Shown: positions 1 to 64,000 of the stretch, one piece after another
How the letters are laid out: every line of letters starts with the position of its first letter
Position numbering within the stretch: position 1 is the stretch's first letter
NCBI RefSeq assembly: GCF_000026545.1
Contig: NC_011601.1
Length of the DNA: 64,000 bases
Reading direction: 5' to 3' (one strand)
Source of the DNA: Escherichia coli O127:H6 str. E2348/69
Lineage (GTDB): Bacteria; Pseudomonadota; Gammaproteobacteria; Enterobacterales; Enterobacteriaceae
Made by a program: the position numbers and the translations under genes
The notes under the pieces: model-generated
Seen by the model: the letters and a program-made list of their open reading frames with translations, nothing else
What the model was told of the DNA's origin: nothing
The model's database searches: none

Positions 1-1
1 T

Positions 2-850
2 TCTACTAAAGGGATTCGTGAAGGACATACAGTCATTATATTTAAACAATCTGATGGTTCGACTAATCGTTATGAAGGGAAGTCTTTTGAAAGAAAAGAT
101 GATAGTTTATTACACCTGATTACTAACAAGGTTCTGGCGTGTTACCAACGCGAAGCTAACAAGGAAATAGCGCGTCTATTAAATAATCTACAGAAGTTAA
201 ATAATCTACAGGGGTTAAATGATTCGCAGGTGAGTTGTAAAGGTTCAGTTGATTCTACGATTACGGATTTATTAGAAAAAGCATTGAATAAAGCCTTATT
301 AGCAATAAGGAACGAACATCTGCTATTAATGCCTCATGTATGTGATGAATCGATTTCATACTTACTGGGCGAAAATGGTATACTTGAAGAAATAGATAAG
401 CTCTACGAATTAAATGATCACGGAATTGATAATGACAAAGAAGGTAACAATGAAATTAATGACATCATGATTAACCTGTCTCATATTCTTATTGAATCCT
501 TAGATGATGCAAAGGTTAATCTTACACCGGTCATCCATTCGATGTTGGTGACTTTTTTAGATTTGCCATATAATAATGATGTAAAAATACTGGAGTGGTG
601 TTTTAATAAAAGCATGCAATATTTTGATGATTCTGCAAAGATAGAGCATGCATGCTCCGTAATAAATCATATTAATTTTCGCCGCGATCAGTCTAAAGTA
701 GCTGAGACATTATTTTTCAATCTCGATAAAGAGCCCTATAAAAATAGCCCTGAATTACAGGAGTTGATTTGGAAAAAGTTGGTTGTATATGTCAATGATT
801 TTAATTTAAGCAATCGAGAAAAAAACATATTTAATACAAAGGATATTTAA
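2..850 (+). CDS. yjgL: C-terminal part of an AT-rich, Asn/Leu-rich uncharacterized protein (YjgL-like); 5' end lies outside the window
   Basis: Frame 2 is open from nt 2 to the TAA at 848-850; the track ORF 230..850 is only its Met-initiated tail. Its position convergent with argI matches K-12 synteny as I recall it. Confidence 0.55.
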   Translation, partial: STKGIREGHTVIIFKQSDGSTNRYEGKSFERKDDSLLHLITNKVLACYQREANKEIARLLNNLQKLNNLQGLNDSQVSCKGSVDSTITDLLEKALNKALLAIRNEHLLLMPHVCDESISYLLGENGILEEIDKLYELNDHGIDNDKEGNNEINDIMINLSHILIESLDDAKVNLTPVIHSMLVTFLDLPYNNDVKILEWCFNKSMQYFDDSAKIEHACSVINHINFRRDQSKVAETLFFNLDKEPYKNSPELQELIWKKLVVYVNDFNLSNREKNIFNTKDI

Positions 851-1303
851 TAATGTTGAGTCACTATTTAATAAAGCACCTGTCAGCATTTTAGTTAATG
901 ATATTTTTTTTGAATGATTTTTTATGAAAAACACTGAGATGATTAACTGGTGCTTTCCTCGGTTACTTAAGAGTTATGAGGGCGAAAAAATTATTTTGAT
1001 AATTTAAAATGTGATTTAAATGATGAGGAATCTAATAAAGAAACTTTGAAGAATCAACTAGATAATGTTATCAAAGAAAAAATGAATAATGAATTCAAAC
1101 TTAGATTTAGAATGATGCAAACTATCTTTAAATCGAAGGTTAATGTATCGCCATATATTAACCAACAGCGTTTAAATACACTAAATCCTCCGGAAAATTT
1201 ACGTATAGCAATAGAAAAATTTGGCTGAAAGAAAAAACTATCACTGCATAAAATAATGTGATGCCGGGATGTTTTTGTATTTCCCAGCATCTTTATAGAG
1301 ATA

Positions 1304-2317
1304 TTAATTATTTAATTTACTGAGCGTCGCGACCATCACCGCTTTGATGGTATGCATGCGGTTTTCCGCCTGATCAAAAACAATGCTGGCGGCAGATTCG
1401 AAGACCTCATCAGTCACTTCCATTCCGCCATGTAGGCCAAACTCTTCCGCCATTTTCTTACCAAGCGTCGTCTGGTCGTCATGAAAAGCGGGCAGGCAGT
1501 GGAGGAATTTGACCTCCGGGTTACCGGTCAACTGCATCATCTTGCTGTTCACCTGATAATCACGCAGTAATGCAATCCGTTCTGCCCATTTCTCTTTTGC
1601 TTCCCCCATCGACACCCACACATCGGTATAGATAAAGTCAGCACCTTCTACTCCCTTGGCTACATCTTCCGTTAGCGTAATATTCCCGCCATTTTGCTGT
1701 GCCAGAGCGCGGCATTCCGTAACCAGCGCAGCTTCCGGCCAGCATGCCTGTGGCGCGACCAGACGCAAATCCAGACCGGTAAGCGCCGCAGCTTCGAGCA
1801 TCGAATTGCCCATGTTGTTACGCGCGTCACCTGCATAGACCAGCGTCATTTCGTTGAATGCTTTGCCGGGCAAATGCTCCTGCATGGTGAGGAGATCCGC
1901 CAGCAGCTGCGTGGGGTGGAACTCATTGGTCAGGCCGTTCCATACTGGCACGCCAGCGTATTCCGCCAGTGTTTCGACAATCTCCTGACCATAGCCGCGA
2001 TACTGAATACCGTCATACATGCGACCAAGCACGCGGGCAGTGTCTTTAATCGACTCTTTGTGACCAATCTGGCTGCCGCTTGGGCCGAGATAAGTAACGC
2101 GAGCACCCTGGTCATATGCGGCAACTTCGAAAGAGCATCGGGTACGGGTCGAGTCTTTTTCGAAGATGAGCGCGATGTTTTTGCCAGTGAGTCTGGCTTC
2201 TTCTTTACCGCTTTTCTTATCGGCTTTCAGCTTCGCGGCTAACTGCAACAAGCTGTTGAGTTCAGCTGGCGTGAAATCGAGTAATTTCAGGAAATGCTTA
2301 TGATAAAACCCGGACAT
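1304..2317 (-). CDS. argI: ornithine carbamoyltransferase I
   Basis: 337-aa ORF with OTCase motifs STRTR, HPTQ and HCLP, near-identical to my recollection of E. coli ArgI. It ends LSKLNN, apparently 3 aa longer than the K-12 form. Confidence 0.97.
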
Positions 2318-2342
2318 AGATCCCTCCTGTGGCTAACGCCTT

Positions 2343-2381
2343 AATGAATTAAAATTCAATTTATATGGATGATTATTCATT
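2343..2381 (-). promoter_or_regulatory. tandem ARG boxes (ArgR operator) in the argI promoter
   Basis: aaTGAATtaaaATTCAat (2343-2360) fits the 18-bp ARG-box consensus exactly. After a 3-bp spacer, taTGGATgattATTCAtt follows (2364-2381), directly upstream of the argI start. Confidence 0.85.
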
Positions 2382-2478
2382 TGCAAGTCTAAAGCATAAA
2401 TCTTTGTCACAAAGGTGGAGGCAATGTCAGTGGTGTGTGACAATAAGAGTATCGGCAGGACATTAAGAGGAATGAGCC

Positions 2479-2895
2479 ATGGCAAACCCGGAACAACTGG
2501 AAGAACAGCGTGAAGAAACACGTTTGATTATTGAAGAATTACTGGAAGATGGCAGCGATCCGGACGCGCTGTACACCATCGAACACCATCTTTCCGCAGA
2601 CGATCTGGAAACTCTGGAAAAAGCGGCAGTTGAAGCGTTTAAACTCGGTTACGAAGTGACCGATCCAGAAGAGCTGGAAGTTGAAGATGGTGATATCGTG
2701 ATTTGCTGCGACATCCTCAGCGAGTGCGCGTTGAATGCCGATCTGATCGATGCCCAGGTTGAACAACTGATGACGCTGGCGGAGAAATTTGACGTTGAGT
2801 ACGACGGTTGGGGCACTTACTTTGAAGATCCTAACGGCGAAGATGGCGACGATGAAGATTTTGTCGATGAAGACGATGACGGGGTTCGCCACTAA
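2479..2895 (+). CDS. rraB: RNase E inhibitor RraB
   Basis: 138-aa very acidic ORF ([29 protein letters not shown]...) matching my memory of RraB/YjgD, at its K-12 position. Confidence 0.93.
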
Positions 2896-2908
2896 TTAAT
2901 TGATTAAA

Positions 2909-2942
2909 ATGCCCGATAGCACATACTAGCGGGCATTTTTTT
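2909..2942. terminator. bidirectional rho-independent terminator between rraB and yjgM
   Basis: Stem atgcccg (2909-2915) / cgggcat (2930-2936) followed by a T-run; an A-rich stretch lies on the other side. Confidence 0.7.
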
Positions 2943-3444
2943 AGAGTTCGCGTAGCATCCGCACTTCACAATCAACATGGCCTGTGCAGCCAAGTGCATA
3001 GTCGATATGTTGAAAACCTAAATGTTCATACAAACCAATCGCTTCTTTCAAAAAAGCGGTCGTTTCCAGATAGCAGCGTTTGAAGCCCATTTCTCGCGCC
3101 TGCTCCATTGCCATTAAGGCCAGTTTTTTTGCCAGCCCTTTGCCGCGGATAGCCGGAAGAAAATACATCTTTTGCAGTTCGCAAATGTCTGACTCACTCC
3201 CGGTTAATGGCGCAATCCCACCGCCGCCGACCACTTCACCCTCGTACTCAACCACCCAATATGCGTGGCCAGGCTGACTATACACTTGATACAGCTCGTC
3301 AAGGTTCGGATCGGCGACGGTGTAGCCTTTATCAGCGGTAAGACCGTATTCGGCGGATACCTGACGAATGACGTGGGCGATAGCAGGATTATCGGCGACG
3401 GTAAGTTTGCGCAAACGGAGTGCGGGAGAAGCGACAACATTCAT
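2941..3444 (-). CDS. yjgM: GNAT-family N-acetyltransferase
   Basis: GNAT acetyl-CoA motif region ([21 protein letters not shown]). I place the start at MNVVASP (3444), giving 167 aa; the track ORF begins 6 codons earlier. Confidence 0.85.
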
Positions 3445-3636
3445 AGCATAGCTCAATTTCAAATGTATGATTTATAGCTCACTTTAATACCACCCTCGCT
3501 TAGGTGGTGCAAGAAGAAGATAAATCAGAAAATATTACGCATATCTCTCTGAGATAAAGCGTATTCTAGGCGAACCAGTATCAATTGACTGGAATTATTA
3601 TTGGTATGAATGGAATTTATTTTAGGGATATAGTTC

Positions 3637-4824
3637 ATGAATGATGTAAACATCGGGAAAGATAATTCTCGGCACTCGTTTGTTTTCACAGGCAAAGGTG
3701 GTGAGTATTTTCTTATTTGTCTTGTGAATTTTTTACTGACAATTATTACTCTGGGAATATATGGGCCGTGGGCATTGATAAAATGCCGTCGTTATATTTA
3801 TCAACATGTGACACTCAAGGGGCAACCATTTAGTTATAAGGGAACAGGTGGTGCCATTTTTGTTAGCATGTTACTTATTGTGGTGGTTTATCTTCTCAGT
3901 ATTTCTTGTTTTGCAGGTCAACACTTTGCGCTCGGTTTATTCCTGTTTGCTCTCTTGATCTGCGGTATTCCTTGTATGGCAGTGAAGAGTCTGCAGTATC
4001 AGGCGAACATGACCTCACTGAATGACATTCGCTTTGGCTTTAACTGCTCAATGATGCGTGCATGGTGGGTTATGTTAGGTCTGCCAGTTTTGTTGGCATT
4101 AGCTTTTTGGCTCGCACTGTACCTTATTGCGCAAGTGACGACATCGATAGGTGGGTTATTCTTTAACTTAGTGGTCTTAAGTTTGCTTTCCGTCATCGGA
4201 CTGGGTGTTATCAACGGTATTACCTATAGCAAGTGGATGCCATTACTGGGTAATAACACGACTTTTGGTGTCCATCAATTTTCCATTAAGGTCAACGTAA
4301 AAGAGTGCATTAAAGGCTGTATGCTCGCAATATTAACCATGGTTCCTTTCATCATTGTGATTGGTATTATGATCGCACCAGTATTTCAGCAGTTAATGAT
4401 GATGACCATGTTGGGTAGGTCTGATGCTGGCAGTGAGTTTGTATTACAATATTACCCGCAGATTATGGCTTCTTATTTCCTGTATTTTGTCGCGATCCTT
4501 GTGTTTGCCAGTTATCTCTATGTCACGTTACGCAGTTTGTTCCTGAATAATCTGACACTGGCAAATGGCGCTATTCGTTTTCATTCATCTGTTACCGCGA
4601 TCGGTATGCTTCTGCGCATGTTGGCGTTATTAATGGGGGCCTCAATTACCTGTGGTCTGGCTTATCCCTGGCTGAAAATGTGGATGGTTAGCTGGATTGC
4701 TAACAATACCCATGTCCAGGGCGACCTTGATTCGCTGGAGTTAACCAATGATGACAAACCGCAGGATAGCGGTTCGTTAATGTGGATATCTCGCGGTATT
4801 ATGCCGTATGTTCCGTTTATCTAA
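3637..4824 (+). CDS. yjgN: polytopic inner-membrane protein (DUF898-type)
   Basis: 395-aa ORF with many hydrophobic segments, at the K-12 yjgN position. Confidence 0.85.
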   Translation: MNDVNIGKDNSRHSFVFTGKGGEYFLICLVNFLLTIITLGIYGPWALIKCRRYIYQHVTLKGQPFSYKGTGGAIFVSMLLIVVVYLLSISCFAGQHFALGLFLFALLICGIPCMAVKSLQYQANMTSLNDIRFGFNCSMMRAWWVMLGLPVLLALAFWLALYLIAQVTTSIGGLFFNLVVLSLLSVIGLGVINGITYSKWMPLLGNNTTFGVHQFSIKVNVKECIKGCMLAILTMVPFIIVIGIMIAPVFQQLMMMTMLGRSDAGSEFVLQYYPQIMASYFLYFVAILVFASYLYVTLRSLFLNNLTLANGAIRFHSSVTAIGMLLRMLALLMGASITCGLAYPWLKMWMVSWIANNTHVQGDLDSLELTNDDKPQDSGSLMWISRGIMPYVPFI

Positions 4825-4830
4825 ATAAAA

Positions 4831-4860
4831 AGGCCGGAGCATGCTCCGGCCTTCGTTTTC
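4831..4860. terminator. bidirectional terminator between yjgN and valS
   Basis: Stem aggccggagc (4831-4840) / gctccggcct (4843-4852) followed by tcgttttc; an A-run lies upstream for the opposite strand. Confidence 0.7.
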
Positions 4861-4870
4861 ACGATGAGTA

Positions 4871-7726
4871 TTACAGCGCGGCGATAACAGCCTGCTGTTC
4901 AATCAGCTTCGCTTTCGCTTCTGCATAGCCTTCCAGCTTCTCACGCTCTTTCGCGATGACCGCTTCCGGTGCGCGGGCGACAAAGCCTTCGTTCGCCAGC
5001 TTGTTCTCAATACGGCTGATTTCGCCTTCGATCTTCGCTACTTCTTTCGCCAGACGTGCCAGCTCATCTTCTTTGTTGATGAGGCCTGCCATCGGGATCA
5101 GCAGTTCTGCGCCGTCGACGATCTTTGTAACGGAAACCGGACCTTTATCATCAGCAGGCAGCACGGTGATGCTTTCCAGACGCGCCAGCGTTTGCAGGAA
5201 GCCGCGGTTTTCATTTACGCGACGTTCTGCATCCGCGCTGCAACCACGCAGCAGCAGCTCCAGCGGTTTACCCGGTGCGATGTTCATTTCTGCACGGATG
5301 TTACGTACAGCAACGATCGCCTGTTTCAGCCACTCGGTGTCGGCCAGTGCGGCTTCATCAACCTGAGACGCATCGTACTGCGGGAACGGCTGCAGCATGA
5401 TGGTATCGGCAGTGATACCGCAAAGTACTTTCACTCGCTGCCAGATGGTTTCGGTGATGAACGGAATGATCGGATGCGCGAGGCGCAGCAGACCTTCCAG
5501 AACAGTCACCAGCGTATGGCGAGTACCGCGCAGTTCGGCTTCTGTTCCACCGTTCATTACCGGCTTGGTCAGCTCCAGATACCAGTCGCAGAACTGGTTC
5601 CAGGTGAACTCATACAGAATGCCTGCGGCGATATCGAAGCGGAAGCTGTCCAGCGCTTCGCGGTACGCTTTGATGGTCTGGTTGAACTCTGCCAGAATCC
5701 AGCGATCCGCCAGCGACAGCGTCATTTCACCGCCGTTAAAGCCGCAATCCTGACCTTCCGTATTCATCAGCACAAAGCGGCTGGCGTTCCACAGCTTGTT
5801 ACAGAAGTTACGGTAACCTTCCAGACGCTTCATATCCCAGTTGATGTCACGACCAGTAGAAGCCAGCGCCGCCAGGGTGAAGCGCAGCGCGTCAGTACCG
5901 TGCGGCTCAATGCCGTTCGGGAACTGCTTCTCGGTGCGCTTACGGATTTTGTCCGCCAGCTGCGGCTGCATCATATTGCCGGTACGTTTTTCCAGCAGTT
6001 CCGGCAGCGAAATACCGTCAACCATATCCAGTGGGTCAATCACGTTACCTTTGGATTTGGACATCTTCTGGCCTTCGTCATCACGAATCAGGCCGGTCAT
6101 GTAAACGGTGTGGAACGGCACCTGCGGTTTGCCATTTTCATCTTTGATGAAGTGCATGGTCATCATGATCATGCGGGCAATCCAGAAGAAGATGATGTCG
6201 AAGCCGGATACCATCACGCTGGTTGGGTGGAACTGGCGCAGTGCGTCGGTGTTTTCCGGCCAGCCGAGCGTGGAGAAGGTCCACAGCGCGGAGGAGAACC
6301 AGGTGTCGAGAACGTCTTCATCCTGACGCAGCGCAACATCAGCACCGAGGTTATTTTCTTTACGCACTTCGTCTTCGTTGCGGCCAACATAAACATTACC
6401 CGCTTCGTCATACCATGCCGGGATACGGTGACCCCACCATAGCTGACGAGAGATACACCAGTCCTGAATATCGCGCATCCAGGAGAAATACATGTTTTCG
6501 TACTGCTTCGGTACGAACTGAATGTCGCCATTCTCAACCGCTTCAACTGCCGGTTTCGCCAGTACATCGGCACGCACGTACCACTGGTCGGTCAGCATCG
6601 GTTCGATAACCACGCCACCACGGTCGCCATAAGGAACGGTCAGGTCGTGCGGTTTAATTTCTTCCAGCAGGCCGAGCGCGTCAACCGCAGCAACGACTGC
6701 TTTACGTGCAGCAAAACGCTCCAGTTTCTGGAACTCTGCCGGGATTTCGCTGGAATAAACGTCAGATTCGTTACCTTTGGTATCGAACACCTGGGCGCTT
6801 TCACGGATATCGCCGTCAAAGGTCAGGATGTTGATCATCGGCAGGGCGTGACGTTTACCGACTTCATAGTCGTTAAAGTCGTGCGCTGGGGTGATCTTCA
6901 CGCAGCCGGTGCCTTTTTCCATGTCGGCGTGTTCGTCGCCAACGATCGGAATACGACGGTTAACCAGCGGCAGAATGACATATTTGCCAATCAGATCTTT
7001 ATAACGCGGATCTTCCGGGTTAACGGCCACGCCAGTATCGCCCAGCAGGGTTTCCGGACGGGTAGTCGCAACCACCAGATAATCTTTACCGTCTGCGGTT
7101 TTCGCGCCGTCAGCCAGCGGATAGCGGATGTGCCACATCGAACCTTTCGATTCGCGGTTTTCCACTTCCAGGTCAGAGATAGCGGTGCGCAGTTTCGGGT
7201 CCCAGTTTACCAGGCGCTTGCCACGGTAAATCAGGTCTTCTTTATACAGACGAACGAAAACTTCTTTCACCGCATTGGACAGACCTTCGTCCATGGTGAA
7301 GCGTTCACGCTCCCAGTCGACGGAGTTGCCGAGACGGCGCATCTGACGGGTAATGGTGCCGCCTGATTCCGCTTTCCATTCCCAGATTTTGTCGATGAAA
7401 GCTTCGCGGCCGTAGTCGTGACGGGTTTTACCTTCTTCTGCGGCAATCTTGCGCTCAACGACCATCTGGGTAGCGATCCCGGCGTGGTCAGTACCGACCT
7501 GCCACAGGGTGTTTTTGCCCTGCATGCGCTGATAGCGGATCATGGTATCCATGATGGTTTGCTGGAAGGCGTGACCCATATGCAAACTGCCGGTGACGTT
7601 CGGCGGCGGGATCATGATGCAGAAACTTTCCTGGCTTTCATCGCCATTAGGCTTAAAGTAGCCCTGCTTTTCCCAGTGCTCGTAAAGCGGCTGTTCGATA
7701 TCTTGTGGGTTATATGTCTTTTCCAT
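4871..7726 (-). CDS. valS: valine--tRNA ligase
   Basis: 951-aa ORF with class I aaRS motifs [11 protein letters not shown] (HIGH) and KMSKS and a C-terminal coiled coil. Confidence 0.98.
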
Positions 7727-8169
7727 TATTTCCAGGTTGCCGTATTCAGGTTGAAACCAGCCACGCGGTAGGCTTTATAGCGTTCGCGCGCCAGTTGTTT
7801 CAGAGAATCTTCATAAGGAACGAAGTCTACCACTTCTGTGAAAGCGGTGGCAAAATCTGCAAAGCTTGTTCGCAGACTAATCAATATATCGCGCGGGCTG
7901 CTGCTGCGCTTTTGCGGCCAGGCGATCTCCACCGGCGCACCGCCGCGCGGTCCTTCTCCCGCTAAATTATGCGGAACAAAGCTTTCTGCCGGACGCGCCC
8001 ACAGGGCTTCATCCAGTCGGTAAGCCTGCTTTTCATCTTCACAGGCGATGAGTACGCGCTTACCACTGCGCCAACGTTCTGCGGCAATTTCACACACCAA
8101 CTGCTCAACGGCGCTTAAGCCATCGACGGTGGTGTCATTGTCCAGAAGGTAGAACGTTGCGTTTTTCAT
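7726..8169 (-). CDS. holC: DNA polymerase III chi subunit
   Basis: 147-aa ORF ([46 protein letters not shown]...). Its stop overlaps the valS start, as in K-12. Confidence 0.95.
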
Positions 8170-8216
8170 ATATGGGGCTTCTTGTGGTGGATTTAAATAC
8201 GTATCAGGTATACACC

Positions 8217-8310
<94 letters not shown>

Positions 8311-8330
8311 GACAACTTTACCTGATGCAA

Positions 8331-9845
<1,515 letters not shown>

Positions 9846-10108
9846 CTACGCTCCTGAATCTTAAAGACAACGGCGGTGGCTACAGATAGAATTGCAAGCT
9901 TTCGTAACTCATGTCCGCTGTTGCGATGACTTCGTGTTAATCTTAACGTTATTACGGCATTGGCACGTCAGAACAAAATCTGAGAGGTGAATCCGTTGAG
10001 TATAATTATCTTAGCGACGATTTCGACGACTCAAGAGAATAAATGACGTTTAAGCCATGAAACAAGCTAAAATCCTGCAAAAGACGAGTTTTTACGGGCG
10101 TATTTAAA

Positions 10109-11209
10109 GTGATAATCATAAGATATCTGGTGCGGGAGACGCTCAAAAGCCAGCTGGCGATACTCTTCATCTTGCTTTTGATCTTCTTCTGTCAAAAGTT
10201 AGTGAGGATCCTCGGCGCAGCGGTTGACGGCGATATTCCGGCGAATCTGGTGCTCTCCCTTCTCGGGTTGGGCGTGCCGGAAATGGCGCAGCTTATCCTG
10301 CCATTAAGCCTGTTCCTCGGGCTGCTGATGACGCTGGGCAAACTGTATACCGAAAGTGAAATTACGGTAATGCATGCCTGCGGTCTGAGCAAAGCGGTGC
10401 TGGTGAAAGCGGCAATGATCCTTGCGGTGTTCACGGCAATCGTCGCGGCGGTTAACGTGATGTGGGCGGGACCATGGTCATCGCGTCATCAGGATGAAGT
10501 GTTAGCAGAAGCGAAAGCGAACCCTGGCATGGCGGCGCTGGCGCAAGGGCAATTCCAGCAAGCGACTAATGGCAGCTCGGTGCTGTTCATCGAAAGCGTT
10601 GACGGCAGCGATTTCAAAGATGTGTTCCTCGCGCAAATTCGACCAAAAGGTAATGCACGACCTTCTGTGGTGGTGGCCGATTCCGGACATTTAACCCAGC
10701 TGCGCGACGGCTCCCAGGTCGTCACTCTCAACCAGGGAACGCGCTTCGAAGGCACTGCACTGTTACGTGATTTCCGCATTACGGATTTCCAGGATTATCA
10801 GGCGATCATTGGTCACCAGGCGGTGGCGCTCGACCCGAACGATACCGACCAGATGGACATGCGCACATTGTGGAACACTGACACCGATCGTGCTCGCGCA
10901 GAACTGAACTGGCGTATCACGTTGGTGTTCACCGTGTTTATGATGGCACTTATGGTCGTACCGCTGAGCGTGGTTAACCCGCGTCAGGGGCGCGTACTAT
11001 CGATGCTGCCAGCCATGCTGCTGTATCTGTTGTTCTTCCTGATCCAGACCTCCCTGAAATCGAACGGCGGTAAAGGTAAGCTGGACCCGACGCTGTGGAT
11101 GTGGACCGTTAACCTGATTTATCTGGCTTTGGCGATTGTTCTCAACCTTTGGGACACCGTGCCGGTCCGTCGCCTGCGCGCCAGTTTTTCGCGTAAAGGA
11201 GCGGTGTGA
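10109..11209 (+). CDS. lptF: LPS export ABC permease LptF
   Basis: 366-aa ORF with a GTG start (MIIIRYLVRETLKSQLAILF...), YjgP/YjgQ permease family. Confidence 0.95.
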   Translation: MIIIRYLVRETLKSQLAILFILLLIFFCQKLVRILGAAVDGDIPANLVLSLLGLGVPEMAQLILPLSLFLGLLMTLGKLYTESEITVMHACGLSKAVLVKAAMILAVFTAIVAAVNVMWAGPWSSRHQDEVLAEAKANPGMAALAQGQFQQATNGSSVLFIESVDGSDFKDVFLAQIRPKGNARPSVVVADSGHLTQLRDGSQVVTLNQGTRFEGTALLRDFRITDFQDYQAIIGHQAVALDPNDTDQMDMRTLWNTDTDRARAELNWRITLVFTVFMMALMVVPLSVVNPRQGRVLSMLPAMLLYLLFFLIQTSLKSNGGKGKLDPTLWMWTVNLIYLALAIVLNLWDTVPVRRLRASFSRKGAV

Positions 11210-12291
11210 TGCAACCTTTTGGCGTACTTGACCGCTATATCGGTAAAACTATTTTCACCACCATCATGATGACGCTGTTCATGCAGGTGTCGCTGTCCGG
11301 CATTATCAAGTTTGTCGATCAGCTGAAAAAAGCCGGGCAGGGGAGTTACGACGCGTTAGGCGCAGGAATGTATACCTTGCTGAGCGTGCCGAAAGATGTG
11401 CAAATCTTCTTCCCGATGGCGGCTCTGCTTGGGGCGTTGCTTGGTCTTGGGATGCTGGCGCAGCGCAGCGAACTGGTAGTCATGCAGGCTTCTGGTTTTA
11501 CCCGTATGCAGGTGGCGCTGTCGGTGATGAAAACCGCCATTCCGCTGGTCTTGCTGACGATGGCGATTGGTGAATGGGTCGCGCCGCAGGGCGAGCAGAT
11601 GGCGCGTAACTACCGTGCGCAGGCGATGTACGGCGGCTCGTTGCTCTCTACCCAGCAAGGTTTATGGGCGAAAGATGGCAACAACTTCGTCTACATTGAG
11701 CGGGTTAAAGGTGACGAAGAGTTAGGTGGCATCAGTATTTATGCCTTTAACGAGAATCGTCGTCTGCAATCCGTACGCTATGCCGCTACCGCGAAGTTTG
11801 ACCCGGAACATAAAGTCTGGCGTCTGTCGCAGGTTGATGAATCTGATTTGACCAATCCGAAACAGATCACCGGTTCGCAGACGGTGAGCGGCACCTGGAA
11901 AACCAACCTAACGCCAGACAAACTGGGCGTGGTGGCGCTGGACCCGGATGCACTCTCTATCCGCGGTTTGCACAACTATGTGAAGTATCTGAAGTCGAGC
12001 GGTCAGGATGCCGGACGTTATCAGCTCAACATGTGGAGCAAAATCTTCCAGCCGCTATCCGTGGCGGTGATGATGCTGATGGCGCTGTCGTTCATCTTTG
12101 GCCCACTGCGTAGCGTACCGATGGGCGTGCGTGTGGTCACCGGTATCAGCTTCGGTTTTGTCTTCTACGTACTGGACCAGATCTTCGGCCCGCTGACGTT
12201 GGTTTACGGCATCCCGCCGATCATTGGCGCACTGTTGCCAAGTGCCAGCTTCTTCTTAATCAGCCTGTGGCTGTTAATGAGAAAATCGTAA
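11209..12291 (+). CDS. lptG: LPS export ABC permease LptG
   Basis: The ATG at 11209 overlaps the lptF stop (gtgATGc). 360 aa, MQPFGVLDRYIGKTIF... Confidence 0.95.
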   Translation: MQPFGVLDRYIGKTIFTTIMMTLFMQVSLSGIIKFVDQLKKAGQGSYDALGAGMYTLLSVPKDVQIFFPMAALLGALLGLGMLAQRSELVVMQASGFTRMQVALSVMKTAIPLVLLTMAIGEWVAPQGEQMARNYRAQAMYGGSLLSTQQGLWAKDGNNFVYIERVKGDEELGGISIYAFNENRRLQSVRYAATAKFDPEHKVWRLSQVDESDLTNPKQITGSQTVSGTWKTNLTPDKLGVVALDPDALSIRGLHNYVKYLKSSGQDAGRYQLNMWSKIFQPLSVAVMMLMALSFIFGPLRSVPMGVRVVTGISFGFVFYVLDQIFGPLTLVYGIPPIIGALLPSASFFLISLWLLMRKS

Positions 12292-12297
12292 CCTAAC

Positions 12298-12322
12298 AAG
12301 GGAGCGAAAGCTCCCTTTTTTA
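12298..12322 (+). terminator. lptG rho-independent terminator
   Basis: gggagc-gaaa-gctccc hairpin (12300-12315) followed by a T-run. Confidence 0.75.
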
Positions 12323-12355
12323 TTGTTGACAAAGTCAAATACGAGTTCGAACGGT

Positions 12356-12393
12356 CCCCTCGCCCCTTTGGGGAGAGGGTTAGGGTGAGGGGC
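12356..12393. repeat. GC-rich nested-palindrome intergenic repeat (Box C-like family)
   Basis: cccctcgcccctttggggagagggttagggtgaggggc. This sequence type recurs in enterobacterial intergenic regions and generates the artefactual ORF 12204..12395 (..LTLSPKGRGD..). Confidence 0.5.
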
Positions 12394-12398
12394 ACAGA

Positions 12399-13913
12399 TC
12401 ACGTCTGACTTACCTTTTTCTCCCCCCCCAGCAAACTCCCCAACATCCCACGCACAATCTGATTCGTCACCTGGCGGGCGGCGCTTTTCGCCATTGTTTG
12501 CACCACACCATCTTTCTTCCCGCCGCGTGGTCCGGTAGTGCCAAACAAAATATCCTTCAATCCACCAAGAATACCGTCATCCACCGCCACCTCTTTCCCT
12601 TTCGCGGGAGGATTATTTTGCTGCTCGGTACTGGCCTGAAAGCCTTTTTGCAACATCTCATAGGCGGATTCCCGGTCCACGTCATCCTCGTACTTGCCAT
12701 ACACCGGAGAGTGATTAATCAAGCCATTACGCTCATCTTCCGTCACCGGCCCCATTCGTGAACAGGGGGCAATCACCATCGCCCGTTCCACCACTGAAGG
12801 GCTTCCTTTCGCATCGAGAAACGAGATTAACGCCTCGCCGGTCCCCAGTTCCTGGATTGCCTTTTCGGTATCAAACGCCGGATTGGCCCGCATGGTTTGC
12901 GCCGCAGCTTTTACTGCTTTCTGATCTTTGGGCGTAAAAGCCCGCAAAGCGTGTTGAACGCGATTACCGAGCTGGCCGAGCACATTATCCGGAATATCAG
13001 ACGGGTTTTGCGAAACGAACCAGACGCCCACGCCTTTTGAGCGAATAAGCCTTATCACCTGCTCAATCTTATCCAGCAGTACCTGCGGTGCGTCATTAAA
13101 CAGCAGATGCGCCTCGTCGAAGAAAAACACAAGTTTTGGTTTCTCCAGATCGCCCGCTTCTGGCAATTGTTCATACAACTCTGAAAGCATCCACAGCAGG
13201 CTGGCGGCGTACAGTTTAGGCATCTGATAAAGCTTTTCGGCGCTGAGGATATTGATAACGCCTTTACCGTTAGCATCGTTGCGCATCCAGTCTTTGATAT
13301 CCAGCATCGGCTCGCCAAAGAAATGCGCCGCACCTTGTTGCTCCAGCGACAGTAATCCGCGCTGGATGGCACCAACCGATGCGCTACTGATATTTCCGTA
13401 CTGATTCTGGAAGGATTTGGCGTTATCGCCGATGTACTGGGTAATCGCCCGCAGATCTTTAAAGTCGAGCAGTAACAGCCCCTGATCGTCAGCAATACGG
13501 AAGATGATATCCAGCACGCCAGATTGCACATCGTTGAGATTCAGCAGTCGCGCCAGCAACAGCGGGCCCAGATCCGAAACCGTCGCCCGCACCGGATGGC
13601 CTTTCTCGCCAAAGATATCCCACACCACCACCGGATTGGCATGCGGTTGCCAGTCGTTGACGCCGATATTTTTCAGTCTTGCGAGCAGTTTTTCCGACGC
13701 CTTTCCTGACTGCGCGATGCCGGTCAGATCGCCTTTCACATCGGCCATAAACACCGGAACACCGATTTCCGACAATGACTCTGCCAGTTTTTGCAGCGTG
13801 ACAGTTTTACCCGTCCCCGTTGCGCCAGTAATCAGCCCGTGACGGTTAGCCATTCCCGGCAGTAAAAACAGTTCTGTGTCCGGCGTGCGGGCAATTAACA
13901 GGGGTTCGCTCAT
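12399..13913 (-). CDS. yjgR: P-loop ATPase (DUF853 / HerA-FtsK-like)
   Basis: Walker [10 protein letters not shown] place the start at [11 protein letters not shown] (13913) behind a GGAGG RBS; the track ORF begins 16 codons upstream. Confidence 0.9.
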
Positions 13914-14013
13914 GAGATTTCCTCCAGTTTCCTGCCTGGAGTATAGGCAACGGCTGCGCACTCTTCACCGCTAAATTCAGCAGATTGCGAGATGCCTTCC
14001 AAAGAGATTTAAG

Positions 14014-14036
14014 TGCCGGGCGACAGGCACCCGGCA
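14014..14036 (-). terminator. hairpin downstream of ahr (possible terminator)
   Basis: tgccggg (14014-14020) / cccggca (14030-14036), 7 nt beyond the ahr stop. The U-tract is weak. Confidence 0.4.
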
Positions 14037-14042
14037 AAGGGA

Positions 14043-15062
14043 TCAGAAATCGGCTTTCAGAACCACGCGATAACGCGCCTTACCGTCGCGCACATGCTGG
14101 ATGGCGTCGTTAATTTTCGACATCGGGAACAGTTCGGTAGTCGGCGCAACCTTGCTGCGGGCGGCAAAGCGCATCAGCTTACGCAACTCATAAGGTGTAC
14201 CGGTAGCAGAGCCAGAGACACTGCGATCGCCCGCAATCAGCGTAAAGGCCGGAACCGGCAACGGCGTGAGAACCGCACCGACGGTGTGGAAATTACCGCC
14301 ATACGTCAGCGCCTCAAAATAAGGCTGCCAGTCGAGGCTGACGTTGACGGTGTTGATAATGAGATCAAACTGCCCCGCCAGTGCTTTCAGTGCCTGTGGA
14401 TCGCGGCTATTCACCACTTTATCGGCACCCATCACCAGCACTTCCTGCTCTTTCGCCGGATTAGAACTAAAGGCTGTCACCTCGCATCCCATTGCGTGCA
14501 GAAGTTTTATAGCTATATGCCCCAGCCCGCCAATACCAATTACCCCAACGCGGCTGGTGGCAGTGATATGGTGCATCAACAGCGGTTTAAAGACCGTGAT
14601 ACCGCCGCACAACAGCGGTCCGGCAGATTCAATGTCGATATTTTCTGGCAGTGGAATCACCCATTGCCAGTCCGCACGCAACTTCTCGGCAAAGCCACCG
14701 CGATTCATAATCGTCGGCACCGCACCTTGCTCGCAGTTGATCTGATTACCGCTAATACAGGCATCGCAATGCCCGCAGCTGCGTGCCGTCCAGCCAATCC
14801 CGACACGCTGACCGACCTGCAAACCTTTATCCTGCGCGGCACTCCCGAGCGCCACTACGCGACCAATCACCTCATGCCCGGCAACCAGTGGATATTGTGA
14901 AAATCCCCATTCGTTATCGATCATTGACAGATCGGAATGACAGATCCCGCAGTAATCCACCTGCACTTCAACATCTTGTGGCTTCAGTTCACCGGGATCG
15001 TACTCATAAACTTCCAGTTCGCCGCCCGCTTCTTTTGCGGCATAGCTTTTTATCATCGACAT
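14043..15062 (-). CDS. ahr: NADPH-dependent aldehyde reductase (Zn-ADH family)
   Basis: Start at [14 protein letters not shown] (15062), 339 aa. Zn-ADH motifs CGICHSD and GHEVIG and Rossmann motif GIGGLGH. Confidence 0.92.
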
Positions 15063-15200
15063 TTTTTGGTCCTTCTCTGGTGTGGTCTGGGAAGTGTAGA
15101 GCATGGCAGGGCGGGGTGCCTGGAGTGTGACAAAGGTTACACATCGCGGTATGCAATGCTGAAAATTTCAGCACTTAGCGAGGTGCGAGCAAGCTGGCGC

Positions 15201-15228
15201 TTGCATGGTGGCGTGCGACAGGTATAAT
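15201..15228 (+). promoter_or_regulatory. probable leuX sigma70 promoter
   Basis: TTGCAT (15201-15206), a 16-bp spacer, then TATAAT (15223-15228), about 30 nt upstream of the tRNA 5' end. Confidence 0.55.
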
Positions 15229-15257
15229 CCACAACGTTTTCCGCATACCTCTTCAGT

Positions 15258-15342
15258 GCCGAAGTGGCGAAATCGGTAGACGCAGTTGATTCAAAATCAA
15301 CCGTAGAAATACGTGCCGGTTCGAGTCCGGCCTTCGGCACCA
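15258..15342 (+). tRNA. leuX: tRNA-Leu (anticodon CAA)
   Basis: 85-nt gccgaagtggcgaaatcggtagacgcagttgattCAAaatcaaccgtagaaatacgtgccggttcgagtccggccttcggcacca: long variable arm, CAA anticodon, encoded CCA. Confidence 0.97.
15312..15342 (+). repeat. attL core: 31-bp direct repeat (3' end of leuX)
   Basis: cgtgccggttcgagtccggccttcggcacca is identical to 30373-30403. Confidence 0.9.
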
Positions 15343-15859
15343 AGTCACTAAATTTCTTACAATACAATAAGTTAGGAAATAAAATCTATCTCTTTTGCCT
15401 GTAAGAAATGCTCTGTTATGTCCCTTGAAAAAGCCGCTGTGGTTGATAGTGGTAATTGGGATGTTAACTCATAGCGGCGTGTAGTTCCAAGCGTCAAACA
15501 CGTACTGACTCAACTTGAAAGCTATGACGTAGCCACCGTCTCTAAACAATCCCAAAAACTTTTAGTGAAGCGCATTTTAGCCCGATGCCCCCGTTCTGTC
15601 GCCGTCGCGAGACGCCGCAGGGGATAAACAGGTTTATGGTGGTCACGGTACTTGCAGACCATATGCAAGCTCTGCCAGCGGTTCGGCCTCGCTCCCCTTG
15701 GGTACATGGTCATCCTGATAAGCCTCACTAACTGACATAACTGTGATGTAGTCGCCAGAGGCTCCGCTTGTTGTCTTACCACCAACGGGGCTTATGACTT
15801 TTATTGTGTCAGTAAACGGCATATTATCAGTGATAGTTCAAACAGTTAGTAGGTAGAAA

Positions 15860-16408
15860 ATGAAGACCAAAAGAAAGAGCTTTGATCAATTCTTATGGCA
15901 TGATATTGATTTTGAAGATGATGCTGCAAAACAGGAAGAATACCTTGAATCTGCATTGCCACTTATTGGCCAGATTGTTATGTATTTCAATGCGCTAGAG
16001 AAAGAATTAGATAAAGTCATTTATGAAGGATTCAGCGATCGGTCAGATCAGTTAGGAATAATAATTGTGCATAACATGAATTATGCAGCAAAAGTCGAGT
16101 TATTTAGACGTCACTCCGAATTATTCCATTTGGGTGTTGGGCAGCATGTTGATATGTTTGAAGGTCTTATAAAGGATCTCAAGGAATGTGGACGGTTACG
16201 AAACATTACTGTACATGCTGACTGGGATAGCACTGATGTCGAAGGATATACATATTTAGGCATCAAAATAACTAACAATGGAATATCTCAGGAATATATC
16301 CAGTTTGACCTGGGGTCGTTGGAAAGTATCCTTCAATTGATTTTCAGTACGAGATATAAGTTGAGTGATTATTCAGACTTAAGGGGAGATATACTGGCTT
16401 CACATTAG
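15860..16408 (+). CDS. HEPN-like protein (RNxxxH motif), candidate RNase toxin/defence effector
   Basis: 182-aa, predicted helical ORF in AT-rich cargo. The motif CGRLRNITVHADW fits the HEPN R-x4-6-H (RNxxxH) signature. Confidence 0.5.
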   Translation: MKTKRKSFDQFLWHDIDFEDDAAKQEEYLESALPLIGQIVMYFNALEKELDKVIYEGFSDRSDQLGIIIVHNMNYAAKVELFRRHSELFHLGVGQHVDMFEGLIKDLKECGRLRNITVHADWDSTDVEGYTYLGIKITNNGISQEYIQFDLGSLESILQLIFSTRYKLSDYSDLRGDILASH

Positions 16409-16477
16409 TGCCATTTTTTTACTAAATAGCTAACAAATACTATCGGTAAAAGACAACATCGCAATGGTAAAGCTGCC

Positions 16478-16948
16478 GTGAAGAAGACATTGATTGATTG
16501 GATCATAGAGACTGATAACTGGACAGGAATCGCAGCGTGGGCGGGTTTCGGTTTGTCAGTATTTCAGTTAGTAAAATCAAGAACATCGCTAAGACTTTAC
16601 CTCGGGTGTGATCAGCACGAGGACAGAATATACGTTTCGAACATAAGCGCACATGATGTAACGTTGAGTGTAGCCGGTGTCGTAACAGCCAGTGGACGCC
16701 TTAGAATGCTTTCCGACGAGTATTCGGATGAGAACATGATCACACCGATGTTACCAAGAAGGTTGAAAGCACGAGACGAAATGGTCTTGAACGTGCCCTT
16801 CATAAATAAGGCTCATCACAACAAAGTGCATCATCGTGGCGGGGTGTATATCAAAACATCTGACGGCAAGATGTTCAGTGATGTTTGTTGGATTAGACGC
16901 CAATGGTGGTGGTTACTGTCTGTAATACTGCGAGACACAAAGCGATAG
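16478..16948 (+). CDS. small membrane-anchored protein, unknown function
   Basis: 156-aa ORF with a GTG start, 70 nt after the HEPN-like gene. It has an N-terminal hydrophobic helix (WTGIAAWAGFGLSVFQLV) and a Trp-rich C-terminal segment. The RBS is weak. Confidence 0.4.
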   Translation: MKKTLIDWIIETDNWTGIAAWAGFGLSVFQLVKSRTSLRLYLGCDQHEDRIYVSNISAHDVTLSVAGVVTASGRLRMLSDEYSDENMITPMLPRRLKARDEMVLNVPFINKAHHNKVHHRGGVYIKTSDGKMFSDVCWIRRQWWWLLSVILRDTKR

Positions 16949-17159
16949 GACAAGCGAGTCGCAGCTCATATGAGTGCCAACTGACATACGGCTCAGTTGG
17001 AATACTAGGATCGCGACTACGTGTTGTCTGCGAAAAACTGGGACTCAATAGATGGGTGTAGATTTAATTGATACGATCCTGTACGCGAATATTTCTCAGC
17101 ATAAATATCATCCCAGCGTCGGATTATGGTATTCAGAATGTGTGTGATGGTCTCTATCT

Positions 17160-17852
17160 TTATTCAGACCTTTTCTTCTTATCTTCCCATTCTTTTAAAG
17201 TGCTCTGATATCTTTCTTCATTTATTCTTTTTTCCTCGGTTCTGTCGCTTGAGTTGTAATTATCTGTTTTAATTTTCTTGGCTCCTTGGGATATCGGCCT
17301 CCAGTCCTCTCTAATTTTTTTCACTTGCTCGGCTATTTGTGTCATTGGACTCCTTGCTCCTAAATAGCTAACCCCCTCGAAAGAAGCCATATCATAAGAA
17401 TATTCATTGAGTTCTCTTTCTGTAGATCCGGGCTGTTTTGACCAACTGACACTAATAGAATAAATTTGATCCTTAATTTGCTCATACTTGCAGAGATTGC
17501 TGTTGAGAGAGTGTCCGTTTTTTAATACGCTGACCTTGCTAAATGGTACGCCTCTATTTTTTCTATGTTCTGCATTAACGAGAGGGGGATCAAATTCGAC
17601 CGCTATATCATAGGCTGGTGCATTTCCAGTATTAGCGATATTAATGTCAAAATAAAAAGCAGCCCAAGAGTTTGGTTCAAGAGTCACAACAACATGTGGT
17701 TGAACTGATGCGTCAACCATCCTTTTCGTTTCGTTTGCTAATAGCCTTGTTACTCTCCACAAGAAAAACGTAGCAACTGCTGTTAGCAGTGCTGCAAAAG
17801 CAGAGATCATTGTGCTTATAGTATCTATATGCTGTGTGATGAATTCGATCAT
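17160..17852 (-). CDS. single-pass membrane protein, unknown function
   Basis: I place the start at MIEFITQH (17852) behind a GAGGGAGA RBS. It has a TM helix (ISAFAALLTAVATFFLW), a beta-rich middle and a Lys/Glu-rich tail; 230 aa. Confidence 0.55.
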   Translation of the reverse strand: MIEFITQHIDTISTMISAFAALLTAVATFFLWRVTRLLANETKRMVDASVQPHVVVTLEPNSWAAFYFDINIANTGNAPAYDIAVEFDPPLVNAEHRKNRGVPFSKVSVLKNGHSLNSNLCKYEQIKDQIYSISVSWSKQPGSTERELNEYSYDMASFEGVSYLGARSPMTQIAEQVKKIREDWRPISQGAKKIKTDNYNSSDRTEEKRINEERYQSTLKEWEDKKKRSE

Positions 17853-18178
17853 TCTTCTCCCTCGAAATATAGTGCTTATTGTTATCAAAGGTAAGATAGC
17901 TCCCGGCTTGAAAAATTGCACGCTTATGGTTGCCCCTCCCTCGACGGTTAAGGCTTCAACTTCCCCCGTGCGCCTCTCCCAGCCGAAGGCTGGGCGGGCT
18001 GTATATCGATTTGCCTTCCTCTGTGGCGTTTATGACCCTGTTTCGCGTTCTTACCGTGAGGCTGTGGGTTAGGGTTACTCTTCTCTTTAAACGCTAAATC
18101 ACTCCTGAATCTCCACTGTTAAAGCACTTTGCGTTGATGCTTGGCGCTTCTCTTGGCTGTCGTTATTGTTTTGGCTTT

Positions 18179-18298
18179 GGTGTCATCAATCGTTCGATTC
18201 TTGCTACCTGTCTGAGTGATTACTATCTGGTATCATCAATTTAGGGTTTGACTAAATGCCACCACCAATGCAATGATGCTACCGTTTTGTGATACCAG
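18179..18298. repeat. res-like repeat cluster upstream of the serine recombinase
   Basis: GGTGTCATCAAT (18179-18190) and GGTATCATCAAT (18229-18240) are direct repeats 50 bp apart. CTGGTATCA (18227-18235) and TGATACCAG (18290-18298) form a 9-bp inverted repeat. Confidence 0.4.
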
Positions 18299-18314
18299 AC
18301 GGGTGAGGTGAACC

Positions 18315-18884
18315 ATGAGGACTTTTATCTACTGCCGCGTTTCAACACGCGAGCAGGATACGCAGAATCAGGTGCTGGCTATTGAGCGTGCCGGGTATAA
18401 GGTGCCGGAGAGCAGGGTAATCAGCGAGGACATTTCCGGCAGCGTTCAGGCTATGCAGCGCCCTAAGTTCCGGGCGATGGTTGAGCACAAGCTGGAAGCG
18501 GGAGATCAGCTTGTCGTGCTGAAACTGGACAGGCTGGGGCGTGACAACATCGATGTGCAGCAGACCATCGACATGCTGTTAGAACGCGGCGTGAAGGTGG
18601 TGTCTCTTGACCTGCCAGCGCGTGATCTGACTTCATCTGAGGGCAAGCTAATCCGCCAGATGTTTGGAGCCTTTGCTGAGTTCGAGCGAAACCGTATCCG
18701 TGAGAGGACGCTGGACGGGCTGGAGAAGGCGAAAGCCAATGGCGTTAAGCTGGGACGCAAGGAAGCCACCGACACCACTCAAAAGGTGCAGGAGCTGCGG
18801 AGTGAGGGGCTGTCTCAATCGAAGGTAGCGAAGCATCTCGGCGTTAGCGTGAGCACCGTTAAACGTCACTGGAACAAGGGTTAG
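18315..18884 (+). CDS. serine recombinase (resolvase/invertase family)
   Basis: 189 aa with a catalytic N-terminus (YCRVSTREQ), LDRLGR, E-helix FAEFERNRIRERT and a C-terminal HTH (LGVSVSTVKRH). RBS GAGGTG. Confidence 0.9.
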   Translation: MRTFIYCRVSTREQDTQNQVLAIERAGYKVPESRVISEDISGSVQAMQRPKFRAMVEHKLEAGDQLVVLKLDRLGRDNIDVQQTIDMLLERGVKVVSLDLPARDLTSSEGKLIRQMFGAFAEFERNRIRERTLDGLEKAKANGVKLGRKEATDTTQKVQELRSEGLSQSKVAKHLGVSVSTVKRHWNKG

Positions 18885-19439
18885 GGGTGATGACCTACAA
18901 CCAAATGAGGTGCCAGCACTGGCCGTTACTGGGCTGTGGGAGATGGATGACCTACAGCTTTTGTATTTATTTCAGAGTGTTATGTTATGCGAAATCTCGT
19001 AATGCTATGATTTATAGTGTATTTTCGTATTACTTGCGGCTCTTGATGCGAAGAGATGGCGGGGCTTTAGCCGTGCCAGACGATGAGCATCAAGATCAGA
19101 TTGTGAATGTGATTCATCACTGAACAATTCGAGGGATGGGGCAGGGGAAGGGATCAAAGGCTGCGTTGTCCAATCACTAAGCTAGATTTGAAGCTGGTCA
19201 ACACGTTAGTAGTATCTTTAAAGTCGCATTTTAAATACATGTACAAAAAAGGGTTCTTCCCCTACATCCCCTTCTCCTAATCAGTGTTATCGCTTCACGC
19301 TCACCACTGGCTGCGCTTCTCGCTGTGCTCCAGCCCACTCGATCGCCTTTGGCTCATTCCCGGTCTTCGCCTGCTGTGATGCTCGGCCACTCTACGCAAC
19401 CGTGCTTGCCGTGGCATGCAACGCGGCGGGGATGTGTAG

Positions 19440-19750
19440 TGGAACGGTACTTTTTATCTATATTATTAATTTAATCAATCACATACTGTTATCGGTAGGT
19501 ATTCTTCAAAACATCTTCATTCATTTCTGTATCGTTCAATCATCTTTCTTGTTCGTTTCCTTTCAGGTCTTAGCCGTTGGTCATTGGTCTTACTGCCCGC
19601 TGTGCTACTGCCAGCTATGGCACGCCGTCACGGTCTACTGTCTGTCACCTGTCCTACTGCGTTCACTGTCTGCCGTCTGTCATCCTGTCGGATTCCATCC
19701 GTTGACGTTCCGCGCTCGCTTGTTTCGGCTGCGCCGCGCTCGCTCTGCGT
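19440..19750. other. candidate replication origin or other cis-acting region (AT-rich tract plus short repeats)
   Basis: An AT-rich tract at 19447-19560 is followed by at least 4 copies of (C)TACTG(C/T)(C/G) at 19591, 19606, 19636 and 19655, multiple CTGTC, and CCGCGCTCGCT twice (19710, 19734). It is non-coding and lies upstream of the helicase gene. Confidence 0.35.
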
Positions 19751-20149
19751 ATCTAGCGATACTATATCACTATAGACACTTTCATAATTATATAATGATT
19801 ACAGTAACTTATGTTTTCTGTTTTAAAAGCTACTAATAAGGAGATATAGAGCATTACTTACCCGCTTTTGACCGACAAAAATCGCGTTGTTAAGTATTGC
19901 CAGCCCAGGCTCAATAAGGCTTAGCGAGGTGGTGGCTAAAAAATGAGCTAATGAAGGTATCTACTAAGGAGAAAGAATAACTCCCGAAGCGCGACAAACT
20001 CTCCGATTTTGAAAGTGACTATTAAGGCAGATAAAGACACTGACACTGTTGCTGACATGAAAACTTCTAAAAGGGCAGAGAGTCTGCCGAACCCGTACCG
20101 CTGACCCAACCTGAGCTAATACCTACCCCTATTTTCTGGAGATTTCACC

Positions 20150-21994
20150 ATGCCAACAAACCTACGCCGCCTGCTTGCGCAGGCTGCCGACGCTGACCCG
20201 CTCAATACTGCGGACGCAGATGTACAGCAAATGATCGCTGACGGGATTGTTATTCGACGTTCCAAGATATGCCCTGTAAAGCGTAAACCCGTTAAGGCGG
20301 CATACAACACAAAGACCGAAGAGTTTTATTACAATGCAGATGGCTCCGCGATGACCTTGCGGGAGTGGCGAACGCTGCACGGTGTTCAACCGAAGAAACA
20401 AAAACAGCGCTCTGACACTGGGTTGCGGCAAGTCATCCAGCCCGGCGACGCGATTCACTGCCGACGCGCTGAGATTGAGCAATGGCTTAATAAGAAGCCC
20501 GCTCGTTATGTTGACCCGCTGCCGCCAGATTTTCCCGGTGTTCGCGTAGACGATGCCGCATTGAAACCGCGCGAGCACGCCGTGCCGGAAGCGACAACCG
20601 GACAGAATGCTTTTCTCAAAGCCTGCCGCGAGTTCCTGATTTGCGATGAGAAGACCATGCGCCGTATCAGTCGGGGCATGAACCAAATGGAAGCTATGCG
20701 CAACGCAGATTTCAAACGCTACGGAGACTCAGGGGAGTTTCGTCAATTGTGGTGTGGAGAGTCGAAGCCTACCGAAGATAGATTTAATAGTTCTAATCAT
20801 CATTGTGACCCGAACGGCTTGGCTGCTTCGCCGTCTGTGCCGCCACTGAATACTGCACCGTATGAGTTCCGCCCGCTGGCTCGCTGTGACCGAAACGCAC
20901 GCGTTAGCCTGCTGCCACCTGATGGGCTGGAGTGGAGGCCGGGGCAGTTGTCTGTTGCTGATGCGATCTTTTCCCGTGGCAGTGATGTGCTTGCCGTACT
21001 GCCGACCGGGTATGGCAAAAGCGCCGCCTTCACTTATCCATTGATTTATGAGTCCCGCGCTGGCATTGGCCTGTCTGTAATCGTGGTTCCTACTAATACC
21101 CTTAAGCGTCAGATTCTCCGCCAGTTGCGGGAGGCTGGCATTCACGCTGTGGCCTTTGGCGATAAGCTACCGAGGCACCGCAACGCACAACAACTGGCGG
21201 GACTAGCAGCCGGGGCGTTCCGGGTTGCTGTTGTTTCGCCTGAACATCTGGTTCCGTCGAGTCAGGTTCTCGCGGCGCTGATGGCTTATGGCGTTGATCG
21301 TTTTATTATCGATGAGGCACACACGGTCAAAGACTGGGATTTCCGCCCAGCTTACGACGCAATGCAGCACACACTACAGAATGCTTTTCCCTCGGCTCAG
21401 CGCTGCGTGTTTACGGCTACTCTACTACGAGAAAATGAGCGCGGTTTAATGGAGGCGCTGGGATGCCGTGGCGATTACGTTACATTCCGTGCTGATGTTG
21501 CTCGCGAGAATATCCAGTTGATTCCGGTCAGGCAGTGCCGCCAGCGATACCGCGCGGCTGTTGGTCTGGTCGAGGCTCTGCCAGAGGAAGAGAAGACGCT
21601 CATTCTAGTCAATGACCTTAAGACGTTGCGGGCGTACCTGAAACTCTTCGGCGACCGGGCGCGCCCATATCACTCGAAGACGATGCACCTGAGCAACGAG
21701 GAACGCCACGCAAACGCTGAGTGGTTTGCCTCTGCGCCGGGCGCGATTCTGATTGCTACTAAAGCCTTCGGGCTGGGTGCTGATGTTCCTGATATCCGTA
21801 ACGTTGTCGTGACATACGTTCCCGATGACTTGCCTGATCTCGTTCAGATGATTGGACGAGCCGGGCGCGATGGGGAACCTGCCCGCGCTTTTCTGCTGTG
21901 GTCATCGCTGGCGCTGGATGTTGCTCCTGATGAGCTTGCTTACTTCTACCGCCCTGAAAACTGTAACTGGCAGTACATCGCTAAATACCTCTGA
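20150..21994 (+). CDS. RecQ-family SF2 DNA helicase with a ~260-aa unknown N-terminal region
   Basis: 614 aa with motif I PTGYGKS, motif II DEAH, TAT, and the RecQ-type motif VI QMIGRAGRDG. RBS TGGAG. Confidence 0.85.
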   Translation: MPTNLRRLLAQAADADPLNTADADVQQMIADGIVIRRSKICPVKRKPVKAAYNTKTEEFYYNADGSAMTLREWRTLHGVQPKKQKQRSDTGLRQVIQPGDAIHCRRAEIEQWLNKKPARYVDPLPPDFPGVRVDDAALKPREHAVPEATTGQNAFLKACREFLICDEKTMRRISRGMNQMEAMRNADFKRYGDSGEFRQLWCGESKPTEDRFNSSNHHCDPNGLAASPSVPPLNTAPYEFRPLARCDRNARVSLLPPDGLEWRPGQLSVADAIFSRGSDVLAVLPTGYGKSAAFTYPLIYESRAGIGLSVIVVPTNTLKRQILRQLREAGIHAVAFGDKLPRHRNAQQLAGLAAGAFRVAVVSPEHLVPSSQVLAALMAYGVDRFIIDEAHTVKDWDFRPAYDAMQHTLQNAFPSAQRCVFTATLLRENERGLMEALGCRGDYVTFRADVARENIQLIPVRQCRQRYRAAVGLVEALPEEEKTLILVNDLKTLRAYLKLFGDRARPYHSKTMHLSNEERHANAEWFASAPGAILIATKAFGLGADVPDIRNVVVTYVPDDLPDLVQMIGRAGRDGEPARAFLLWSSLALDVAPDELAYFYRPENCNWQYIAKYL

Positions 21995-22031
21995 GTCGAA
22001 AGGCTCTCCCTGATTCTCTGGAGTTAATCAT

Positions 22032-22469
22032 ATGCCTGTTACCGAACATGCGCAGCGTCGTGCTGCGCGTGCGGATGCGCTCATCACCGCACAACTAGCC
22101 TTTGCCCTGAATGGGTACAACTGGGATGAACTGGCCGAACCTCATCGCAAGACCCTTAATCGTGAGGCCATCATTCGCGAGGTATCTACACCGCTGGAGC
22201 GATATTGCCTGCTGAATGATTGCGAGCCGTGGGAGTGTCTGGCCGCTGTACTGAACCGCATGAAAAGGCCGGATGGCTCGCGTCGCTGGAAAGCCGTCCG
22301 GTTGTCCGACCGGGTTTTCAATGGCCGGGTGCATCCAGTGCGCAAGACTCCTGATGAAGTTTACGCCGCCATTGCCCGCCGCTTGTTCCTGCCGAAGCCT
22401 GTGCATCAAGAAGTGATACAGCACATCCGTGCGCTTGGCTTGTTACCAGTTGGAGATAACCACCAATGA
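22032..22469 (+). CDS. hypothetical protein (island operon)
   Basis: 145 aa with RBS TGGAG 8 nt upstream; its stop overlaps the next start (ATGA). Confidence 0.6.
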   Translation: MPVTEHAQRRAARADALITAQLAFALNGYNWDELAEPHRKTLNREAIIREVSTPLERYCLLNDCEPWECLAAVLNRMKRPDGSRRWKAVRLSDRVFNGRVHPVRKTPDEVYAAIARRLFLPKPVHQEVIQHIRALGLLPVGDNHQ

Positions 22470-22675
22470 CGAAATCTGAATTTGAAAATGAAACATGGCG
22501 AATGAAGGGCTTGCTTCTTGGGGCGCTGATTCGCCGCCTTGAGGAAGATAAGGCTGGCGAGTCGCGCATGGTCGCAGCGGAGTTATCCAGTGCGGTCAAC
22601 TTCCTTAAGGCCAACGCCGTAGAAGCGCCGGACACATCATTCAACAACGTGTTCCCGGAGGATGACGAACAATGA
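22466..22675 (+). CDS. hypothetical protein (island operon)
   Basis: 69 aa with ATGA overlaps at both ends. Confidence 0.55.
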   Translation: MTKSEFENETWRMKGLLLGALIRRLEEDKAGESRMVAAELSSAVNFLKANAVEAPDTSFNNVFPEDDEQ

Positions 22676-22848
22676 CCCCTGAACAATTCAGACAATGGTT
22701 CGCCACGCTGCCACCGAACTATCAGAGCGCCGCACGCACCATGTACGACAACGCCCGCAAGTCGGGCATACATACCGCGTCAAGCCTTGCGCTGATTCAC
22801 ACGTTGGTTACTGACCAGATCAAATTTGATTCGGAGTTTAATTTATGA
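22672..22848 (+). CDS. hypothetical 58-aa protein (below the ORF-track cutoff)
   Basis: Hand translation gives MTPEQFRQWFATLPPNYQSAARTMYDNARKSGIHTASSLALIHTLVTDQIKFDSEFNL. ATGA overlaps with both neighbours fill the gap in the coupled chain. Confidence 0.5.
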   Translation: MTPEQFRQWFATLPPNYQSAARTMYDNARKSGIHTASSLALIHTLVTDQIKFDSEFNL

Positions 22849-23408
22849 CTTTGAGTATTACCGATATCCAGCGCATTAACGCGCTGGCTCATAAGCACCT
22901 AAAGAACAATGAAGAGATTGCAGCGGAGACAGGTCATACCCTGACCGATATTGACGCTGTAATCCGTGGCGTCTATGTCGATGACTTGGCCGAACATTGG
23001 AAAGACGATGCTGATATTACTCTGGCGGAGTACAACGCCATCCGCAGCCGCTATAAGCCCGGCAAGTTGCACCGCGATACAGAGTTTATGATTGCCCGCG
23101 ATATGCTGATTCGCCCTGAGACTGTGCTGGCTATCGCCCATTCCCGCTTTAGCAACGTCCACACGCACCCAGTGCCGAAAGCCGTCAAAGCAAAGCCGGA
23201 GAAAGCGAAAGTAGTGCGCAAGTTAGTGCTTACTGATTTAGATGAAATCCACAAGTTAGAGCGCTTCGGTTGGCCTGCTGCGGAGATCGCCGGGAAGCTG
23301 GGCGTCCCTGTTGAGGTCGTCGCGCATGTGCAACGCTGCCTGAGAAATCGTTGGTCGTACCCGGATACTCTGGAGTCTGTTAACTCCAAATTCAGCGAGG
23401 CTGAATGA
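22845..23408 (+). CDS. hypothetical protein with a probable C-terminal HTH
   Basis: 187 aa. The C-terminal segment WPAAEIAGKLGVPVEVVAHVQRCL looks HTH-like. Translationally coupled to its neighbours. Confidence 0.6.
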   Translation: MTLSITDIQRINALAHKHLKNNEEIAAETGHTLTDIDAVIRGVYVDDLAEHWKDDADITLAEYNAIRSRYKPGKLHRDTEFMIARDMLIRPETVLAIAHSRFSNVHTHPVPKAVKAKPEKAKVVRKLVLTDLDEIHKLERFGWPAAEIAGKLGVPVEVVAHVQRCLRNRWSYPDTLESVNSKFSEAE

Positions 23409-23641
23409 TGGCAGAGAACGAACCGCTGCACCCCGCCGTTAACCCTGATCTCTACGTGAACCTTGACGAACAACGCGAAGGATACGCTCCGATTGAATCA
23501 CAGGGTTGGGATGTGCTGACGCAGAACCTGACCGGGAAAGGTCGAACTGACCCCAGCCAAACACTTAACCAGAATCCGAAACAACGCCCGCACGGCTCCG
23601 TTGGTGAGCGTCGTTGGCTTCGTAAACGTGGATTACTTTAA
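23405..23641 (+). CDS. hypothetical protein
   Basis: 78 aa with an ATGA overlap with the upstream gene. Confidence 0.5.
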   Translation: MMAENEPLHPAVNPDLYVNLDEQREGYAPIESQGWDVLTQNLTGKGRTDPSQTLNQNPKQRPHGSVGERRWLRKRGLL

Positions 23642-23653
23642 CGAGGAATTACC

Positions 23654-23893
23654 ATGAGCAAAACTATCGTATTGCTGCCGCCCCGCAAGAATACAGACTG
23701 GGCTGCACAATTAAAGCTGATTTCTGAATCGCTTGAGGTGAGTCAGGCAGACCTCGCCCACGCCTATCAGGTTGATCGTCGGGATATGGGTAAAGCGTAT
23801 CACGGTGTGCGCAAACTGCCGGAGCGTTGTGTGCCTGTTCATATGCTGTTGTTAGCGCAGGTACACGACTTTAGAGCATTATCAGGAGAATAA
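23654..23893 (+). CDS. small HTH-like protein
   Basis: 79 aa, RBS GAGGA. The segment LEVSQADLAHAYQVDRRDMGKAYHG resembles an XRE-type HTH. Confidence 0.55.
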   Translation: MSKTIVLLPPRKNTDWAAQLKLISESLEVSQADLAHAYQVDRRDMGKAYHGVRKLPERCVPVHMLLLAQVHDFRALSGE

Positions 23894-23896
23894 TTT

Positions 23897-24577
23897 ATGT
23901 CTGACCAGAATGTTAATCCGTACCTTTCCGGTGCTGATGCTGCATCGCAGCAATCGCCATACATGGCTGCACCTGTTGGCGCTGACAATGGCGCATCCCG
24001 CTTTAGCTCTGTGCCTGCTGATGCTGATTTCCTCCGTACCCAGCCCGTTAACGGTAATGATGGCGGCCAATGGAATAATGGCAGTATCGCGAATCAGCAG
24101 GATCAGAACGCTGACAGCGCCGGGGCGCAGGTGGGCGATACTATCTCCCTGATGGATGGAACAGCTATTGAGTACACCGCCGAGCTGCAAGGATTGATGG
24201 GGCAGTTTCACCAGTCTGTCGAAAGCCAGCTAGGGCAGGGGACAGTTGACGCTATGTTGCAGTACGCTGGCACGCTCGACGCCGGGACGCAATCGACCCT
24301 TGAACGGATGGTTATGTCTGGCGACCCTGCGCAGATGCAGCGGGCGGTTCAGTATCTGCAAGAGCGTATGGCTGGCGGTTCCATTACCGGTTACGTCCCG
24401 AACGGCCAGACTGCCGCGCAACCTGTCGGAATGTCACATGCTGAGTTTATAGCAGCGTATGACCAGCTTTCGCAGTGGGCGCAGCAATCAGGGTATGGCC
24501 CCGGCCATCGCCAGTACGACGAACAATACCGTGCTCTGGTTGCGCAGCGCTCCGCTGGCAAACGTGCTGGTCGCTAA
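23897..24577 (+). CDS. Gln/Ala/Gly-rich protein in the scaffold position (candidate capsid assembly/scaffolding protein)
   Basis: 226 aa, RBS AGGAG. It has a low-complexity N-terminal half and a helical C-terminal half, and lies upstream of the capsid-like gene. Confidence 0.45.
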   Translation: MSDQNVNPYLSGADAASQQSPYMAAPVGADNGASRFSSVPADADFLRTQPVNGNDGGQWNNGSIANQQDQNADSAGAQVGDTISLMDGTAIEYTAELQGLMGQFHQSVESQLGQGTVDAMLQYAGTLDAGTQSTLERMVMSGDPAQMQRAVQYLQERMAGGSITGYVPNGQTAAQPVGMSHAEFIAAYDQLSQWAQQSGYGPGHRQYDEQYRALVAQRSAGKRAGR

Positions 24578-24716
24578 CGCCCAACGGTGGAATGCGCCCT
24601 GCAAGACTGAGTGCGCACCAACCCGGTACTACCACACCAATCTAAGCGCATGAGTCCCCGCAAGCCGCATTCTGCGCGGCATCTGAAAGCCTGTTTTTAA
24701 TTAACCGAGGTTCGTA

Positions 24717-25130
24717 ATGAGTACCTGTAATTTCCATGCCGTGGTGCGTGTCGCTGACGTGCGCCCGGATTTCGCCTTGCCGCTGGGTAGATGCGACCAC
24801 ATTTACCCTGAGCGTGTGCAGCACGTTTTCAATCCAGACGAAGCGGTTTATATCGTTGCCCGGTCTGCCACATCCGGCACCCGCACATCTGGCGTTAGCC
24901 GTGGGCTTTCCCCTGTGCTGCCGCCGAAGATGGCCGAGCGGATGCGCGAACGTGAACGGCACGAGAAAAACCGAGTCAGACCCCGCAAGGTGATCACTGA
25001 GGCGATACGCGCTGACATTATCGATCGCTCTGCAAAAGGTCAGAAGAATCGTTACATTGCAAGCAAGGTTGGTGTGTCTGAAACCTCTGTGCGGAAGGTG
25101 TTGAACATGGCGCGTATGAGTGCGCACTAG
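24717..25130 (+). CDS. DNA-binding protein with a C-terminal HTH (regulator or small-terminase-like)
   Basis: 137 aa, RBS GAGG. The C-terminus NRYIASKVGVSETSVRKVLN resembles a resolvase-type HTH. Confidence 0.55.
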   Translation: MSTCNFHAVVRVADVRPDFALPLGRCDHIYPERVQHVFNPDEAVYIVARSATSGTRTSGVSRGLSPVLPPKMAERMRERERHEKNRVRPRKVITEAIRADIIDRSAKGQKNRYIASKVGVSETSVRKVLNMARMSAH

Positions 25131-25349
25131 TGCAAGGTAATACGTTCACCTTACTTCACGCGCACTAACCCCTGAGAACCGTGCCAGCTCTGGCCTCAAA
25201 ACGCCCATTTCGGGGCACCTCATTCCTCTTAATCGATACCGTTCTGAATCCTGCCTCGGCGGGAGGATTACGCACGCCCGCGCCATGACGATGGCCGGGC
25301 CTATCTCGTCAGTGAATCCGCTGGCACAACCTACGTAGGAGTTTTACAT

Positions 25350-26345
25350 ATGGCCGATAACATTTACTCGCCTGACCAGTTCCGCCCACATTATGGCGGG
25401 GTGGAATCTGACAATGATATTCACATCGAGGCTTATGACCGGGATGTCCAGACCCGTTTAGAGTCCAAATCCGTATTTCTGGCCGAGGGGCTGTCTACAT
25501 ACAGGCCGCTGAAAGCCAGCAACCAATATCGTGTTGATCGCCTGAGTGGTGATCTGGAGGTGAAGGGCAGAACCGCAGGGCAATCGCTGGAGCCTACCGC
25601 TGTTAAGTCGGATAAGCTGATTATCTCTGTGGATACGCTGAGTTATATCCGCATCCCGATTGACTATCAGGATGACTGGACAGCACCCACCTTTCGCTCA
25701 GAGCTGAGCCGCAATATCGGTACTGCTCACGCTAAATTCTACGACGAAGCGCACACCATCCAGCTAATCAAAGCGACTGACTTTGTACCGCCGCCGACGT
25801 TGCAACCAACGTTTAACCCGCTGACGGATAATGTTGTCTCGCTCGACCTGACAGCGGGGAGCGAAGAGGACGCCGCAAACGAATTGTCTCACGCCGTAAA
25901 AGCGGCTGCTAATCGCTTTCTCACTGAGAAAGATATTCCGGTGGCCGAGCTGGTACTGCTTATCGACCCGGCTTGGTTCAGCATCCTGATGGAACATAAG
26001 AAGCTGATGAACATCCGTTACAGCCGGGATAGTGGCAACGATTACGCATGGCGTCGAGTTGGCTATGTCGCTTGGGTACGAGTCATTGAGCTGAACAGTT
26101 ACCCGCAGGGAGCCATTACCGCGCATGAACTGGGCGCTGATTATAATGTGACCGCAGGGGAAGCGCTGACACGGGCGACGCTGTTCCGGCCTGCGTCTGT
26201 ACTTGTGACAGTCGAAGCGCAGAGCGTCATCAATCGCCAGTGGGATGAGGAACGCGAAATGACAATGGTGATGGACTCATATCGCCTGTTCAATGTTGGG
26301 CTGCGCCGCCCGGACTGCGTTATCAATTTCCGACAAGCTGCATAA
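25350..26345 (+). CDS. major capsid protein, T7 gp10-like (HK97 fold, no delta domain)
   Basis: 331 aa, RBS AGGAG. Block-wise resemblance to my recollection of T7 gp10A: FRSELSRNIGTAHA / VRSEYTSQLGESLA, LLIDPAWFSIL / FYCDPDSYSAIL, and C-terminal FNVGLRRPDCVINF / AMGHGGLRPEAAGAVVF. Confidence 0.55.
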   Translation: MADNIYSPDQFRPHYGGVESDNDIHIEAYDRDVQTRLESKSVFLAEGLSTYRPLKASNQYRVDRLSGDLEVKGRTAGQSLEPTAVKSDKLIISVDTLSYIRIPIDYQDDWTAPTFRSELSRNIGTAHAKFYDEAHTIQLIKATDFVPPPTLQPTFNPLTDNVVSLDLTAGSEEDAANELSHAVKAAANRFLTEKDIPVAELVLLIDPAWFSILMEHKKLMNIRYSRDSGNDYAWRRVGYVAWVRVIELNSYPQGAITAHELGADYNVTAGEALTRATLFRPASVLVTVEAQSVINRQWDEEREMTMVMDSYRLFNVGLRRPDCVINFRQAA

Positions 26346-26361
26346 CTGGAGGGGCTGAGTC

Positions 26362-26871
26362 ATGGTTAATGATGCTTACGCCCCTGAGCTGTTGCGATCC
26401 CTTTTCCTGTATGACCCGGTGACAGGTCGCCTGCACCATAAAGCTAGCCGATGCCGGGTTACGGCTGGCTCCTATGCTGACTCCACCCGGCGAGCTGATG
26501 GCTATCGTCAAGTTGCCCTGCGACTGGATGGCAAGCAGTACCAGCTAAAAGCCCATCGCGTAGCGTGGATTCTTGCGCATGGTGCTATTCCCCACGGTAT
26601 GCAGATCGATCACATCAACGGTACCCGTGACGATAACCGCTTATGCAATCTGCGATTGGTTACGCAGCGGGAAAACGACCAGAACCGACGCAAGGCAAGG
26701 GGGTATAGCTGGAATAAGGGCTGTAGCAAATGGGAGGCTTACATACGCGTTGGTGGTGTACTCCGTCACCTTGGCTTATTCACATCCGAAGCGGCAGCTC
26801 GTGCTGTGTACCTGAAAGCTAAAGCCAGATACCACCCCTCAACGCCTGACGATTTATTGCAGGCTGCCTAA
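26362..26871 (+). CDS. HNH homing-type endonuclease with an AP2 DNA-binding domain
   Basis: 169 aa with HRVAWILAHGAIPHGMQIDHINGTRDDNRLCNLRLVT (HNH_3 type) followed by WNKGCSKWEAYIRVGGVLRHLGLFTSEAAA (AP2-like). Confidence 0.8.
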   Translation: MVNDAYAPELLRSLFLYDPVTGRLHHKASRCRVTAGSYADSTRRADGYRQVALRLDGKQYQLKAHRVAWILAHGAIPHGMQIDHINGTRDDNRLCNLRLVTQRENDQNRRKARGYSWNKGCSKWEAYIRVGGVLRHLGLFTSEAAARAVYLKAKARYHPSTPDDLLQAA

Positions 26872-26889
26872 CCCTCGGAGGTTCCATTA

Positions 26890-27315
26890 ATGGCTGATGA
26901 AAAGCCGATTAGGTCGCTGGCAGGTGATGACCCACGCCGCCAGCAGTACGCCGAACTGTTGGCGCAGGCTAGCCGCATGACTATTCCCCGGCTGCATCCG
27001 GGCGATGCTAACAGTGTGATGAGTCAGCTTGCAACGATGCTTGGCGCACCTGTCCCGATAGTCGGTGCTATGACTGAGCACGCCGCTGCATGGCGTGCCT
27101 GTCTGCTTGAGCAAGGACTTGGCGAGCTTCTGGATGGCTTGAGTAAACAGGTGCTGACCATCTTCTTTCTGCTCTGCTGGAGAGACAGCGCCTTGCGATT
27201 GGCTGGTAAGCAAAAGAAACGGCTTACAGCCGCCAGCGAGGGTTTGACCATTGAGCAATACCGGGCAATGCACCCGGCTTACAGAGAGGATAAAGAACAT
27301 GATAACCACGATTAA
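26890..27315 (+). CDS. hypothetical protein
   Basis: 141 aa, RBS GGAGG 8 nt upstream. Confidence 0.55.
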   Translation: MADEKPIRSLAGDDPRRQQYAELLAQASRMTIPRLHPGDANSVMSQLATMLGAPVPIVGAMTEHAAAWRACLLEQGLGELLDGLSKQVLTIFFLLCWRDSALRLAGKQKKRLTAASEGLTIEQYRAMHPAYREDKEHDNHD

Positions 27316-27598
27316 ATTAAGGTGGCGGTACATCGAGACGCCGCCAATGACTGGCGCACTCGCTGACCTGAAACAGTGGGTAATGAATGCCGTAGAGCCT
27401 GAGCTTGAGGCTGAATTTCGTAAGCTGCTGGGGCAGATGCGTCGCAATGGTATCAGTGATGGGCGCGTAAATGCGGTGGCTGATGAGCTTTATGCTCTGG
27501 TATGCCAACGCCAGCGCGAAGAATACGAAGCCTGCAAGCGGGCTGCCTCTGACAATGGAGACTTTGAATCATGGTTACACGGACAGACCAGCTACTAA
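27299..27598 (+). CDS. hypothetical protein
   Basis: I prefer the start at MITTIKLRW (27299), which has RBS AGAGAGGA upstream, over the track start at 27251. 99 aa. Confidence 0.5.
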   Translation: MITTIKLRWRYIETPPMTGALADLKQWVMNAVEPELEAEFRKLLGQMRRNGISDGRVNAVADELYALVCQRQREEYEACKRAASDNGDFESWLHGQTSY

Positions 27599-27996
27599 GA
27601 AAAGCTATGAGGGGCTATCTGGAACACCTTGGCAACATGCCGCTGGCGGAACGGATTACAAATGCTGCTGTATTCGAAGATGTGTATCGCTTTTTGTTGA
27701 ATGGTTCCGGGCGGCTGGAGCTGCGCCGCGCTGACGTGGCTGCCGTCCGTGTCTTCCTTTGGAACTATCAATACCGCCGCTGTGCTGTGACAGGTAAGCC
27801 GCTGCGCCTTGCGTCTGCCGTTCTGGATCACTGCCACCGAACCGGGCGCGTGCGTGCTGTGGTGCATCGTTCTGCTAACGCTGCTGAGGGAGGCCGCTAC
27901 GTTGGGCGGACGTGTGGTGTTAGCGTTACGAATCTAAGGGCTATGATTGGCAGCTATCGCAAGCAATACACTGGTATTGGCATGTTATATCCATAA
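27571..27996 (+). CDS. endonuclease VII-family (HNH-like) nuclease
   Basis: 141 aa. CAVTGKPL...VLDHCHRTGRVRAVVHRSANAAEG resembles the Endonuclease_7 motif (C-x2-C ... DH-x-H-x-TG-x-VRG..C..CN..G). Confidence 0.6.
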   Translation: MVTRTDQLLRKAMRGYLEHLGNMPLAERITNAAVFEDVYRFLLNGSGRLELRRADVAAVRVFLWNYQYRRCAVTGKPLRLASAVLDHCHRTGRVRAVVHRSANAAEGGRYVGRTCGVSVTNLRAMIGSYRKQYTGIGMLYP

Positions 27997-28037
27997 CTGC
28001 GGGGTAATAAACCCCGCCGAAATAGTAGCGTAGCCAC

Positions 28038-28940
28038 TCAAACAGGAATGTTGTAGTAATGACAAATTGCATTAGTTAGTAGAGCTGGTGCAGCAGACGC
28101 TGCAATATTTAGCGTCCCCGCATATGCTTTACCAATCATATTTACAACCCACTTCCCAAGGCTATCACTGAAATTGTCCGGGGTAGTTGGGGCGGGTGAT
28201 TCTTGTATAGCTTGATGAAGGCTCTTAATATCTTCATCATTAGCGCCCCAATCCTTGAGCTGCTTTTCAAGCGAGTTGAAGTCTCCAGCGTTGACAGTAT
28301 TATTTTGTGAAATGTCCCCGTTACCAGAGCCAATAACGCCAGCATTGTTTACGTTGCCATGAATGTTGGTCACGTTATGGACAGTCATTGGCGCTACCTC
28401 TTTTTCTCTTAATGAAAACTGTAACCCTTCGCCTAAAATACCCTTTGACTCTAAGTCTAAAGACCAGTCGAGGATCTTATTCCTAACGGTAGTAATTACA
28501 TGTTCTAGTACACCAGCGCTTATAACCCATACCATCTCAGTCTTTTGTCCGATACTTTGAGCTAATGTATCAGCCATCCAATCCGGGAGAGGTAAAAAAG
28601 GGTTTTCTCCTTTATTGCTCATCTTTTTTATAGATGATATTGATTCTGTAATGTGAAACGTTGATACCATTGCATTTAATTCCGCGTCGTTGAAGTTGAC
28701 CACAAGCGGAACCCAGCTCTGATGTTGGGGACTATATGCTTTTAACTGCGATTGACCTTTCCTGTATTCAGGAACCGTATCAAAGCTGGGATAGCCATTT
28801 AATTCGAGCTGTATCCACTCGGTCAAATCGCTGAGGCCGAGCTTCACTGCAATCATTTTGGCCTTCATGAGTACAGATAAAATGTCGGAGTCGGGATCGC
28901 ACGCTAGTGCTTGAAGTTCAAGAACTGGTGAGTTAGCCAT
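28038..28940 (-). CDS. AbiTii-like abortive-infection family protein
   Basis: 300 aa. The N-terminus LELQALACDPDSDILSVLMKAKMIAVKLGLSDLTEWIQLELNGY matches the AbiTii N-terminal pattern as I recall it. It lies adjacent to the integrase. Confidence 0.55.
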   Translation of the reverse strand: MANSPVLELQALACDPDSDILSVLMKAKMIAVKLGLSDLTEWIQLELNGYPSFDTVPEYRKGQSQLKAYSPQHQSWVPLVVNFNDAELNAMVSTFHITESISSIKKMSNKGENPFLPLPDWMADTLAQSIGQKTEMVWVISAGVLEHVITTVRNKILDWSLDLESKGILGEGLQFSLREKEVAPMTVHNVTNIHGNVNNAGVIGSGNGDISQNNTVNAGDFNSLEKQLKDWGANDEDIKSLHQAIQESPAPTTPDNFSDSLGKWVVNMIGKAYAGTLNIAASAAPALLTNAICHYYNIPV

Positions 28941-29027
28941 ATCAAGACCTTAGTATTGTTTTGATAAGGTATCTTACCCGCATCGAACCATGCAGTCTAA
29001 GGTTCGCAGGCCAAACTCACCCATGAG

Positions 29028-30239
29028 TTAGATGTTTATTCCTTCATGCTGGATGAGTTCGACATACTTACCGATCTCTATAGGGGAAGCTGCATTTTTC
29101 GAGTAAGTTTTGAAGCTCTCTGTACTCCCGCGCTCATGACCGACGAGCAGGGCAATACGATCTTCTGGCACTTGAGCACGGTCGAGCTGTTGCACAAAAG
29201 CATGGCGGAGTGAGTGAAACACTTTTCTCTCTGCGGCAGGCTCGCCAAGAGCTTTACGCTTTGCTCGCGTGAATTGCTGCGTATGCCACGTTGAGCGCTT
29301 CCCATCGGCCCGGTCTGTTATTGATGCGTGATAGAACAGAAAACCGCTATGTGTGGTCTTGAGCAATGACTTCACGAGAGGGATTATCTTGCTGTGTACA
29401 GGGACGATTCGCGCCGCGCTCTTAGTCTTCCCCTCGGTGATCTCAAAGCACAATATACCCTCGATAGTTTTAATACTGCTTTCACGTAGCGTACATATCT
29501 CATTGATCCGCATACCGCTGTATGCACCAATAGCCGTTACCGCCTTCATCTCGTCATCAAGCAAGGCATAGACCTTTGCCAGCTCTCCCGGTGCGAAGAC
29601 TTCATAGCTGACCTTGCTGCTTTTTGCTTCGAGCGCATGACCGCGCCAAGGATTGTCCTGTGGTGCATCGTGATAGCGATTGCGTGCCAGATCCCATATC
29701 TGCGCCAGTGCGCTTATATAGTTTTGGATAGTTTGGGGCGCTCGCTCAGTTTTGAGCTTATCTAACCAGCCTGTAACTATGGTTCGGTTAATATCCCGCA
29801 ACTGAACATCTTTCTTTTTCAAGTGGGTTAACAGCACCTCTACGGCTTTGTTGGTCTTGGATAACGTGGTTAGCTTTCGCTTCTCGCTGTATTGAAGCAG
29901 GTACAAATCACGCATTTTTAGCAAGGAAGGGCAAGCCTGAATCGATGCACCAAACGATGCGGGGGCTTCCTTGGCGTACACACTGACACGGCGTAGCTCA
30001 TCAATGATTTGGTCTACAGATGAGCCGCCTTGTGGCTTTAGCAGATTCCGTAAGCGAGTCCATTCCAGAGCAATAGCATCTCGAAACAATCGCGCTTGGC
30101 GTATGTCTCGTGTTCCTGTGCTTTTCATAAAGTAGCGCTTCCCTTGGAACAGGTGGCGCATATAGCTGGGAATAGCTATCCGCACGAGGTAATTCCCGCA
30201 GGGATCTAAAACTAGATAACGATCTCTCTTGAAACTCAT
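29028..30239 (-). CDS. tyrosine-type site-specific integrase
   Basis: 403 aa with a catalytic set consistent with R (SGMRINEI), HSLRH, LVGH and a C-terminal Y (FKTYSKN). Its start lies 133 nt from attR. Confidence 0.9.
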   Translation of the reverse strand: MSFKRDRYLVLDPCGNYLVRIAIPSYMRHLFQGKRYFMKSTGTRDIRQARLFRDAIALEWTRLRNLLKPQGGSSVDQIIDELRRVSVYAKEAPASFGASIQACPSLLKMRDLYLLQYSEKRKLTTLSKTNKAVEVLLTHLKKKDVQLRDINRTIVTGWLDKLKTERAPQTIQNYISALAQIWDLARNRYHDAPQDNPWRGHALEAKSSKVSYEVFAPGELAKVYALLDDEMKAVTAIGAYSGMRINEICTLRESSIKTIEGILCFEITEGKTKSAARIVPVHSKIIPLVKSLLKTTHSGFLFYHASITDRADGKRSTWHTQQFTRAKRKALGEPAAERKVFHSLRHAFVQQLDRAQVPEDRIALLVGHERGSTESFKTYSKNAASPIEIGKYVELIQHEGINI

Positions 30240-30372
30240 ACAAACCCCGGTTATGTTGTCGGGGCTTTTTCATGGCTAAACAGTCTGTGAAATGTGCCGG
30301 GGTCATGAGCTTTAGTCTAGCTAGTTCAACAAGTTAACGATGATTGTTGAAGCAAGCTAAGTCGCTATAACC

Positions 30373-30403
30373 CGTGCCGGTTCGAGTCCGGCCTTCGGCA
30401 CCA
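30373..30403 (+). repeat. attR core: displaced copy of the leuX 3' end
   Basis: Exact 31-bp copy of 15312-15342, with no upstream tRNA body. Confidence 0.9.
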
Positions 30404-30419
30404 CATCGTATGCAAATCG

Positions 30420-30443
30420 AGTCGCTCAAGGGCGGCTTTTTTT
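30420..30443 (+). terminator. probable native leuX rho-independent terminator, now at attR
   Basis: Hairpin agtcgc (30420-30425) / gcggct (30432-30437, one G-U pair) followed by T7, 17 nt after the repeated CCA end. Confidence 0.65.
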
Positions 30444-30627
30444 GTGTCTGGGATCCATTAGTTACCTATCTTTCTCGCTATTTTAACTCTCTCAGAGCCA
30501 ACCAATTTCAACCCATCGCAAACGAAAAATGTTGGTACAGGCGTTGGTATTTTCGGTTCGATATTAATTTGTATTAGCTCAGTCCTGATCTGACAGCTAT
30601 CTGCCAGATCAGGTTCGGATTAATACA

Positions 30628-33600
30628 TTATATCTGCCCGCCTACACCTTTAAACTTCTCAATAAACGCGACGATCTTCTGGAAAACCGTCTGTTTTTTC
30701 GTCTTATATTGCGGGTTTAACGGACTGAGTTTTGGCAATGTCTCGTTTAATTCCGTGCCATTTTCGGTGGCGTATTCGCGTTTTAAAGACGTGCGAATAT
30801 AGCGTTTCGCCGCCTCTTCATTGAGATTTTCTTCTTTAATCAACGCTTCTGCTTCACGTTGCTGTTCGCGTTGAGCAAAGGTAAAGAACGCGTCAATGAT
30901 GCTGGCTTTATCCGGCAAATCATCCAGGTTCGTTTGCTGAATAAAATCGACCACCAATCCTTCTTTAGCACGGTTCCCAAGGCTTGAACGAATTAAGCGT
31001 TTGACCTCTTCGGTCATTTCGCCCTTACCTTTGTTTTGTCTGTTGTGTTCGAAAATCAGTCCAAGGATATAATCCAGGTTTATTTCCTGAGACTTCAGCA
31101 AATCGACCTCAAAAACCACGTCATCCCAGTCGGTGGTTGATTTTTCTTTTTTGTCAGCTTCTTTCTCACGGCGCTGCCAGTCACGAATATCGTTATAGGC
31201 AGAACGATAATCCTGAATCTTGCGTTCAGCAGGGAGACGAATCGTTTGCAATTCAGCGAACTTTTCATCATCCACATAATGTTCTGCTTTGAATTTTTCT
31301 ACTGCAACAGGATCGCTAAGATCGATTTGTTGCAGGGCTTTCAGCGTGGCAAATTCATCATAGTTTTGCAGGATGTTCTCGGCACGCAGGTATTCACCAA
31401 ACAGTTTAACGAAGTCTTTCTTCTCTTTTTCACTTTCAATACTGGCAGGGTCAGGGAACCGTTGTTCCAGTTCTGCAACTACTGCCATAAAGCCGCGCTT
31501 AGCTTCACCAGTAGCAGCATCAGTAAAGCCTTCCATATACTCTGCATAACTCTTTTCTAACACTACATTTTTGGTGTTTTTGTCACCAAACAACGTTATG
31601 GCATCGATGGTTGAGCGTTCCAGATCGCGGAAAGTGACGATATTACCGAAGGTTTTAGTAGCGTCATAAATGCGGTTGGTGCGGGAAAATGCCTGCATCA
31701 GGCCGTGAAAACGCAAGTTTTTATCGACGAATAGCGTGTTCAATGTTGGAGCGTCGAAGCCGGTTAAAAACATCCCCACGACAATTAATAGATCGATATC
31801 CTGATTTTTAACCCGTTGGGCTAAATCACGATAGTAGTTCTGAAAACCGTTACTGTCGGTGCTGAAGTTAGTTTTAAAATAGCTGTTATACTCACGAATT
31901 GCAGCATCAAGAAACTCTTTAGCACTGCTGTCCATTGCGCTGGTATCAAAAGTTTCATCAGAAATTTCACCAATGGCATTTTGTTCTTCATTGGCGGTAA
32001 AGGAGAAGATTGTCGCAATACGCAGCGGTTTATAGGTAGCCGATTTATTAGCGGCTTCTTCTTGTAACCGTTTAAACGTCGCATAATAGGCTTTCGCGGC
32101 ATCCACGCTGCTCACTGCCAACATAGCATTAAAACCTTTTGAGCCAGGGAAGGTACGGTGGGTTTTCTGGCGGAAATTATTCAGAATATATTGCGTGATT
32201 TCCTGAATACGCATGGGATGAAGAAACGCCTGCTGATTTTCAGCCGCACTTAGTTTTTTCTCGTCAGTTTCTGTCTCTAAAGACTTAAACTGTGGTCGCA
32301 CATCGTTGTAGTCCACCTTGAATTTGAGCACTTTTTCGTCACGAATCGCATCGGTAATTACATACGAATGCAATTCACGACCAAATACGCTGGCGGTTGT
32401 TTCTGAGCCTAAGGCGTTTTCCGGGAAAATAGGGGTGCCGGTAAAACCAAACTGATAATAGCGTTTGAATTTCTTCTTCAGGTTTTTCTGCGCTTCTCCA
32501 AACTGGCTGCGGTGGCATTCATCAAATATAAACACCACTTGCTGATTATATACAGGCAGGTCGCTTTCTGCTTTCATCAGGTTATTGAGTTTCTGAATAG
32601 TAGTGACGATAATTTTGTTATCGTCCTTATCCAGATTTCGTTTAAGGCCTGCGGTATTTTCCGAGCCGTTGACGCTGTCTGGCGAAAAACGCTGATATTC
32701 CTTCATGGTCTGGTAATCGAGGTCTTTCCTGTCGACCACAAAGAAGACTTTATCAATAAAGTCCAGCTCTGTTGCCAGACGCGCGGCTTTAAAGCTGGTG
32801 AGGGTTTTACCAGAACCGGTAGTGTGCCAGATATACCCACCGCTTTCCGGTTTTGACCAGTTCTTCGCTGTAAAGGAACTCTTAATTTTCCACAGAATGC
32901 GCTCGGTGGCGGCAATCTGGTACGGTCGCATCACCAGTAGCGTCTGACTACTGTCAAAAACGCTGTAGTTCACCAGAACATTCAGCAGAGTATGTTTCTG
33001 GAAAAAGGTAGCGGTAAAGTCTTTGAGGTCTTTAATCAGCGTGTTGTCTGATTTCGCCCAGTTCATGGTGAAGTCAAAACTGTTTTTATCGCGCTTTGTC
33101 GTGTTGGCAAAATAACGGGTATCGGTGCCGTTAGAAATGACAAACAGTTGCAGATACTTAAACAGGGAATTTTCGCTGTTAAAACTCTCTTTACTGTAAC
33201 GATGTATCTGGTTGAAAGCCTCACGAATCGCCACCCCGCGTTTTTTTAGTTCGATTTGCACCAGCGGTAAACCATTAACCAGGATCGTGACGTCATAACG
33301 GTTAGCATGAGAACCCGTCTGTTCAAACTGCTGGATAATCTGCACCTTATTGCGCATGAGATTCTTTTTATCTATCAAATAGATGTTCTCAAGTCGCCCG
33401 TCGTCAAAAATAAAGTCGCAGATATAGTCGATATGGATTTTACGGGTTTTATCCAGAATACCATCGCTGGGGTTGTCCAGATACTGCTCCGTGAAGCGCC
33501 GCCACTCGCTGTCATTAAACATCACACCATTGAGGCTCTGAAGCTGTTCCCGAACATTAGACAGCATTGCCGACTGTGATTTTACGGAAATAAATTCATA

Positions 33601-33744
33601 ACCCTGATTCCGCAGGTCCTGAATCAGTTCACGTTCCAGGTCCGATTCGCTCTGGTAGCTGTCGCTTGTTTGCTCAGCTTTGATGTACTTATCAAGGACG
33701 ATAAAGTTATTGGATTCAGCAATGGTGTGTGTTTGATGAGTCAT
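30628..33744 (-). CDS. hsdR: type I restriction enzyme R subunit, type IC (EcoR124I family)
   Basis: 1038 aa, near-identical over its length to my recollection of EcoR124I HsdR ([24 protein letters not shown]...). Motifs TGSGKT and FDECHRS. Confidence 0.95.
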
Positions 33745-33865
33745 AGCGCATCCTTTGTGCCGCCTGGCAAGAGCCGGAAGGGCGTTAAGAGTGACTTCCG
33801 GCGCGTAAAAAATAGTCTATATACTGACCGGGTGTTAAGGTGGCCCGATCGGTAGCAATGGTCAA

Positions 33866-35088
<1,223 letters not shown>

Positions 35089-35092
<4 letters not shown>

Positions 35093-36645
35093 TTTTGCAC
35101 CTCGCAGCCTTCAATTTCAGCCACAATCGCATCAATATCTTTACGCAACTGGTCGATTTTGCTAACCGTAGTTTTAAGCTCTGCATTTAGCTCAGCAATA
35201 TTGATAATTTCGCGGTTATCTTTCGCTTCTACATAGCAGCTCACCGACAGGTTATAGTCATTAGCGACAACGGTCTCAAACGCGACAGATTTCGCCAGAT
35301 GAGCAACATCTTCCTTGCTGGCAAATACCTGCATAATCTGTTCGATATGGGCATCGGTCAGGATATTGTTGTTGGTCTCTTTTTTGAATAGTTCGCTGGC
35401 ATCAATAAACTGAACTTTGGTATCCGTTTTATGTTTAGACAGCACCAGAATATTTACGGCAATGGTGGTGCCAAAGAACAGGTTCGGTGCCAGTGAAATC
35501 ACGGTTTCGACATAGTTATTGTCAACCAGATACTGACGGATTTTCTGCTCCGCGCCGCCACGGTAAAAAATGCCCGGGAAGCAGACAATCGCAGCACGAC
35601 CTTTGGCAGAAAGATAGTTCAGCGCATGTAATACAAACGCAAAGTCAGCTTTGGATTTGGGGGCCAGAACGCCAGCCGGGGCAAAACGCTCATCGTTAAT
35701 CAGCGTCGGGTCATCGCTGCCAATCCATTTCACCGAATACGGCGGGTTAGAAACGATGGCATCAAACGGTTTTTCATCTCTGAAGTGCGGCTCAGTCAGC
35801 GTATTGCCCAGCTTGATATCAAACTTGTCGTAGTTGATGTTGTGCAAAAACATGTTCATACGTGCCAGGTTATAGGTCGTATGGTTGATTTCCTGTCCGA
35901 AAAAGCCTTCTTCAATGATATGGTTATCAAACTGCTTTTTAGCCTGCAACAACAGTGAGCCGGAACCCGCTGCCGGGTCGTAGATTTTGTTAACGTTGGT
36001 CTGCCCGTGCATAGCCAGTTGTGCAATCAGCTTGGAGACGTGCTGCGGTGTAAAGAACTCACCGCCTGACTTACCGGCATTTGCCGCATAGTTAGAAATC
36101 AGGAACTCATAGGCATCACCGAACAGGTCAATCTGATGTTCGTTGAAGTTACCAAGTTTTAACCCTTCAACCCCTTTCAGAACCGCAGCCAGGCGGGCAT
36201 TTTTATCTTTAACGGTGTTACCCAGGCGGTTACTGGTGGTATCGAAATCAGCAAACAAACCTTTGATGTCTGCTTCTGAAGGGTAGCCGTAAGCAGAACT
36301 TTCGATAGCAACGAAGATGCTGTTTAAATCTGCATTCAGTCTGTCATTGGTATTTGCTTTCGCCGCTACGTTGCAGAAAAGCTGACTGGGGTAGATGAAG
36401 TAGCCTTTAGTTTTGATGGCATCGTCTTTAATATCATCAGTAATTACGCTGTCATCCAGTTTCGCATAACAGATACTGTCATCACCGGCTTCAATATAGC
36501 TGGAAAAATTTTCGCTGATAAAACGGTAGAAAAGCGCGCCCAGAACGTATTGCTTAAAATCCCATCCATCGACCGAACCTCTGACATCGTTAGCAATTTG
36601 CCAGATTTGGCGATGAAGCTCCGCGCGCTGCTGAAGACTGGTCAT
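35089..36645 (-). CDS. hsdM: type I N6-adenine DNA methyltransferase M subunit
   Basis: 518 aa with motif [11 protein letters not shown] and motif IV NPPY ([10 protein letters not shown]). Its stop overlaps the hsdS start. Confidence 0.95.
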
Positions 36646-36951
36646 TTTTTATCCTTTGAATGTGTTTTTAACGTCGGCTTTTGCCGGGATTTTACCGGAA
36701 GTTTTTTGGTTTTTCAGATTTGTATGATGGTGAGGAGGGGATTCAGTACCAGATTGTTAGTGCATCTTATTCAGCATTCACCGTTTGAGTCAGGAGGCTA
36801 TTTTATATGCCCATCGCCCATCCGTAGGTGATCAGATAATTTATTGCGAGTCACCTTCCCGATTTTCAATCTCATTATTTACCCAATATTTCACCAGAGG
36901 ATAATCCGTCTGCTACTAACGGCGAGTGTATTTTTTTACGGATGAAAGATT

Positions 36952-37785
36952 ATGCAAACAGAAGCTGAAGTCTTAACCGATCACAACGAGATAATTCGCT
37001 CGACCAATATTGAGCGTATCGTCACAGGACGTGATAGCGCACTGAAGCTGATAGCGACGCTAATCCAAAAACTGGATGATATCTCCAGTCTGACATCCAG
37101 TATTGGCGGTGATGTGGCTGGAACCTGGGGAATGCGTAATGGATATGCCTTTGACTGCTGGCTGATGCAACCAACCGACAAAGCGATGTCGGCGATCACC
37201 CGCAATATCGATCGCAGCATCTGGCGCGATCTCATGCTGAAGTCCGGGATGTTGACTCTGATGGATGCCGAAGCCCGCAGTCAGTGGGCAAAGAACCTGG
37301 AGGAGGGCGATCTCCCGGCGATTAGCGAAGCCAACATCCTGAGTACCTTTGAACAACTCCACCACAATAAGCATGATGTTTTCGAACGTGGGATTATCAA
37401 TGTATTTAAGGGATTGAGCTGGGATTACAAAACCAATAATCCCTGTTATTTCGGTAAGAAGATTATCGTTAACAATCTGGTGAAGCATGACCGATGGGGT
37501 TACAGCCTGCACTGGGGCTGGCGGCGAGATCAGCTTGCCGATCTGGAACGGATGTTCTATCTGCTGGATGGGAAGGCCATTCCCGATAACCGGCATGATG
37601 TTGCGATTCGGTTTATGGACTTCGTTAGTGCTCACCCGCATGAGCAGGTATTTAATGACGATTTATTTGTCATCCGCTATTACCAGAAAGGCAGTGGACA
37701 CATCACATTCAAGCGACTGGATCTGGTGGATAAGATGAATGACATTGTGGCGAAGCACTATCCGTCAGCGTTATCAGCAAAATGA
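36952..37785 (+). CDS. DUF4942-like protein, unknown function
   Basis: 277 aa, divergent from hsdM. The C-terminal pattern FVIRYYQKGSGHITFKRLDLVDKMN resembles DUF4942-type proteins as I recall them. I see no catalytic motif. Confidence 0.5.
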   Translation: MQTEAEVLTDHNEIIRSTNIERIVTGRDSALKLIATLIQKLDDISSLTSSIGGDVAGTWGMRNGYAFDCWLMQPTDKAMSAITRNIDRSIWRDLMLKSGMLTLMDAEARSQWAKNLEEGDLPAISEANILSTFEQLHHNKHDVFERGIINVFKGLSWDYKTNNPCYFGKKIIVNNLVKHDRWGYSLHWGWRRDQLADLERMFYLLDGKAIPDNRHDVAIRFMDFVSAHPHEQVFNDDLFVIRYYQKGSGHITFKRLDLVDKMNDIVAKHYPSALSAK

Positions 37786-38146
37786 ATGTCGTATGTTTGC
37801 TGTCAAAATGTCGTTACTGGAACCCTCTGAATTTCGGCATATCCATTTACTGGAAATAATACCTACCTGAAAAACCGTTGATTCCCTATGCAACTAGAAA
37901 CCGCACACAGGTTGAAAAAACGAGTAGCTATTTTACGTCTGAAAGAATGCTATAGCCTTCTCTGAGAGCCACCAACATCATGCGTTTTGCAGTTCAAAGT
38001 CATCAGATAAATGTGGTGGCTCCAGGGCAGAAGGTAATTTCAGGATGAAAGTTATTTTTTTTATCACAAAATTTAACATTTTTGAGATTAATCCGATAAG
38101 ATAAGGCTATCCCAATTTCCCTCCCCCCTACATATTGGATTAAGAG

Positions 38147-40201
38147 ATGGTTCAGGATTCATCAGCATTAGCCCCTTTCTTTCGTGCTCAAATTGAAAAA
38201 AATAATCAATACAATTCAGTTTGGGGCAAACACTACCGCGAGCTTGTAGAACAGATTCAGGCCGAAAAACCAAACTTTTCTGAAGCCACGATTCGGCAGG
38301 TATGGTATGAACGTGACAATGGTGTCTCCAGCCTGATGCAAGGTGGGATGTCATTGGTTGAATTTGAAAATGCACAAAAAGACCTTCTAACGCTCACCCG
38401 TCAGATAGCAGAAGAGTGTACACAAGAAAATTATAATCGGGTCATTGAACGTCTTATCAAACTTAAAGCGGACGGAGTATTAAATAAGGTATATAGGGCT
38501 CTTTGTAATCGTGCTTTTGCAGCAATATACCCATCAAAAATTAGCAGTGTCGTGAATGTTAATAATTTTTTTAGTTGCTACAATTATTGCAACAACCATT
38601 TCCAGCTAGGTCTTTCCGGAGAACGGGAGTGGCTGGCTCGCAATGTTGATCTTAAAGAAACGCTAAATCGTGCGCTGGGTGATGATATCGACCCTATTGA
38701 GCTGAATATGTCACTTTGGCATCTCTATGCGTATGAAATTCAGGATAAAAATGCTATCGGTTTAGTTGGAAGCGAAAGTGCTTTACAAGAAAATGAGCAA
38801 GAAGATGATGTTATAAGTTCGCCATTGCCTAAAAACACAATTCTCTATGGCCCGCCAGGTACAGGTAAAACATATCGTACTATTGAGCTTGCTGTACAAA
38901 TTTGTGATCCGATCGCTTACTCCCTGCAGGAGGGTAAGGATGAGAGTGAAAAACGTCGCGAGTTGAAAAAGATTTATGATCAGCTTATCAAAGATAATCG
39001 AGTGCGTTTTATCACCTTTCATCAGAGCTTTGGTTATGAAGAGTTTATTGAAGGTTTAAGAGCTGAGACTACTGATGACGGTAATGTAAAATACGAAATA
39101 AAGGCAGGTATTTTTAAACAGATATGCGAGGATGCCGCCTTTGGTCATGCTGGTGCGCAGGAAATGTTGGATAGCGCACTTACTCGCCTACAAGAACGTT
39201 TATCTGAAGGTGAAAATATCACGCTGGAAACACAACAGGGTAAGGCCTTCCAGCTGACGTATAAAAGTCAAACCAACTTTGGAATTTTTCCGTCACAATC
39301 GAAAAAAGAGGATTTAGGACAGGGTTACAATGCCTATTTGAAGGATATTCGGCAAGTTTATCAGGATCCACGAGCAAAAGTACATAATCCATCTTATGTA
39401 CGCAGTATCCTTAACTATTTAATTAATCAACGTTATCTGCCTCTGAATACTCAGAGCGTAGCTTCAGAAAAAAAGGAAAACTATGTTCTCATTATTGATG
39501 AAATAAATCGGGGTAATATTTCAAAAATTTTTGGTGAACTAATTACCCTTATTGAGCCATCTAAACGGGCTGGTGAGCCAGAATCGCTTAGCGTATTGCT
39601 GCCATACTCTTCCACTCCATTTAGTGTACCGAATAACCTTTATTTAATTGGTACCATGAACACTGCTGATCATTCGCTTACTGCACTTGATACTGCACTA
39701 CGTCGCAGATTTGATTTTGAAGCGATGCTGCCAGATATTACTGTTCTGAAAGATACTGTCATTAAAGGTATTGATCTGCCTCGTCTATTGCAGACGCTTA
39801 ACGATCGCATCCAGGTTTTATACGATAGAGAACATATGCTGGGGCATGCTTTTTTTATCCCTGTTGTGCAGGCAAAAGAAGACGAAGCTCTGGCATTTGA
39901 AAGATTCAAACGGATTATGCGAAATAAGATACTACCATTGCTGGAAGAATATTTTTACAATGACTGGCAAAAAATTCGCATGGTACTGGCTGATAACCAA
40001 AAAGAGGAAGCACCAGATCTTCAATTTGTACGTGAGGTGAAATACCAGAAAAAGTATGCCGATCTCTTTGGTGATAACGGAACAGATGACTTGGGAACCA
40101 GTTTTCACCTGGCAGCAGAGGATGACAACGTTTGGGACAATCCAATCGCCTGGCAGCAAATTTATGCACCTCAAAAAGAAAAACGCAGGAGTGCGGAATG
40201 A
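38147..40201 (+). CDS. McrB-family AAA+ GTPase with a non-canonical N-terminal domain and an internal insertion
   Basis: 684 aa with Walker A GPPGTGKT (aa 235-242), FITFHQSFGYEEFIEG, Walker B YVLIIDEINRGN (aa 446-457) and the McrB signature MNTADHS. Confidence 0.85.
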   Translation: MVQDSSALAPFFRAQIEKNNQYNSVWGKHYRELVEQIQAEKPNFSEATIRQVWYERDNGVSSLMQGGMSLVEFENAQKDLLTLTRQIAEECTQENYNRVIERLIKLKADGVLNKVYRALCNRAFAAIYPSKISSVVNVNNFFSCYNYCNNHFQLGLSGEREWLARNVDLKETLNRALGDDIDPIELNMSLWHLYAYEIQDKNAIGLVGSESALQENEQEDDVISSPLPKNTILYGPPGTGKTYRTIELAVQICDPIAYSLQEGKDESEKRRELKKIYDQLIKDNRVRFITFHQSFGYEEFIEGLRAETTDDGNVKYEIKAGIFKQICEDAAFGHAGAQEMLDSALTRLQERLSEGENITLETQQGKAFQLTYKSQTNFGIFPSQSKKEDLGQGYNAYLKDIRQVYQDPRAKVHNPSYVRSILNYLINQRYLPLNTQSVASEKKENYVLIIDEINRGNISKIFGELITLIEPSKRAGEPESLSVLLPYSSTPFSVPNNLYLIGTMNTADHSLTALDTALRRRFDFEAMLPDITVLKDTVIKGIDLPRLLQTLNDRIQVLYDREHMLGHAFFIPVVQAKEDEALAFERFKRIMRNKILPLLEEYFYNDWQKIRMVLADNQKEEAPDLQFVREVKYQKKYADLFGDNGTDDLGTSFHLAAEDDNVWDNPIAWQQIYAPQKEKRRSAE

Positions 40202-41508
40202 AATCTTCCAGTCATTTCACTGTGTTCGAATACGGGCATTTAGTGAGTGAGGAAGGTGATGCCCGTATAAATAATGCGGTAGTGCTACCTGCAGACCTAT
40301 TTAAATGGCTTGAGCTGCGCTGTCTGAAAGACGATGCTGATAATACTCATCGTTTGCTCACCCTTAGCAGCCGGAATGGAGTAAAAACGCTGCAGGTAAA
40401 AAACTATGCAGGAGTAATCTCACTGCCAGGGGGGCGATTTCTCGAAATCCTGCCTAAAACAGGTCAGGATAATGAGGATACTGTTCGTCAACAATTACTG
40501 ATGATGTTACGTACGTTAAAATCATTTCGTCATATTGCCTCCTCTGAATCTGGCGTCAAAATATCTAAAATGCCTCTGATGGATATCTTTATTCAACAAT
40601 TTATAGAGAGCGTGCGTAAGATTGTGCAGAGAGGGTTAAAACGTGACTATTTACGTCAGGAAGATAATCTTCCATGGATGAAAGGAAGATTACGGATCTC
40701 TGCACAATTAAGCAAAAACTGTATTAGGCGGGATCGTTTTCAGGTGGAGTATGACGAGTACAGCGTCAATCGTCTGGAAAACCGGATACTCAAAACTGCA
40801 ATCAATAAGATTAGTCGCCAGACCAGTAATCCACAATTATTACAGCAGATAACACAGCTGCAGTTTCACTTTGAAAATATCACGTCAGTTCATGATGCTT
40901 ATATAGCTTTCGAGCAGTTACACTTTGATAGACAAATGCATCACTATGAGCAAGCATTAGCGTGGGCGAAGATGATTTTATTGGGCGATTCTCCACACTG
41001 TATGTATGGGGATGTTAATGCTTTTTCACTGCTTTTCCCGATGGAGGCTGTTTTTGAATCTTTTGTGACGACATGGATGCGTTATCGTTATTATGATAAA
41101 TGGCGAGTGGACGCACAGGTAAGTTCAAAAAATCTGATTAGTTATAACGGTAAAGCTTTATTTAAGCTGCGGCCTGATATTTGTTTACGGCCTCGTAAAA
41201 GTACTACTGGTTCAGTTATTACCTGTGATGTTAAATGGAAGATAGTAAATGGCAGAAAGGACAGTCTTGAACAATCTCAAGCCGATCTCTACCAAATGCT
41301 TGCCTATGGATTGAATTACCAGGAGGGGGAAGGTGATATGATTTTGATATACCCCTATCATAACGGATTTAATCAGCCATCTCCTCATCCTTATGAATTT
41401 AGCCATCAGAAGGAAAATAGGTTACGTTTATGGGTTGTACCTTTCTTTATTGGCGAGAGTTTACAAACATCAGAGTTGCGTTTTCCTGGTGGGGCTGAAT
41501 TTATTTAG
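40198..41508 (+). CDS. McrC-like nuclease subunit
   Basis: The ATG at 40198 overlaps the mcrB-like stop (ATGA) and has RBS AGGAG 6 nt upstream. 436 aa with a PD-(D/E)xK-like LRPDI...CDVKWK. Confidence 0.8.
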   Translation: MKSSSHFTVFEYGHLVSEEGDARINNAVVLPADLFKWLELRCLKDDADNTHRLLTLSSRNGVKTLQVKNYAGVISLPGGRFLEILPKTGQDNEDTVRQQLLMMLRTLKSFRHIASSESGVKISKMPLMDIFIQQFIESVRKIVQRGLKRDYLRQEDNLPWMKGRLRISAQLSKNCIRRDRFQVEYDEYSVNRLENRILKTAINKISRQTSNPQLLQQITQLQFHFENITSVHDAYIAFEQLHFDRQMHHYEQALAWAKMILLGDSPHCMYGDVNAFSLLFPMEAVFESFVTTWMRYRYYDKWRVDAQVSSKNLISYNGKALFKLRPDICLRPRKSTTGSVITCDVKWKIVNGRKDSLEQSQADLYQMLAYGLNYQEGEGDMILIYPYHNGFNQPSPHPYEFSHQKENRLRLWVVPFFIGESLQTSELRFPGGAEFI

Positions 41509-41570
41509 TATTTGTAGGCTATCTCTTTATACAATTTATTTGTCTATTTGTATGCACAAAATAGCCTACC

Positions 41571-42443
41571 TCACCCCCTAAAAACCTCTTTCCGATGCCA
41601 CTCTACAAACACCTCATAAGGGTAATTTTTACGTACCTGCGGCAAAGCAATAGTTTTCCCGTCAAAATCCCAGAATAGTTTCTCAACGATCCCTCCGCCG
41701 TTTACCGCATCTGATACCAGTACCCGCATATTTTCGTCCAGGCCAATCGATCCTTTATCAAAGGCTTTATGGTGAATTGCGCAAAGCGCCAGGCCATTAG
41801 GAATTTCACAAGGACCGCCGTGCTGTTTCCATTTTATATGCGCCGCTTCAAGCGCGACGGTGGTGTCGTCGTGGCGCATATTAAAGCCACATATCGCGCA
41901 CTGGTAGTTATAAGCGCGTAATACATTTTTGCGAAATAACGGGTCGCGCTGTTTACGGATTTGCTGGAGGTCAAAACCCAATTCGTCAGCAATTTCCTCC
42001 TGAATACTCTCGGTAAAATGCGCTTCGAGTATCTGTTGCGCCAGGGTATTGATGAGTTTTTTATTGCCGGTTACCAGGGCGTAGTGCTGTTCATCGAAAC
42101 CGCCTGCAACGCGGTGTTCGGTCAGTTCCTTCACTGGCGGTTGTCGGCTGCTCCCTGCTGTTGAGCAAAGCCCGGCATTGTGTAATTGCCAGAATCCGTC
42201 GCCTTGTAATCGCCAGAACGGCATATCAGGTCGGTACTGTGAACGCTGTGGCCCAAAACGTTCCAGTAAACTGTGCAGAGGTTCGTAGATTTCCGAGCCA
42301 TAATCGAAAAGGCGCGGATGTCCATTCAGGTATCCCGCTAATACGTATAGCAATAACAATGGCTTATGCGGCGCGCGCTGTTCACCCTTGTGCCAGATTT
42401 TTATATTGGCAATTGCCTGCTGTAGCGATTTACTGGAAGCCAT
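41571..42443 (-). CDS. HNH (HNH_2-type) endonuclease with an N-terminal putative modified-DNA reader domain
   Basis: I prefer the start at MASSKSLQQ (42443, RBS AGGGA). The C-terminus is YQCAICGFNMRHDDTTVALEAAHIKW...NGLALCAIHHKAFDKG. The N-terminus has RAPHKPLLLLYVL ... PFWRLQGDGFW. Confidence 0.7.
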   Translation of the reverse strand: MASSKSLQQAIANIKIWHKGEQRAPHKPLLLLYVLAGYLNGHPRLFDYGSEIYEPLHSLLERFGPQRSQYRPDMPFWRLQGDGFWQLHNAGLCSTAGSSRQPPVKELTEHRVAGGFDEQHYALVTGNKKLINTLAQQILEAHFTESIQEEIADELGFDLQQIRKQRDPLFRKNVLRAYNYQCAICGFNMRHDDTTVALEAAHIKWKQHGGPCEIPNGLALCAIHHKAFDKGSIGLDENMRVLVSDAVNGGGIVEKLFWDFDGKTIALPQVRKNYPYEVFVEWHRKEVFRG

Positions 42444-42579
42444 TGATATCCCTGGCAGTGAAATAATTGCGATCATGCTCGCAAATTTTCTTCTGTTCAA
42501 GCCTGCAAGTGAAGATATATTACTTTGATCTCATTTGTTTTTTTGCTGCCTGCTCTGAGAACGTATAAGGATATTCCCC

Positions 42580-43230
42580 ATGAATAAACTTCCCGACCAT
42601 CTTCCGCGGCGGTATATCATCGAAGCTATCCATTTATGGGATGCGGGAGAAACTCATCAGTTCCAGCCTGCACGGTTGTATTAGATTGAATATCATGGCC
42701 GACGTTACCCCTCGAAGGCGATTGCTGGCATCGCAGCGACATTGATGACGGGGACGCAATTTACCCCTGCGGATTTCACCGGCGGAATAAAATCTAAATG
42801 CGTCAAACTACTCATAGAGCAGGGATTTCATATTCATCAGGATAAAGCCGCTGCGGCTCCCATAGCCGACGTTCTGTTCCCGGATGAGTTGCCGTCGCAG
42901 GAGACCTACGTTGAAGGTGCGGCGATAAAGGTGACAGTAAACCGCTATGAACGCGATAAAAAGGTCCGAGATAAAGCGGTCGAATATCATGGATGCCAGT
43001 GCAACGTATGCGGCGTTGATCTGGTGAAGATCTATGGTGATATTGCTGAAGGCTTTATCCATATGCATCACCTGGTGCCGCTTTCAGCCATTAAAGAGGA
43101 TTACCAGCTGGATCCAGTTAATGATTTGCTGCCTGTGTGTCCTAATTGCCATGCGATGTTGCACCGACGCAAACCACCGTTTACGCCGGAGGAGTTAAAA
43201 GCGTTGATGGATGCGAATAAATCAAATTAA
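42580..43230 (+). pseudogene. McrA-like HNH endonuclease interrupted by an in-frame TAG at codon 35
   Basis: ATG at 42580 with RBS AAGGA. The frame runs MNKLPDHLPRRYIIEAIHLWDAGETHQFQPARLY-TAG(42682-42684)-IEYHGRRYPSKAIAGIAA... and continues into track ORF 42742..43230, which carries CQCNVCG...HMHHLVPLS...LLPVCPNCHAMLH. Confidence 0.7.
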
Positions 43231-43237
43231 TGAACGC

Positions 43238-44218
43238 TCACCTTTCGCGCCAAAACTGCAAAATTGCTTCTACAAACCTGTCAGAAATAATCCCCCGACG
43301 GGCTGCCGCGCTGAAATGACTGCTTCGCAGTGCCGTCGTCCAGTTCTCCGGTGACCGGTACGCTGAACCGTAATATCCCGTGCTTAAATCGTCCGGGTCT
43401 TCATCAGGCGCGTTCGTCAGTCCTCTTTCACCTTGTTGCTGGAAGTCGACGAAAATAATATTGGCTAAAACATTATTTTGATAATTGCCATAAATAGCTT
43501 CATACGCATGAGGGAAATTTTCTTTCCAGTACCAGGTGGTATCGCCGCAAAACCACGGTGCGTCAGTAATATTATTAAGCTGAGAATGGTATTGTTTTAG
43601 ATCCCTACGAAAGGCTTCAACCATATGATTAAAGTGTTGAGGATGTGACGCGTAGTCACTGGTCATTAAGTCAAATTCGCCTTGCATCCAGCATACGCCG
43701 AGGAATTTGTTCTGCGGATTTTTTGCCAGTGCGGCTCGCGTTCTGCTCACTAAATCCTGGTATAGCGGAGTATCCGTTCCCCAACGACAAGCATCATGGC
43801 TGGCTCCGTGCCGTTCTGAATATGTCCCTTCGCTGCCCGCGGTAAAAGCCGATCCGCCACGGCAACACGGAACGATGAGAACCCCTGCATTATCAGGAAT
43901 AAAGGGCAGTAATTTCCGTGCTATATGCAGTGCCTGGCCAACGGTGCCGTACTGTGTTTGATGATTCGTTGCCAGAGGATGGTGATAACCCTGCATATCC
44001 TGAACATCGTGTGGGCAGTGAGTCAGTGGAATAATGTCGTTAAAGTGACATGACGGGCCTCCGGGATGCGTATGCGCAAATCTCGCTAATTGTTTAATTC
44101 TGGGATGAGGCGCATCTTCCTTGTCCGGTAATGGTAGTCCTTCGCCATACGCCATGGCATTAGATTGACCAGCAACGGTAAGAACATAGTAATAATCGGG
44201 CGATATTATCGCGTTCAT
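43238..44218 (-). CDS. nanS: 9-O-acetyl-N-acetylneuraminate esterase
   Basis: 326 aa (MNAIISPDYYYVLTVAGQSNAMAYGEG...) matching my recollection of NanS/YjhS. Confidence 0.92.
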   Translation of the reverse strand: MNAIISPDYYYVLTVAGQSNAMAYGEGLPLPDKEDAPHPRIKQLARFAHTHPGGPSCHFNDIIPLTHCPHDVQDMQGYHHPLATNHQTQYGTVGQALHIARKLLPFIPDNAGVLIVPCCRGGSAFTAGSEGTYSERHGASHDACRWGTDTPLYQDLVSRTRAALAKNPQNKFLGVCWMQGEFDLMTSDYASHPQHFNHMVEAFRRDLKQYHSQLNNITDAPWFCGDTTWYWKENFPHAYEAIYGNYQNNVLANIIFVDFQQQGERGLTNAPDEDPDDLSTGYYGSAYRSPENWTTALRSSHFSAAARRGIISDRFVEAILQFWRER

Positions 44219-44282
44219 ATAATTTTCGCGTAATTGAAATGATAAATTGATAGCAGGGCCCCTTTACCGGGGCCCTGAAGCG

Positions 44283-45389
44283 TTAGTTTTGTACTGTGAC
44301 TTTATTATCCTTCACAGAAATCAAAACTGAATCCGTCACCGCTTTGCCGCCTGCAGTTTCACCGCCAATAATTAATAAACTATTATTCCAGGGCAATGAT
44401 ACTCCGTAGGCCCGACCTTGCGATAATTCACCCGATTTATCCCATTTCCCGTTATGCCAAAGATGAATATCAGCGCTATATGATTTTTTCAGGCCTTCAT
44501 GCGCATAGTTCTTACCGTTCTGGTAATTTTCTCGTGAACCTTTGAATCCGGCCCCTCCGGCAAATATAAGTGAGTCATTGCTCATGCCTGCAAAACCGCC
44601 AGCGACGCCATCTGGTGATGTGACGGGAGCAAGCTTATTCCATTTTAAATTATTACCGGTGAAATCAAGTTCAAATACGGCATCCGTTCGCAATCCTGGT
44701 TTGGCTTCGCCATTAATAAGCCAGGTTTTATCACCTTTATTCACAACCGCCGCACCAGCCGTTCCGTACCAGGGAGATTCGCCAGCGTAACTCCATTGCT
44801 GTGTAGAGGGATCAAAAGACAACAGAAACTTATTGAAGAAATAATCTTCTGCTTTTTTGTCAAAATAGTGGGCGTTGATTTTATCTATAGTGGTTGAATC
44901 TTTTCCAGCTTCGTTGAGATCTTCAAAATAGCCATTGAAGATATTCTGGTTAACACCGCCAGTAACATAAGCCTTGCCGTTGTGTACAAAAGTCACATGG
45001 CCCGCCATGCCCATCGGCGCGTGCGACATCAATTTAACCCAGCTATTGGTTTTGGGGTTGTATTTGTGTACGTCATTAAATACCTGAGTCAAGCCCTCGC
45101 TGTTTTTGCCAATGCCGCCAAACACATACAGATTGCCATCAATAAATGCAGAGGTTGCTTGATCTCTCGGTCCGCCAGGGAATGCAGCTAACGCTGTCCA
45201 TTTTTTATCTTTGGCCTGTGTATCCAGCTTGTACCATGCTGTACCTGCGCTACCTAAACCAATGTAGACAGTGCCGTTATCAATTGCTCCGGTACCACTT
45301 TTAAATGGCACAGGAGTTTCCGGTAATACAGACGCGTTTGCGGCAAATGAAGCCATTATGATAGTAAGCGCCGTTATTGTTTTATTCAT
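44283..45389 (-). CDS. nanM: N-acetylneuraminate epimerase (Kelch-repeat)
   Basis: Start at MNKTITAL (45389, RBS AGGAG), 368 aa, with a signal peptide and Kelch repeats. Confidence 0.92.
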   Translation of the reverse strand: MNKTITALTIIMASFAANASVLPETPVPFKSGTGAIDNGTVYIGLGSAGTAWYKLDTQAKDKKWTALAAFPGGPRDQATSAFIDGNLYVFGGIGKNSEGLTQVFNDVHKYNPKTNSWVKLMSHAPMGMAGHVTFVHNGKAYVTGGVNQNIFNGYFEDLNEAGKDSTTIDKINAHYFDKKAEDYFFNKFLLSFDPSTQQWSYAGESPWYGTAGAAVVNKGDKTWLINGEAKPGLRTDAVFELDFTGNNLKWNKLAPVTSPDGVAGGFAGMSNDSLIFAGGAGFKGSRENYQNGKNYAHEGLKKSYSADIHLWHNGKWDKSGELSQGRAYGVSLPWNNSLLIIGGETAGGKAVTDSVLISVKDNKVTVQN

Positions 45390-45408
45390 TGTGACTGTCT
45401 CCTGTCTA

Positions 45409-46125
45409 CTACAGTTTAAATGACACACCAATGCGATAACTGTTTTCCGATAAATTATCTCTGCCGTTGTAAACACCCTGACGGTCAAGGTAGTCATATT
45501 CTATGTATGGCGTAATATCGGGCGTCATATGGTATTGTAGAACAAATGCATTTTCCGTCGCCCATTTCTTATGGTTTGCATAGCGATAATCGTTCTGTTT
45601 GCTGTATAGCGTCGTTTGCCATGCGAAGGTGAAATCACTATTAATATGGTAAGTGACATATCCATCCCAACGATGAACGTTATCACGAGACATATCACCG
45701 GATAAGTCTTGTTGTCGGTAAGCTTTCCAGTCGTAACGATAGCGAATGCCAAAATTAAGATCTTTTGTCGCGTCCCAGGACAGTTTTACGTAGGGTCCGT
45801 AGCGTGTGCCGTTGCTGCTAAAATGCGTTAACATTCCCGGGCGCACCGTCCATTGATCATCAAGTTTAATCGCGTAATTAACTTCAACCTGAACATCATT
45901 GAGTGCGGCATTTTCCTTTTTATTATCATGAATGGTATTCCAGGTATTACTTTCCATACTTGCCCACCATCCATTTTGCCATCCCTCACTGACTTTGAGT
46001 CGAGTCTCATAGGCGTGGCTTCCACTACGATATCCACCACGTACGTCCAGTGTCGCAGCCTGAGAAATTAGTGGTGACGAAAAGCACAGTAATAATACGC
46101 CAGAAAGTATTTTAGCCTTTTTCAT
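45409..46125 (-). CDS. nanC: N-acetylneuraminic acid outer-membrane channel
   Basis: Start at MKKAKILSGVLLL (46125), 238 aa, KdgM-family beta-barrel ending ..YRIGVSFKL. Confidence 0.92.
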   Translation of the reverse strand: MKKAKILSGVLLLCFSSPLISQAATLDVRGGYRSGSHAYETRLKVSEGWQNGWWASMESNTWNTIHDNKKENAALNDVQVEVNYAIKLDDQWTVRPGMLTHFSSNGTRYGPYVKLSWDATKDLNFGIRYRYDWKAYRQQDLSGDMSRDNVHRWDGYVTYHINSDFTFAWQTTLYSKQNDYRYANHKKWATENAFVLQYHMTPDITPYIEYDYLDRQGVYNGRDNLSENSYRIGVSFKL

Positions 46126-46541
46126 ATATTTCACTCATTTATAGGATACAGAAAGCAATACAAAGCCCGCATAAACAATTAGCATTTATGTTGTGTAATA
46201 TTTTTTGCCAGGCTTATAGTGTCTTTGGCAACGAGTAGCTGTATTTTATATTTTTTGTATAAGGTCTCCTGTGAAAATTCTCTTTCCACATTATTTAAAT
46301 AAACAGAGAACCAGATTAAATACCTGAGTATAAAATCTCTTCTGATGTTTAATTGATTTGAATGTTCGTAAGCTATATCACTTACTCAATCCATTTTACC
46401 CAGAGTCATAAAATAGAGTGTCTGTTAATCTCATTTTCATATTCCTTTCAGACTGAAGTGCGTTTTCATCACCCGATGAGAAAGAACTGAAGTGATGTTT
46501 GCCATAGATTGCGAGATGCCCTGTCTCATTGACTATCGCGG

Positions 46542-46564
46542 TGCACCTTTATACCTGTTATACC
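46542..46564 (-). promoter_or_regulatory. NanR operator (GGTATA repeats) in the nanC-fimB regulatory region
   Basis: The minus strand reads GGTATAacaGGTATAaaGGTGCA: two exact repeats plus one degenerate GGTATA repeat with nan-operator spacing. Confidence 0.6.
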
Positions 46565-47588
46565 AGATCAAAAATCACGCAATCCATACAACAAAACGAG
46601 ATTTGCAATTCGTGTCACAAAATATGTCGATCTTTTTCTAAGAGGAAGATGGCATGTGAAGCCAGACGAACACTTGAGGTGGTCTTCAAAAACTAAATGA
46701 TTTCTTTTAACTGTTTGTTTTATAAAAAATTTATTTAGGGTCTAAACAAGGGAAGCTTTGCAAGCTAACTCAGTGAGCGTGGTGAAAACAAGTGTTTACC
46801 CGCCATCAGGATGATCATAATTCTCATCATGAAATATGTTTCCTGGTTTTGGCTTGTAAGTGGTCACCCCTGAAGTCGATCTGGAAAGGCTTGTAGATGT
46901 TGGTGTTTTCAGGATGATGTTTCAGATAGTTTGTTTGCCGTATCGCCCGGCGAATAGCTGTGATTGAGGAAGGTTTAAGTCGCAGTGACCAATGCCATAT
47001 TTACCAACGAATGTAGATGAAAAAGCGTCTCCTGCGTTCCCCCATATCTCCAGGAAATACACAGTCTGAAAAAGGAATGTAACAATCTCATGGCGTAAGC
47101 TGACGAACCAGGCAGGAATAATCGCTAGGGACCTAAGCATTAGCATGATAATAGCCATTAAGAAATTACTGTGTTCCATGAAATAGCCATTTTGTGGCAA
47201 ATGCAGTTGACTAATAATGTCATATGTGAGACGGCTAGTTGAACAAATATTAAATTTTGCTGAATTTTTTATGTTGATTTTACTTGTTACAGAACATATC
47301 ACATGATATATAGATAAGATTAGTTGCATTAATGATGAGGGTTATTATTCGATTCGTATCAGATTTATAAATATATAAAGGTACATAGCATGCAAGAGCA
47401 TGGCGTTTGTATGGCAAAGTTATTATAAGTAACTATCGCTACTCCATTTAAGTTCACTCAGAAGAACTGGTCCACTTACGTTAGTTATTAAGCAAACGTT
47501 CGCTTTTATAAACATAATCAGGATTAAAATGTTGGATTATTGCTAACCCAGCACAGCTAGTGCGCGTCTGTAATTATAAGGGAAAACG

Positions 47589-48191
47589 ATGAAGAATAAG
47601 GCTGATAACAAAAAAAGGAACTTCCTGACCCATAGTGAAATCGAATCACTCCTTAAAGCAGCAAATACCGGGCCTCATGCTGCACGTAATTATTGTCTGA
47701 CATTACTTTGTTTTATTCATGGTTTCCGGGCGAGTGAAATTTGCCGATTGAGGATTTCGGATATTGATCTTAAGGCAAAGTGTATATATATCCATCGATT
47801 AAAAAAAGGCTTTTCAACAACGCACCCGCTATTGAACAAAGAAATTCAGGCTTTAAAAAACTGGTTGAGTATCCGTACTTCTTATCCGCATGCTGAGAGC
47901 GAGTGGGTATTCTTATCACGTAAGGGGAATCCACTTTCTCGGCAACAGTTTTACCATATTATCTCGACTTCCGGTGGTAATGCCGGGTTGTCACTGGAGA
48001 TTCATCCGCACATGTTACGCCATTCGTGTGGTTTTGCTTTGGCGAATATGGGAATAGATACGCGACTTATCCAGGATTATCTTGGACATCGCAATATTCG
48101 TCATACTGTCTGGTATACCGCCAGCAATGCAGGGCGTTTTTACGGCATCTGGGATAGAGCCAGAGGACGACAGCGTCACGCTGTTTTATAG
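47589..48191 (+). CDS. fimB: type 1 fimbriae switch recombinase FimB
   Basis: 200-aa tyrosine recombinase (HPHMLRHSCGFALA...GHRNIRHTVWYT). Confidence 0.96.
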   Translation: MKNKADNKKRNFLTHSEIESLLKAANTGPHAARNYCLTLLCFIHGFRASEICRLRISDIDLKAKCIYIHRLKKGFSTTHPLLNKEIQALKNWLSIRTSYPHAESEWVFLSRKGNPLSRQQFYHIISTSGGNAGLSLEIHPHMLRHSCGFALANMGIDTRLIQDYLGHRNIRHTVWYTASNAGRFYGIWDRARGRQRHAVL

Positions 48192-48668
48192 AGATAGTTG
48201 AGATACCAGGGATGGTGTTAAAAACTACATTATTCTTACGATATATCAAAAATGATTAACCATTTATTAATTGATGTTATTGTAAGTATGATTCTTAATT
48301 ATCATAATAAACATTAAGTTAACCATATCCATACAAAATACAATGGTTTATGTTCTTCAAAATAAATAAACAAAATCATTCATAAATTTACACATCACTT
48401 AAATTCGCCTGTTTTCATACTTTTTTCTTTATTTTTTAAGCAACTGGAAGTTAATCCACTGCAATCTATTGTTATATTGAATCAAATCAATGAAAATAGA
48501 TGTTGTCACATCAGTGATATTTTATTTTTGTATGATATTTAATGTAATTGACTGATAGCCACATCACTTCGTGTGTGGTTATCTTTTTATCTATTGGGCT
48601 AATTTTGACCGATTGAGGTTTCCTATAGGTATTCATTCAAATATATCTCAGTCAGGAGTACTACTATT

Positions 48669-49265
48669 GTGAGTAAACGTCGTTATCTTACCGGTAAAGA
48701 AGTTCAGGCCATGATGCAGGCGGTGTGTTACGGGGCAACGGGAGCCAGAGATTATTGTCTTATTCTGTTGGCATATCGGCATGGGATGCGTATTAGTGAA
48801 CTGCTTGATCTGCATTATCAGGATCTTGACCTTAATGAAGGTCGAATAAATATTCGCCGACTGAAGAACGGATTTTCTACCGTTCACCCGTTACGTTTTG
48901 ATGAGCGTGAAGCTGTGGAACGCTGGACCCAGGAACGTGCTAACTGGAAAGGTGCTGACCGGACCGACGCTATATTTATTTCTCGCCGCGGGAGTCGGCT
49001 TTCTCGCCAGCAGGCCTATCGCATTATTCGCGATGCCGGTATTGAAGCTGGAACCGTAACGCAGACTCATCCTCATATGTTAAGGCATGCTTGTGGTTAT
49101 GAACTGGCGGAACGTGGTGCAGATACCCGTTTAATTCAGGATTATCTCGGGCATCGAAATATTCGCCATACTGTGCGTTATACCGCCAGTAATGCTGCTC
49201 GTTTTGCCGGATTATGGGAAAGAAATAATCTCATAAACGAAAAATTAAAAAGAGAAGAAGCTTGA
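48669..49265 (+). CDS. fimE: type 1 fimbriae switch recombinase FimE
   Basis: 198 aa with a GTG start (MSKRRYLTGKEVQAMMQAV...). Confidence 0.96.
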   Translation: MSKRRYLTGKEVQAMMQAVCYGATGARDYCLILLAYRHGMRISELLDLHYQDLDLNEGRINIRRLKNGFSTVHPLRFDEREAVERWTQERANWKGADRTDAIFISRRGSRLSRQQAYRIIRDAGIEAGTVTQTHPHMLRHACGYELAERGADTRLIQDYLGHRNIRHTVRYTASNAARFAGLWERNNLINEKLKREEA

Positions 49266-49312
49266 TTTAACTTATTGATAATAAAGTTAAAAAACAAATA
49301 AATACAAGACAA

Positions 49313-49626
49313 TTGGGGCCAAACTGTCTATATCATAAATAAGTTACGTATTTTTTCTCAAGCATAAAAATATTAAAAAACGACAAAAAGCATCTAACTG
49401 TTTTATATGTAAATTATTTCTCTTGTAAATTAATTTCACATCACCTCCGCTATATGTAAAGCTAACGTTTCTGTAGCTCGACGCAACTTCCTCATTCTTC
49501 TCTCCAAAAACCACCTCATGCAATATAAAAAACTGCAAATAAAGATAACTATAGAACATTAAGCCAACAAATAAACTGAAAAAGTTTGTGCGCGATGCTT
49601 TCCTCTATGAGTCAAAATGGCCCCAA
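49313..49626. promoter_or_regulatory. fimS: fimS invertible promoter element (314 bp), apparently in the OFF orientation
   Basis: 9-bp inverted repeats TTGGGGCCA (49313-49321) and TGGCCCCAA (49618-49626). A sigma70-like TTGAGA - 18 nt - TATGAT reads on the minus strand (49361-49332) away from fimA. Confidence 0.85.
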
Positions 49627-49745
49627 ATGTTTCATCTTTTGGGGGAAAACTGTGCAGTGTTGGCAGTCAAACTCGTTGACAAAACAAAGTGTACAGAACG
49701 ACTGCCCATGTCGATTTAGAAATAGTTTTTTTAAAGGAAAGCAGC

Positions 49746-50294
49746 ATGAAAATTAAAACTCTGGCAATCGTTGTTCTGTCGGCTCTGTCCCTCAGTTCCA
49801 CAGCGGCTCTGGCCGCTGCCACGACGGTTAATGGTGGGACCGTTCACTTTAAAGGGGAAGTTGTTAACGCCGCTTGCGCAGTTGATGCAGGCTCTGTTGA
49901 TCAAACCGTTCAGTTAGGACAGGTTCGTACCGCATCGCTGGCGCAGGAAGGAGCAACCAGTTCTGCTGTCGGTTTTAACATTCAGCTGAATGATTGCGAT
50001 ACCAATGTTGCATCTAAAGCAGCTGTTGCCTTTTTAGGTACGGCGATTGATGCGGCTCATACCAACGTTCTGGCTCTGCAGAGTTCGGCTGCGGGTAGCG
50101 CAACAAATGTTGGTGTGCAGATTCTGGACAGAACAGGTGTTGCGCTGACGCTGGACGGTGCGACATTTAGTTCAGAAACAACCCTGAATAACGGTACTAA
50201 CACCATTCCGTTCCAGGCGCGTTATTTTGCAACCGGTGCTGCAACCCCGGGTGCTGCTAATGCGGATGCGACCTTCAAGGTTCAGTATCAATAA
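49746..50294 (+). CDS. fimA: type 1 fimbrial major subunit
   Basis: Start at [14 protein letters not shown] (49746), 182 aa. Confidence 0.95.
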
Positions 50295-50358
50295 CCTACC
50301 CAGGTTCAGGGACGTCATTACGGGCAGGGATGCCCACCCTTGTGCGATAAAAATAACG

Positions 50359-50898
50359 ATGAAAAGGAAGAGATTATTTCTGTTAGCGTCGTTGCTGCCA
50401 ATGTTTGCTCTGGCCGGAAATAAATGGAATACCACGCTGCCCGGCGGAAATATGCAATTTCAGGGCGTCATTATTGCGGAAGCTTGCCGGATTGAAGCCG
50501 GTGACAAACAAATGACGGTCAATATGGGGCAAATCAGCAGTAACCGGTTTCATGCGGTAGGGGAAGATAGCGCACCGGTGCCTTTTGTTATTCATTTACG
50601 GGAATGTAGCACGGTGGTGAGTGAACGTGTGGGGGTGGCGTTTCACGGTGTCGCGGATGGTAAAAATCCGGATGTGCTTTCCGTGGGAGAGGGGCCAGGG
50701 ATAGCCACCAATATTGGCGTAGCGTTGTTTGATGAAGAAGGAAACCTCGTACCGATTAACCGTCCTCCAGTAAACTGGAAACGGCTTTATTCAGGCTCTA
50801 CTTCGCTACATTTCATCGCCAAATATCGTGCTACCGGGCGTCGGGTTACTGGCGGCATCGCCAATGCCCAGGCCTGGTTCTCTTTAACCTATCAGTAA
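50359..50898 (+). CDS. fimI: fimbrial protein FimI
   Basis: Start at [19 protein letters not shown] (50359), 179 aa. Confidence 0.9.
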
Positions 50899-50934
50899 TT
50901 GTTCAGCAGATAATGTGATAACAGGAACAGGACA

Positions 50935-51660
50935 GTGAGTAATAAAAACGTCAATGTAAGGAAATCGCAGGAAATAACATTCTGCTTGCTGGCAGGTATC
51001 CTGATGTTCATGGCAATGGTGGTTGCCGGACGCGCTGAAGCGGGAGTGGCCTTAGGTGCGACTCGCGTAATTTATCCGGCAGGGCAAAAACAAGTGCAAC
51101 TTGCCGTGACAAATAATGATGAAAATAGCACCTATTTGATTCAATCATGGGTAGAAAATGCCGATGGTGTAAAGGATGGCCGTTTTATCGTGACGCCACC
51201 TCTGTTTGCGATGAAGGGAAAAAAAGAGAATACCTTGCGTATTCTTGATGCAACAAATAACCAATTGCCACAGGATCGGGAAAGTTTATTCTGGATGAAT
51301 GTTAAAGCGATTCCGTCAATGGATAAATCAAAATTGACTGAGAATACGCTACAGCTCGCAATTATCAGCCGCATTAAACTGTACTATCGTCCGGCTAAAT
51401 TAGCGTTGCCACCCGATCAGGCCGCAGAAAAATTAAGATTTCGTCGTAGCGCGAATTCTCTGACTCTGATTAACCCGACACCCTATTACCTGACGGTAAC
51501 AGAGTTGAATGCCGGAACCCAGGTTCTTGAAAATGCATTGGTGCCTCCAATGGGCGAAAGCACGGTTAAATTGCCTTCTGATGCAGGAAGCAATATTACT
51601 TACCGAACAATAAATGATTATGGCGCACTTACCCCCAAAATGACGGGCGTAATGGAATAA
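50935..51660 (+). CDS. fimC: periplasmic fimbrial chaperone
   Basis: 241 aa with a GTG start, PapD-like chaperone. Confidence 0.95.
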   Translation: MSNKNVNVRKSQEITFCLLAGILMFMAMVVAGRAEAGVALGATRVIYPAGQKQVQLAVTNNDENSTYLIQSWVENADGVKDGRFIVTPPLFAMKGKKENTLRILDATNNQLPQDRESLFWMNVKAIPSMDKSKLTENTLQLAIISRIKLYYRPAKLALPPDQAAEKLRFRRSANSLTLINPTPYYLTVTELNAGTQVLENALVPPMGESTVKLPSDAGSNITYRTINDYGALTPKMTGVME

Positions 51661-51725
51661 CACAGGGGGAATTTTTCGCCTGAATAAAAAGAATTAACTG
51701 CCGGGTGATTTAAACCGGAGGAATA

Positions 51726-54362
51726 ATGTCATATCTGAATTTAAGAATTTACCAGCGAAACACACAATGCTTGCATATTCGTAAGCATCGTTTGGCTGTT
51801 TTTTTTGTCCGGCTCTTTGTCGCCTGTGCTTTTGCCGCACAGGCACCTTTGTCATCTGCCGAACTCTATTTTAATCCGCGCTTTTTAGCGGATGATCCCC
51901 AGGCTGTGGCCGATTTATCGCGTTTTGAAAATGGGCAAGAATTGCCGCCAGGGACGTATCGTGTCGATATCTATTTGAATAATGGTTATATGGCAACGCG
52001 TGATGTCACATTTAATACGGGCGACAGTGAACAAGGGATTGTTCCCTGCCTGACACGCGCGCAACTCGCCAGTATGGGGCTGAATACAGCTTCTGTCTCC
52101 GGTATGAATCTGCTGGCGGATGATGCCTGCGTGCCATTAACCTCAATGATCCATGACGCTACTGCGCATTTAGATGTTGGTCAGCAGCGACTCAACCTGA
52201 CGATCCCTCAGGCATTTATGAGTAATCGCGCGCGTGGATATATTCCTCCTGAGTTGTGGGATCCCGGTATTAATGCCGGCTTGCTCAATTATAATTTCAG
52301 CGGAAATAGTGTACAGAATCGGATTGGTAGTAACAGCCATTATGCATATTTAAACCTACAGAGTGGGCTAAATATTGGTGCGTGGCGTTTACGCGACAAT
52401 ACCACCTGGAGTTATAACAGTAGCGACAGTTCATCAGGTAGCAAAAATAAATGGCAGCATATCAATACCTGGCTTGAGCGAGACATAATTCCGTTACGTT
52501 CCCGGCTGACGCTGGGTGATGGTTATACCCAGGGCGATATTTTCGATGGTATTAACTTTCGCGGCGCACAATTGGCCTCAGATGACAATATGTTACCCGA
52601 TAGCCAAAGAGGATTTGCCCCGGTGATCCACGGTATTGCTCGTGGTACTGCACAGGTCACTATTAAACAAAATGGGTATGACATTTATAATAGTACGGTG
52701 CCACCGGGGCCTTTTACCATCAACGATATCTATGCCGCAGGTAATAGTGGTGACTTGCAGGTAACGATTAAAGAGGCTGACGGCAGTACGCAGATTTTTA
52801 CCGTACCCTATTCGTCAGTCCCGCTCTTGCAACGTGAAGGGCATACACGTTATTCCATTACGGCAGGAGAATACCGTAGTGGAAATGCGCAACAGGAAAA
52901 ACCCCGCTTTTTCCAGAGTACATTACTCCACGGCCTTCCGGCTGGCTGGACAATATATGGTGGAGCGCAACTGGCGGATCGTTATCGTGCTTTTAATTTC
53001 GGTATCGGGAAAAACATGGGGGCACTGGGCGCTCTGTCTGTGGATATGACGCAGGCTAATTCCACACTTCCCGATGACAGTCAGCATGACGGACAATCGG
53101 TGCGTTTTCTTTATAACAAATCGCTCAATGAGTCAGGCACGAATATTCAGTTAGTGGGTTACCGTTATTCGACCAGTGGGTATTTTAATTTCGCTGATAC
53201 AACATACAGTCGAATGAATGGCTACAACATCGAAACACAGGATGGTGTTATTCAGGTTAAGCCGAAATTCACCGACTATTACAATCTCGCTTATAACAAA
53301 CGCGGGAAATTACAACTCACCGTTACTCAGCAACTCGGGCGCACATCAACACTGTATTTGAGTGGTAGCCATCAAACTTATTGGGGAACGAGTAATGTCG
53401 ATGAGCAATTCCAGGCAGGATTAAATACTGCGTTCGAAGATATTAACTGGACGCTCAGCTATAGCCTGACGAAAAACGCCTGGCAAAAAGGACGGGATCA
53501 GATGTTAGCTCTTAACGTCAATATTCCTTTCAGCCACTGGCTGCGTTCTGACAGTAAATCTCAGTGGCGACATGCCAGTGCCAGCTACAGCATGTCACAC
53601 GATCTCAACGGTCGGATGACCAATCTGGCCGGTGTATACGGTACGTTGCTGGAAGACAACAACCTCAGCTATAGCGTGCAAACCGGTTATGCCGGGGGAG
53701 GCGATGGAAATAGCGGAAGTACAGGCTACGCCACGCTGAATTATCGCGGTGGTTACGGCAATGCCAATATCGGTTACAGCCATAGCGATGATATTAAGCA
53801 GCTCTATTACGGAGTCAGCGGTGGGGTACTGGCTCATGCCAATGGCGTAACGCTGGGGCAGCCGTTAAACGATACGGTGGTGCTTGTTAAAGCGCCTGGC
53901 GCAAAAGATGCAAAAGTCGAAAACCAGACAGGAGTGCGTACCGACTGGCGGGGTTATGCCGTGCTGCCATATGCCACTGAATATCGGGAAAACAGAGTGG
54001 CGCTGGATACCAATACCCTGGCTGATAACGTCGATTTAGATAATGCGGTCGCTAACGTTGTTCCCACCCGTGGAGCGATCGTGCGAGCAGAGTTTAAAGC
54101 GCGCGTTGGGATAAAACTGCTCATGACGCTAACCCACAATAATAAGCCGCTGCCGTTTGGGGCGATGGTGACATCAGAGAGTAGCCAGAGTAGCGGCATT
54201 GTTGCGGATAATGGTCAGGTTTACCTCAGCGGAATGCCTTTAGCGGGAAAAGTTCAGGTGAAATGGGGAGAAGAGGAAAATGCTCACTGTGTCGCCAATT
54301 ATCAACTGCCACCAGAGAGTCAGCAGCAGTTATTAACCCAGCTATCAGCTGAATGTCGTTAA
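51726..54362 (+). CDS. fimD: outer-membrane fimbrial usher
   Basis: 878 aa. Confidence 0.96.
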   Translation: MSYLNLRIYQRNTQCLHIRKHRLAVFFVRLFVACAFAAQAPLSSAELYFNPRFLADDPQAVADLSRFENGQELPPGTYRVDIYLNNGYMATRDVTFNTGDSEQGIVPCLTRAQLASMGLNTASVSGMNLLADDACVPLTSMIHDATAHLDVGQQRLNLTIPQAFMSNRARGYIPPELWDPGINAGLLNYNFSGNSVQNRIGSNSHYAYLNLQSGLNIGAWRLRDNTTWSYNSSDSSSGSKNKWQHINTWLERDIIPLRSRLTLGDGYTQGDIFDGINFRGAQLASDDNMLPDSQRGFAPVIHGIARGTAQVTIKQNGYDIYNSTVPPGPFTINDIYAAGNSGDLQVTIKEADGSTQIFTVPYSSVPLLQREGHTRYSITAGEYRSGNAQQEKPRFFQSTLLHGLPAGWTIYGGAQLADRYRAFNFGIGKNMGALGALSVDMTQANSTLPDDSQHDGQSVRFLYNKSLNESGTNIQLVGYRYSTSGYFNFADTTYSRMNGYNIETQDGVIQVKPKFTDYYNLAYNKRGKLQLTVTQQLGRTSTLYLSGSHQTYWGTSNVDEQFQAGLNTAFEDINWTLSYSLTKNAWQKGRDQMLALNVNIPFSHWLRSDSKSQWRHASASYSMSHDLNGRMTNLAGVYGTLLEDNNLSYSVQTGYAGGGDGNSGSTGYATLNYRGGYGNANIGYSHSDDIKQLYYGVSGGVLAHANGVTLGQPLNDTVVLVKAPGAKDAKVENQTGVRTDWRGYAVLPYATEYRENRVALDTNTLADNVDLDNAVANVVPTRGAIVRAEFKARVGIKLLMTLTHNNKPLPFGAMVTSESSQSSGIVADNGQVYLSGMPLAGKVQVKWGEEENAHCVANYQLPPESQQQLLTQLSAECR

Positions 54363-54371
54363 GGGGGCGTG

Positions 54372-54902
54372 ATGAGAAACAAACCTTTTTATCTTCTTTG
54401 CGCTTTTTTGTGGCTGGCGGTAAGTCACGCTTTGGCTGCGGATAGCACGATTACTATCCGCGGCTATGTCAGAGATAATGGCTGTAGTGTGGCCGCTGAA
54501 TCAACCAATTTTACTGTTGATCTGATGGAAAACGCGGCGAAGCAATTTAACAACATTGGCGCGACGACTCCTGTCGTTCCATTTCGTATTTTGCTGTCAC
54601 CCTGTGGTAACGCTGTTTCTGCCGTAAAGGTTGGGTTTACTGGCGTTGCAGATAGCCACAATGCCAACCTGCTTGCACTTGAAAATACGGTGTCAGCGGC
54701 TGCGGGACTGGGAATACAGCTTCTGAATGAGCAGCAAAATGAGATACCCCTTAATGCCCCATCGTCCGCGATTTCGTGGACGACCCTGACGCCGGGTAAA
54801 CCAAATACGTTGAATTTTTACGCCCGGCTAATGGCGACACAGGTGCCTGTCACTGCGGGGCATATCAATGCCACGGCTACCTTCACTCTTGAATATCAGT
54901 AA
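54372..54902 (+). CDS. fimF: fimbrial adaptor subunit FimF
   Basis: ATG at 54372 ([22 protein letters not shown]), 176 aa. Confidence 0.93.
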
Positions 54903-54914
54903 CTGGAGATGCTC

Positions 54915-55418
54915 ATGAAATGGCGCAAACGTGGGTATTTATTGGCGGCAATGTTGGCGTTCGCAAGTGCGACGATACAGGCAGCCGATGTCACCATCAC
55001 GGTTAACGGTAAGGTCGTCGCCAAACCGTGTACGGTTTCCACCACCAATGCCACGGTAGATCTCGGCGATCTTTATTCTTTCAGTCTGATGTCTGCCGGG
55101 GCGGCATCGGCCTGGCATGATGTTGCGCTTGAGTTGACTAATTGTCCGGTGGGAACGTCGAGGGTCACTGCCAGCTTCAGCGGGGCAGCCGACAGTACCG
55201 GATATTATAAAAACCAGGGGACCGCGCAAAACATCCAGTTAGAGCTACAGGATGACAGTGGCAACACATTGAATACTGGCGCAACCAAAACAGTTCAGGT
55301 GGATGATTCCTCACAATCAGCGCACTTCCCGTTACAGGTCAGAGCATTGACGGTAAATGGCGGAGCCACTCAGGGAACCATTCAGGCAGTGATTAGCATC
55401 ACCTATACCTACAGCTGA
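54915..55418 (+). CDS. fimG: fimbrial adaptor subunit FimG
   Basis: ATG at 54915 (MKWRKRGYLLAAMLAFASA), 167 aa, RBS TGGAG. Confidence 0.93.
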   Translation: MKWRKRGYLLAAMLAFASATIQAADVTITVNGKVVAKPCTVSTTNATVDLGDLYSFSLMSAGAASAWHDVALELTNCPVGTSRVTASFSGAADSTGYYKNQGTAQNIQLELQDDSGNTLNTGATKTVQVDDSSQSAHFPLQVRALTVNGGATQGTIQAVISITYTYS

Positions 55419-55437
55419 ACCCAAAGAGATGATTGTA

Positions 55438-56340
55438 ATGAAACGAGTTATTACCCTGTTTGCTGTACTGCTGATGGGCTGGTCGGTAAATGCCTGGTCA
55501 TTCGCCTGTAAAACCGCCAATGGTACCGCAATCCCTATTGGCGGTGGCAGCGCCAATGTTTATGTAAACCTTGCGCCTGCCGTGAATGTGGGGCAAAACC
55601 TGGTCGTGGATCTTTCGACGCAAATCTTTTGCCATAACGATTACCCGGAAACCATTACAGATTATGTCACACTGCAACGAGGCTCGGCTTATGGCGGCGT
55701 GTTATCTAATTTTTCCGGGACCGTAAAATATAGTGGCAGTAGCTATCCATTTCCTACCACCAGTGAAACGCCGCGGGTTGTTTATAATTCGAGAACGGAT
55801 AAGCCGTGGCCGGTGGCGCTTTATTTGACGCCTGTGAGCAGTGCGGGCGGGGTGGCGATTAAAGCTGGCTCATTAATTGCCATGCTTATTTTGCGACAGA
55901 CCAACAACTATAACAGCGATGATTTCCAGTTTGTGTGGAATATTTACGCCAATAATGATGTGGTGGTGCCTACTGGCGGCTGCGATGTTTCTGCTCGTGA
56001 TGTCACCGTTACTCTGCCGGACTACCCTGGTTCAGTGCCGATTCCTCTTACCGTTTATTGTGCGAAAAGCCAAAACCTGGGGTATTACCTCTCCGGCACA
56101 ACCGCAGATGCGGGCAACTCGATTTTCACCAATACCGCGTCGTTTTCACCCGCGCAGGGCGTCGGCGTACAGTTGACGCGCAACGGTACGATTATTCCAG
56201 CGAATAACACGGTATCGTTAGGAGCAGTAGAGACTTCGGCGGTAAGTCTGGGATTAACGGCAAATTACGCACGTACCGGAGGGCAGGTGACTGCAGGGAA
56301 TGTGCAATCGATTATTGGCGTGACATTTGTTTATCAATAA
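55438..56340 (+). CDS. fimH: mannose-binding fimbrial adhesin
   Basis: ATG at 55438 (MKRVITLFAVLLMGWSVNAWS|FACKTANG...), 300 aa. Confidence 0.96.
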   Translation: MKRVITLFAVLLMGWSVNAWSFACKTANGTAIPIGGGSANVYVNLAPAVNVGQNLVVDLSTQIFCHNDYPETITDYVTLQRGSAYGGVLSNFSGTVKYSGSSYPFPTTSETPRVVYNSRTDKPWPVALYLTPVSSAGGVAIKAGSLIAMLILRQTNNYNSDDFQFVWNIYANNDVVVPTGGCDVSARDVTVTLPDYPGSVPIPLTVYCAKSQNLGYYLSGTTADAGNSIFTNTASFSPAQGVGVQLTRNGTIIPANNTVSLGAVETSAVSLGLTANYARTGGQVTAGNVQSIIGVTFVYQ

Positions 56341-56374
56341 AGAAATCACAGGACATTGCTAATGCTGGTACCTG

Positions 56375-56452
56375 AGGCGCTACGCTATCAGACCTACAAA
56401 ACCTGCACGTTAGCCCTTTGTAGGCCAGATGCGCCAGCGTCGCATCTGGCAT
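56375..56452. repeat. REP/BIME-like element downstream of fimH
   Basis: gcgctacgctatcagacctaca and gtaggccagatgcgccagcgtcgcatctggcat are REP-type palindromic units. Confidence 0.7.
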
Positions 56453-56484
56453 AAACAAAGCGCACTTTGCCGACAATCCGAACA

Positions 56485-56516
56485 GAGCCTGCCATTGGCA
56501 GGCTCCGGTGTTCTTT
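56485..56516. terminator. hairpin between fimH and the gntP remnant (probable bidirectional terminator)
   Basis: gagcctgcc (56485-56493) / ggcaggctc (56497-56505) followed by cggtgttctttt. Confidence 0.5.
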
Positions 56517-56732
56517 TACGCTACCATGCTAATAATCAACACCATAATCAGCCCAACCACGGAGTTGACCAGCTCCAGCAGACCCCAGGTTTTCAACGTG
56601 TCTTTTACTGACAGGTCAAAGTAATCTAAGAGGCATTGCTAATGTAGGGAATGTGTCTGAACCTGCGGTCATTGTCAGTACCAGCATCAGACCAATGCCG
56701 AATACCACTCAGAGAATGTTAAGCACATGCAT
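56516..56732 (-). pseudogene. gntP: gntP (gluconate/fructuronate permease) remnant: nonsense codon plus a large internal deletion
   Basis: The minus strand reads ATG CAT GTG CTT AAC ATT CTC TGA (MHVLNIL*, stop at 56709-56711, where I recall Trp). After about 19 GntP-like codons the sequence diverges, then rejoins the last 36 codons ([36 protein letters not shown]). Confidence 0.8.
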
Positions 56733-56785
56733 AGCGTTTTACCTTACCTGGTTGAACCGTTGTTATTTTGGGCGACATGTTATGT

Positions 56786-56801
56786 AAATTGGTCAACCAT
56801 T
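56786..56801. promoter_or_regulatory. UxuR/ExuR-type operator half-palindrome upstream of uxuA
   Basis: AAATTGGTCAACCATT resembles the AAATTGGT..ACCAATTT operator consensus. Confidence 0.45.
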
Positions 56802-56892
56802 GTTGCGATGAATGTCACATCCTCTGATCAATAACCATCGATTACCCTTTGCTGCAATTTGCAGCAACAACCAGGAGAGTGAAATTCTTGTG

Positions 56893-56910
56893 ATGTGGTT
56901 AACCAATTTT
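56893..56910. promoter_or_regulatory. UxuR/ExuR-type operator next to a TTGACA -35 box
   Basis: atgTGGTTAACCAATTTt has a palindromic core TGGTTAACCA. TTGACA lies at 56921-56926. Confidence 0.55.
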
Positions 56911-57071
56911 AGAATTCGGGTTGACATGTCTTACCAAAAGGTAGAACTTATACGCCATCTCATCCGATGCGACGCTACGGCTGTGGCCGGGTTGTTCATC
57001 CGGATACCTAAACAACTCCGGGGTTCCGCGTCTCTTCGCTGTTGAACCCACTATGTGAAAGAGGAAAAATC

Positions 57072-58256
57072 ATGGAACAGACCTGGCGCTGGTACGGCCC
57101 AAACGATCCGGTTTCTTTAGCTGATGTCCGTCAGGCGGGCGCAACTGGCGTGGTTACCGCGCTGCACCATATCCCGAATGGCGAAGTATGGTCCGTTGAA
57201 GAGATCCTCAAACGCAAGGCGATCGTTGAAGACGCAGGCCTGGTATGGTCTGTCGTAGAAAGCGTGCCAATTCACGAAGATATCAAAACCCACACCGGCA
57301 ACTATGAGCAGTGGATCGCTAACTATCAGCAGACTCTGCGCAACCTGGCGCAGTGCGGCATTCGCACCGTGTGCTACAACTTCATGCCGGTGCTCGACTG
57401 GACCCGTACTGACCTCGAATACGTGCTGCCAGACGGCTCCAAAGCTCTGCGCTTCGACCAGATCGAATTCGCTGCATTCGAAATGCATATCCTGAAGCGT
57501 CCAGGCGCGGAAGCGGATTACACCGAAGAAGAAATTGCTCAGGCCGCAGTTCGCTTCGCTACCATGAGCGACGAAGACAAAGCGCGTCTGACCCGTAACA
57601 TCATTGCCGGTCTGCCAGGTGCGGAAGAAGGGTATACCCTCGACCAGTTCCGTAAGCACCTGGAGCTATACAAAGATATCGACAAAGCCAAACTGCGCGA
57701 AAACTTTGCCGTCTTCCTGAAAGCGATTATTCCGGTTGCCGAAGAAGTTGGCGTGCGTATGGCGGTTCACCCGGACGATCCGCCGCGCCCGATCCTCGGC
57801 CTGCCGCGCATTGTTTCCACCATTGAAGATATGCAGTGGATGGTTGATACCGTAAACAGCATGGCGAACGGTTTCACCATGTGCACCGGTTCCTACGGCG
57901 TGCGTGCTGACAACGATCTGGTTGATATGATCAAGCAGTTCGGTCCGCGTATTTACTTCACCCATCTGCGCTCCACCATGCGTGAAGATAACCCGAAAAC
58001 CTTCCACGAAGCGGCGCACCTGAACGGTGACGTTGATATGTACGAAGTGGTGAAAGCGATTGTTGAAGAAGAACACCGTCGTAAAGCGGAAGGCAAAGAA
58101 GACCTGATCCCGATGCGTCCGGACCACGGTCATCAGATGCTGGACGACCTGAAGAAGAAAACCAATCCTGGTTACTCCGCAATTGGTCGTCTGAAAGGCC
58201 TGGCCGAAGTTCGCGGTGTCGAACTGGCGATCCAGCGCGCTTTCTTTAGCCGTTAA
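57072..58256 (+). CDS. uxuA: mannonate dehydratase
   Basis: ATG at 57072 ([23 protein letters not shown]...), 394 aa, RBS GAGGAAAA. Confidence 0.96.
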
Positions 58257-58336
58257 TACCCACCGGCATGGCTGCGCGCCGTGCCGGTTCCTTCTTCCTT
58301 GCCGTCACTCTCTGAAGACGGATTCTGGAGTTTACG

Positions 58337-59797
58337 ATGACTACTATTGTTGACAGCAATCTGCCGGTTGCCCGCCCGTCATGGGATCATTCTCGTCTGG
58401 AATCACGCATTGTGCATCTCGGTTGCGGGGCGTTTCACCGCGCGCACCAGGCGCTGTATACCCATCATCTGCTGGAAAGTACCGACAGCGACTGGGGTAT
58501 CTGCGAAGTTAACCTGATGCCAGGCAACGACCGCGTGCTGATCGAAAACCTGAAAAAACAGCAACTGCTGTACACCGTGGCGGAAAAAGGCGCGGAAAGC
58601 ACCGAGCTGAAAATTATCGGTTCGATGAAAGAAGCGCTGCATCCGGAAATCGACGGCTGCGAAGGTATTCTCAACGCGATGGCGCGTCCGCAGACGGCGA
58701 TTGTCTCCCTGACGGTCACGGAAAAAGGCTACTGTGCCGATGCGGCAAGCGGTCAGTTGGATCTCAATAACCCGCTGATCAAGCACGATCTCGAAAACCC
58801 GACTGCGCCGAAGTCTGCGATTGGTTACATCGTAGAAGCCCTGCGGCTGCGTCGTGAAAAAGGGCTGAAAGCGTTTACGGTGATGTCCTGCGATAACGTG
58901 CGTGAAAACGGTCATGTGGCGAAGGTCGCCGTTCTTGGGCTGGCTCAGGCGCGTGACCCGCAACTGGCGGCATGGATTGAAGAAAACGTCACCTTCCCGT
59001 GCACCATGGTTGACCGCATCGTTCCGGCGGCGACGCCAGAAACCTTACAGGAAATTGCTGACCAGCTGGGTGTTTACGACCCGTGCGCCATTGCCTGCGA
59101 ACCGTTCCGTCAGTGGGTGATTGAAGATAACTTCGTTAATGGTCGCCCGGACTGGGATAAAGTCGGCGCGCAGTTTGTTGCGGATGTTGTACCGTTCGAA
59201 ATGATGAAGCTGCGTATGCTGAACGGTAGCCACTCTTTCCTGGCGTACCTCGGTTACCTCGGCGGCTATGAAACTATTGCCGACACCATGACTAACCCGG
59301 CTTATCGCAAAGCGGCCTTTGCCCTGATGATGCAGGAACAAGCGCCAACGCTGTCGATGCCGGAAGGTACAGACCTGAACGCTTATGCGACGCTGCTGAT
59401 CGAGCGTTTCAGCAACCCGTCTCTGCGTCACCGTACCTGGCAGATTGCAATGGACGGCAGCCAGAAGTTACCACAGCGTCTGCTGGATCCGGTGCGTTTG
59501 CACCTGCAAAACGGCGGTAGCTGGCGTCACCTGGCGCTGGGCGTGGCGGGCTGGATGCGTTACACCCAGGGCGTGGATGAGCAGGGTAATGCCATTGACG
59601 TGGTTGACCCGATGCTGGCGGAGTTCCAGAAGATCAACGCGCAGTATCAGGGTGCAGACCGCGTGAAAGCACTGCTGGGCCTGAGCGGTATCTTTGCCGA
59701 TGATCTGCCGCAGAACGCCGACTTTGTTGGCGCGGTGACGGCGGCATATCAGCAGCTGTGTGAGCGCGGTGCGCGCGAGTGTGTGGCTGCGCTGTAA
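58337..59797 (+). CDS. uxuB: D-mannonate oxidoreductase
   Basis: 486 aa with an N-terminal Rossmann motif HLGCGAFHRAH. Confidence 0.95.
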   Translation: MTTIVDSNLPVARPSWDHSRLESRIVHLGCGAFHRAHQALYTHHLLESTDSDWGICEVNLMPGNDRVLIENLKKQQLLYTVAEKGAESTELKIIGSMKEALHPEIDGCEGILNAMARPQTAIVSLTVTEKGYCADAASGQLDLNNPLIKHDLENPTAPKSAIGYIVEALRLRREKGLKAFTVMSCDNVRENGHVAKVAVLGLAQARDPQLAAWIEENVTFPCTMVDRIVPAATPETLQEIADQLGVYDPCAIACEPFRQWVIEDNFVNGRPDWDKVGAQFVADVVPFEMMKLRMLNGSHSFLAYLGYLGGYETIADTMTNPAYRKAAFALMMQEQAPTLSMPEGTDLNAYATLLIERFSNPSLRHRTWQIAMDGSQKLPQRLLDPVRLHLQNGGSWRHLALGVAGWMRYTQGVDEQGNAIDVVDPMLAEFQKINAQYQGADRVKALLGLSGIFADDLPQNADFVGAVTAAYQQLCERGARECVAAL

Positions 59798-59820
59798 CTA
59801 ACTGATTACCCTACAGACTT

Positions 59821-59867
59821 ACTGGTCAATCAAACTAATATTTGGTTGACCAGTTTTCGTTTTTTTG
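59821..59867 (+). terminator. uxuB rho-independent terminator
   Basis: actggtcaa (59821-59829) / ttgaccagt (59846-59854) followed by tttcgttttttt. Confidence 0.7.
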
Positions 59868-59940
59868 CCCACCTGTACGTGCCAACATCCAGTGCTAATG
59901 GTATAGTTTGAGCTTAACGGGTGCCGTAAAATTGCCCGTT

Positions 59941-59973
<33 letters not shown>

Positions 59974-60011
59974 AAAAAATTTGATTAACCGCACCTAACG
60001 GACACAACACC

Positions 60012-60785
60012 ATGAAATCTGCCACCTCTGCGCAAAGACCTTACCAGGAAGTCGGGGCGATGATCCGCGATCTGATCATAAAGACGCCGTACAATCCTGG
60101 CGAACGGCTGCCACCGGAGCGTGAAATTGCAGAAATGCTTGATGTCACGCGGACGGTGGTACGTGAAGCGCTGATCATGCTGGAGATCAAAGGGCTGGTG
60201 GAAGTGCGTCGGGGTGCAGGTATCTATGTTCTTGATAGCTCAGGCAGCCACAACGCAGACAGTCCGGATGCCAACGTCTGCAACGATGCCGGTCCTTTTG
60301 AGCTGTTACAGGCGCGGCAGTTACTGGAAAGTAACATCGCCGAGTTTGCCGCCCTGCAGGCTACCCGCGAAGATATCGTCAAAATGCGCCAGGCATTGCA
60401 ACTGGAAGAGCGTGAACTGGCTTCCAGCGCGCCGGGCAGCAGCGAAAGCGGTGACATGCAGTTCCATCTCGCTATTGCCGAAGCAACGCATAACAGCATG
60501 CTGGTGGAGTTATTCCGTCAGTCCTGGCAGTGGCGGGAAAACAATCCAATGTGGATCCAGTTGCACAGCCACCTGGATGACAGCCTGTATCGCAAAGAGT
60601 GGTTGGGCGATCACAAACAGATCCTCGCCGCGTTAATCAAAAAAGATGCCCGAGCGGCGAAGCTGGCAATGTGGCAGCATCTGGAGAATGTGAAGCAGCG
60701 CTTGCTGGAGTTCTCTAATGTTGATGACATCTATTTCGATGGCTATCTGTTTGATTCATGGCCGCTGGATAAAGTCGACGCCTGA
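60012..60785 (+). CDS. uxuR: GntR-family repressor of the uxu regulon
   Basis: 257 aa with an N-terminal wHTH (GERLPPEREIAEMLDVTRTVVREAL) and an FCD domain. Confidence 0.95.
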   Translation: MKSATSAQRPYQEVGAMIRDLIIKTPYNPGERLPPEREIAEMLDVTRTVVREALIMLEIKGLVEVRRGAGIYVLDSSGSHNADSPDANVCNDAGPFELLQARQLLESNIAEFAALQATREDIVKMRQALQLEERELASSAPGSSESGDMQFHLAIAEATHNSMLVELFRQSWQWRENNPMWIQLHSHLDDSLYRKEWLGDHKQILAALIKKDARAAKLAMWQHLENVKQRLLEFSNVDDIYFDGYLFDSWPLDKVDA

Positions 60786-60798
60786 TCCCTCATTTCTG

Positions 60799-60822
60799 GT
60801 GCAAAGTTGAACCGCTTTGCAC
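60799..60822 (+). terminator. hairpin after uxuR (possible terminator)
   Basis: gtgcaaag (60799-60806) / ctttgcac (60815-60822). The T-tract is poor. Confidence 0.4.
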
Positions 60823-61198
60823 TATGTATGTTCCCTGAATAGTTAATTATGTTCTGCAGAATATATTATGCGTAAATTAATCATTACGTACGATATATTG
60901 TTTTGGAATAATTATATATCAGTTTAACGCTGAGAAATTATTCGGAATAATCAGAATATGTTAACGTATTTCCGTTATGTTTAATGACTTTTGTCAAATG
61001 ATACCTTTTTAAATAAAAAGTCAGTGGATATTCTTTTCTGTACAGTGTTTTATCTTTGGCGGATCTTATAAATCCCTTATGAAAGTGCCAGGGACGCAAT
61101 GAGCATAAAGGAATGATTATGGAATATGAGCATCAACCCAGTGGTGTCCGGCAGCCAGGGCAGGATACAGATGCCACTAAACGTCAGGAGTGCGCAAA

Positions 61199-61582
61199 AT
61201 GATGCGCCAATCAGTTCAGACGGTATTACCTGAAAGTACAGGAAACAATACGTTATCGCTGCGTGATTCCGTATGCCGGGATCTCTTTCAACTTTTTAGT
61301 TCTCCCCATTCACCGCTACCAATATTACTTGTTTCAGGCATGCCTGAGTGGCAAGGGCATAATCAGAGCGACAAGCTTCTCCAGAGTTGGTATTGCCGCC
61401 AGTTACGTTCCGCGCTTTTATTTCATGAGCCACGTATTGCGGCATTGCAGGTCAATCTGAAAGCAGTCTATTGCCACGAGTTGGTCATTAGTCTGGATAT
61501 GATGCTGTACCACGATGATGAGCCGCTAACGTTTGACCTGGTCTGGCAGAAGGGGAGCTGGCATCGCACGATGCCGCAGTAA
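61199..61582 (+). CDS. iraD: anti-adaptor protein IraD (RssB inhibitor)
   Basis: [30 protein letters not shown]...[26 protein letters not shown] matches my recollection of IraD. The ATG at 61199 has an AGGAG 8 nt upstream; the track starts at a GTG at 61190. Confidence 0.75.
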
Positions 61583-61629
61583 ATGACGGGAAACGCGATA
61601 CGCGCAAGACGTATCGCGTTAGGTCACAA

Positions 61630-62007
61630 TTAGTGGGAGGTTCTGATTGCTGCTTTCAAGGCCGGAAGCCGGGACGGACTGGCACTGAGCTTATCAATCC
61701 CCATGGTGAGCAGTCGTGCTGTTTGCTGGGTATCTCCAGCCATTTCGCCGCACATACTGACCGGAATTTCATTATTACGTCCGGCCTGACACACCATAGC
61801 AATAGCGTTAATCACCGCGTCATTACGATAATCGACCAGTTCCGCGACGGTGCTATTTCCTCTGTCTGCCGCCATAATATATTGCGTCAGATCGTTGGTG
61901 CCGATGGAAAAGAAATCGACTTCACTGGCTAATTTTTCTGCAATCATGACTGCAGCAGGAACCTCAATCATAATTCCCAGCGCCGGAAGATTTTCTGCAG
62001 AAAACTT
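61630..62007 (-). pseudogene. C-terminal fragment of a PtsI-like PEP-utilizing enzyme
   Basis: ..NLPALGIMIEVPAAVMIAEKLASEVDFFSIGTNDLTQY...CGEMAGD.. corresponds to the TIM-barrel C-terminus of enzyme I. The frame is closed at 62008-62010, exactly at the hypT stop, and no N-terminal two thirds is present. Confidence 0.75.
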
Positions 62008-62919
62008 TCAGCCAGGTTCAATCTCCAGCTCGCGCAGTTCACGCCAGAAGCGTTCGGCAACTGGATTCATGCGGGTATTCATCCGGTATGCATAGGCCTG
62101 AATCGGGATTACCAGTTCGTCCCGATTCAGTACAACGAGCTGCCCGCTGCGAATTTCTTGTTGTATGGCGTACTCCGGTAGCCAGGCAATCCCACAGCCG
62201 TCGAGGGCAACCTGCTTTAAAAGCTCGCTCATCGAAGAGACAAAAAAGGTGCTGAAACTCAACTCACTGTGGCGCGTCAGAGTGCGATTAATCAATCGTC
62301 CCATGTAGGAGTTGCGGCTGTAATTCAGTAACGGAAAGTGTGGCTGAGCGAGGTTAAAAAGTGCTTCTCCGTATTCGTCACTGGCGCAGACGGGGAACAA
62401 TTGAGATTCAAATAAGCGGATGTGGTCAAACGGCGCTTCCAGCAAATCTTCGTCGTGAAAGGAAAAAATACAGTCACTTTGCCCTTCGCGCAGTTTATCG
62501 ACCGCTTCATCGACATCAATGGCTTCAATTGCCCAGGTAAAGATCGGCGGCATCTGGCTGATAATGGACGGTAACAGACCGAGGGAAAGAGAGTGTGCAG
62601 CGGCTATCTTGATTTTACGTTGCGCGTAATCGCTGCCGCCACGCAGCTCTGCCAGATTGCTCTCTAACTGTTGCAACAGATGGCGGATCTGCGAATGGAA
62701 GATTTTCCCTTGTTCTGAGAGTTGCAGCGGCGTTACCTGGCGGTTAAATAATTCAACACCAATCGCCTGTTCCAGTGCACGGATGCGGCGGCTGAATGCT
62801 GGTTGCGAGACGTTGCGACTGACTGCCGCCTGGGAAAAATTGCGACATTTTTCCAGGGTCAGAAAATCATAAAGCCATTTGGTTTCAATGTTATGCAAAA
62901 CCGCACCACAGTCATCCAT
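62008..62919 (-). CDS. hypT: LysR-family hypochlorite-responsive regulator
   Basis: Start at MDDCGAVLHNIETKWLYDFLTLEKCRNFSQAA (62919), 303 aa. Confidence 0.9.
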   Translation of the reverse strand: MDDCGAVLHNIETKWLYDFLTLEKCRNFSQAAVSRNVSQPAFSRRIRALEQAIGVELFNRQVTPLQLSEQGKIFHSQIRHLLQQLESNLAELRGGSDYAQRKIKIAAAHSLSLGLLPSIISQMPPIFTWAIEAIDVDEAVDKLREGQSDCIFSFHDEDLLEAPFDHIRLFESQLFPVCASDEYGEALFNLAQPHFPLLNYSRNSYMGRLINRTLTRHSELSFSTFFVSSMSELLKQVALDGCGIAWLPEYAIQQEIRSGQLVVLNRDELVIPIQAYAYRMNTRMNPVAERFWRELRELEIEPG

Positions 62920-62983
62920 TACGTTATACTCTGCCAGCCGCCCTTGCGGGCATTCTACGTCCATTCGGGCGGCTGACAACCGT

Positions 62984-64000
62984 TTATGCCGTTTCAAACG
63001 TTCCTTTCACGCAGGCTTTGCCGTCTTTGACCATCAGTTTGCCGCGAGCGTATACCTGCTCAATGCGCAATTCAGGCGTCATGACCAGTAAGTCTGCGTC
63101 ATTGCCTGGCAGAATTTCGCCTTTCCCGGTCAGGTTAAGGAAACCGGCTACGCTACTGGTGAGCGGGCGCAGGGCATCGCTGATACTGAAATCATAGTCT
63201 TTGACCAGCACCTGCACGGTTTCCAGCAATGTTTCAAAACCTGCAACACCGATATGGGTTAAATTTCCTTCGTCATCAAAGAACGGCTGGCTACCGTTGC
63301 CGTCGGAACTGAGGGTGACGCGTGCCAGCGGAATACCCGCCTGAACGGCGCGGGCAATACCTTCGGCAGGGGCGACCGGTTCGTCAATGCTGCTGGTGAT
63401 GTCGATGGTGCCGCCTTTGCGCGCGAACTCCAGCGCCTGCTCAAACAACGGAACGTTGCGGTTAACGTGGGTCGGCAGCAGCTTGCTGATCGGCACATCG
63501 CAGTTTTCCAGCAGGTCATAGACTGGCTGTAACGCCTTTTTGCTGTCACCCATGTGGAACACGGTGACGCCAGGTTTACCGCCGAGCAAACCGCCAACGC
63601 GGGATTCCGCCGCCATATTAGCCAGGTGATAAACGTCCGGTGCGGCAGAACGGTGATCAGAGATGGCGCATTTCACACCAATCACGCGATCGATAATCGC
63701 CACGTCTTTTTCCACGGAACCCGTAATAGTGCGGGAAGGGACATGATAAGCGCCGGTCAGCATCCAGGCGCTGATGCCTTCTTCATTGAGCGCACGGGTC
63801 TTGGCGAGCAGGGATTCCGGGTGGCGAGAGATAGAGTCGGTGCCCAGCAGGCCAACCACTGACGTGATGCCCGCTTCCGTCAGACGACTTAACGCCACTT
63901 CCGGCGTGCGTGTCGTGGGACCTGCTTCGCCGCCACCACCAATCAAATGGACGTGTTGATCAATAAAACCTGGGCAGAGGATCTGCCCGCTGAGATCGAC
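62984..64000 (-). CDS. iadA: isoaspartyl dipeptidase (5' end outside the window)
   Basis: The frame is open to the window edge (..ILCPGFIDQHVHLIGGGGEAGPTTRTPEV..), an amidohydrolase HxH motif is present, and it ends ..VKGTFETA. Confidence 0.92.
   Translation of the reverse strand, partial: VDLSGQILCPGFIDQHVHLIGGGGEAGPTTRTPEVALSRLTEAGITSVVGLLGTDSISRHPESLLAKTRALNEEGISAWMLTGAYHVPSRTITGSVEKDVAIIDRVIGVKCAISDHRSAAPDVYHLANMAAESRVGGLLGGKPGVTVFHMGDSKKALQPVYDLLENCDVPISKLLPTHVNRNVPLFEQALEFARKGGTIDITSSIDEPVAPAEGIARAVQAGIPLARVTLSSDGNGSQPFFDDEGNLTHIGVAGFETLLETVQVLVKDYDFSISDALRPLTSSVAGFLNLTGKGEILPGNDADLLVMTPELRIEQVYARGKLMVKDGKACVKGTFETA

Follow-up and report, generated by a model that had tools for sequence, protein, structure and literature searches.

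Among modification-dependent restriction enzymes McrBC is the textbook case and, to our knowledge, only four types of reader have been characterised in it, namely SRA-like, YTH, EVE and B3 domains. Two members of the family bear most closely on the locus described here. In EcoKMcrBC of Escherichia coli K-12 the reader is SRA-like, of the DUF3578-type McrB-N, while TgMcrBC of T. gammatolerans (PDB 6UT3-6UT8) is a two-gene system in which an N-terminal reader, a linker and the GTPase are followed by McrC. In both TgMcrB and EcoK McrB an arginine in the consensus loop stacks on Tyr530/Phe428 across the tight interfaces and touches McrC, and Ala at the equivalent position does not abolish basal GTPase activity but raises it two- to threefold (Niu et al. 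2020). Insertions in the McrB GTPase domain are frequent, the EcoK branch of McrB is associated with type I restriction-modification (R-M) and another branch with predicted methyltransferases (Bell et al. 2024, PMC11090510). The insertions of TgMcrB have been seen to overlap the interface of the DNA-binding module (2026 LlaI preprint).

A further group relevant here is that of the END nucleases, among them END-PaCF1 and END-Mag, in which a catalytically inactive, all-α EndoIII/Ogg-like domain senses non-canonical bases. The inactivated sensor is found fused to PLD, to NucS-like PD-DExK or to McrB-like GTPase domains, and END nucleases restrict phages with hypermodified DNA (bioRxiv 2025, PMC12191111).

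The gene pair

The window, by which we mean the whole 64,000-nucleotide stretch of the E. coli O127:H6 str. E2348/69 chromosome that was analysed (NC_011601.1), contains an mcrBC pair in the leuX defence island, whereas EcoKMcrBC lies in the immigration control region. Both genes, and all the features placed below, are on the plus strand. The mcrB-like gene (38147..40201), an open reading frame lying where the initial annotation had put it, encodes an McrB-type AAA+ GTPase of 684 residues (WP_000249522.1, labelled 'McrB family protein' in RefSeq). It is followed by an mcrC-like gene (40198..41508) encoding 436 residues (WP_000842795.1). A literature search covering the protein, the system, its close relatives and the accession found no experimental tests.

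The open reading frame list begins mcrC at a TTG at 40132, but the true start is almost certainly the RefSeq ATG at 40198. This ATG overlaps the mcrB stop codon in a shared ATGA (gcggaATGAaa) and is preceded by AGGAG, which together confirm the translational coupling of the two genes. Upstream of mcrB a consensus scan picks out a σ70-like promoter candidate (38073..38102; TTAACA-18-TAAGAT), although a weak one, as chance alone would give 11 such sites in the region and the scan found nine.

The McrC protein matches PF10117 (McrBC) at 3.2e-100 over residues 65-386, the McrB-binding region, and carries a PD-(D/E)xK nuclease motif (41170..41241) made up of RPD at residues 325-327, containing D327, and CDVKWK from residue 343, containing D344 and K346. 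An adjacent, co-oriented McrC with both its binding region and its nuclease motif is therefore present, and the translationally coupled, PD-(D/E)xK-containing McrC originally proposed is borne out.

The McrB motor

The McrB-like protein matches the T. gammatolerans structure 6UT3, the closest solved relative of its AAA+ core, at 1e-52, EcoK McrB at 6e-30 and the Pfam AAA_5 family at 1.7e-13. Given values of this order, together with the 3e-100 of McrC against PF10117, the resemblance of the pair to McrB and McrC is, on sequence grounds, homology and not chance. The four motifs on which an McrB-type core had been proposed were all located: Walker A as GPPGTGKT at residues 235-242 (38849..38872), FITFHQSFGYEEFIEG at residue 288, the Walker B region, including its DE, as LIIDEINRGN at residues 448-457 (39488..39517) and, in place of sensor I, the consensus loop MNTADHS at residues 504-510 (39656..39676). 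The last is of the NxxD type, shared with TgMcrB, and its only deviation from MNxxD[R/K]S is His509; N505, D508 and the RRR arginine-finger stretch are intact. Position 509 is Arg in 70 of 71 sampled relatives, the histidine being lineage-specific and shared by the three E. coli strains that were compared (E2348/69, BE2-5 and CFS3246).

The AAA+ small subdomain, corresponding to McrB_lid (PF28529), can be placed at about residues 545-684 (39779..40198) from truncated homologues and from the TgMcrB alignment, in which residues 544-621 match TgMcrB 293-362. The PF28529 match is precomputed for the protein's cluster and for relatives; that it might represent the N-terminal domain is ruled out by the truncated homologues and by its name, both of which indicate a C-terminal lid.

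The likeness to EcoKMcrBC extends to the GTPase motifs, the PD-(D/E)xK McrC, the siting in a defence island and the association with type I R-M. Nevertheless, neither protein is an EcoK equivalog: the curated cut-offs are 637 bits for McrB (NF008457) and 338 bits for McrC (NF007277), whereas the two proteins reach 116.8 bits and, despite an e-value of 6e-31, 107.8 bits, respectively. CoCoNuT systems similarly combine an McrB-like GTPase with McrC homologues and in some cases have helical N-terminal regions. However, their GTPases have an NxD motif and long coiled coils, and the systems contain additional nucleases or helicases (PMC11090510), so that the NxxD loop (MNTAD), the compact, globular ten-helix domain and the presence of just two genes exclude a CoCoNuT or coiled-coil McrB here. 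Assignment to the LlaI/BsuMI/LlaJI type, which is marked by a separate R1 DNA-binding subunit or by companion methyltransferases, was also rejected, since the presumptive reader and the motor form one protein and the pair has no conserved methyltransferase neighbour.

The N-terminal domain

Residues 1-205 (38147..38761) are predicted to form an all-α domain, here called N200, that is a candidate sensor of DNA or modified bases with a possible HhH-GPD/Ogg2-like fold. Its AlphaFold2 model is a compact globule of ten helices (pLDDT 87, pTM 0.82). The domain is joined to the AAA+ core by an acidic, disordered linker at residues 206-228 (38762..38830; pLDDT <50, pI 4.05). Neither MrcB_N (PF12102, E<=0.01) nor any other Pfam family matches N200 which, along with the all-α model, upholds the original view that this region is unrelated to the methylcytosine reader of EcoK. 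Pfam matches to EcoK-type, YTH, EVE and B3 readers are likewise absent from the E. coli protein, EVE being seen only in some longer relatives. N200 is itself acidic (pI 5.5; family median 5.6).

The best structural matches of the N200 model are to Ogg2 and EndoIII glycosylases, but they are marginal and lack sequence support. No glycosylase was returned by PDB HMM searches with two N200 alignments, and a Pfam scan of 37 N200 members at E<=10 matched no glycosylase family. An hhalign comparison of N200 with an EndoIII alignment gave a probability of 0.1%, although this is a weak test as the diversity of the template alignment was very low. Within the domain P129 is near-invariant. Position 137, at a helix N-cap, corresponds to the glycosylase catalytic Asp by motif reasoning rather than residue-level superposition; it is Asn in the E. 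coli protein, variable among McrB fusions (N21, S14, D5 and others) and Asp in 13 of 18 PD-ExK fusions. Since the nearest folds are the HhH-GPD folds of Ogg2 and EndoIII and McrB fusions do not conserve the Asp position, we infer from the model that N200 may read non-canonical bases without catalytic activity, probably by flipping them out.

Although the initial annotation called the N-terminal domain novel, this goes too far. An HMM of N200 recovers a family of at least 406 clusters (50% identity), of which 213 reach E<=1e-10, where a homologue search with the N-terminal domain alone yields only 11 short fragments, and a fusion of an iEndoIII/Ogg sensor to an McrB-like GTPase has already appeared in a 2025 preprint (PMC12191111). 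Many Gammaproteobacteria have N200 in their McrB proteins, and the domain is also found in single-chain PD-(D/E)xK nucleases of around 350 residues. The arrangement is thus repeatedly that of a sensor fused to an effector, either the McrB AAA+ core or a PD-(D/E)xK nuclease, with architectures including N200+PD-ExK, Mrr_N+N200+PD-ExK, DUF3427+N200+PD-ExK and N200+EVE+McrB. Judged by these sequence matches, N200 is a widespread mobile sensor module of restriction enzymes. It is also under constraint, dN lying far below dS in both N200 (about 0.06) and the AAA+ insertion (about 0.05), with the linker relaxed at a dN/dS of 0.28.

The obvious analogy is with the 'iEndoIII' sensor of END nucleases and the two are possibly the same domain. 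N200 likewise has its best, if marginal, fold matches in Ogg2/EndoIII and is fused to McrB or PD-ExK effectors, the END proteins having been compared by description only. There are, nevertheless, differences. HHpred links END domains to EndoIII and Pfam OGG-like entries, whereas N200 gives no signal with HMMs or hhalign, and END nucleases are single-chain and GTP-independent, unlike the two-gene E2348/69 mcrBC. No PLD fusions were present among the 150 N200 matches listed.

The AAA+ insertion

The second unusual region is an insertion at residues 331-445 (39137..39481), between helix α2 of the AAA+ core and the Walker B strand, composed of a helix, four strands, two helices and a disordered tail. 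HMMER alignments to both EcoK and TgMcrB bear out its proposed length of about 110 residues. In the former, residues 330 and 440 of the query pair with EcoK chain residues 105 and 107, respectively, so that EcoK has around one residue where there are about 109 here, fewer than the approximately 15 given in the initial annotation. In TgMcrB, on the other hand, the site holds 63 residues, query 330-445 aligning with chain 101-165. Given this precedent and the frequency of GTPase insertions (PMC11090510), the insertion too is less novel than had been claimed.

The insertion is mildly basic (pI 8.9; family median 8.2). It yields no informative fold match and no match to a DNA-binding fold. In the relatives P0052 and P0056 the insertion is absent while N200 is kept, and in P0115 and P0118 the reverse is seen. 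Because the two occur independently in this way, the insertion is a separable α/β accessory module. We infer that it would influence how the sensor docks or which path the DNA takes on the hexamer face, and not act as the primary reader. Neither the insertion nor N200 matches a characterised McrB subfamily of known target, which would have told against the original proposal.

Proposed mode of action

The full catalytic set in McrB, the intact PD-(D/E)xK motif in McrC and the excess of synonymous over non-synonymous change support function. We consider that the locus probably encodes a working two-gene McrBC-family type IV restriction system, dependent on modification and driven by GTP, with N200 as a presumptive non-catalytic reader and the insertion as an accessory module. 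By analogy with the solved EcoK and Tg complexes, McrB would form a hexamer whose pore is entered by a finger of a single McrC, boosting GTP hydrolysis, and McrC would cut the DNA once complexes sitting at two sites had translocated. For target recognition, N200 on its acidic disordered linker would stand in for the SRA-like McrB-N, and the insertion on the large AAA+ subdomain may position the sensor or the DNA path at the hexamer face. This is a known kind of system, for which N200 is a candidate and would probably be the fifth type of McrBC reader.

The suggestion made at first annotation of a target other than classical RmC is reasonable. A more specific version, which can be advanced only tentatively, is that N200 is a dead Ogg/EndoIII base-flipping sensor through which the McrBC recognises hypermodified bases, such as 7-deazaguanine derivatives and glycosylated or otherwise decorated pyrimidines, and not 5mC or 5hmC, with the insertion a family-specific platform. 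Were this so, a second McrBC, different in mechanism and directed broadly against hypermodification, would be present in some 6% of complete E. coli genomes. The END-nuclease idea would be extended to a translocating motor, it would be easier to account for the host range of phages on enteropathogenic E. coli and related strains, and a reagent for mapping unusual DNA modifications might be obtained. If the target should be 5mC or 5hmC after all, this would be one more McrBC variant. The system is in any case found in an E. coli strain that is tractable and well studied, and belongs to a large gammaproteobacterial family whose N-terminal domain is common to single-chain nucleases. Natural variants, which differ in whether they have the insertion, in whether they have extra readers and in carrying His or Arg at position 509, offer ready material for its dissection.

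Alternative readings, distribution and neighbours

We think it rather unlikely that N200 is instead a helical adaptor or regulator, involved in oligomerisation, partner binding or the sensing of phage proteins, with specificity provided by the insertion or, in relatives, by EVE or other additional domains. The E. coli short form would in that case have relaxed or different targeting. The acidity of N200 is unusual for a DNA-binding domain, particularly beside a basic insertion, and it has been proposed that GTPase insertions encode specificity domains (Bell et al., PMC11090510). Many N200 homologues also add an N-terminal domain of around 115-160 residues or an EVE domain, and where relatives have EVE or an extra N-terminal domain of some 140 residues beside N200, specificity may not depend on N200 alone or even mainly; the marginal nature of the glycosylase match points the same way. 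However, N200 sits where all characterised canonical McrBs have their DNA-binding domain, and the N200-PD-(D/E)xK proteins of about 350 residues, which follow the standard type IV sensor-plus-nuclease design, hold no other candidate reader. The insertion, for its part, lacks a DNA-binding fold match and cannot be the universal reader since P0052 and P0056 have N200 and McrC without it.

The distribution of the system bears on a different and improbable explanation, namely that what E. coli carries is a remnant, decaying or hypomorphic, in which R509H breaks the arginine of the tight interface that anchors McrC, with loss of restriction. His509 is indeed unique among the 71 sampled members and present in the three E. 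coli strains, the corresponding Arg has the structural role described by Niu et al. (2020), and IS insertions are found within the mcrBC locus of several E. coli genomes. Equally, both open reading frames are full length and, of 5426 complete E. coli genomes, 315 have the system at >=99% identity, 285 of these with a single place that covers 80% or more of the query. The catalytic residues (Walker A and B, N505, D508, RRR, and D344 and K346 of McrC) are all intact, the equivalent Ala substitution increases basal GTPase activity, and a His could still stack. We regard as very improbable indeed the idea that this McrBC is of a LlaJI-like or methyltransferase-associated kind and cuts unmodified DNA, with the DUF4942 protein encoded upstream as its protective or specificity partner. 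An McrB branch with predicted methyltransferases does exist (Bell et al., PMC11090510) and, in the E. coli strains examined, the DUF4942 gene lies directly upstream of mcrB on the same strand. However, searches of the 277-residue DUF4942 protein against Pfam, NCBIfam, PADLOC and the PDB gave no match to a methyltransferase family, and inspection by eye revealed no SAM-binding or (D/N)PPY motif. The McrB-McrC pair is kept in every relative examined (Enterobacter, Vibrio, Morganella, Zymobacter and metagenomes), but DUF4942 is missing beside it in Enterobacter, Morganella, Vibrio and the metagenomic relatives. Not being conserved beyond the closest clade, and lacking methyltransferase matches and motifs, DUF4942 was rejected as an obligatory partner or methyltransferase. 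In Zymobacter, where McrB is 78% identical, a 36-residue remnant of DUF4942 precedes an intact mcrBC, showing the upstream gene to be dispensable.

Core genes

The McrB-like gene (38147-40201, plus strand) encodes a 684-residue product in which all of the McrB-type motifs picked out in the initial annotation were found, namely GPPGTGKT at aa 235, FITFHQSFGYEEFIEG at aa 288, LIIDEINRGN at aa 448 and MNTADHS at aa 504. The proposed translational coupling to an McrC-like gene (40198-41508, plus strand; 436 aa) is borne out: the likely start codon, ATG at 40198, overlaps the mcrB stop as ATGA with AGGAG in front, and the product carries the PD-(D/E)xK-like motif as RPD at aa 325 and CDVKWK at aa 343. 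McrC matches PF10117 at 3e-100, while McrB matches the solved McrB of Thermococcus gammatolerans (TgMcrB) at 1e-52 and EcoK McrB at 6e-30. NCBI names the two genes McrB family protein and McrC family protein. Against the NCBIfam models for EcoK McrB and McrC, both products score far beneath the equivalog cut-offs; the pair therefore belongs to the family without being orthologous to the K-12 enzyme. It is a McrBC of canonical architecture in the NxxD clade, and is neither a CoCoNuT, nor LlaJI/LlaI-like, nor an EcoK equivalog.

The core motifs for the McrBC mechanism are present. By homology to solved complexes, McrB would assemble into an asymmetric GTP-bound hexamer, through whose pore a single McrC would pass, stimulating hydrolysis. 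Complexes bound to recognition elements via tethered N-domains would then presumably translocate, and DNA would be cut by the PD-(D/E)xK site of McrC.

One position of the consensus loop MNTAD-H-S (39656-39676, aa 504-510) is unusual: all three E. coli strains that were compared have H509, where 70 of 71 sampled relatives have Arg. The equivalent Arg of Tg and EcoK McrB stacks across the tight hexamer interfaces, stabilising them, and also contacts McrC; its mutation to Ala raises basal GTPase activity two- to threefold (Niu et al. 2020). H509 is possibly a modulator of activity, and we do not take it as a sign of decay.

The N-terminal domain

According to the initial annotation, the N-terminal region is helical and unlike the EcoK reader. 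This proved correct, in that no Pfam family covers residues 1-205 (hereafter N200), whether the Pfam library searched or newer precomputed annotations are consulted; in the latter the sole extra family, PF28529, is the C-terminal McrB lid. With 36 diverse homologs as input, AlphaFold2 gave a high-confidence model (pLDDT 87, pTM 0.82): ten helices occupy residues 1-205, and the linker after them (206-228) is acidic and disordered. To our knowledge, characterised McrB readers are of four types, SRA-like, YTH, EVE and B3, and N200 is none of these. The domain is not, however, novel in the sense first supposed. This is a widespread module: an N200 HMM run against 1.84 billion representatives matched 406 clusters (50% identity), of which 213 reached E<=1e-10. 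Near-invariant positions are W26, Y30, W53, N58, R122, F124, P129, W162, N187 and W191.

Several architectures contain the domain. Besides the N200-McrB form of E. coli, it is found between a domain of ~115-160 aa and McrB, and as N200-EVE-McrB. Elsewhere McrB is absent and N200 precedes a PD-(D/E)xK nuclease in proteins of ~350 aa, or stands in the arrangements Mrr_N-N200-PD-ExK and DUF3427-N200-PD-ExK. As type IV enzymes are built to a standard plan of sensor plus nuclease, N200 behaves like a sensor of DNA or its modification. The extra ~115-160-aa N-terminal domain, seen in many marine gammaproteobacterial homologs (clusters P0069, P0071, P0073 and others), has no Pfam match.

What kind of sensor this might be is suggested by comparison with DNA glycosylases. 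In the Foldseek search proposed in the initial annotation, MjOgg and TmOgg made up the top three matches to N200, at values that are not significant (E 0.07-0.3, TM ~0.27-0.30). No glycosylase link emerged from HMM searches of the PDB with N200, from a Pfam scan of 37 N200 members at E<=10, or from hhalign against EndoIII homologs, the last being a weak test as the EndoIII alignment had almost no diversity. Within N200, the conserved segment R122-x-F-A-A-x-x-P129 is followed by a helix with its N-cap at position 137. Among 18 nuclease-fused members, 13 have Asp at this position; McrB-fused ones vary (N, S, D, G, A and others), E. coli having Asn. Such a pattern would fit a Gly/Pro-loop-Asp signature whose catalytic function was lost in the McrB branch, and adds a little to the case.

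Experiments on END nucleases, single-chain enzymes with an inactivated EndoIII/Ogg domain, show that this domain is a sensor and that they restrict phages with hypermodified DNA (2025 preprint, PMC12191111). [quoted passage not shown] Set side by side by description rather than by sequence, N200 resembles the END sensor in fusion partners and fold neighbours; unlike it, N200 has no PLD fusion among the 150 matches listed. On balance, we favour the view that N200 is an HhH-GPD-like, catalytically inactive sensor. By analogy, the mark recognised may be bulky or hypermodified bases and not RmC, the classical target of EcoK McrBC.

In the McrBC family, swapped readers and insertions in the GTPase are established traits, and an EndoIII-like sensor fused to McrB is already in print (PMC12191111). 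The value of the present system, otherwise of moderate interest, lies mainly in offering a convenient experimental way into the putative sensor family.

The single-chain proteins with N200 and a C-terminal PD-(D/E)xK nuclease (clusters P0231, P0243, P0226, P0227 and P0235) are all annotated as hypothetical. They keep an HTTVD motif, and the Asp found in 13/18 lies at the candidate glycosylase position. These proteins might retain glycosylase activity or, alternatively, may be END nucleases of the 'PD-DExK-iEndoIII' type.

The insertion before Walker B

HMMER alignments confirm the ~110-aa insertion (aa 331-445), query residues 330 and 440 aligning with EcoK chain positions 105 and 107, and residues 330 and 445 with Tg residues 101 and 165. 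The site thus holds ~110-115 residues in the window McrB, 63 in TgMcrB and ~1 in EcoK, rather than the ~15 given for EcoK in the initial annotation. With a pI of 8.9 (family median 8.2), the insertion is mildly basic. Homolog distributions indicate that it is a separable module: two independent clusters, P0052 and P0056 (59-64% identical), retain N200 and the adjacent McrC but are missing exactly the insertion, and in P0115 and P0118 the insertion occurs behind N-termini that are unrelated.

McrB GTPase domains often carry insertions 'likely encoding specificity domains' (Bell et al. 2024, PMC11090510), and the AAA+ insertions of TgMcrB overlap the docking surface of the LlaI DNA-binding subunit (2026 preprint). 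The insertion is therefore best viewed as this family's own expansion of a site already known to vary. Since some N200-bearing proteins do without it, a role in docking or in the DNA path is favoured over primary recognition.

Conservation and spread

A search of 5426 complete E. coli genomes with the 3362-bp mcrBC found the pair in 315, always on the chromosome and with an identity of >=99%. A single place spans 80% or more of the query in 285 of these genomes, and IS elements interrupt a few copies. Interruption by IS903B or IS1, seen in several other E. coli strains, suggests occasional loss of the system. Compared with the Zymobacter ortholog (78% identical), N200 has a dN/dS of ~0.06 and the insertion one of ~0.05, against 0.28 in the linker, but dS is saturated and the safe statement is therefore limited to dN being far below dS.

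McrB and McrC are adjacent in all relatives examined, from Enterobacter, Vibrio, Morganella, Zymobacter and metagenomes, and often lie immediately downstream of type I R-M genes, an association also reported for the EcoK branch (Bell et al., PMC11090510). In Vibrio mediterranei the order is hsdR-hsdM-hsdS-mcrB-mcrC, then a small ORF without a Pfam match and YjiT/YjiV-like genes, a locus resembling the K-12 immigration control region.

Genomic setting

Over the 3362 bp of mcrBC, the window matches the chromosome of enteropathogenic E. coli O127:H6 strain E2348/69 at 100% identity. The pair lies in an island downstream of tRNA-Leu(CAA) (15258-15342), a site described in reviews as the most heavily occupied defence hotspot of E. 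coli (PMC12707154). A P4-type integrase (29028-30239, minus strand) is followed by the type I R-M genes hsdR, hsdS and hsdM (30628-36645, minus strand) and by a DUF4942 gene (36952-37785, plus strand; 277-aa product), which is immediately 5' of mcrB in the E. coli strains examined. The DUF4942 protein matches no methyltransferase family, and no methyltransferase motif was visible by eye. A 36-aa DUF4942 remnant is found 5' of the orthologous mcrBC in Zymobacter (5709-5819 of that locus), so that DUF4942, mcrB and mcrC seem to have travelled as one cassette; DUF4942 is absent beside the mcrBC of more distant relatives.

Convergent to mcrC is a gene for a phosphorothioated-DNA-binding HNH restriction endonuclease (41571-42500, minus strand; NF045808, 2.5e-131), with a second HNH gene (42742-43230) past it. 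No dnd or ssp modification genes were seen among the ORFs scanned, ~15-46 kb of the window. Next comes a homolog of nanS, the sialate O-acetylesterase gene (43238-44218, minus strand), which E2348/69 and other strains have as a truncated pseudogene according to its annotation, and then nanM, nanC and fim. The nanS pseudogene appears to mark where the inserted defence cluster ends on the right.

On the other side, the integrase adjoins a gene for an AbiTii-domain protein (28038-28940, minus strand; Pfam 4e-44), a candidate further abortive-infection defence gene. The cargo between tRNA-Leu and the integrase (15860-28000) includes several ORFs without a Pfam match, together with a resolvase (18315-18884), a DEAD/ResIII helicase (20150-21994), an HNH_3 endonuclease (26362-26871) and an endonuclease VII-like protein (27571-27996).

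Follow-up and report, generated by a model that had tools for sequence, protein, structure and literature searches.

A number of restriction endonucleases act on phosphorothioate (PT)-modified DNA, of which EcoWI provides the closest point of comparison for the gene analysed here. EcoWI is a dimeric, Mg2+-dependent enzyme, classed as a type IIM/IV restriction endonuclease, that cuts GpsAAC/GpsTTC at N7/N6 (Lutz et al. 2020, PMC7461809). It abolishes transformation by dnd+ plasmids and acts alone when expressed heterologously, and on Dcm+ pBR322 in Mg2+ it gives only low nicking (PMC7461809). A CxxC/CxxH zinc finger and an H-N-H triad have been described for the EcoWI family, and GpsAAC/GpsTTC is also the context of five enzymes in which a sulfur-binding domain (SBD) is linked to an HNH nuclease and which share only ~28% identity with EcoWI (PMC7461809). 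ScoMcrA restricts PT-DNA, and by means of its SRA domain it cuts DNA containing 5mC or 5hmC too.

We have analysed a stretch of 64 000 nt of E. coli O127:H6 E2348/69 (the window), which is 100% identical to the E2348/69 sequence NZ_CP059840.2. At one end of a defence island it carries a gene that the initial annotation had read, from the DNA sequence, as an HNH_2-type nuclease with a possible reader of modified backbone or modified bases. The same coordinates in NZ_CP059840.2 hold CDS H4J01_RS21415, encoding WP_000168585.1. The product very likely belongs to the SBD-HNH (EcoWI-like) family, as a modification-dependent restriction endonuclease made of a single chain. This is already-known biology, in that the function is stated in public annotation (the RefSeq name is 'phosphorothioated DNA-binding restriction endonuclease') and a curated family, NCBIfam NF045808, exists.

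An SBD-HNH protein encoded by an intact gene

The reading frame is intact, running in the window translation from an ATG at 42443 to a stop codon at 41573-41571, and encodes 290 amino acids (33.1 kDa). It could be extended upstream to a TTG at 42500, giving 309 amino acids; this TTG falls within a conserved -35-like TTGAAC hexamer, and the ATG at 42443 is where both the conservation of the family and the PGAP CDS begin. Comparison with the allele of E. coli 1303, which is 97% identical, reveals 15 synonymous and 5 non-synonymous changes with a dN/dS of 0.089. Thus the gene is under purifying selection, and is not a chance open reading frame. The protein matches the NF045808 profile (PT-DNA_restrict) with 437 bits against a cutoff of 180, and positions 2-284 of the 284 in the profile align with residues 6-289. 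The features of the gene and its surroundings are collected in Table 1.

Table 1. Features of the locus in the window. Residue numbers are those of WP_000168585.1.
Feature	Position	Strand	Basis
SBD-HNH phosphorothioate-dependent restriction endonuclease (predicted), full CDS, WP_000168585.1	41571..42443	-	ORF, NCBIfam NF045808, PGAP, identity to E. coli W protein
SBD, residues ~1-160	41964..42443	-	phmmer/hmmsearch, AF2 and Foldseek, PF26340 on close homologues
H26-K27-P28, first wall of sulfur pocket (= ScoMcrA H116-R117-P118)	42360..42368	-	5zmo alignment; invariant in 119/119
M74-P75-F76-W77-R78, floor and lid of sulfur pocket (= ScoMcrA Y164-P165-F166-W167-A168)	42210..42224	-	alignment
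G97-S98-S99-R100-Q101, putative base-reading loop	42141..42155	-	aligned (register +/-1) with ScoMcrA S187RGRR191 and SprMcrA H102/D104
HNH_2 core, residues 182-236	41736..41900	-	Pfam PF13391, TagI 6ghs alignment, conservation in 119 sequences
Inverted repeat TTGCGAGCATGATCGCAA, candidate promoter/operator	42467..42484	-	24 nt upstream of ATG; cross-genus conservation
Divergent partner, ScoMcrA_N ('head') plus HNH, 216 codons, pseudogene in E2348/69	42580..43230	+	translation, PGAP 'internal stop'

The N-terminal half of the protein is an SBD. In phmmer and hmmsearch comparisons with PDB sequences it matches the SBD of ScoMcrA (5zmo) with E values of 9e-6 for the single sequence and 2.4e-9 for the family profile. 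The profile alignment begins at residue 5, and the profile also finds the SBDs of SprMcrA (7cc9, 4e-6) and Hga (8h0l, 3.6e-4), so that three solved SBD families are recovered. An AlphaFold model, made with an input of 26 close homologues of 72-98% identity, leads to the same domain. Confidence in this part of the model is moderate, with a pLDDT of 70-92 for most of residues 30-160 and lower values at 15-22 and 61-70. When this model was compared with the PDB using Foldseek, the best 15 matches were all SBD structures, with 5zmo_A aligned over 157 columns with a TM score of 0.83 and an rmsd of 2.8 Å. HNH_2 is the sole direct Pfam match for WP_000168585.1, as it is for the E. coli W protein, in a Pfam set that was without PF26340 and PF26345; precomputed assignments place PF26340 (DNA-SBD_ScoMcrA) on close homologues, and PF26345, the model for the head domain, is likewise seen only among precomputed matches to homologues. 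A ScoMcrA-like reader, possibly of the sulfur-binding type, had been the guess of the initial annotation, with comparison to the ScoMcrA and SprMcrA structures as the means of checking it, and the sequence, profile and structural matches all uphold it.

The elements of the sulfur pocket are all present. We have counted conservation over 119 close homologues, in which P75, F76, W77 and R78 do not vary; at position 74, M occurs in 115 and L in the remaining 4. The core of the domain is likewise recognizable, with P28-L31, F76, W77, L79 and W85 (equivalent to ScoMcrA P118-L121, F166, W167, L169 and W175) invariant or nearly so. Motifs picked out earlier in this half of the protein lie in these regions of the translation, with RAPHKPLLLLYVLAGY at residues 23-38 and RPDMPFWRLQGDGFWQL at residues 71-87. 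Three positions in the pocket differ from ScoMcrA, having K, M and R in place of R117, Y164 and A168. Yet these are differences that have been shown experimentally to preserve or improve binding to PT-DNA: most SBDs have lysine at the place of R117 and the R117K mutant still binds, Y164M binds more strongly and A168R is tolerated (PMC6224610).

The C-terminal half contains the nuclease. Pfam HNH_2 (PF13391) is matched with an E value of 5.7e-10 and a score of 39.3 bits (cutoff 21), bearing out the earlier reading of the C-terminus, and the motifs on which that was based are found in the translation as CAICGF (residues 182-187), ALEAAHIKW (residues 197-205) and NGLALCAIHHKAFDKG (residues 216-231). 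The H-N-H triad is complete (H202, N216 and H225), as is the CxxC/CxxH zinc site (C182, C185, C221 and H224), with little or no variation at any of these positions across the 119 sequences. The HNH half of the AlphaFold model has a pLDDT below 50 and is unreliable, and the nuclease fold of the C-terminus rests on sequence evidence.

Could the protein read a modified base (5mC, 5hmC or 6mA) and not the backbone, like the SRA domain of ScoMcrA, EcoKMcrA or TagI? Its HNH domain does resemble that of TagI, a modified-cytosine-dependent enzyme (6ghs, E 8e-6), and the activity of ScoMcrA on 5mC and 5hmC provides a precedent. However, the likeness to TagI does not extend beyond the HNH region (residues 169-249), and the SBD accounts for the whole of the N-terminal half. 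Residues 1-160 gave no match to an SRA, McrA N-terminal, winged-helix or other base-reading domain in Pfam, NCBIfam, PDB sequences or Foldseek, and the SBD and HNH domains are separated by only ~20 residues with no SRA (PUA-like) domain between them. The slight nicking of Dcm+ DNA by EcoWI points the same way. Reading of a modified base is thus extremely improbable, and reading by SRA, of 5mC or of 6mA was ruled out for want of a matching domain. Of the two kinds of reader first entertained, the backbone reader stands on its SBD matches, while the modified-base reader falls; apart from the missing domain, 290 amino acids are too few to hold one.

Predicted recognition and cleavage of phosphorothioate DNA

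The SBD-HNH assignment suggests how the protein would act. WP_000168585.1 very probably recognizes PT-DNA and cuts nearby. By homology, the N-terminal SBD would dock on duplex DNA such that the Rp sulfur of the phosphorothioate enters a small hydrophobic pocket, with P75 as its floor, H26, M74 and R78 as its walls, and K27 forming a salt bridge to the phosphorothioate. The nearby loop G97-Q101 may read the neighbouring bases in the major groove. The protein is probably dimeric, and the zinc-stabilised HNH (ββα-metal) domain is expected to cut both strands close to the modification, at a constant distance from it, using Mg2+. Its role would be the destruction of incoming plasmid or phage DNA bearing Dnd-type phosphorothioation.

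The host itself is not expected to make such a modification. The leuX island is the usual site of Dnd systems in E. coli, and no dnd or ssp genes are annotated in the 64-kb window, leuX island included. In the literature, a Dnd system of the same specificity and an enzyme of this type co-occur in one host in <3.6% of cases.

By extrapolation from EcoWI, the protein would most likely recognize the GpsAAC/GpsTTC context of enterobacteria and cleave at a distance of a few nucleotides (N7/N6 in EcoWI). The E. coli W protein WP_000199891.1 is 76% identical to the E2348/69 protein over its full length with one single-residue gap. It is probably EcoWI itself, as judged from the name of the enzyme and the agreement between the computed mass of 33.41 kDa and the published 33.4 kDa; the EcoWI literature examined gives no accession for the enzyme. 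Since five enzymes with far lower identity to EcoWI share its context, this context has probably been kept at 76% identity. The linker between the SBD and HNH domains is equal in length to that of the W protein, which argues for a similar cleavage geometry.

A true SBD-HNH enzyme might nevertheless have a PT context or cutting distance unlike those of EcoWI, reading GpsATC or GpsGCC, or having a more promiscuous reader. Such a change could lie in the putative reading loop, at the place that the base-reading loops occupy in the alignment with ScoMcrA and SprMcrA. Here the E2348/69 protein has one residue more than the W protein, with altered flanks (VK in place of RR). Position 98 is missing in 51 of the 119 homologues and positions 100, 104 and 105 also vary, although the rest of the domain is conserved. 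The E2348/69 and W proteins are 72.5% identical in the SBD and 66.7% identical over residues 90-110, and SBDs are known to vary in context specificity (PMC7470945; PMC10602919). Against this, both lengths of loop are found among very close relatives, the context is constant in the five distant enzymes, and the linker is unchanged in length. Moreover, E. coli B7A and Salmonella, whose DNA the host is likeliest to meet, are reported to carry GpsAAC/GpsTTC (PMC10602919; PMC7470945). A departure from the EcoWI specificity or geometry is possible, but unlikely, and GpsAAC/GpsTTC remains the more probable target.

Genomic setting, upstream palindrome and divergent partner

The gene stands alone as a module at the distal end of the leuX defence island. 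Of 5426 complete E. coli genomes, 1706 (~31%) have at least 80% of the gene and 4871 have some piece; K-12 and LF82 hold only fragments. The EcoWI-type gene occurs in 187 of the same genomes (~3%). In the window the neighbouring gene in the convergent orientation is mcrC, which ends 62 bp away, and this junction is common to 539 genomes. The arrangement raises the question of whether the protein and the products of the McrBC-like genes next to it might be parts of one larger system. However, the junction is found in only 539 of the ~1700 genomes that have the gene, and elsewhere its neighbours are a type III R-M system, Zorya II, T6SS genes, a PstI-like R-M system or a 5′-nucleotidase; EcoWI, furthermore, works alone. 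A subunit of this kind is very unlikely, and the partnership with McrBC was ruled out because the neighbours vary between strains and between genera. The N-terminal 233 amino acids of McrB gave matches only at chance level in a search of PDB sequences.

An 18-bp palindrome lies upstream of the gene. It overlaps a -10-like CATGAT (42472-42477), and is 17 nt from the -35-like TTGAAC (42495-42500). It occurs once in the window, where 0.04 sites would be expected by chance, and is preserved upstream of orthologues and paralogues in E. coli, E. coli W, Salmonella, Citrobacter, Klebsiella and Enterobacter, even though the intergenic DNA on either side is divergent. A consensus promoter scan found none at a threshold of 9 of 12; the proposed -35/-10 elements score 8 of 12, and their basis is the conservation across genera. 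We regard the palindrome as a candidate promoter or operator.

On the far side of the palindrome is a divergently oriented gene encoding a head-HNH protein. Residues 24-87 of this partner match residues 29-93 of ScoMcrA (E 5.6e-5), and its C-terminus matches EcoKMcrA (6ghc). In E2348/69 it is interrupted by an in-frame stop at codon 35, and it is intact in E. coli 1303. The same divergent pair is found in Citrobacter and Klebsiella, in differing chromosomal contexts. A bolder reading, which we consider unlikely, is that the clade of the E2348/69 protein could be a functionally distinct PT reader, differing in context or geometry because of its longer loop, and perhaps travelling as a two-gene cassette with the head-HNH partner and the invariant 18-bp palindrome. 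If so, the cassette would be a regulated two-nuclease type IV module, of which we have found no description in the literature examined.

The state of the partner bears on another possibility, that the E2348/69 copy is attenuated or inactive, and is heading for the decay that many other E. coli strains show at this site. Position 91 is Gly in E2348/69, where it is Glu in 115 of 119 relatives and in ScoMcrA; this E91G change is private to the E2348/69 copy, affects a position that hardly varies, and could make for a weaker enzyme. The divergent partner is already a pseudogene, most of the genomes that retain a piece of the gene have less than the 80% counted above, as in K-12 and LF82, and the consensus scan passed no promoter. 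On the other hand, the frame is intact with every pocket, zinc and catalytic residue in place, the dN/dS against the common allele is low, and upstream both the conserved -35/-10-like elements and the palindrome are intact. We consider an attenuated copy improbable, and regard the E2348/69 protein as very probably a PT-dependent nuclease.

On that basis E2348/69 is predicted to resist taking up plasmids and phages that are Dnd-modified (phosphorothioated). The leuX hotspot holds Dnd systems in other E. coli strains, so that PT 'writers' and PT-dependent 'killers' appear to share one island across strains. If the commoner E. coli clade differs from EcoWI in specificity or fidelity, it could moreover serve as another reagent for mapping PT sites in the manner of EcoWI-seq.

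Comparison with known enzymes

The E2348/69 protein shares with EcoWI its two-domain layout, its NCBIfam family and its length (290 and 291 amino acids, respectively). The sulfur-pocket motif HKP...MPFWR and the HNH and zinc residues are identical, the upstream palindrome is shared, and both genes reside in the leuX defence island. Yet the E2348/69 protein is an ancient paralogue and not a near-identical allele, with a dN of 0.18 and saturated dS compared to the W gene. Its gene is found at the nanS-distal end of the island and not beside the integrase, and its clade has the divergent ScoMcrA_N-HNH partner, where none is present at the W-type loci examined (L003, L011-L013). It is also found ~9 times as often in E. 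coli as the EcoWI type (in 1706 and 187 of the 5426 genomes, respectively), yet it is uncharacterised.

The resemblance to ScoMcrA of Streptomyces coelicolor (5zmm, 5zmn and 5zmo) lies in an SBD of ~20% identity with equivalent pocket positions, and in a C-terminal HNH nuclease. In ScoMcrA the domains are arranged as head-SBD-SRA-HNH, whereas the E2348/69 protein has neither the head (Pfam ScoMcrA_N) nor the SRA, and would thus not read 5mC or 5hmC; a head-like domain is instead encoded in the separate neighbouring gene. The HNH is also of a different subtype, being HNH_2 in the E2348/69 protein. ScoMcrA recognizes GpsGCC, with cleavage at variable distances of ~23 bp and a preference for Mn2+.

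SprMcrA of Streptomyces pristinaespiralis (7cc9, 7ccd and 7ccj) has the same SBD-HNH layout, with a homologous SBD (profile E 4e-6, TM ~0.7). Its pocket is formed by Y31, Q32, Y78, P79 and A82, in contrast to H26, K27, M74, P75 and R78 in the E2348/69 protein, and it has an H-N-R triad, no activity in Mg2+ and a variable cutting distance. Lastly, TagI and EcoKMcrA (6ghs and 6ghc) have a related HNH nuclease domain, but their N-terminal readers are unrelated to the SBD, and they read modified cytosine and not the backbone.

Domain architecture and conserved residues

The SBD-HNH gene, joining a sulfur-binding domain (SBD) to an HNH nuclease, is an intact open reading frame of 290 codons that starts with ATG, and all the motifs quoted in the initial annotation are present in its translation at their given places. 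The frame remains open further upstream to a TTG at 42500; this triplet falls within a conserved –35-like hexamer, and homologues are conserved from the ATG onwards. The window matches the enteropathogenic E. coli E2348/69 chromosome (NZ_CP059840.2) at 100% identity, and at the same coordinates RefSeq annotates the product as WP_000168585.1, ‘phosphorothioated DNA-binding restriction endonuclease’. Comparison with the E. coli 1303 allele (97% identical) reveals 15 synonymous and 5 non-synonymous differences, with a dN/dS of 0.089. The reading frame is thus a genuine gene on which purifying selection acts.

For the C-terminal half of the protein the matches are Pfam HNH_2 (E = 5.7e-10) and the TagI HNH domain (PDB 6ghs), in agreement with the nuclease proposed initially. 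The curated NCBIfam model NF045808 (PT-DNA_restrict) covers the protein end to end, with a score of 437 bits (cutoff 180). In a single-sequence search the N-terminal ~140 residues align to the ScoMcrA SBD 5zmo (E = 9e-6), and a profile built from 26 homologues matches the SBDs of ScoMcrA (2.4e-9), SprMcrA (7cc9, 4e-6) and Hga (8h0l, 3.6e-4). In the AlphaFold model most of residues 30–160 are moderately confident (pLDDT 70–92) and the HNH half is unreliable. When this model was compared with the PDB using Foldseek the best 15 matches were SBD structures only, headed by 5zmo_A (target-normalised TM 0.83, rmsd 2.8 Å over 157 columns), and those that followed were noise (E >0.6). Close homologues carry Pfam PF26340 (DNA-SBD_ScoMcrA) and PF13391; PF26340 is known here from their precomputed annotations, being absent from the Pfam release used on WP_000168585.1 itself. 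The profile and structural matches support the ScoMcrA-like, sulfur-binding reader suggested in the initial annotation. Its alternative, a reader of modified bases, is not supported: no similarity to SRA or other base readers is found anywhere in the protein, and the SBD (residues ~1–160) and HNH core (182–236) fill it, leaving no room for such a domain.

The sulfur pocket of ScoMcrA comprises H116, R117, Y164, P165 and A168 (Liu et al. 2018, PMC6224610), for which alignment gives H26, K27, M74, P75 and R78. Three of these positions are known to tolerate change: most homologues have lysine in place of R117, and the R117K mutant still binds; Y164 varies, with Y164M giving stronger binding; and A168 also varies, A168R being tolerated (PMC6224610). 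The structural core of the SBD is also retained (P28–L31, F76, W77, L79 and W85). Across 119 close sequences H26, K27, P28, P75, F76, W77, R78 and W85 are invariant, and position 74 is methionine in 115 and leucine in four. In the same set the HNH zinc ligands C182-x-x-C185 and C221-x-x-H224 and the predicted catalytic residues H202, N216 and H225 are invariant or nearly so, a pattern that is the same as that described for the EcoWI family (PMC7461809). The E2348/69 allele has a private Glu-to-Gly substitution at position 91, shortly before the putative base-reading loop; this is glutamate in 115 of the 119 and in ScoMcrA, and Gly91 may attenuate the enzyme.

The reading with the best support is a modification-dependent restriction endonuclease that acts on its own. 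Its SBD would take the Rp sulfur of a phosphorothioate into its H26/K27/M74/P75/R78 pocket and read a few neighbouring bases, and a dimer would cut both strands a few nucleotides away, using Mg2+ at the zinc-stabilised HNH site, so that incoming Dnd-modified DNA would be destroyed. The analysis establishes the domains, the key residues, the family and the purifying selection; dependence on phosphorothioate, the sequence context and the cleavage geometry are inferred from homology.

Upstream palindrome and divergent neighbour

The inverted repeat TTGCGAGCATGATCGCAA lies in the intergenic region. Together with an upstream TTGA it is invariant or nearly so before SBD-HNH family genes in six lineages (E. 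coli, E. coli W, there ahead of the presumed EcoWI gene, Salmonella, Citrobacter, Klebsiella and Enterobacter), while the remaining intergenic DNA diverges. It overlaps a –10-like CATGAT, with a –35-like TTGAAC 17 nt away, and these elements form a plausible promoter. The repeat itself may serve as an operator or a leader hairpin.

Coordinates in the window and in compared loci (L-numbers)
Feature	Position	Strand	Remark
tRNA-Leu leuX	15258-15342		
DUF4942 gene	36952-37785	+	between hsdM and mcrB
mcrB	38147-40201	+	McrBC-like pair with mcrC
mcrC	40198-41508	+	McrBC-like pair with mcrB
SBD-HNH gene	41571-42443	-	WP_000168585.1
Codon 91	42171-42173		Gly in E2348/69
Inverted repeat	42467-42484		18 bp, 24 nt upstream of SBD-HNH start codon
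–10-like CATGAT	42472-42477		
–35-like TTGAAC	42495-42500		
ScoMcrA_N-HNH gene	42580-43230	+	216 codons, divergent from SBD-HNH gene
ScoMcrA_N-HNH copy	L007:4181-4831		
ScoMcrA_N-HNH copy	L010:4224-4859		
ScoMcrA_N-HNH copy	L014:3183-3821		
ScoMcrA_N-HNH copy	L020:3224-3859		
SBD-HNH remnant, K-12 MG1655	L004:8032-8237		between yjhR and nanS
SBD-HNH remnant, LF82	L006:7001-7405		C-terminal
DUF4942 gene, Salmonella	L011:7726-8559		leuX island

In E2348/69 the divergent gene is a pseudogene, interrupted by an in-frame stop at codon 35; E. coli 1303 has an intact copy. The encoded N-terminus matches the ‘head’ domain of ScoMcrA (5zmm residues 29–93, E = 5.6e-5) and the C-terminus the HNH domain of EcoKMcrA, as if the ScoMcrA head and SBD had each gained an HNH nuclease of its own. 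The partner proteins are 65–71% identical and 211–216 aa in length. Because the pair recurs in Citrobacter and Klebsiella (with a partner of ~211 aa) amid unrelated flanking genes, we suggest that it is a mobile, conserved two-gene cassette. No ScoMcrA_N-HNH gene adjoins the SBD-HNH gene at the W-type loci examined in E. coli W and Salmonella (L003 and L011–L013).

The leuX island and distribution in E. coli

The island inserted at leuX is the E. coli ‘hotspot #37’ defence island (PMC12707154). It spans 15258–43230, has the SBD-HNH gene towards its far (nanS/fim) end, and contains an integrase, an AbiTii protein, a type I restriction-modification system (hsdRSM), the DUF4942 gene, the McrBC-like pair, the SBD-HNH gene and the broken HNH gene. 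McrB is 684 aa, compared with 459 for the K-12 McrB model; Pfam and PDB sequence searches with its presumed DNA-reader domain (N-terminal ~220 aa) gave nothing significant, with only a sub-threshold match to DUF7198. The W-type SBD-HNH gene of Salmonella leuX islands likewise has a DUF4942 gene a few kb away, along with CbtA/CbeA and ParE toxin-antitoxin genes; this may simply be shared island cargo.

How general is the gene in E. coli? Of 5426 complete genomes, 1706 carry at least 80% of the coding sequence. It is convergent with mcrC in E2348/69, but the McrC junction occurs in only 539 genomes, and other strains and genera have Zorya II, type III restriction-modification, T6SS genes, a PstI-like restriction-modification system, SymE or a 5′-nucleotidase beside the gene instead. 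The gene is therefore not tied to mcrC. A fragment or more is kept in 4871 of the 5426, including a frameshifted remnant of ~70 codons in K-12 MG1655 and another in LF82, a pattern suggesting that an old resident gene has been worn away repeatedly while the cargo of the island changed. The gene serves as a marker of the nanS-proximal edge of the island. The EcoWI-type paralogue is rarer (187 genomes). No dnd genes, which direct phosphorothioate modification, are annotated within the 64-kb window; such enzymes co-occur with dnd clusters in <3.6% of cases in the literature.

Comparison with EcoWI

EcoWI is a dimer-forming, Mg2+-dependent SBD-HNH enzyme that cuts GpsAAC/GpsTTC at N7/N6 to leave a 1-nt 3′ overhang, cleaves better with two modified sites, and abolishes transformation by dnd+ plasmids of E. 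coli B7A and Salmonella Cerro 87 (Lutz et al. 2020, PMC7461809); it is also the reagent of EcoWI-seq (PMC9521924). The papers on the enzyme consulted here give no accession for it. E. coli W has a single gene of the family, adjoining the leuX integrase, and its product WP_000199891.1 has a computed mass of 33.41 kDa (published, 33.4 kDa), from which we infer that this is EcoWI. A 100%-identical copy of that gene occurs in NZ_CP026085.1, a 4.83 Mb record labelled ‘E. coli strain DH5alpha’; a W gene is unexpected in a K-12 derivative, and the record may thus be mislabelled.

Over its full length the E2348/69 protein shares 76% identity with WP_000199891.1 (SBD 72.5%, HNH core 82.7%), and the alignment has one single-residue gap. 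With synonymous sites saturated and a dN of 0.18, these are old paralogous lineages rather than minor alleles. The gap falls within the loop G97-S98-S99-R100-Q101, which aligns, with a register uncertain by one residue, to the base-reading loops S187RGRR191 of ScoMcrA (PMC6224610) and H102/D104 of SprMcrA (PMC7470945). Across the 119 sequences, variation in the SBD is concentrated in this loop and its flanks. GpsAAC/GpsTTC is the context read by each of five SBD-HNH enzymes that share only ~28% identity with EcoWI (PMC7461809), and we therefore expect it for WP_000168585.1 too, with moderate confidence. The SBD-HNH linker equals that of the W protein in length, a point in favour of a similar cut distance. 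The finding is not new, given that the RefSeq name is already correct and the biochemistry of a close relative is on record.

Follow-up and report, generated by a model that had tools for sequence, protein, structure and literature searches.

A single amber codon interrupts a ScoMcrA_N–HNH endonuclease gene in Escherichia coli E2348/69

An amber codon at position 35 of a ScoMcrA_N–HNH endonuclease gene

A stand-alone two-domain nuclease gene of the reference EPEC strain Escherichia coli E2348/69 is very probably an ordinary lineage-specific pseudogene, inactivated by one nonsense mutation that turned Glu35 into an amber codon. The gene lies within the 64,000-nucleotide stretch of contig NC_011601.1 that was analysed (referred to as the window), and the features of the locus are listed in Table 1. 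From the ATG at 42580 to the TAA at 43228–43230 the frame measures 651 nt, or 216 codons with the TAG counted, and codon 35 is its interruption. The 34 sense codons ahead of the TAG (MNKLPDHLPRRYIIEAIHLWDAGETHQFQPARLY) now constitute a stand-alone ORF that gene callers have predicted in public assemblies, while a further 181 in-frame codons lead from the TAG to the TAA and encode the CQCNVCG, HHLVPLS and CPNCHAMLH motifs. This is exactly how an earlier reading based on the letters alone (the sequence-only reading) had described the frame, with AAGGA as ribosome binding site, ATG 42580 as start, TAG at 42682–42684 and 216 codons in total. The AAGGA motif is kept in four E. coli alleles, and a sigma-70 promoter scan of positions 42350–43400 yielded no match.

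An intact 216-aa CDS is annotated at the same place in the E. coli strains UID2309220013, 2014C-4135, 1368KP, 1303 and FDAARGOS_144, which bears out the proposal that a single gene has been split by one amber codon. Like the E2348/69 gene, the orthologues WP_001037969.1, WP_001037966.1 and WP_021571039.1 are located in the nanS locus and have a length of 216 aa, with 96–99% amino acid identity. In contrast to the TAG of E2348/69, however, the intact orthologues carry GAG (Glu) at codon 35, and nucleotide alignment with other E. coli alleles assigns the difference to a G-to-T transversion at 42682.

The upstream part of the frame was further compared with 20 aligned homologues, including proteins from Citrobacter, Klebsiella, Pantoea, Shewanella and Sulfurimonadaceae. 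Residue 35 was Glu or Asp in all 20, down to ~41% identity, and P5, A16, H26, F28 and Y34 were invariant among the 34 upstream codons. A larger alignment of 85 sequences agreed both on the conservation of these codons and on position 35. Because intact 216-aa CDSs exist elsewhere and the 34 upstream codons are conserved, the frame shared across the stop is not a product of chance. The sequence-only reading had anticipated a conserved N-terminus that continues across the stop, and had asked which residue takes the place of the TAG in intact homologues; the N-terminus is indeed kept down to ~41% identity, and the residue is Glu (GAG) in E. coli and Glu or Asp in every aligned sequence. Its counter-scenario, in which homologues begin at the downstream Met, is contradicted by intact homologues that include the upstream codons. 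With its TAG at codon 35, the E2348/69 gene lacks the uninterrupted two-domain ORF of a functional ScoMcrA_N–HNH member, and is a member of this family by descent, but inactivated.

Table 1. Features of the endonuclease locus and its surroundings (window coordinates)
Feature	Position	Strand	Basis or remark
Whole pseudogene, ScoMcrA_N (head) + HNH endonuclease	42580..43230	+	Translation; RefSeq; intact 216-aa orthologues
First 34 codons (head-domain N-terminal helix and start of strand 1)	42580..42681	+	Homologue conservation; AF2 secondary structure
Amber TAG in place of ancestral GAG (Glu35)	42682..42684	+	Allele alignment; 31-mer counts; homologue alignment
Shine-Dalgarno-like AAGGA, 8 nt 5′ of ATG 42580	42567..42571	+	Sequence
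First in-frame ATG past the TAG (Met56), caller start of 161-aa ORF	42745..42747	+	Sequence
Head domain, codons 1–90, PF26345 ScoMcrA_N homologue	42580..42849	+	phmmer, Foldseek, precomputed Pfam, AF2
HNH beta-beta-alpha-metal core	43000..43164	+	C141-x2-C144, H163-H164, D182, C187-x2-C190-H191, H195
11-bp direct repeat TTTGCTGCCTG, upstream copy	42542..42552	+	One endpoint of 583-bp deletion allele elsewhere
11-bp direct repeat TTTGCTGCCTG, downstream copy inside HNH domain	43125..43135	+	Sequence comparison
Type I R-M genes hsdR, hsdS, hsdM	30628..36645	-	RefSeq
McrB-family + McrC-family gene pair	38147..41508	+	Pfam AAA_5, McrBC; RefSeq
Intact divergent SBD-HNH "phosphorothioated DNA-binding restriction endonuclease", PF26340 + PF13391	41571..42443	-	NF045808; WP_000168585.1
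leuX tRNA-Leu, wild-type CAA anticodon; island integration site, supP locus	15258..15342	+	ARAGORN

Domain architecture of the intact protein

When intact, the 216-aa protein would begin with a head domain (~1–90) of the ScoMcrA type and end with a zinc-finger HNH domain of the McrA type, the two being joined by a disordered linker. A phmmer search against PDB sequences matched residues 24–86 to residues 29–92 of 5zmm_A, the head of ScoMcrA (E 1e-3), and Foldseek ranked 5zmm first among PDB structures (probability 1.0), ahead of Cap5 HNH domains. In homologues, PF26345 (ScoMcrA_N) and PF01844 (HNH) are paired in the precomputed Pfam assignments, and in the E. coli protein itself Pfam recognised only the HNH domain, at 21.8 bits versus a cut-off of 21.4. 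At the C-terminal side, residues 123–198 matched the HNH domain of EcoKMcrA (6ghc; E 0.018). Both the head domain and the CxxC...HH...CxxCH finger of the ScoMcrA_N–HNH family (PF26345 + PF01844, ~210–220 aa) are thus present, as is an McrA-type HNH catalytic domain. The E2348/69 allele keeps C141, C144, H163, H164, C187, C190, H191 and H195, and hence all four Cys ligands.

An AlphaFold2 (AF2) model of the E. coli protein, built from 85 sequences (mean pLDDT 82), displays an N-domain with a helix at 10–22, a hairpin at 34–38/41–44, helices at 45–57 and 73–80 and a strand at 84–87, with pLDDT values of ~84–95 across residues 1–80. A disordered linker of ~30 residues (~92–120) separates it from the HNH domain at 121–216, and residue 35 falls in the first strand of the N-domain.

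If McrA, ScoMcrA and TagI are taken as a guide, the N-domain may direct the HNH nuclease to foreign and probably modified DNA, or regulate its action on such DNA, and we infer from its architecture and island context that the intact enzyme would be a type IV, modification-dependent nuclease. The role of the N-terminus as DNA-binding domain is likewise putative. A search for characterised members of the ScoMcrA_N–HNH family returned none, PADLOC gave weak matches to mREase_IV (E 1e-4 and 2.5e-4), and a profile search for other fusions with the N-domain alone returned almost only short fragments.

Many intact orthologues bear changes of their own at conserved residues, such as C187Y and R122C. 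Cys187 (43138–43140; L003 3639–3641) opens the zinc-ligand motif CPNCH, with a conservation of 90% or more across the family. Exact 31-mers over codon 187, with full-length genes and remnants pooled, counted Tyr (TAC) in 1317 genomes, Cys-TGC in at least 987 and Cys-TGT in 152, so that Tyr187 is a common E. coli polymorphism and not an overwhelming majority. Judging from Tyr187, many of the "intact" annotated copies may be catalytically or structurally impaired. Further substitutions are R122C of strain 1303, likewise at a near-invariant position, and A129V of E2348/69.

The leuX defence island and the neighbouring SBD-HNH gene

Within the leuX defence island, the gene occupies the edge next to nanS. 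The island comprises, in order, AbiTii, an integrase, hsdRSM, DUF4942, the McrB/McrC-family pair, the SBD-HNH gene and the pseudogene abutting nanS. The divergent SBD-HNH neighbour scored 437 bits with NCBIfam NF045808. Since a single ScoMcrA chain contains head, SBD and HNH, and since head-HNH and SBD-HNH genes are recurrent neighbours, the two genes might together form a "split ScoMcrA" module, a proposition that we consider unlikely.

In favour of such pairing, head-HNH and SBD-HNH genes again lie side by side in divergent orientation in Klebsiella (L012, 4952–6651). On an ICE, an E. coli paralogue of 57% identity is separated from an SBD-HNH gene by 4 kb, an HNH_2 gene lies close to a homologue from Sulfurimonadaceae, and Shigella retains the SBD-HNH gene as a remnant. 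However, no SBD-HNH gene was present within 8 kb at eight other full-length loci, from Raoultella, Escherichia sp., Pseudescherichia and five more distant taxa, and none of these eight shared another recurrent neighbour family. An obligate two-gene system of head-HNH and SBD-HNH was therefore rejected. In addition to L012, recurrent ScoMcrA_N–HNH/SBD-HNH_2 loci were recorded at L013–L015 (6001–11616) and in the window (41571–43230), and the neighbours of the ICE paralogue include TraI, TraG and ArdC genes. If the two genes did work together, the amber allele of E2348/69 would amount to a naturally occurring knockout of half the module and could reveal the role of the head, such as that of a new reader of modified DNA or of a regulator acting on phosphorothioate-dependent restriction.

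Product of the interrupted gene

In E2348/69, translation from ATG 42580 is expected to end after 34 residues, within the first beta-strand of the head domain; with termination at this point no functional enzyme would be made. Minor products might arise from trace near-cognate readthrough or from weak internal initiation, the latter giving a head-less product.

A head-less HNH protein with an activity of its own could be produced by internal initiation, either at ATG 42745 (161 aa) or at the ATT directly after the stop (181 aa). Such ORFs have been annotated by gene callers and in one RefSeq record, and the HNH domain with its four Cys ligands is intact in the E2348/69 allele. However, inspection of the sequence before ATG 42745 revealed no Shine-Dalgarno-like motif, and ATT is a very poor start codon. 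Moreover, a product starting at Met56 would, according to the AF2 model, be devoid of helix 1, both hairpin strands and most of helix 2, amounting to more than half of the head domain. Conserved homologues with this truncated architecture were not found either, the short database entries being fragments or pseudogene calls. We therefore give an active head-less nuclease little chance.

Age of the lesion and other losses of the gene

Among six E. coli alleles, 30 synonymous and 16 nonsynonymous variable codons were counted. The corresponding rough dN/dS of ~0.2 means that the gene has been under purifying selection in E. coli. The nearest intact allele, that of FDAARGOS_144, differs from E2348/69 at 9 CDS positions, and the E2348/69 allele therefore has a history of its own, with four synonymous changes, E35* and A129V as its specific changes. 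When the stop is left out, the ratio is 1 nonsynonymous to 4 synonymous changes, for which the binomial P(<=1 in 5) is ~0.02 under a neutral expectation of ~73% nonsynonymous changes. Because of this low nonsynonymous share, and because the sequence of the allele revealed no second stop, frameshift or other disabling mutation, the data suggest a stop of recent origin compared with the allele branch, although these are small counts that bound its age only statistically. The recent inactivation that the sequence-only reading had put forward is thus supported, in the sense of being lineage-restricted and recent relative to allele divergence. The mutation would have originated within the E2348/69 (O127:H6) clonal group.

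The nonsense mutation is one of several independent routes by which E. coli has lost this gene. In other strains, a deletion allele lacks 583 bp between the two 11-bp repeats listed in Table 1. Remnants of the gene occur in ~1900 genomes, and these large classes of partial matches are explained by the same downstream breakpoint. Recurrent inactivation through unrelated mutations is in keeping with an accessory defence gene that is dispensable and, in some lineages, undergoes decay. Outside E. coli, the Shigella flexneri orthologue (L018 8001–8647) appears disrupted near its 5′ end, its head-domain match beginning at residue 22, and the Aeoliella homologue (L025 7995–8631) is split into two ORFs; by their sequences, both look like further independent pseudogenisations of the family.

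The repeated loss in E. coli might also be read as a sign of self-toxicity, in which case the nonsense mutation would have been selected since the intact nuclease attacked host DNA bearing the methylation of the adjacent type I R-M system, the "neighbouring methylase" that the sequence-only reading had proposed as the cause. In the island, hsdM/hsdS and the gene are indeed ~6 kb apart. Moreover, HsdS of E2348/69 is only 46% identical to that of strain 1303, with both target-recognition domains different, and a strain-specific methylation pattern therefore exists. However, at least 80% of the hsdS-to-HNH segment is common to 182 genomes, and strain 1303 itself shows the same architecture, its HsdM being 98% identical and its HNH gene carrying both Glu35 and Cys187. 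Selection by the methylase is hence distinctly improbable as the origin of the stop, and the arrangement shared by the 182 genomes speaks against this part of the earlier proposal.

Distribution of the amber codon and suppressor tRNAs

The distribution of the stop was examined with 31-mers, positioned such that any megablast match (word size 28) necessarily spans the exact codon. TAG was found in 3 of 5426 complete E. coli genomes, all being E2348/69 or derivatives of it, and GAG in 1095 of the same genomes. The exact 161-aa truncated product was additionally encountered in ~40 contigs of public assemblies, and all eight loci with this product that were fetched (from NCBI, ENA or Logan assemblies) had TAG at codon 35. 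Six of these eight differed from the window by 0–1 SNP in 3.5 kb. ERZ761554 and ERZ761544, which also carry the TAG, have other sequence upstream of 41911 and 3–6 SNPs in nanS, which marks them as a distinct, though related, strain. These findings establish the TAG as genuine and limit it to a narrow clonal group.

It could still be argued that the full-length protein is expressed by amber suppression or programmed readthrough, with the TAG as a regulatory feature. The downstream frame is free of stops and frameshifts over 181 codons, and UAG in E. coli is subject to low background near-cognate readthrough, from which traces of full-length protein could arise. However, an open downstream frame is expected of a young pseudogene anyway. 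The stop is restricted to one clonal group and is not conserved among orthologues, every aligned homologue having Glu or Asp at this position. Furthermore, the three Gln tRNAs of the E2348/69 glnV operon have the anticodons TTG, TTG and CTG, the last being that of glnV, and tyrT and leuX, the only tRNA in the window, are wild-type as well. Reading of the glnV, tyrT and leuX loci thus revealed no supE, supF or supP in E2348/69. Elsewhere, a 61-mer of supF-type tyrT (CTA anticodon) had an exact match only in the laboratory strain OV2, and the supE form of glnV was matched exactly in 156 records, of which the 25 listed were K-12-type laboratory strains. Because supE, supF and supP are missing and the stop is not conserved, a suppression-dependent gene is very unlikely, and the expression by suppression or readthrough that the sequence-only reading had considered, together with its suggestion to look for a supE/supF-type tRNA, finds no backing at the three tRNA loci read in this strain.

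A sequencing or assembly error, which had also been raised, has practically no likelihood, as no point in its support was found and the identical TAG occurs in the independently produced E2348/69 assemblies CP059840.2 and LT827011.1, in LT903847.1, and in eight further assemblies from independent samples that include a related distinct strain.

Existing annotation of the locus

The core of this finding is already on record. The reverse strand of NZ_CP059840.2 (E2348/69) is 100% identical to the region, and RefSeq lists the identical 651-nt span as H4J01_RS21410, a pseudogene described as "HNH endonuclease, internal stop". A literature search on this E2348/69 pseudogene brought up nothing relevant. 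In LT827011.1 ("E2348/69 variety 2") and in LT903847.1, a construct derived from it, the same sequence is presented as the 181-aa CDS WP_286086248.1, which starts at the ATT directly after the TAG. These two calls on identical sequence are an annotation inconsistency and not biology; the sites concerned are 42685–43230 in the window, L011 9120–9665 and L107 286–831.

The neighbouring nanS (43238–44218, minus strand) forms a complete 326-aa ORF, and in other assemblies gene callers predict a 326-aa SASA-family protein. RefSeq has only a 345-nt partial nanS pseudogene for E2348/69, along with a 29-aa "hypothetical protein" (43230–43319, plus strand) that is antisense to the nanS 3′ end and overlaps the HNH stop (TAATG). 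This combination of partial nanS and 29-aa ORF is probably an annotation artefact. At the start of the window (1–1251), RefSeq records another pseudogene, H4J01_RS25570, as a hypothetical protein that is frameshifted and has an internal stop.

Comparison with ScoMcrA and EcoKMcrA

The preferred reading, that of a two-domain nuclease gene silenced by a single nonsense mutation, implies that E2348/69 is a reference EPEC strain without this nuclease, in a species in which hundreds of other strains retain an intact gene that has been under purifying selection. The lesion is of little consequence as a discovery, being a routine nonsense pseudogene that the NCBI pipeline had flagged. Nevertheless, a natural null allele together with its intact counterparts provides convenient material for finding the role of the ScoMcrA head domain, which was described as of unknown function in the ScoMcrA structure paper (PMC6224610).

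The closest structural relative of the N-domain, ScoMcrA of Streptomyces coelicolor (PDB 5zmm), is a phosphorothioate-dependent type IV enzyme of ~560 aa in which a sulfur-binding domain (SBD) and an SRA domain lie between head and HNH. The E2348/69 protein, in contrast, is without SBD and SRA: NCBIfam PT-DNA_restrict scored its product at 17 bits versus a cut-off of 180, no SRA-like domain was matched by Pfam, and the AF2 model places the disordered linker between the two domains. An SBD is instead found in the divergent SBD-HNH gene next to it. EcoKMcrA of K-12 (PDB 6ghc), a 5mC/5hmC-dependent HNH enzyme, has 277 aa versus the 216 aa here, and its NEco 5mC/5hmC domain has no counterpart, as there was no sequence match outside the HNH domain. 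The label "McrA-like" in the sequence-only reading is thus appropriate for the catalytic HNH domain, which matches 6ghc, but not for the N-domain, which matches the head of ScoMcrA and not NEco.
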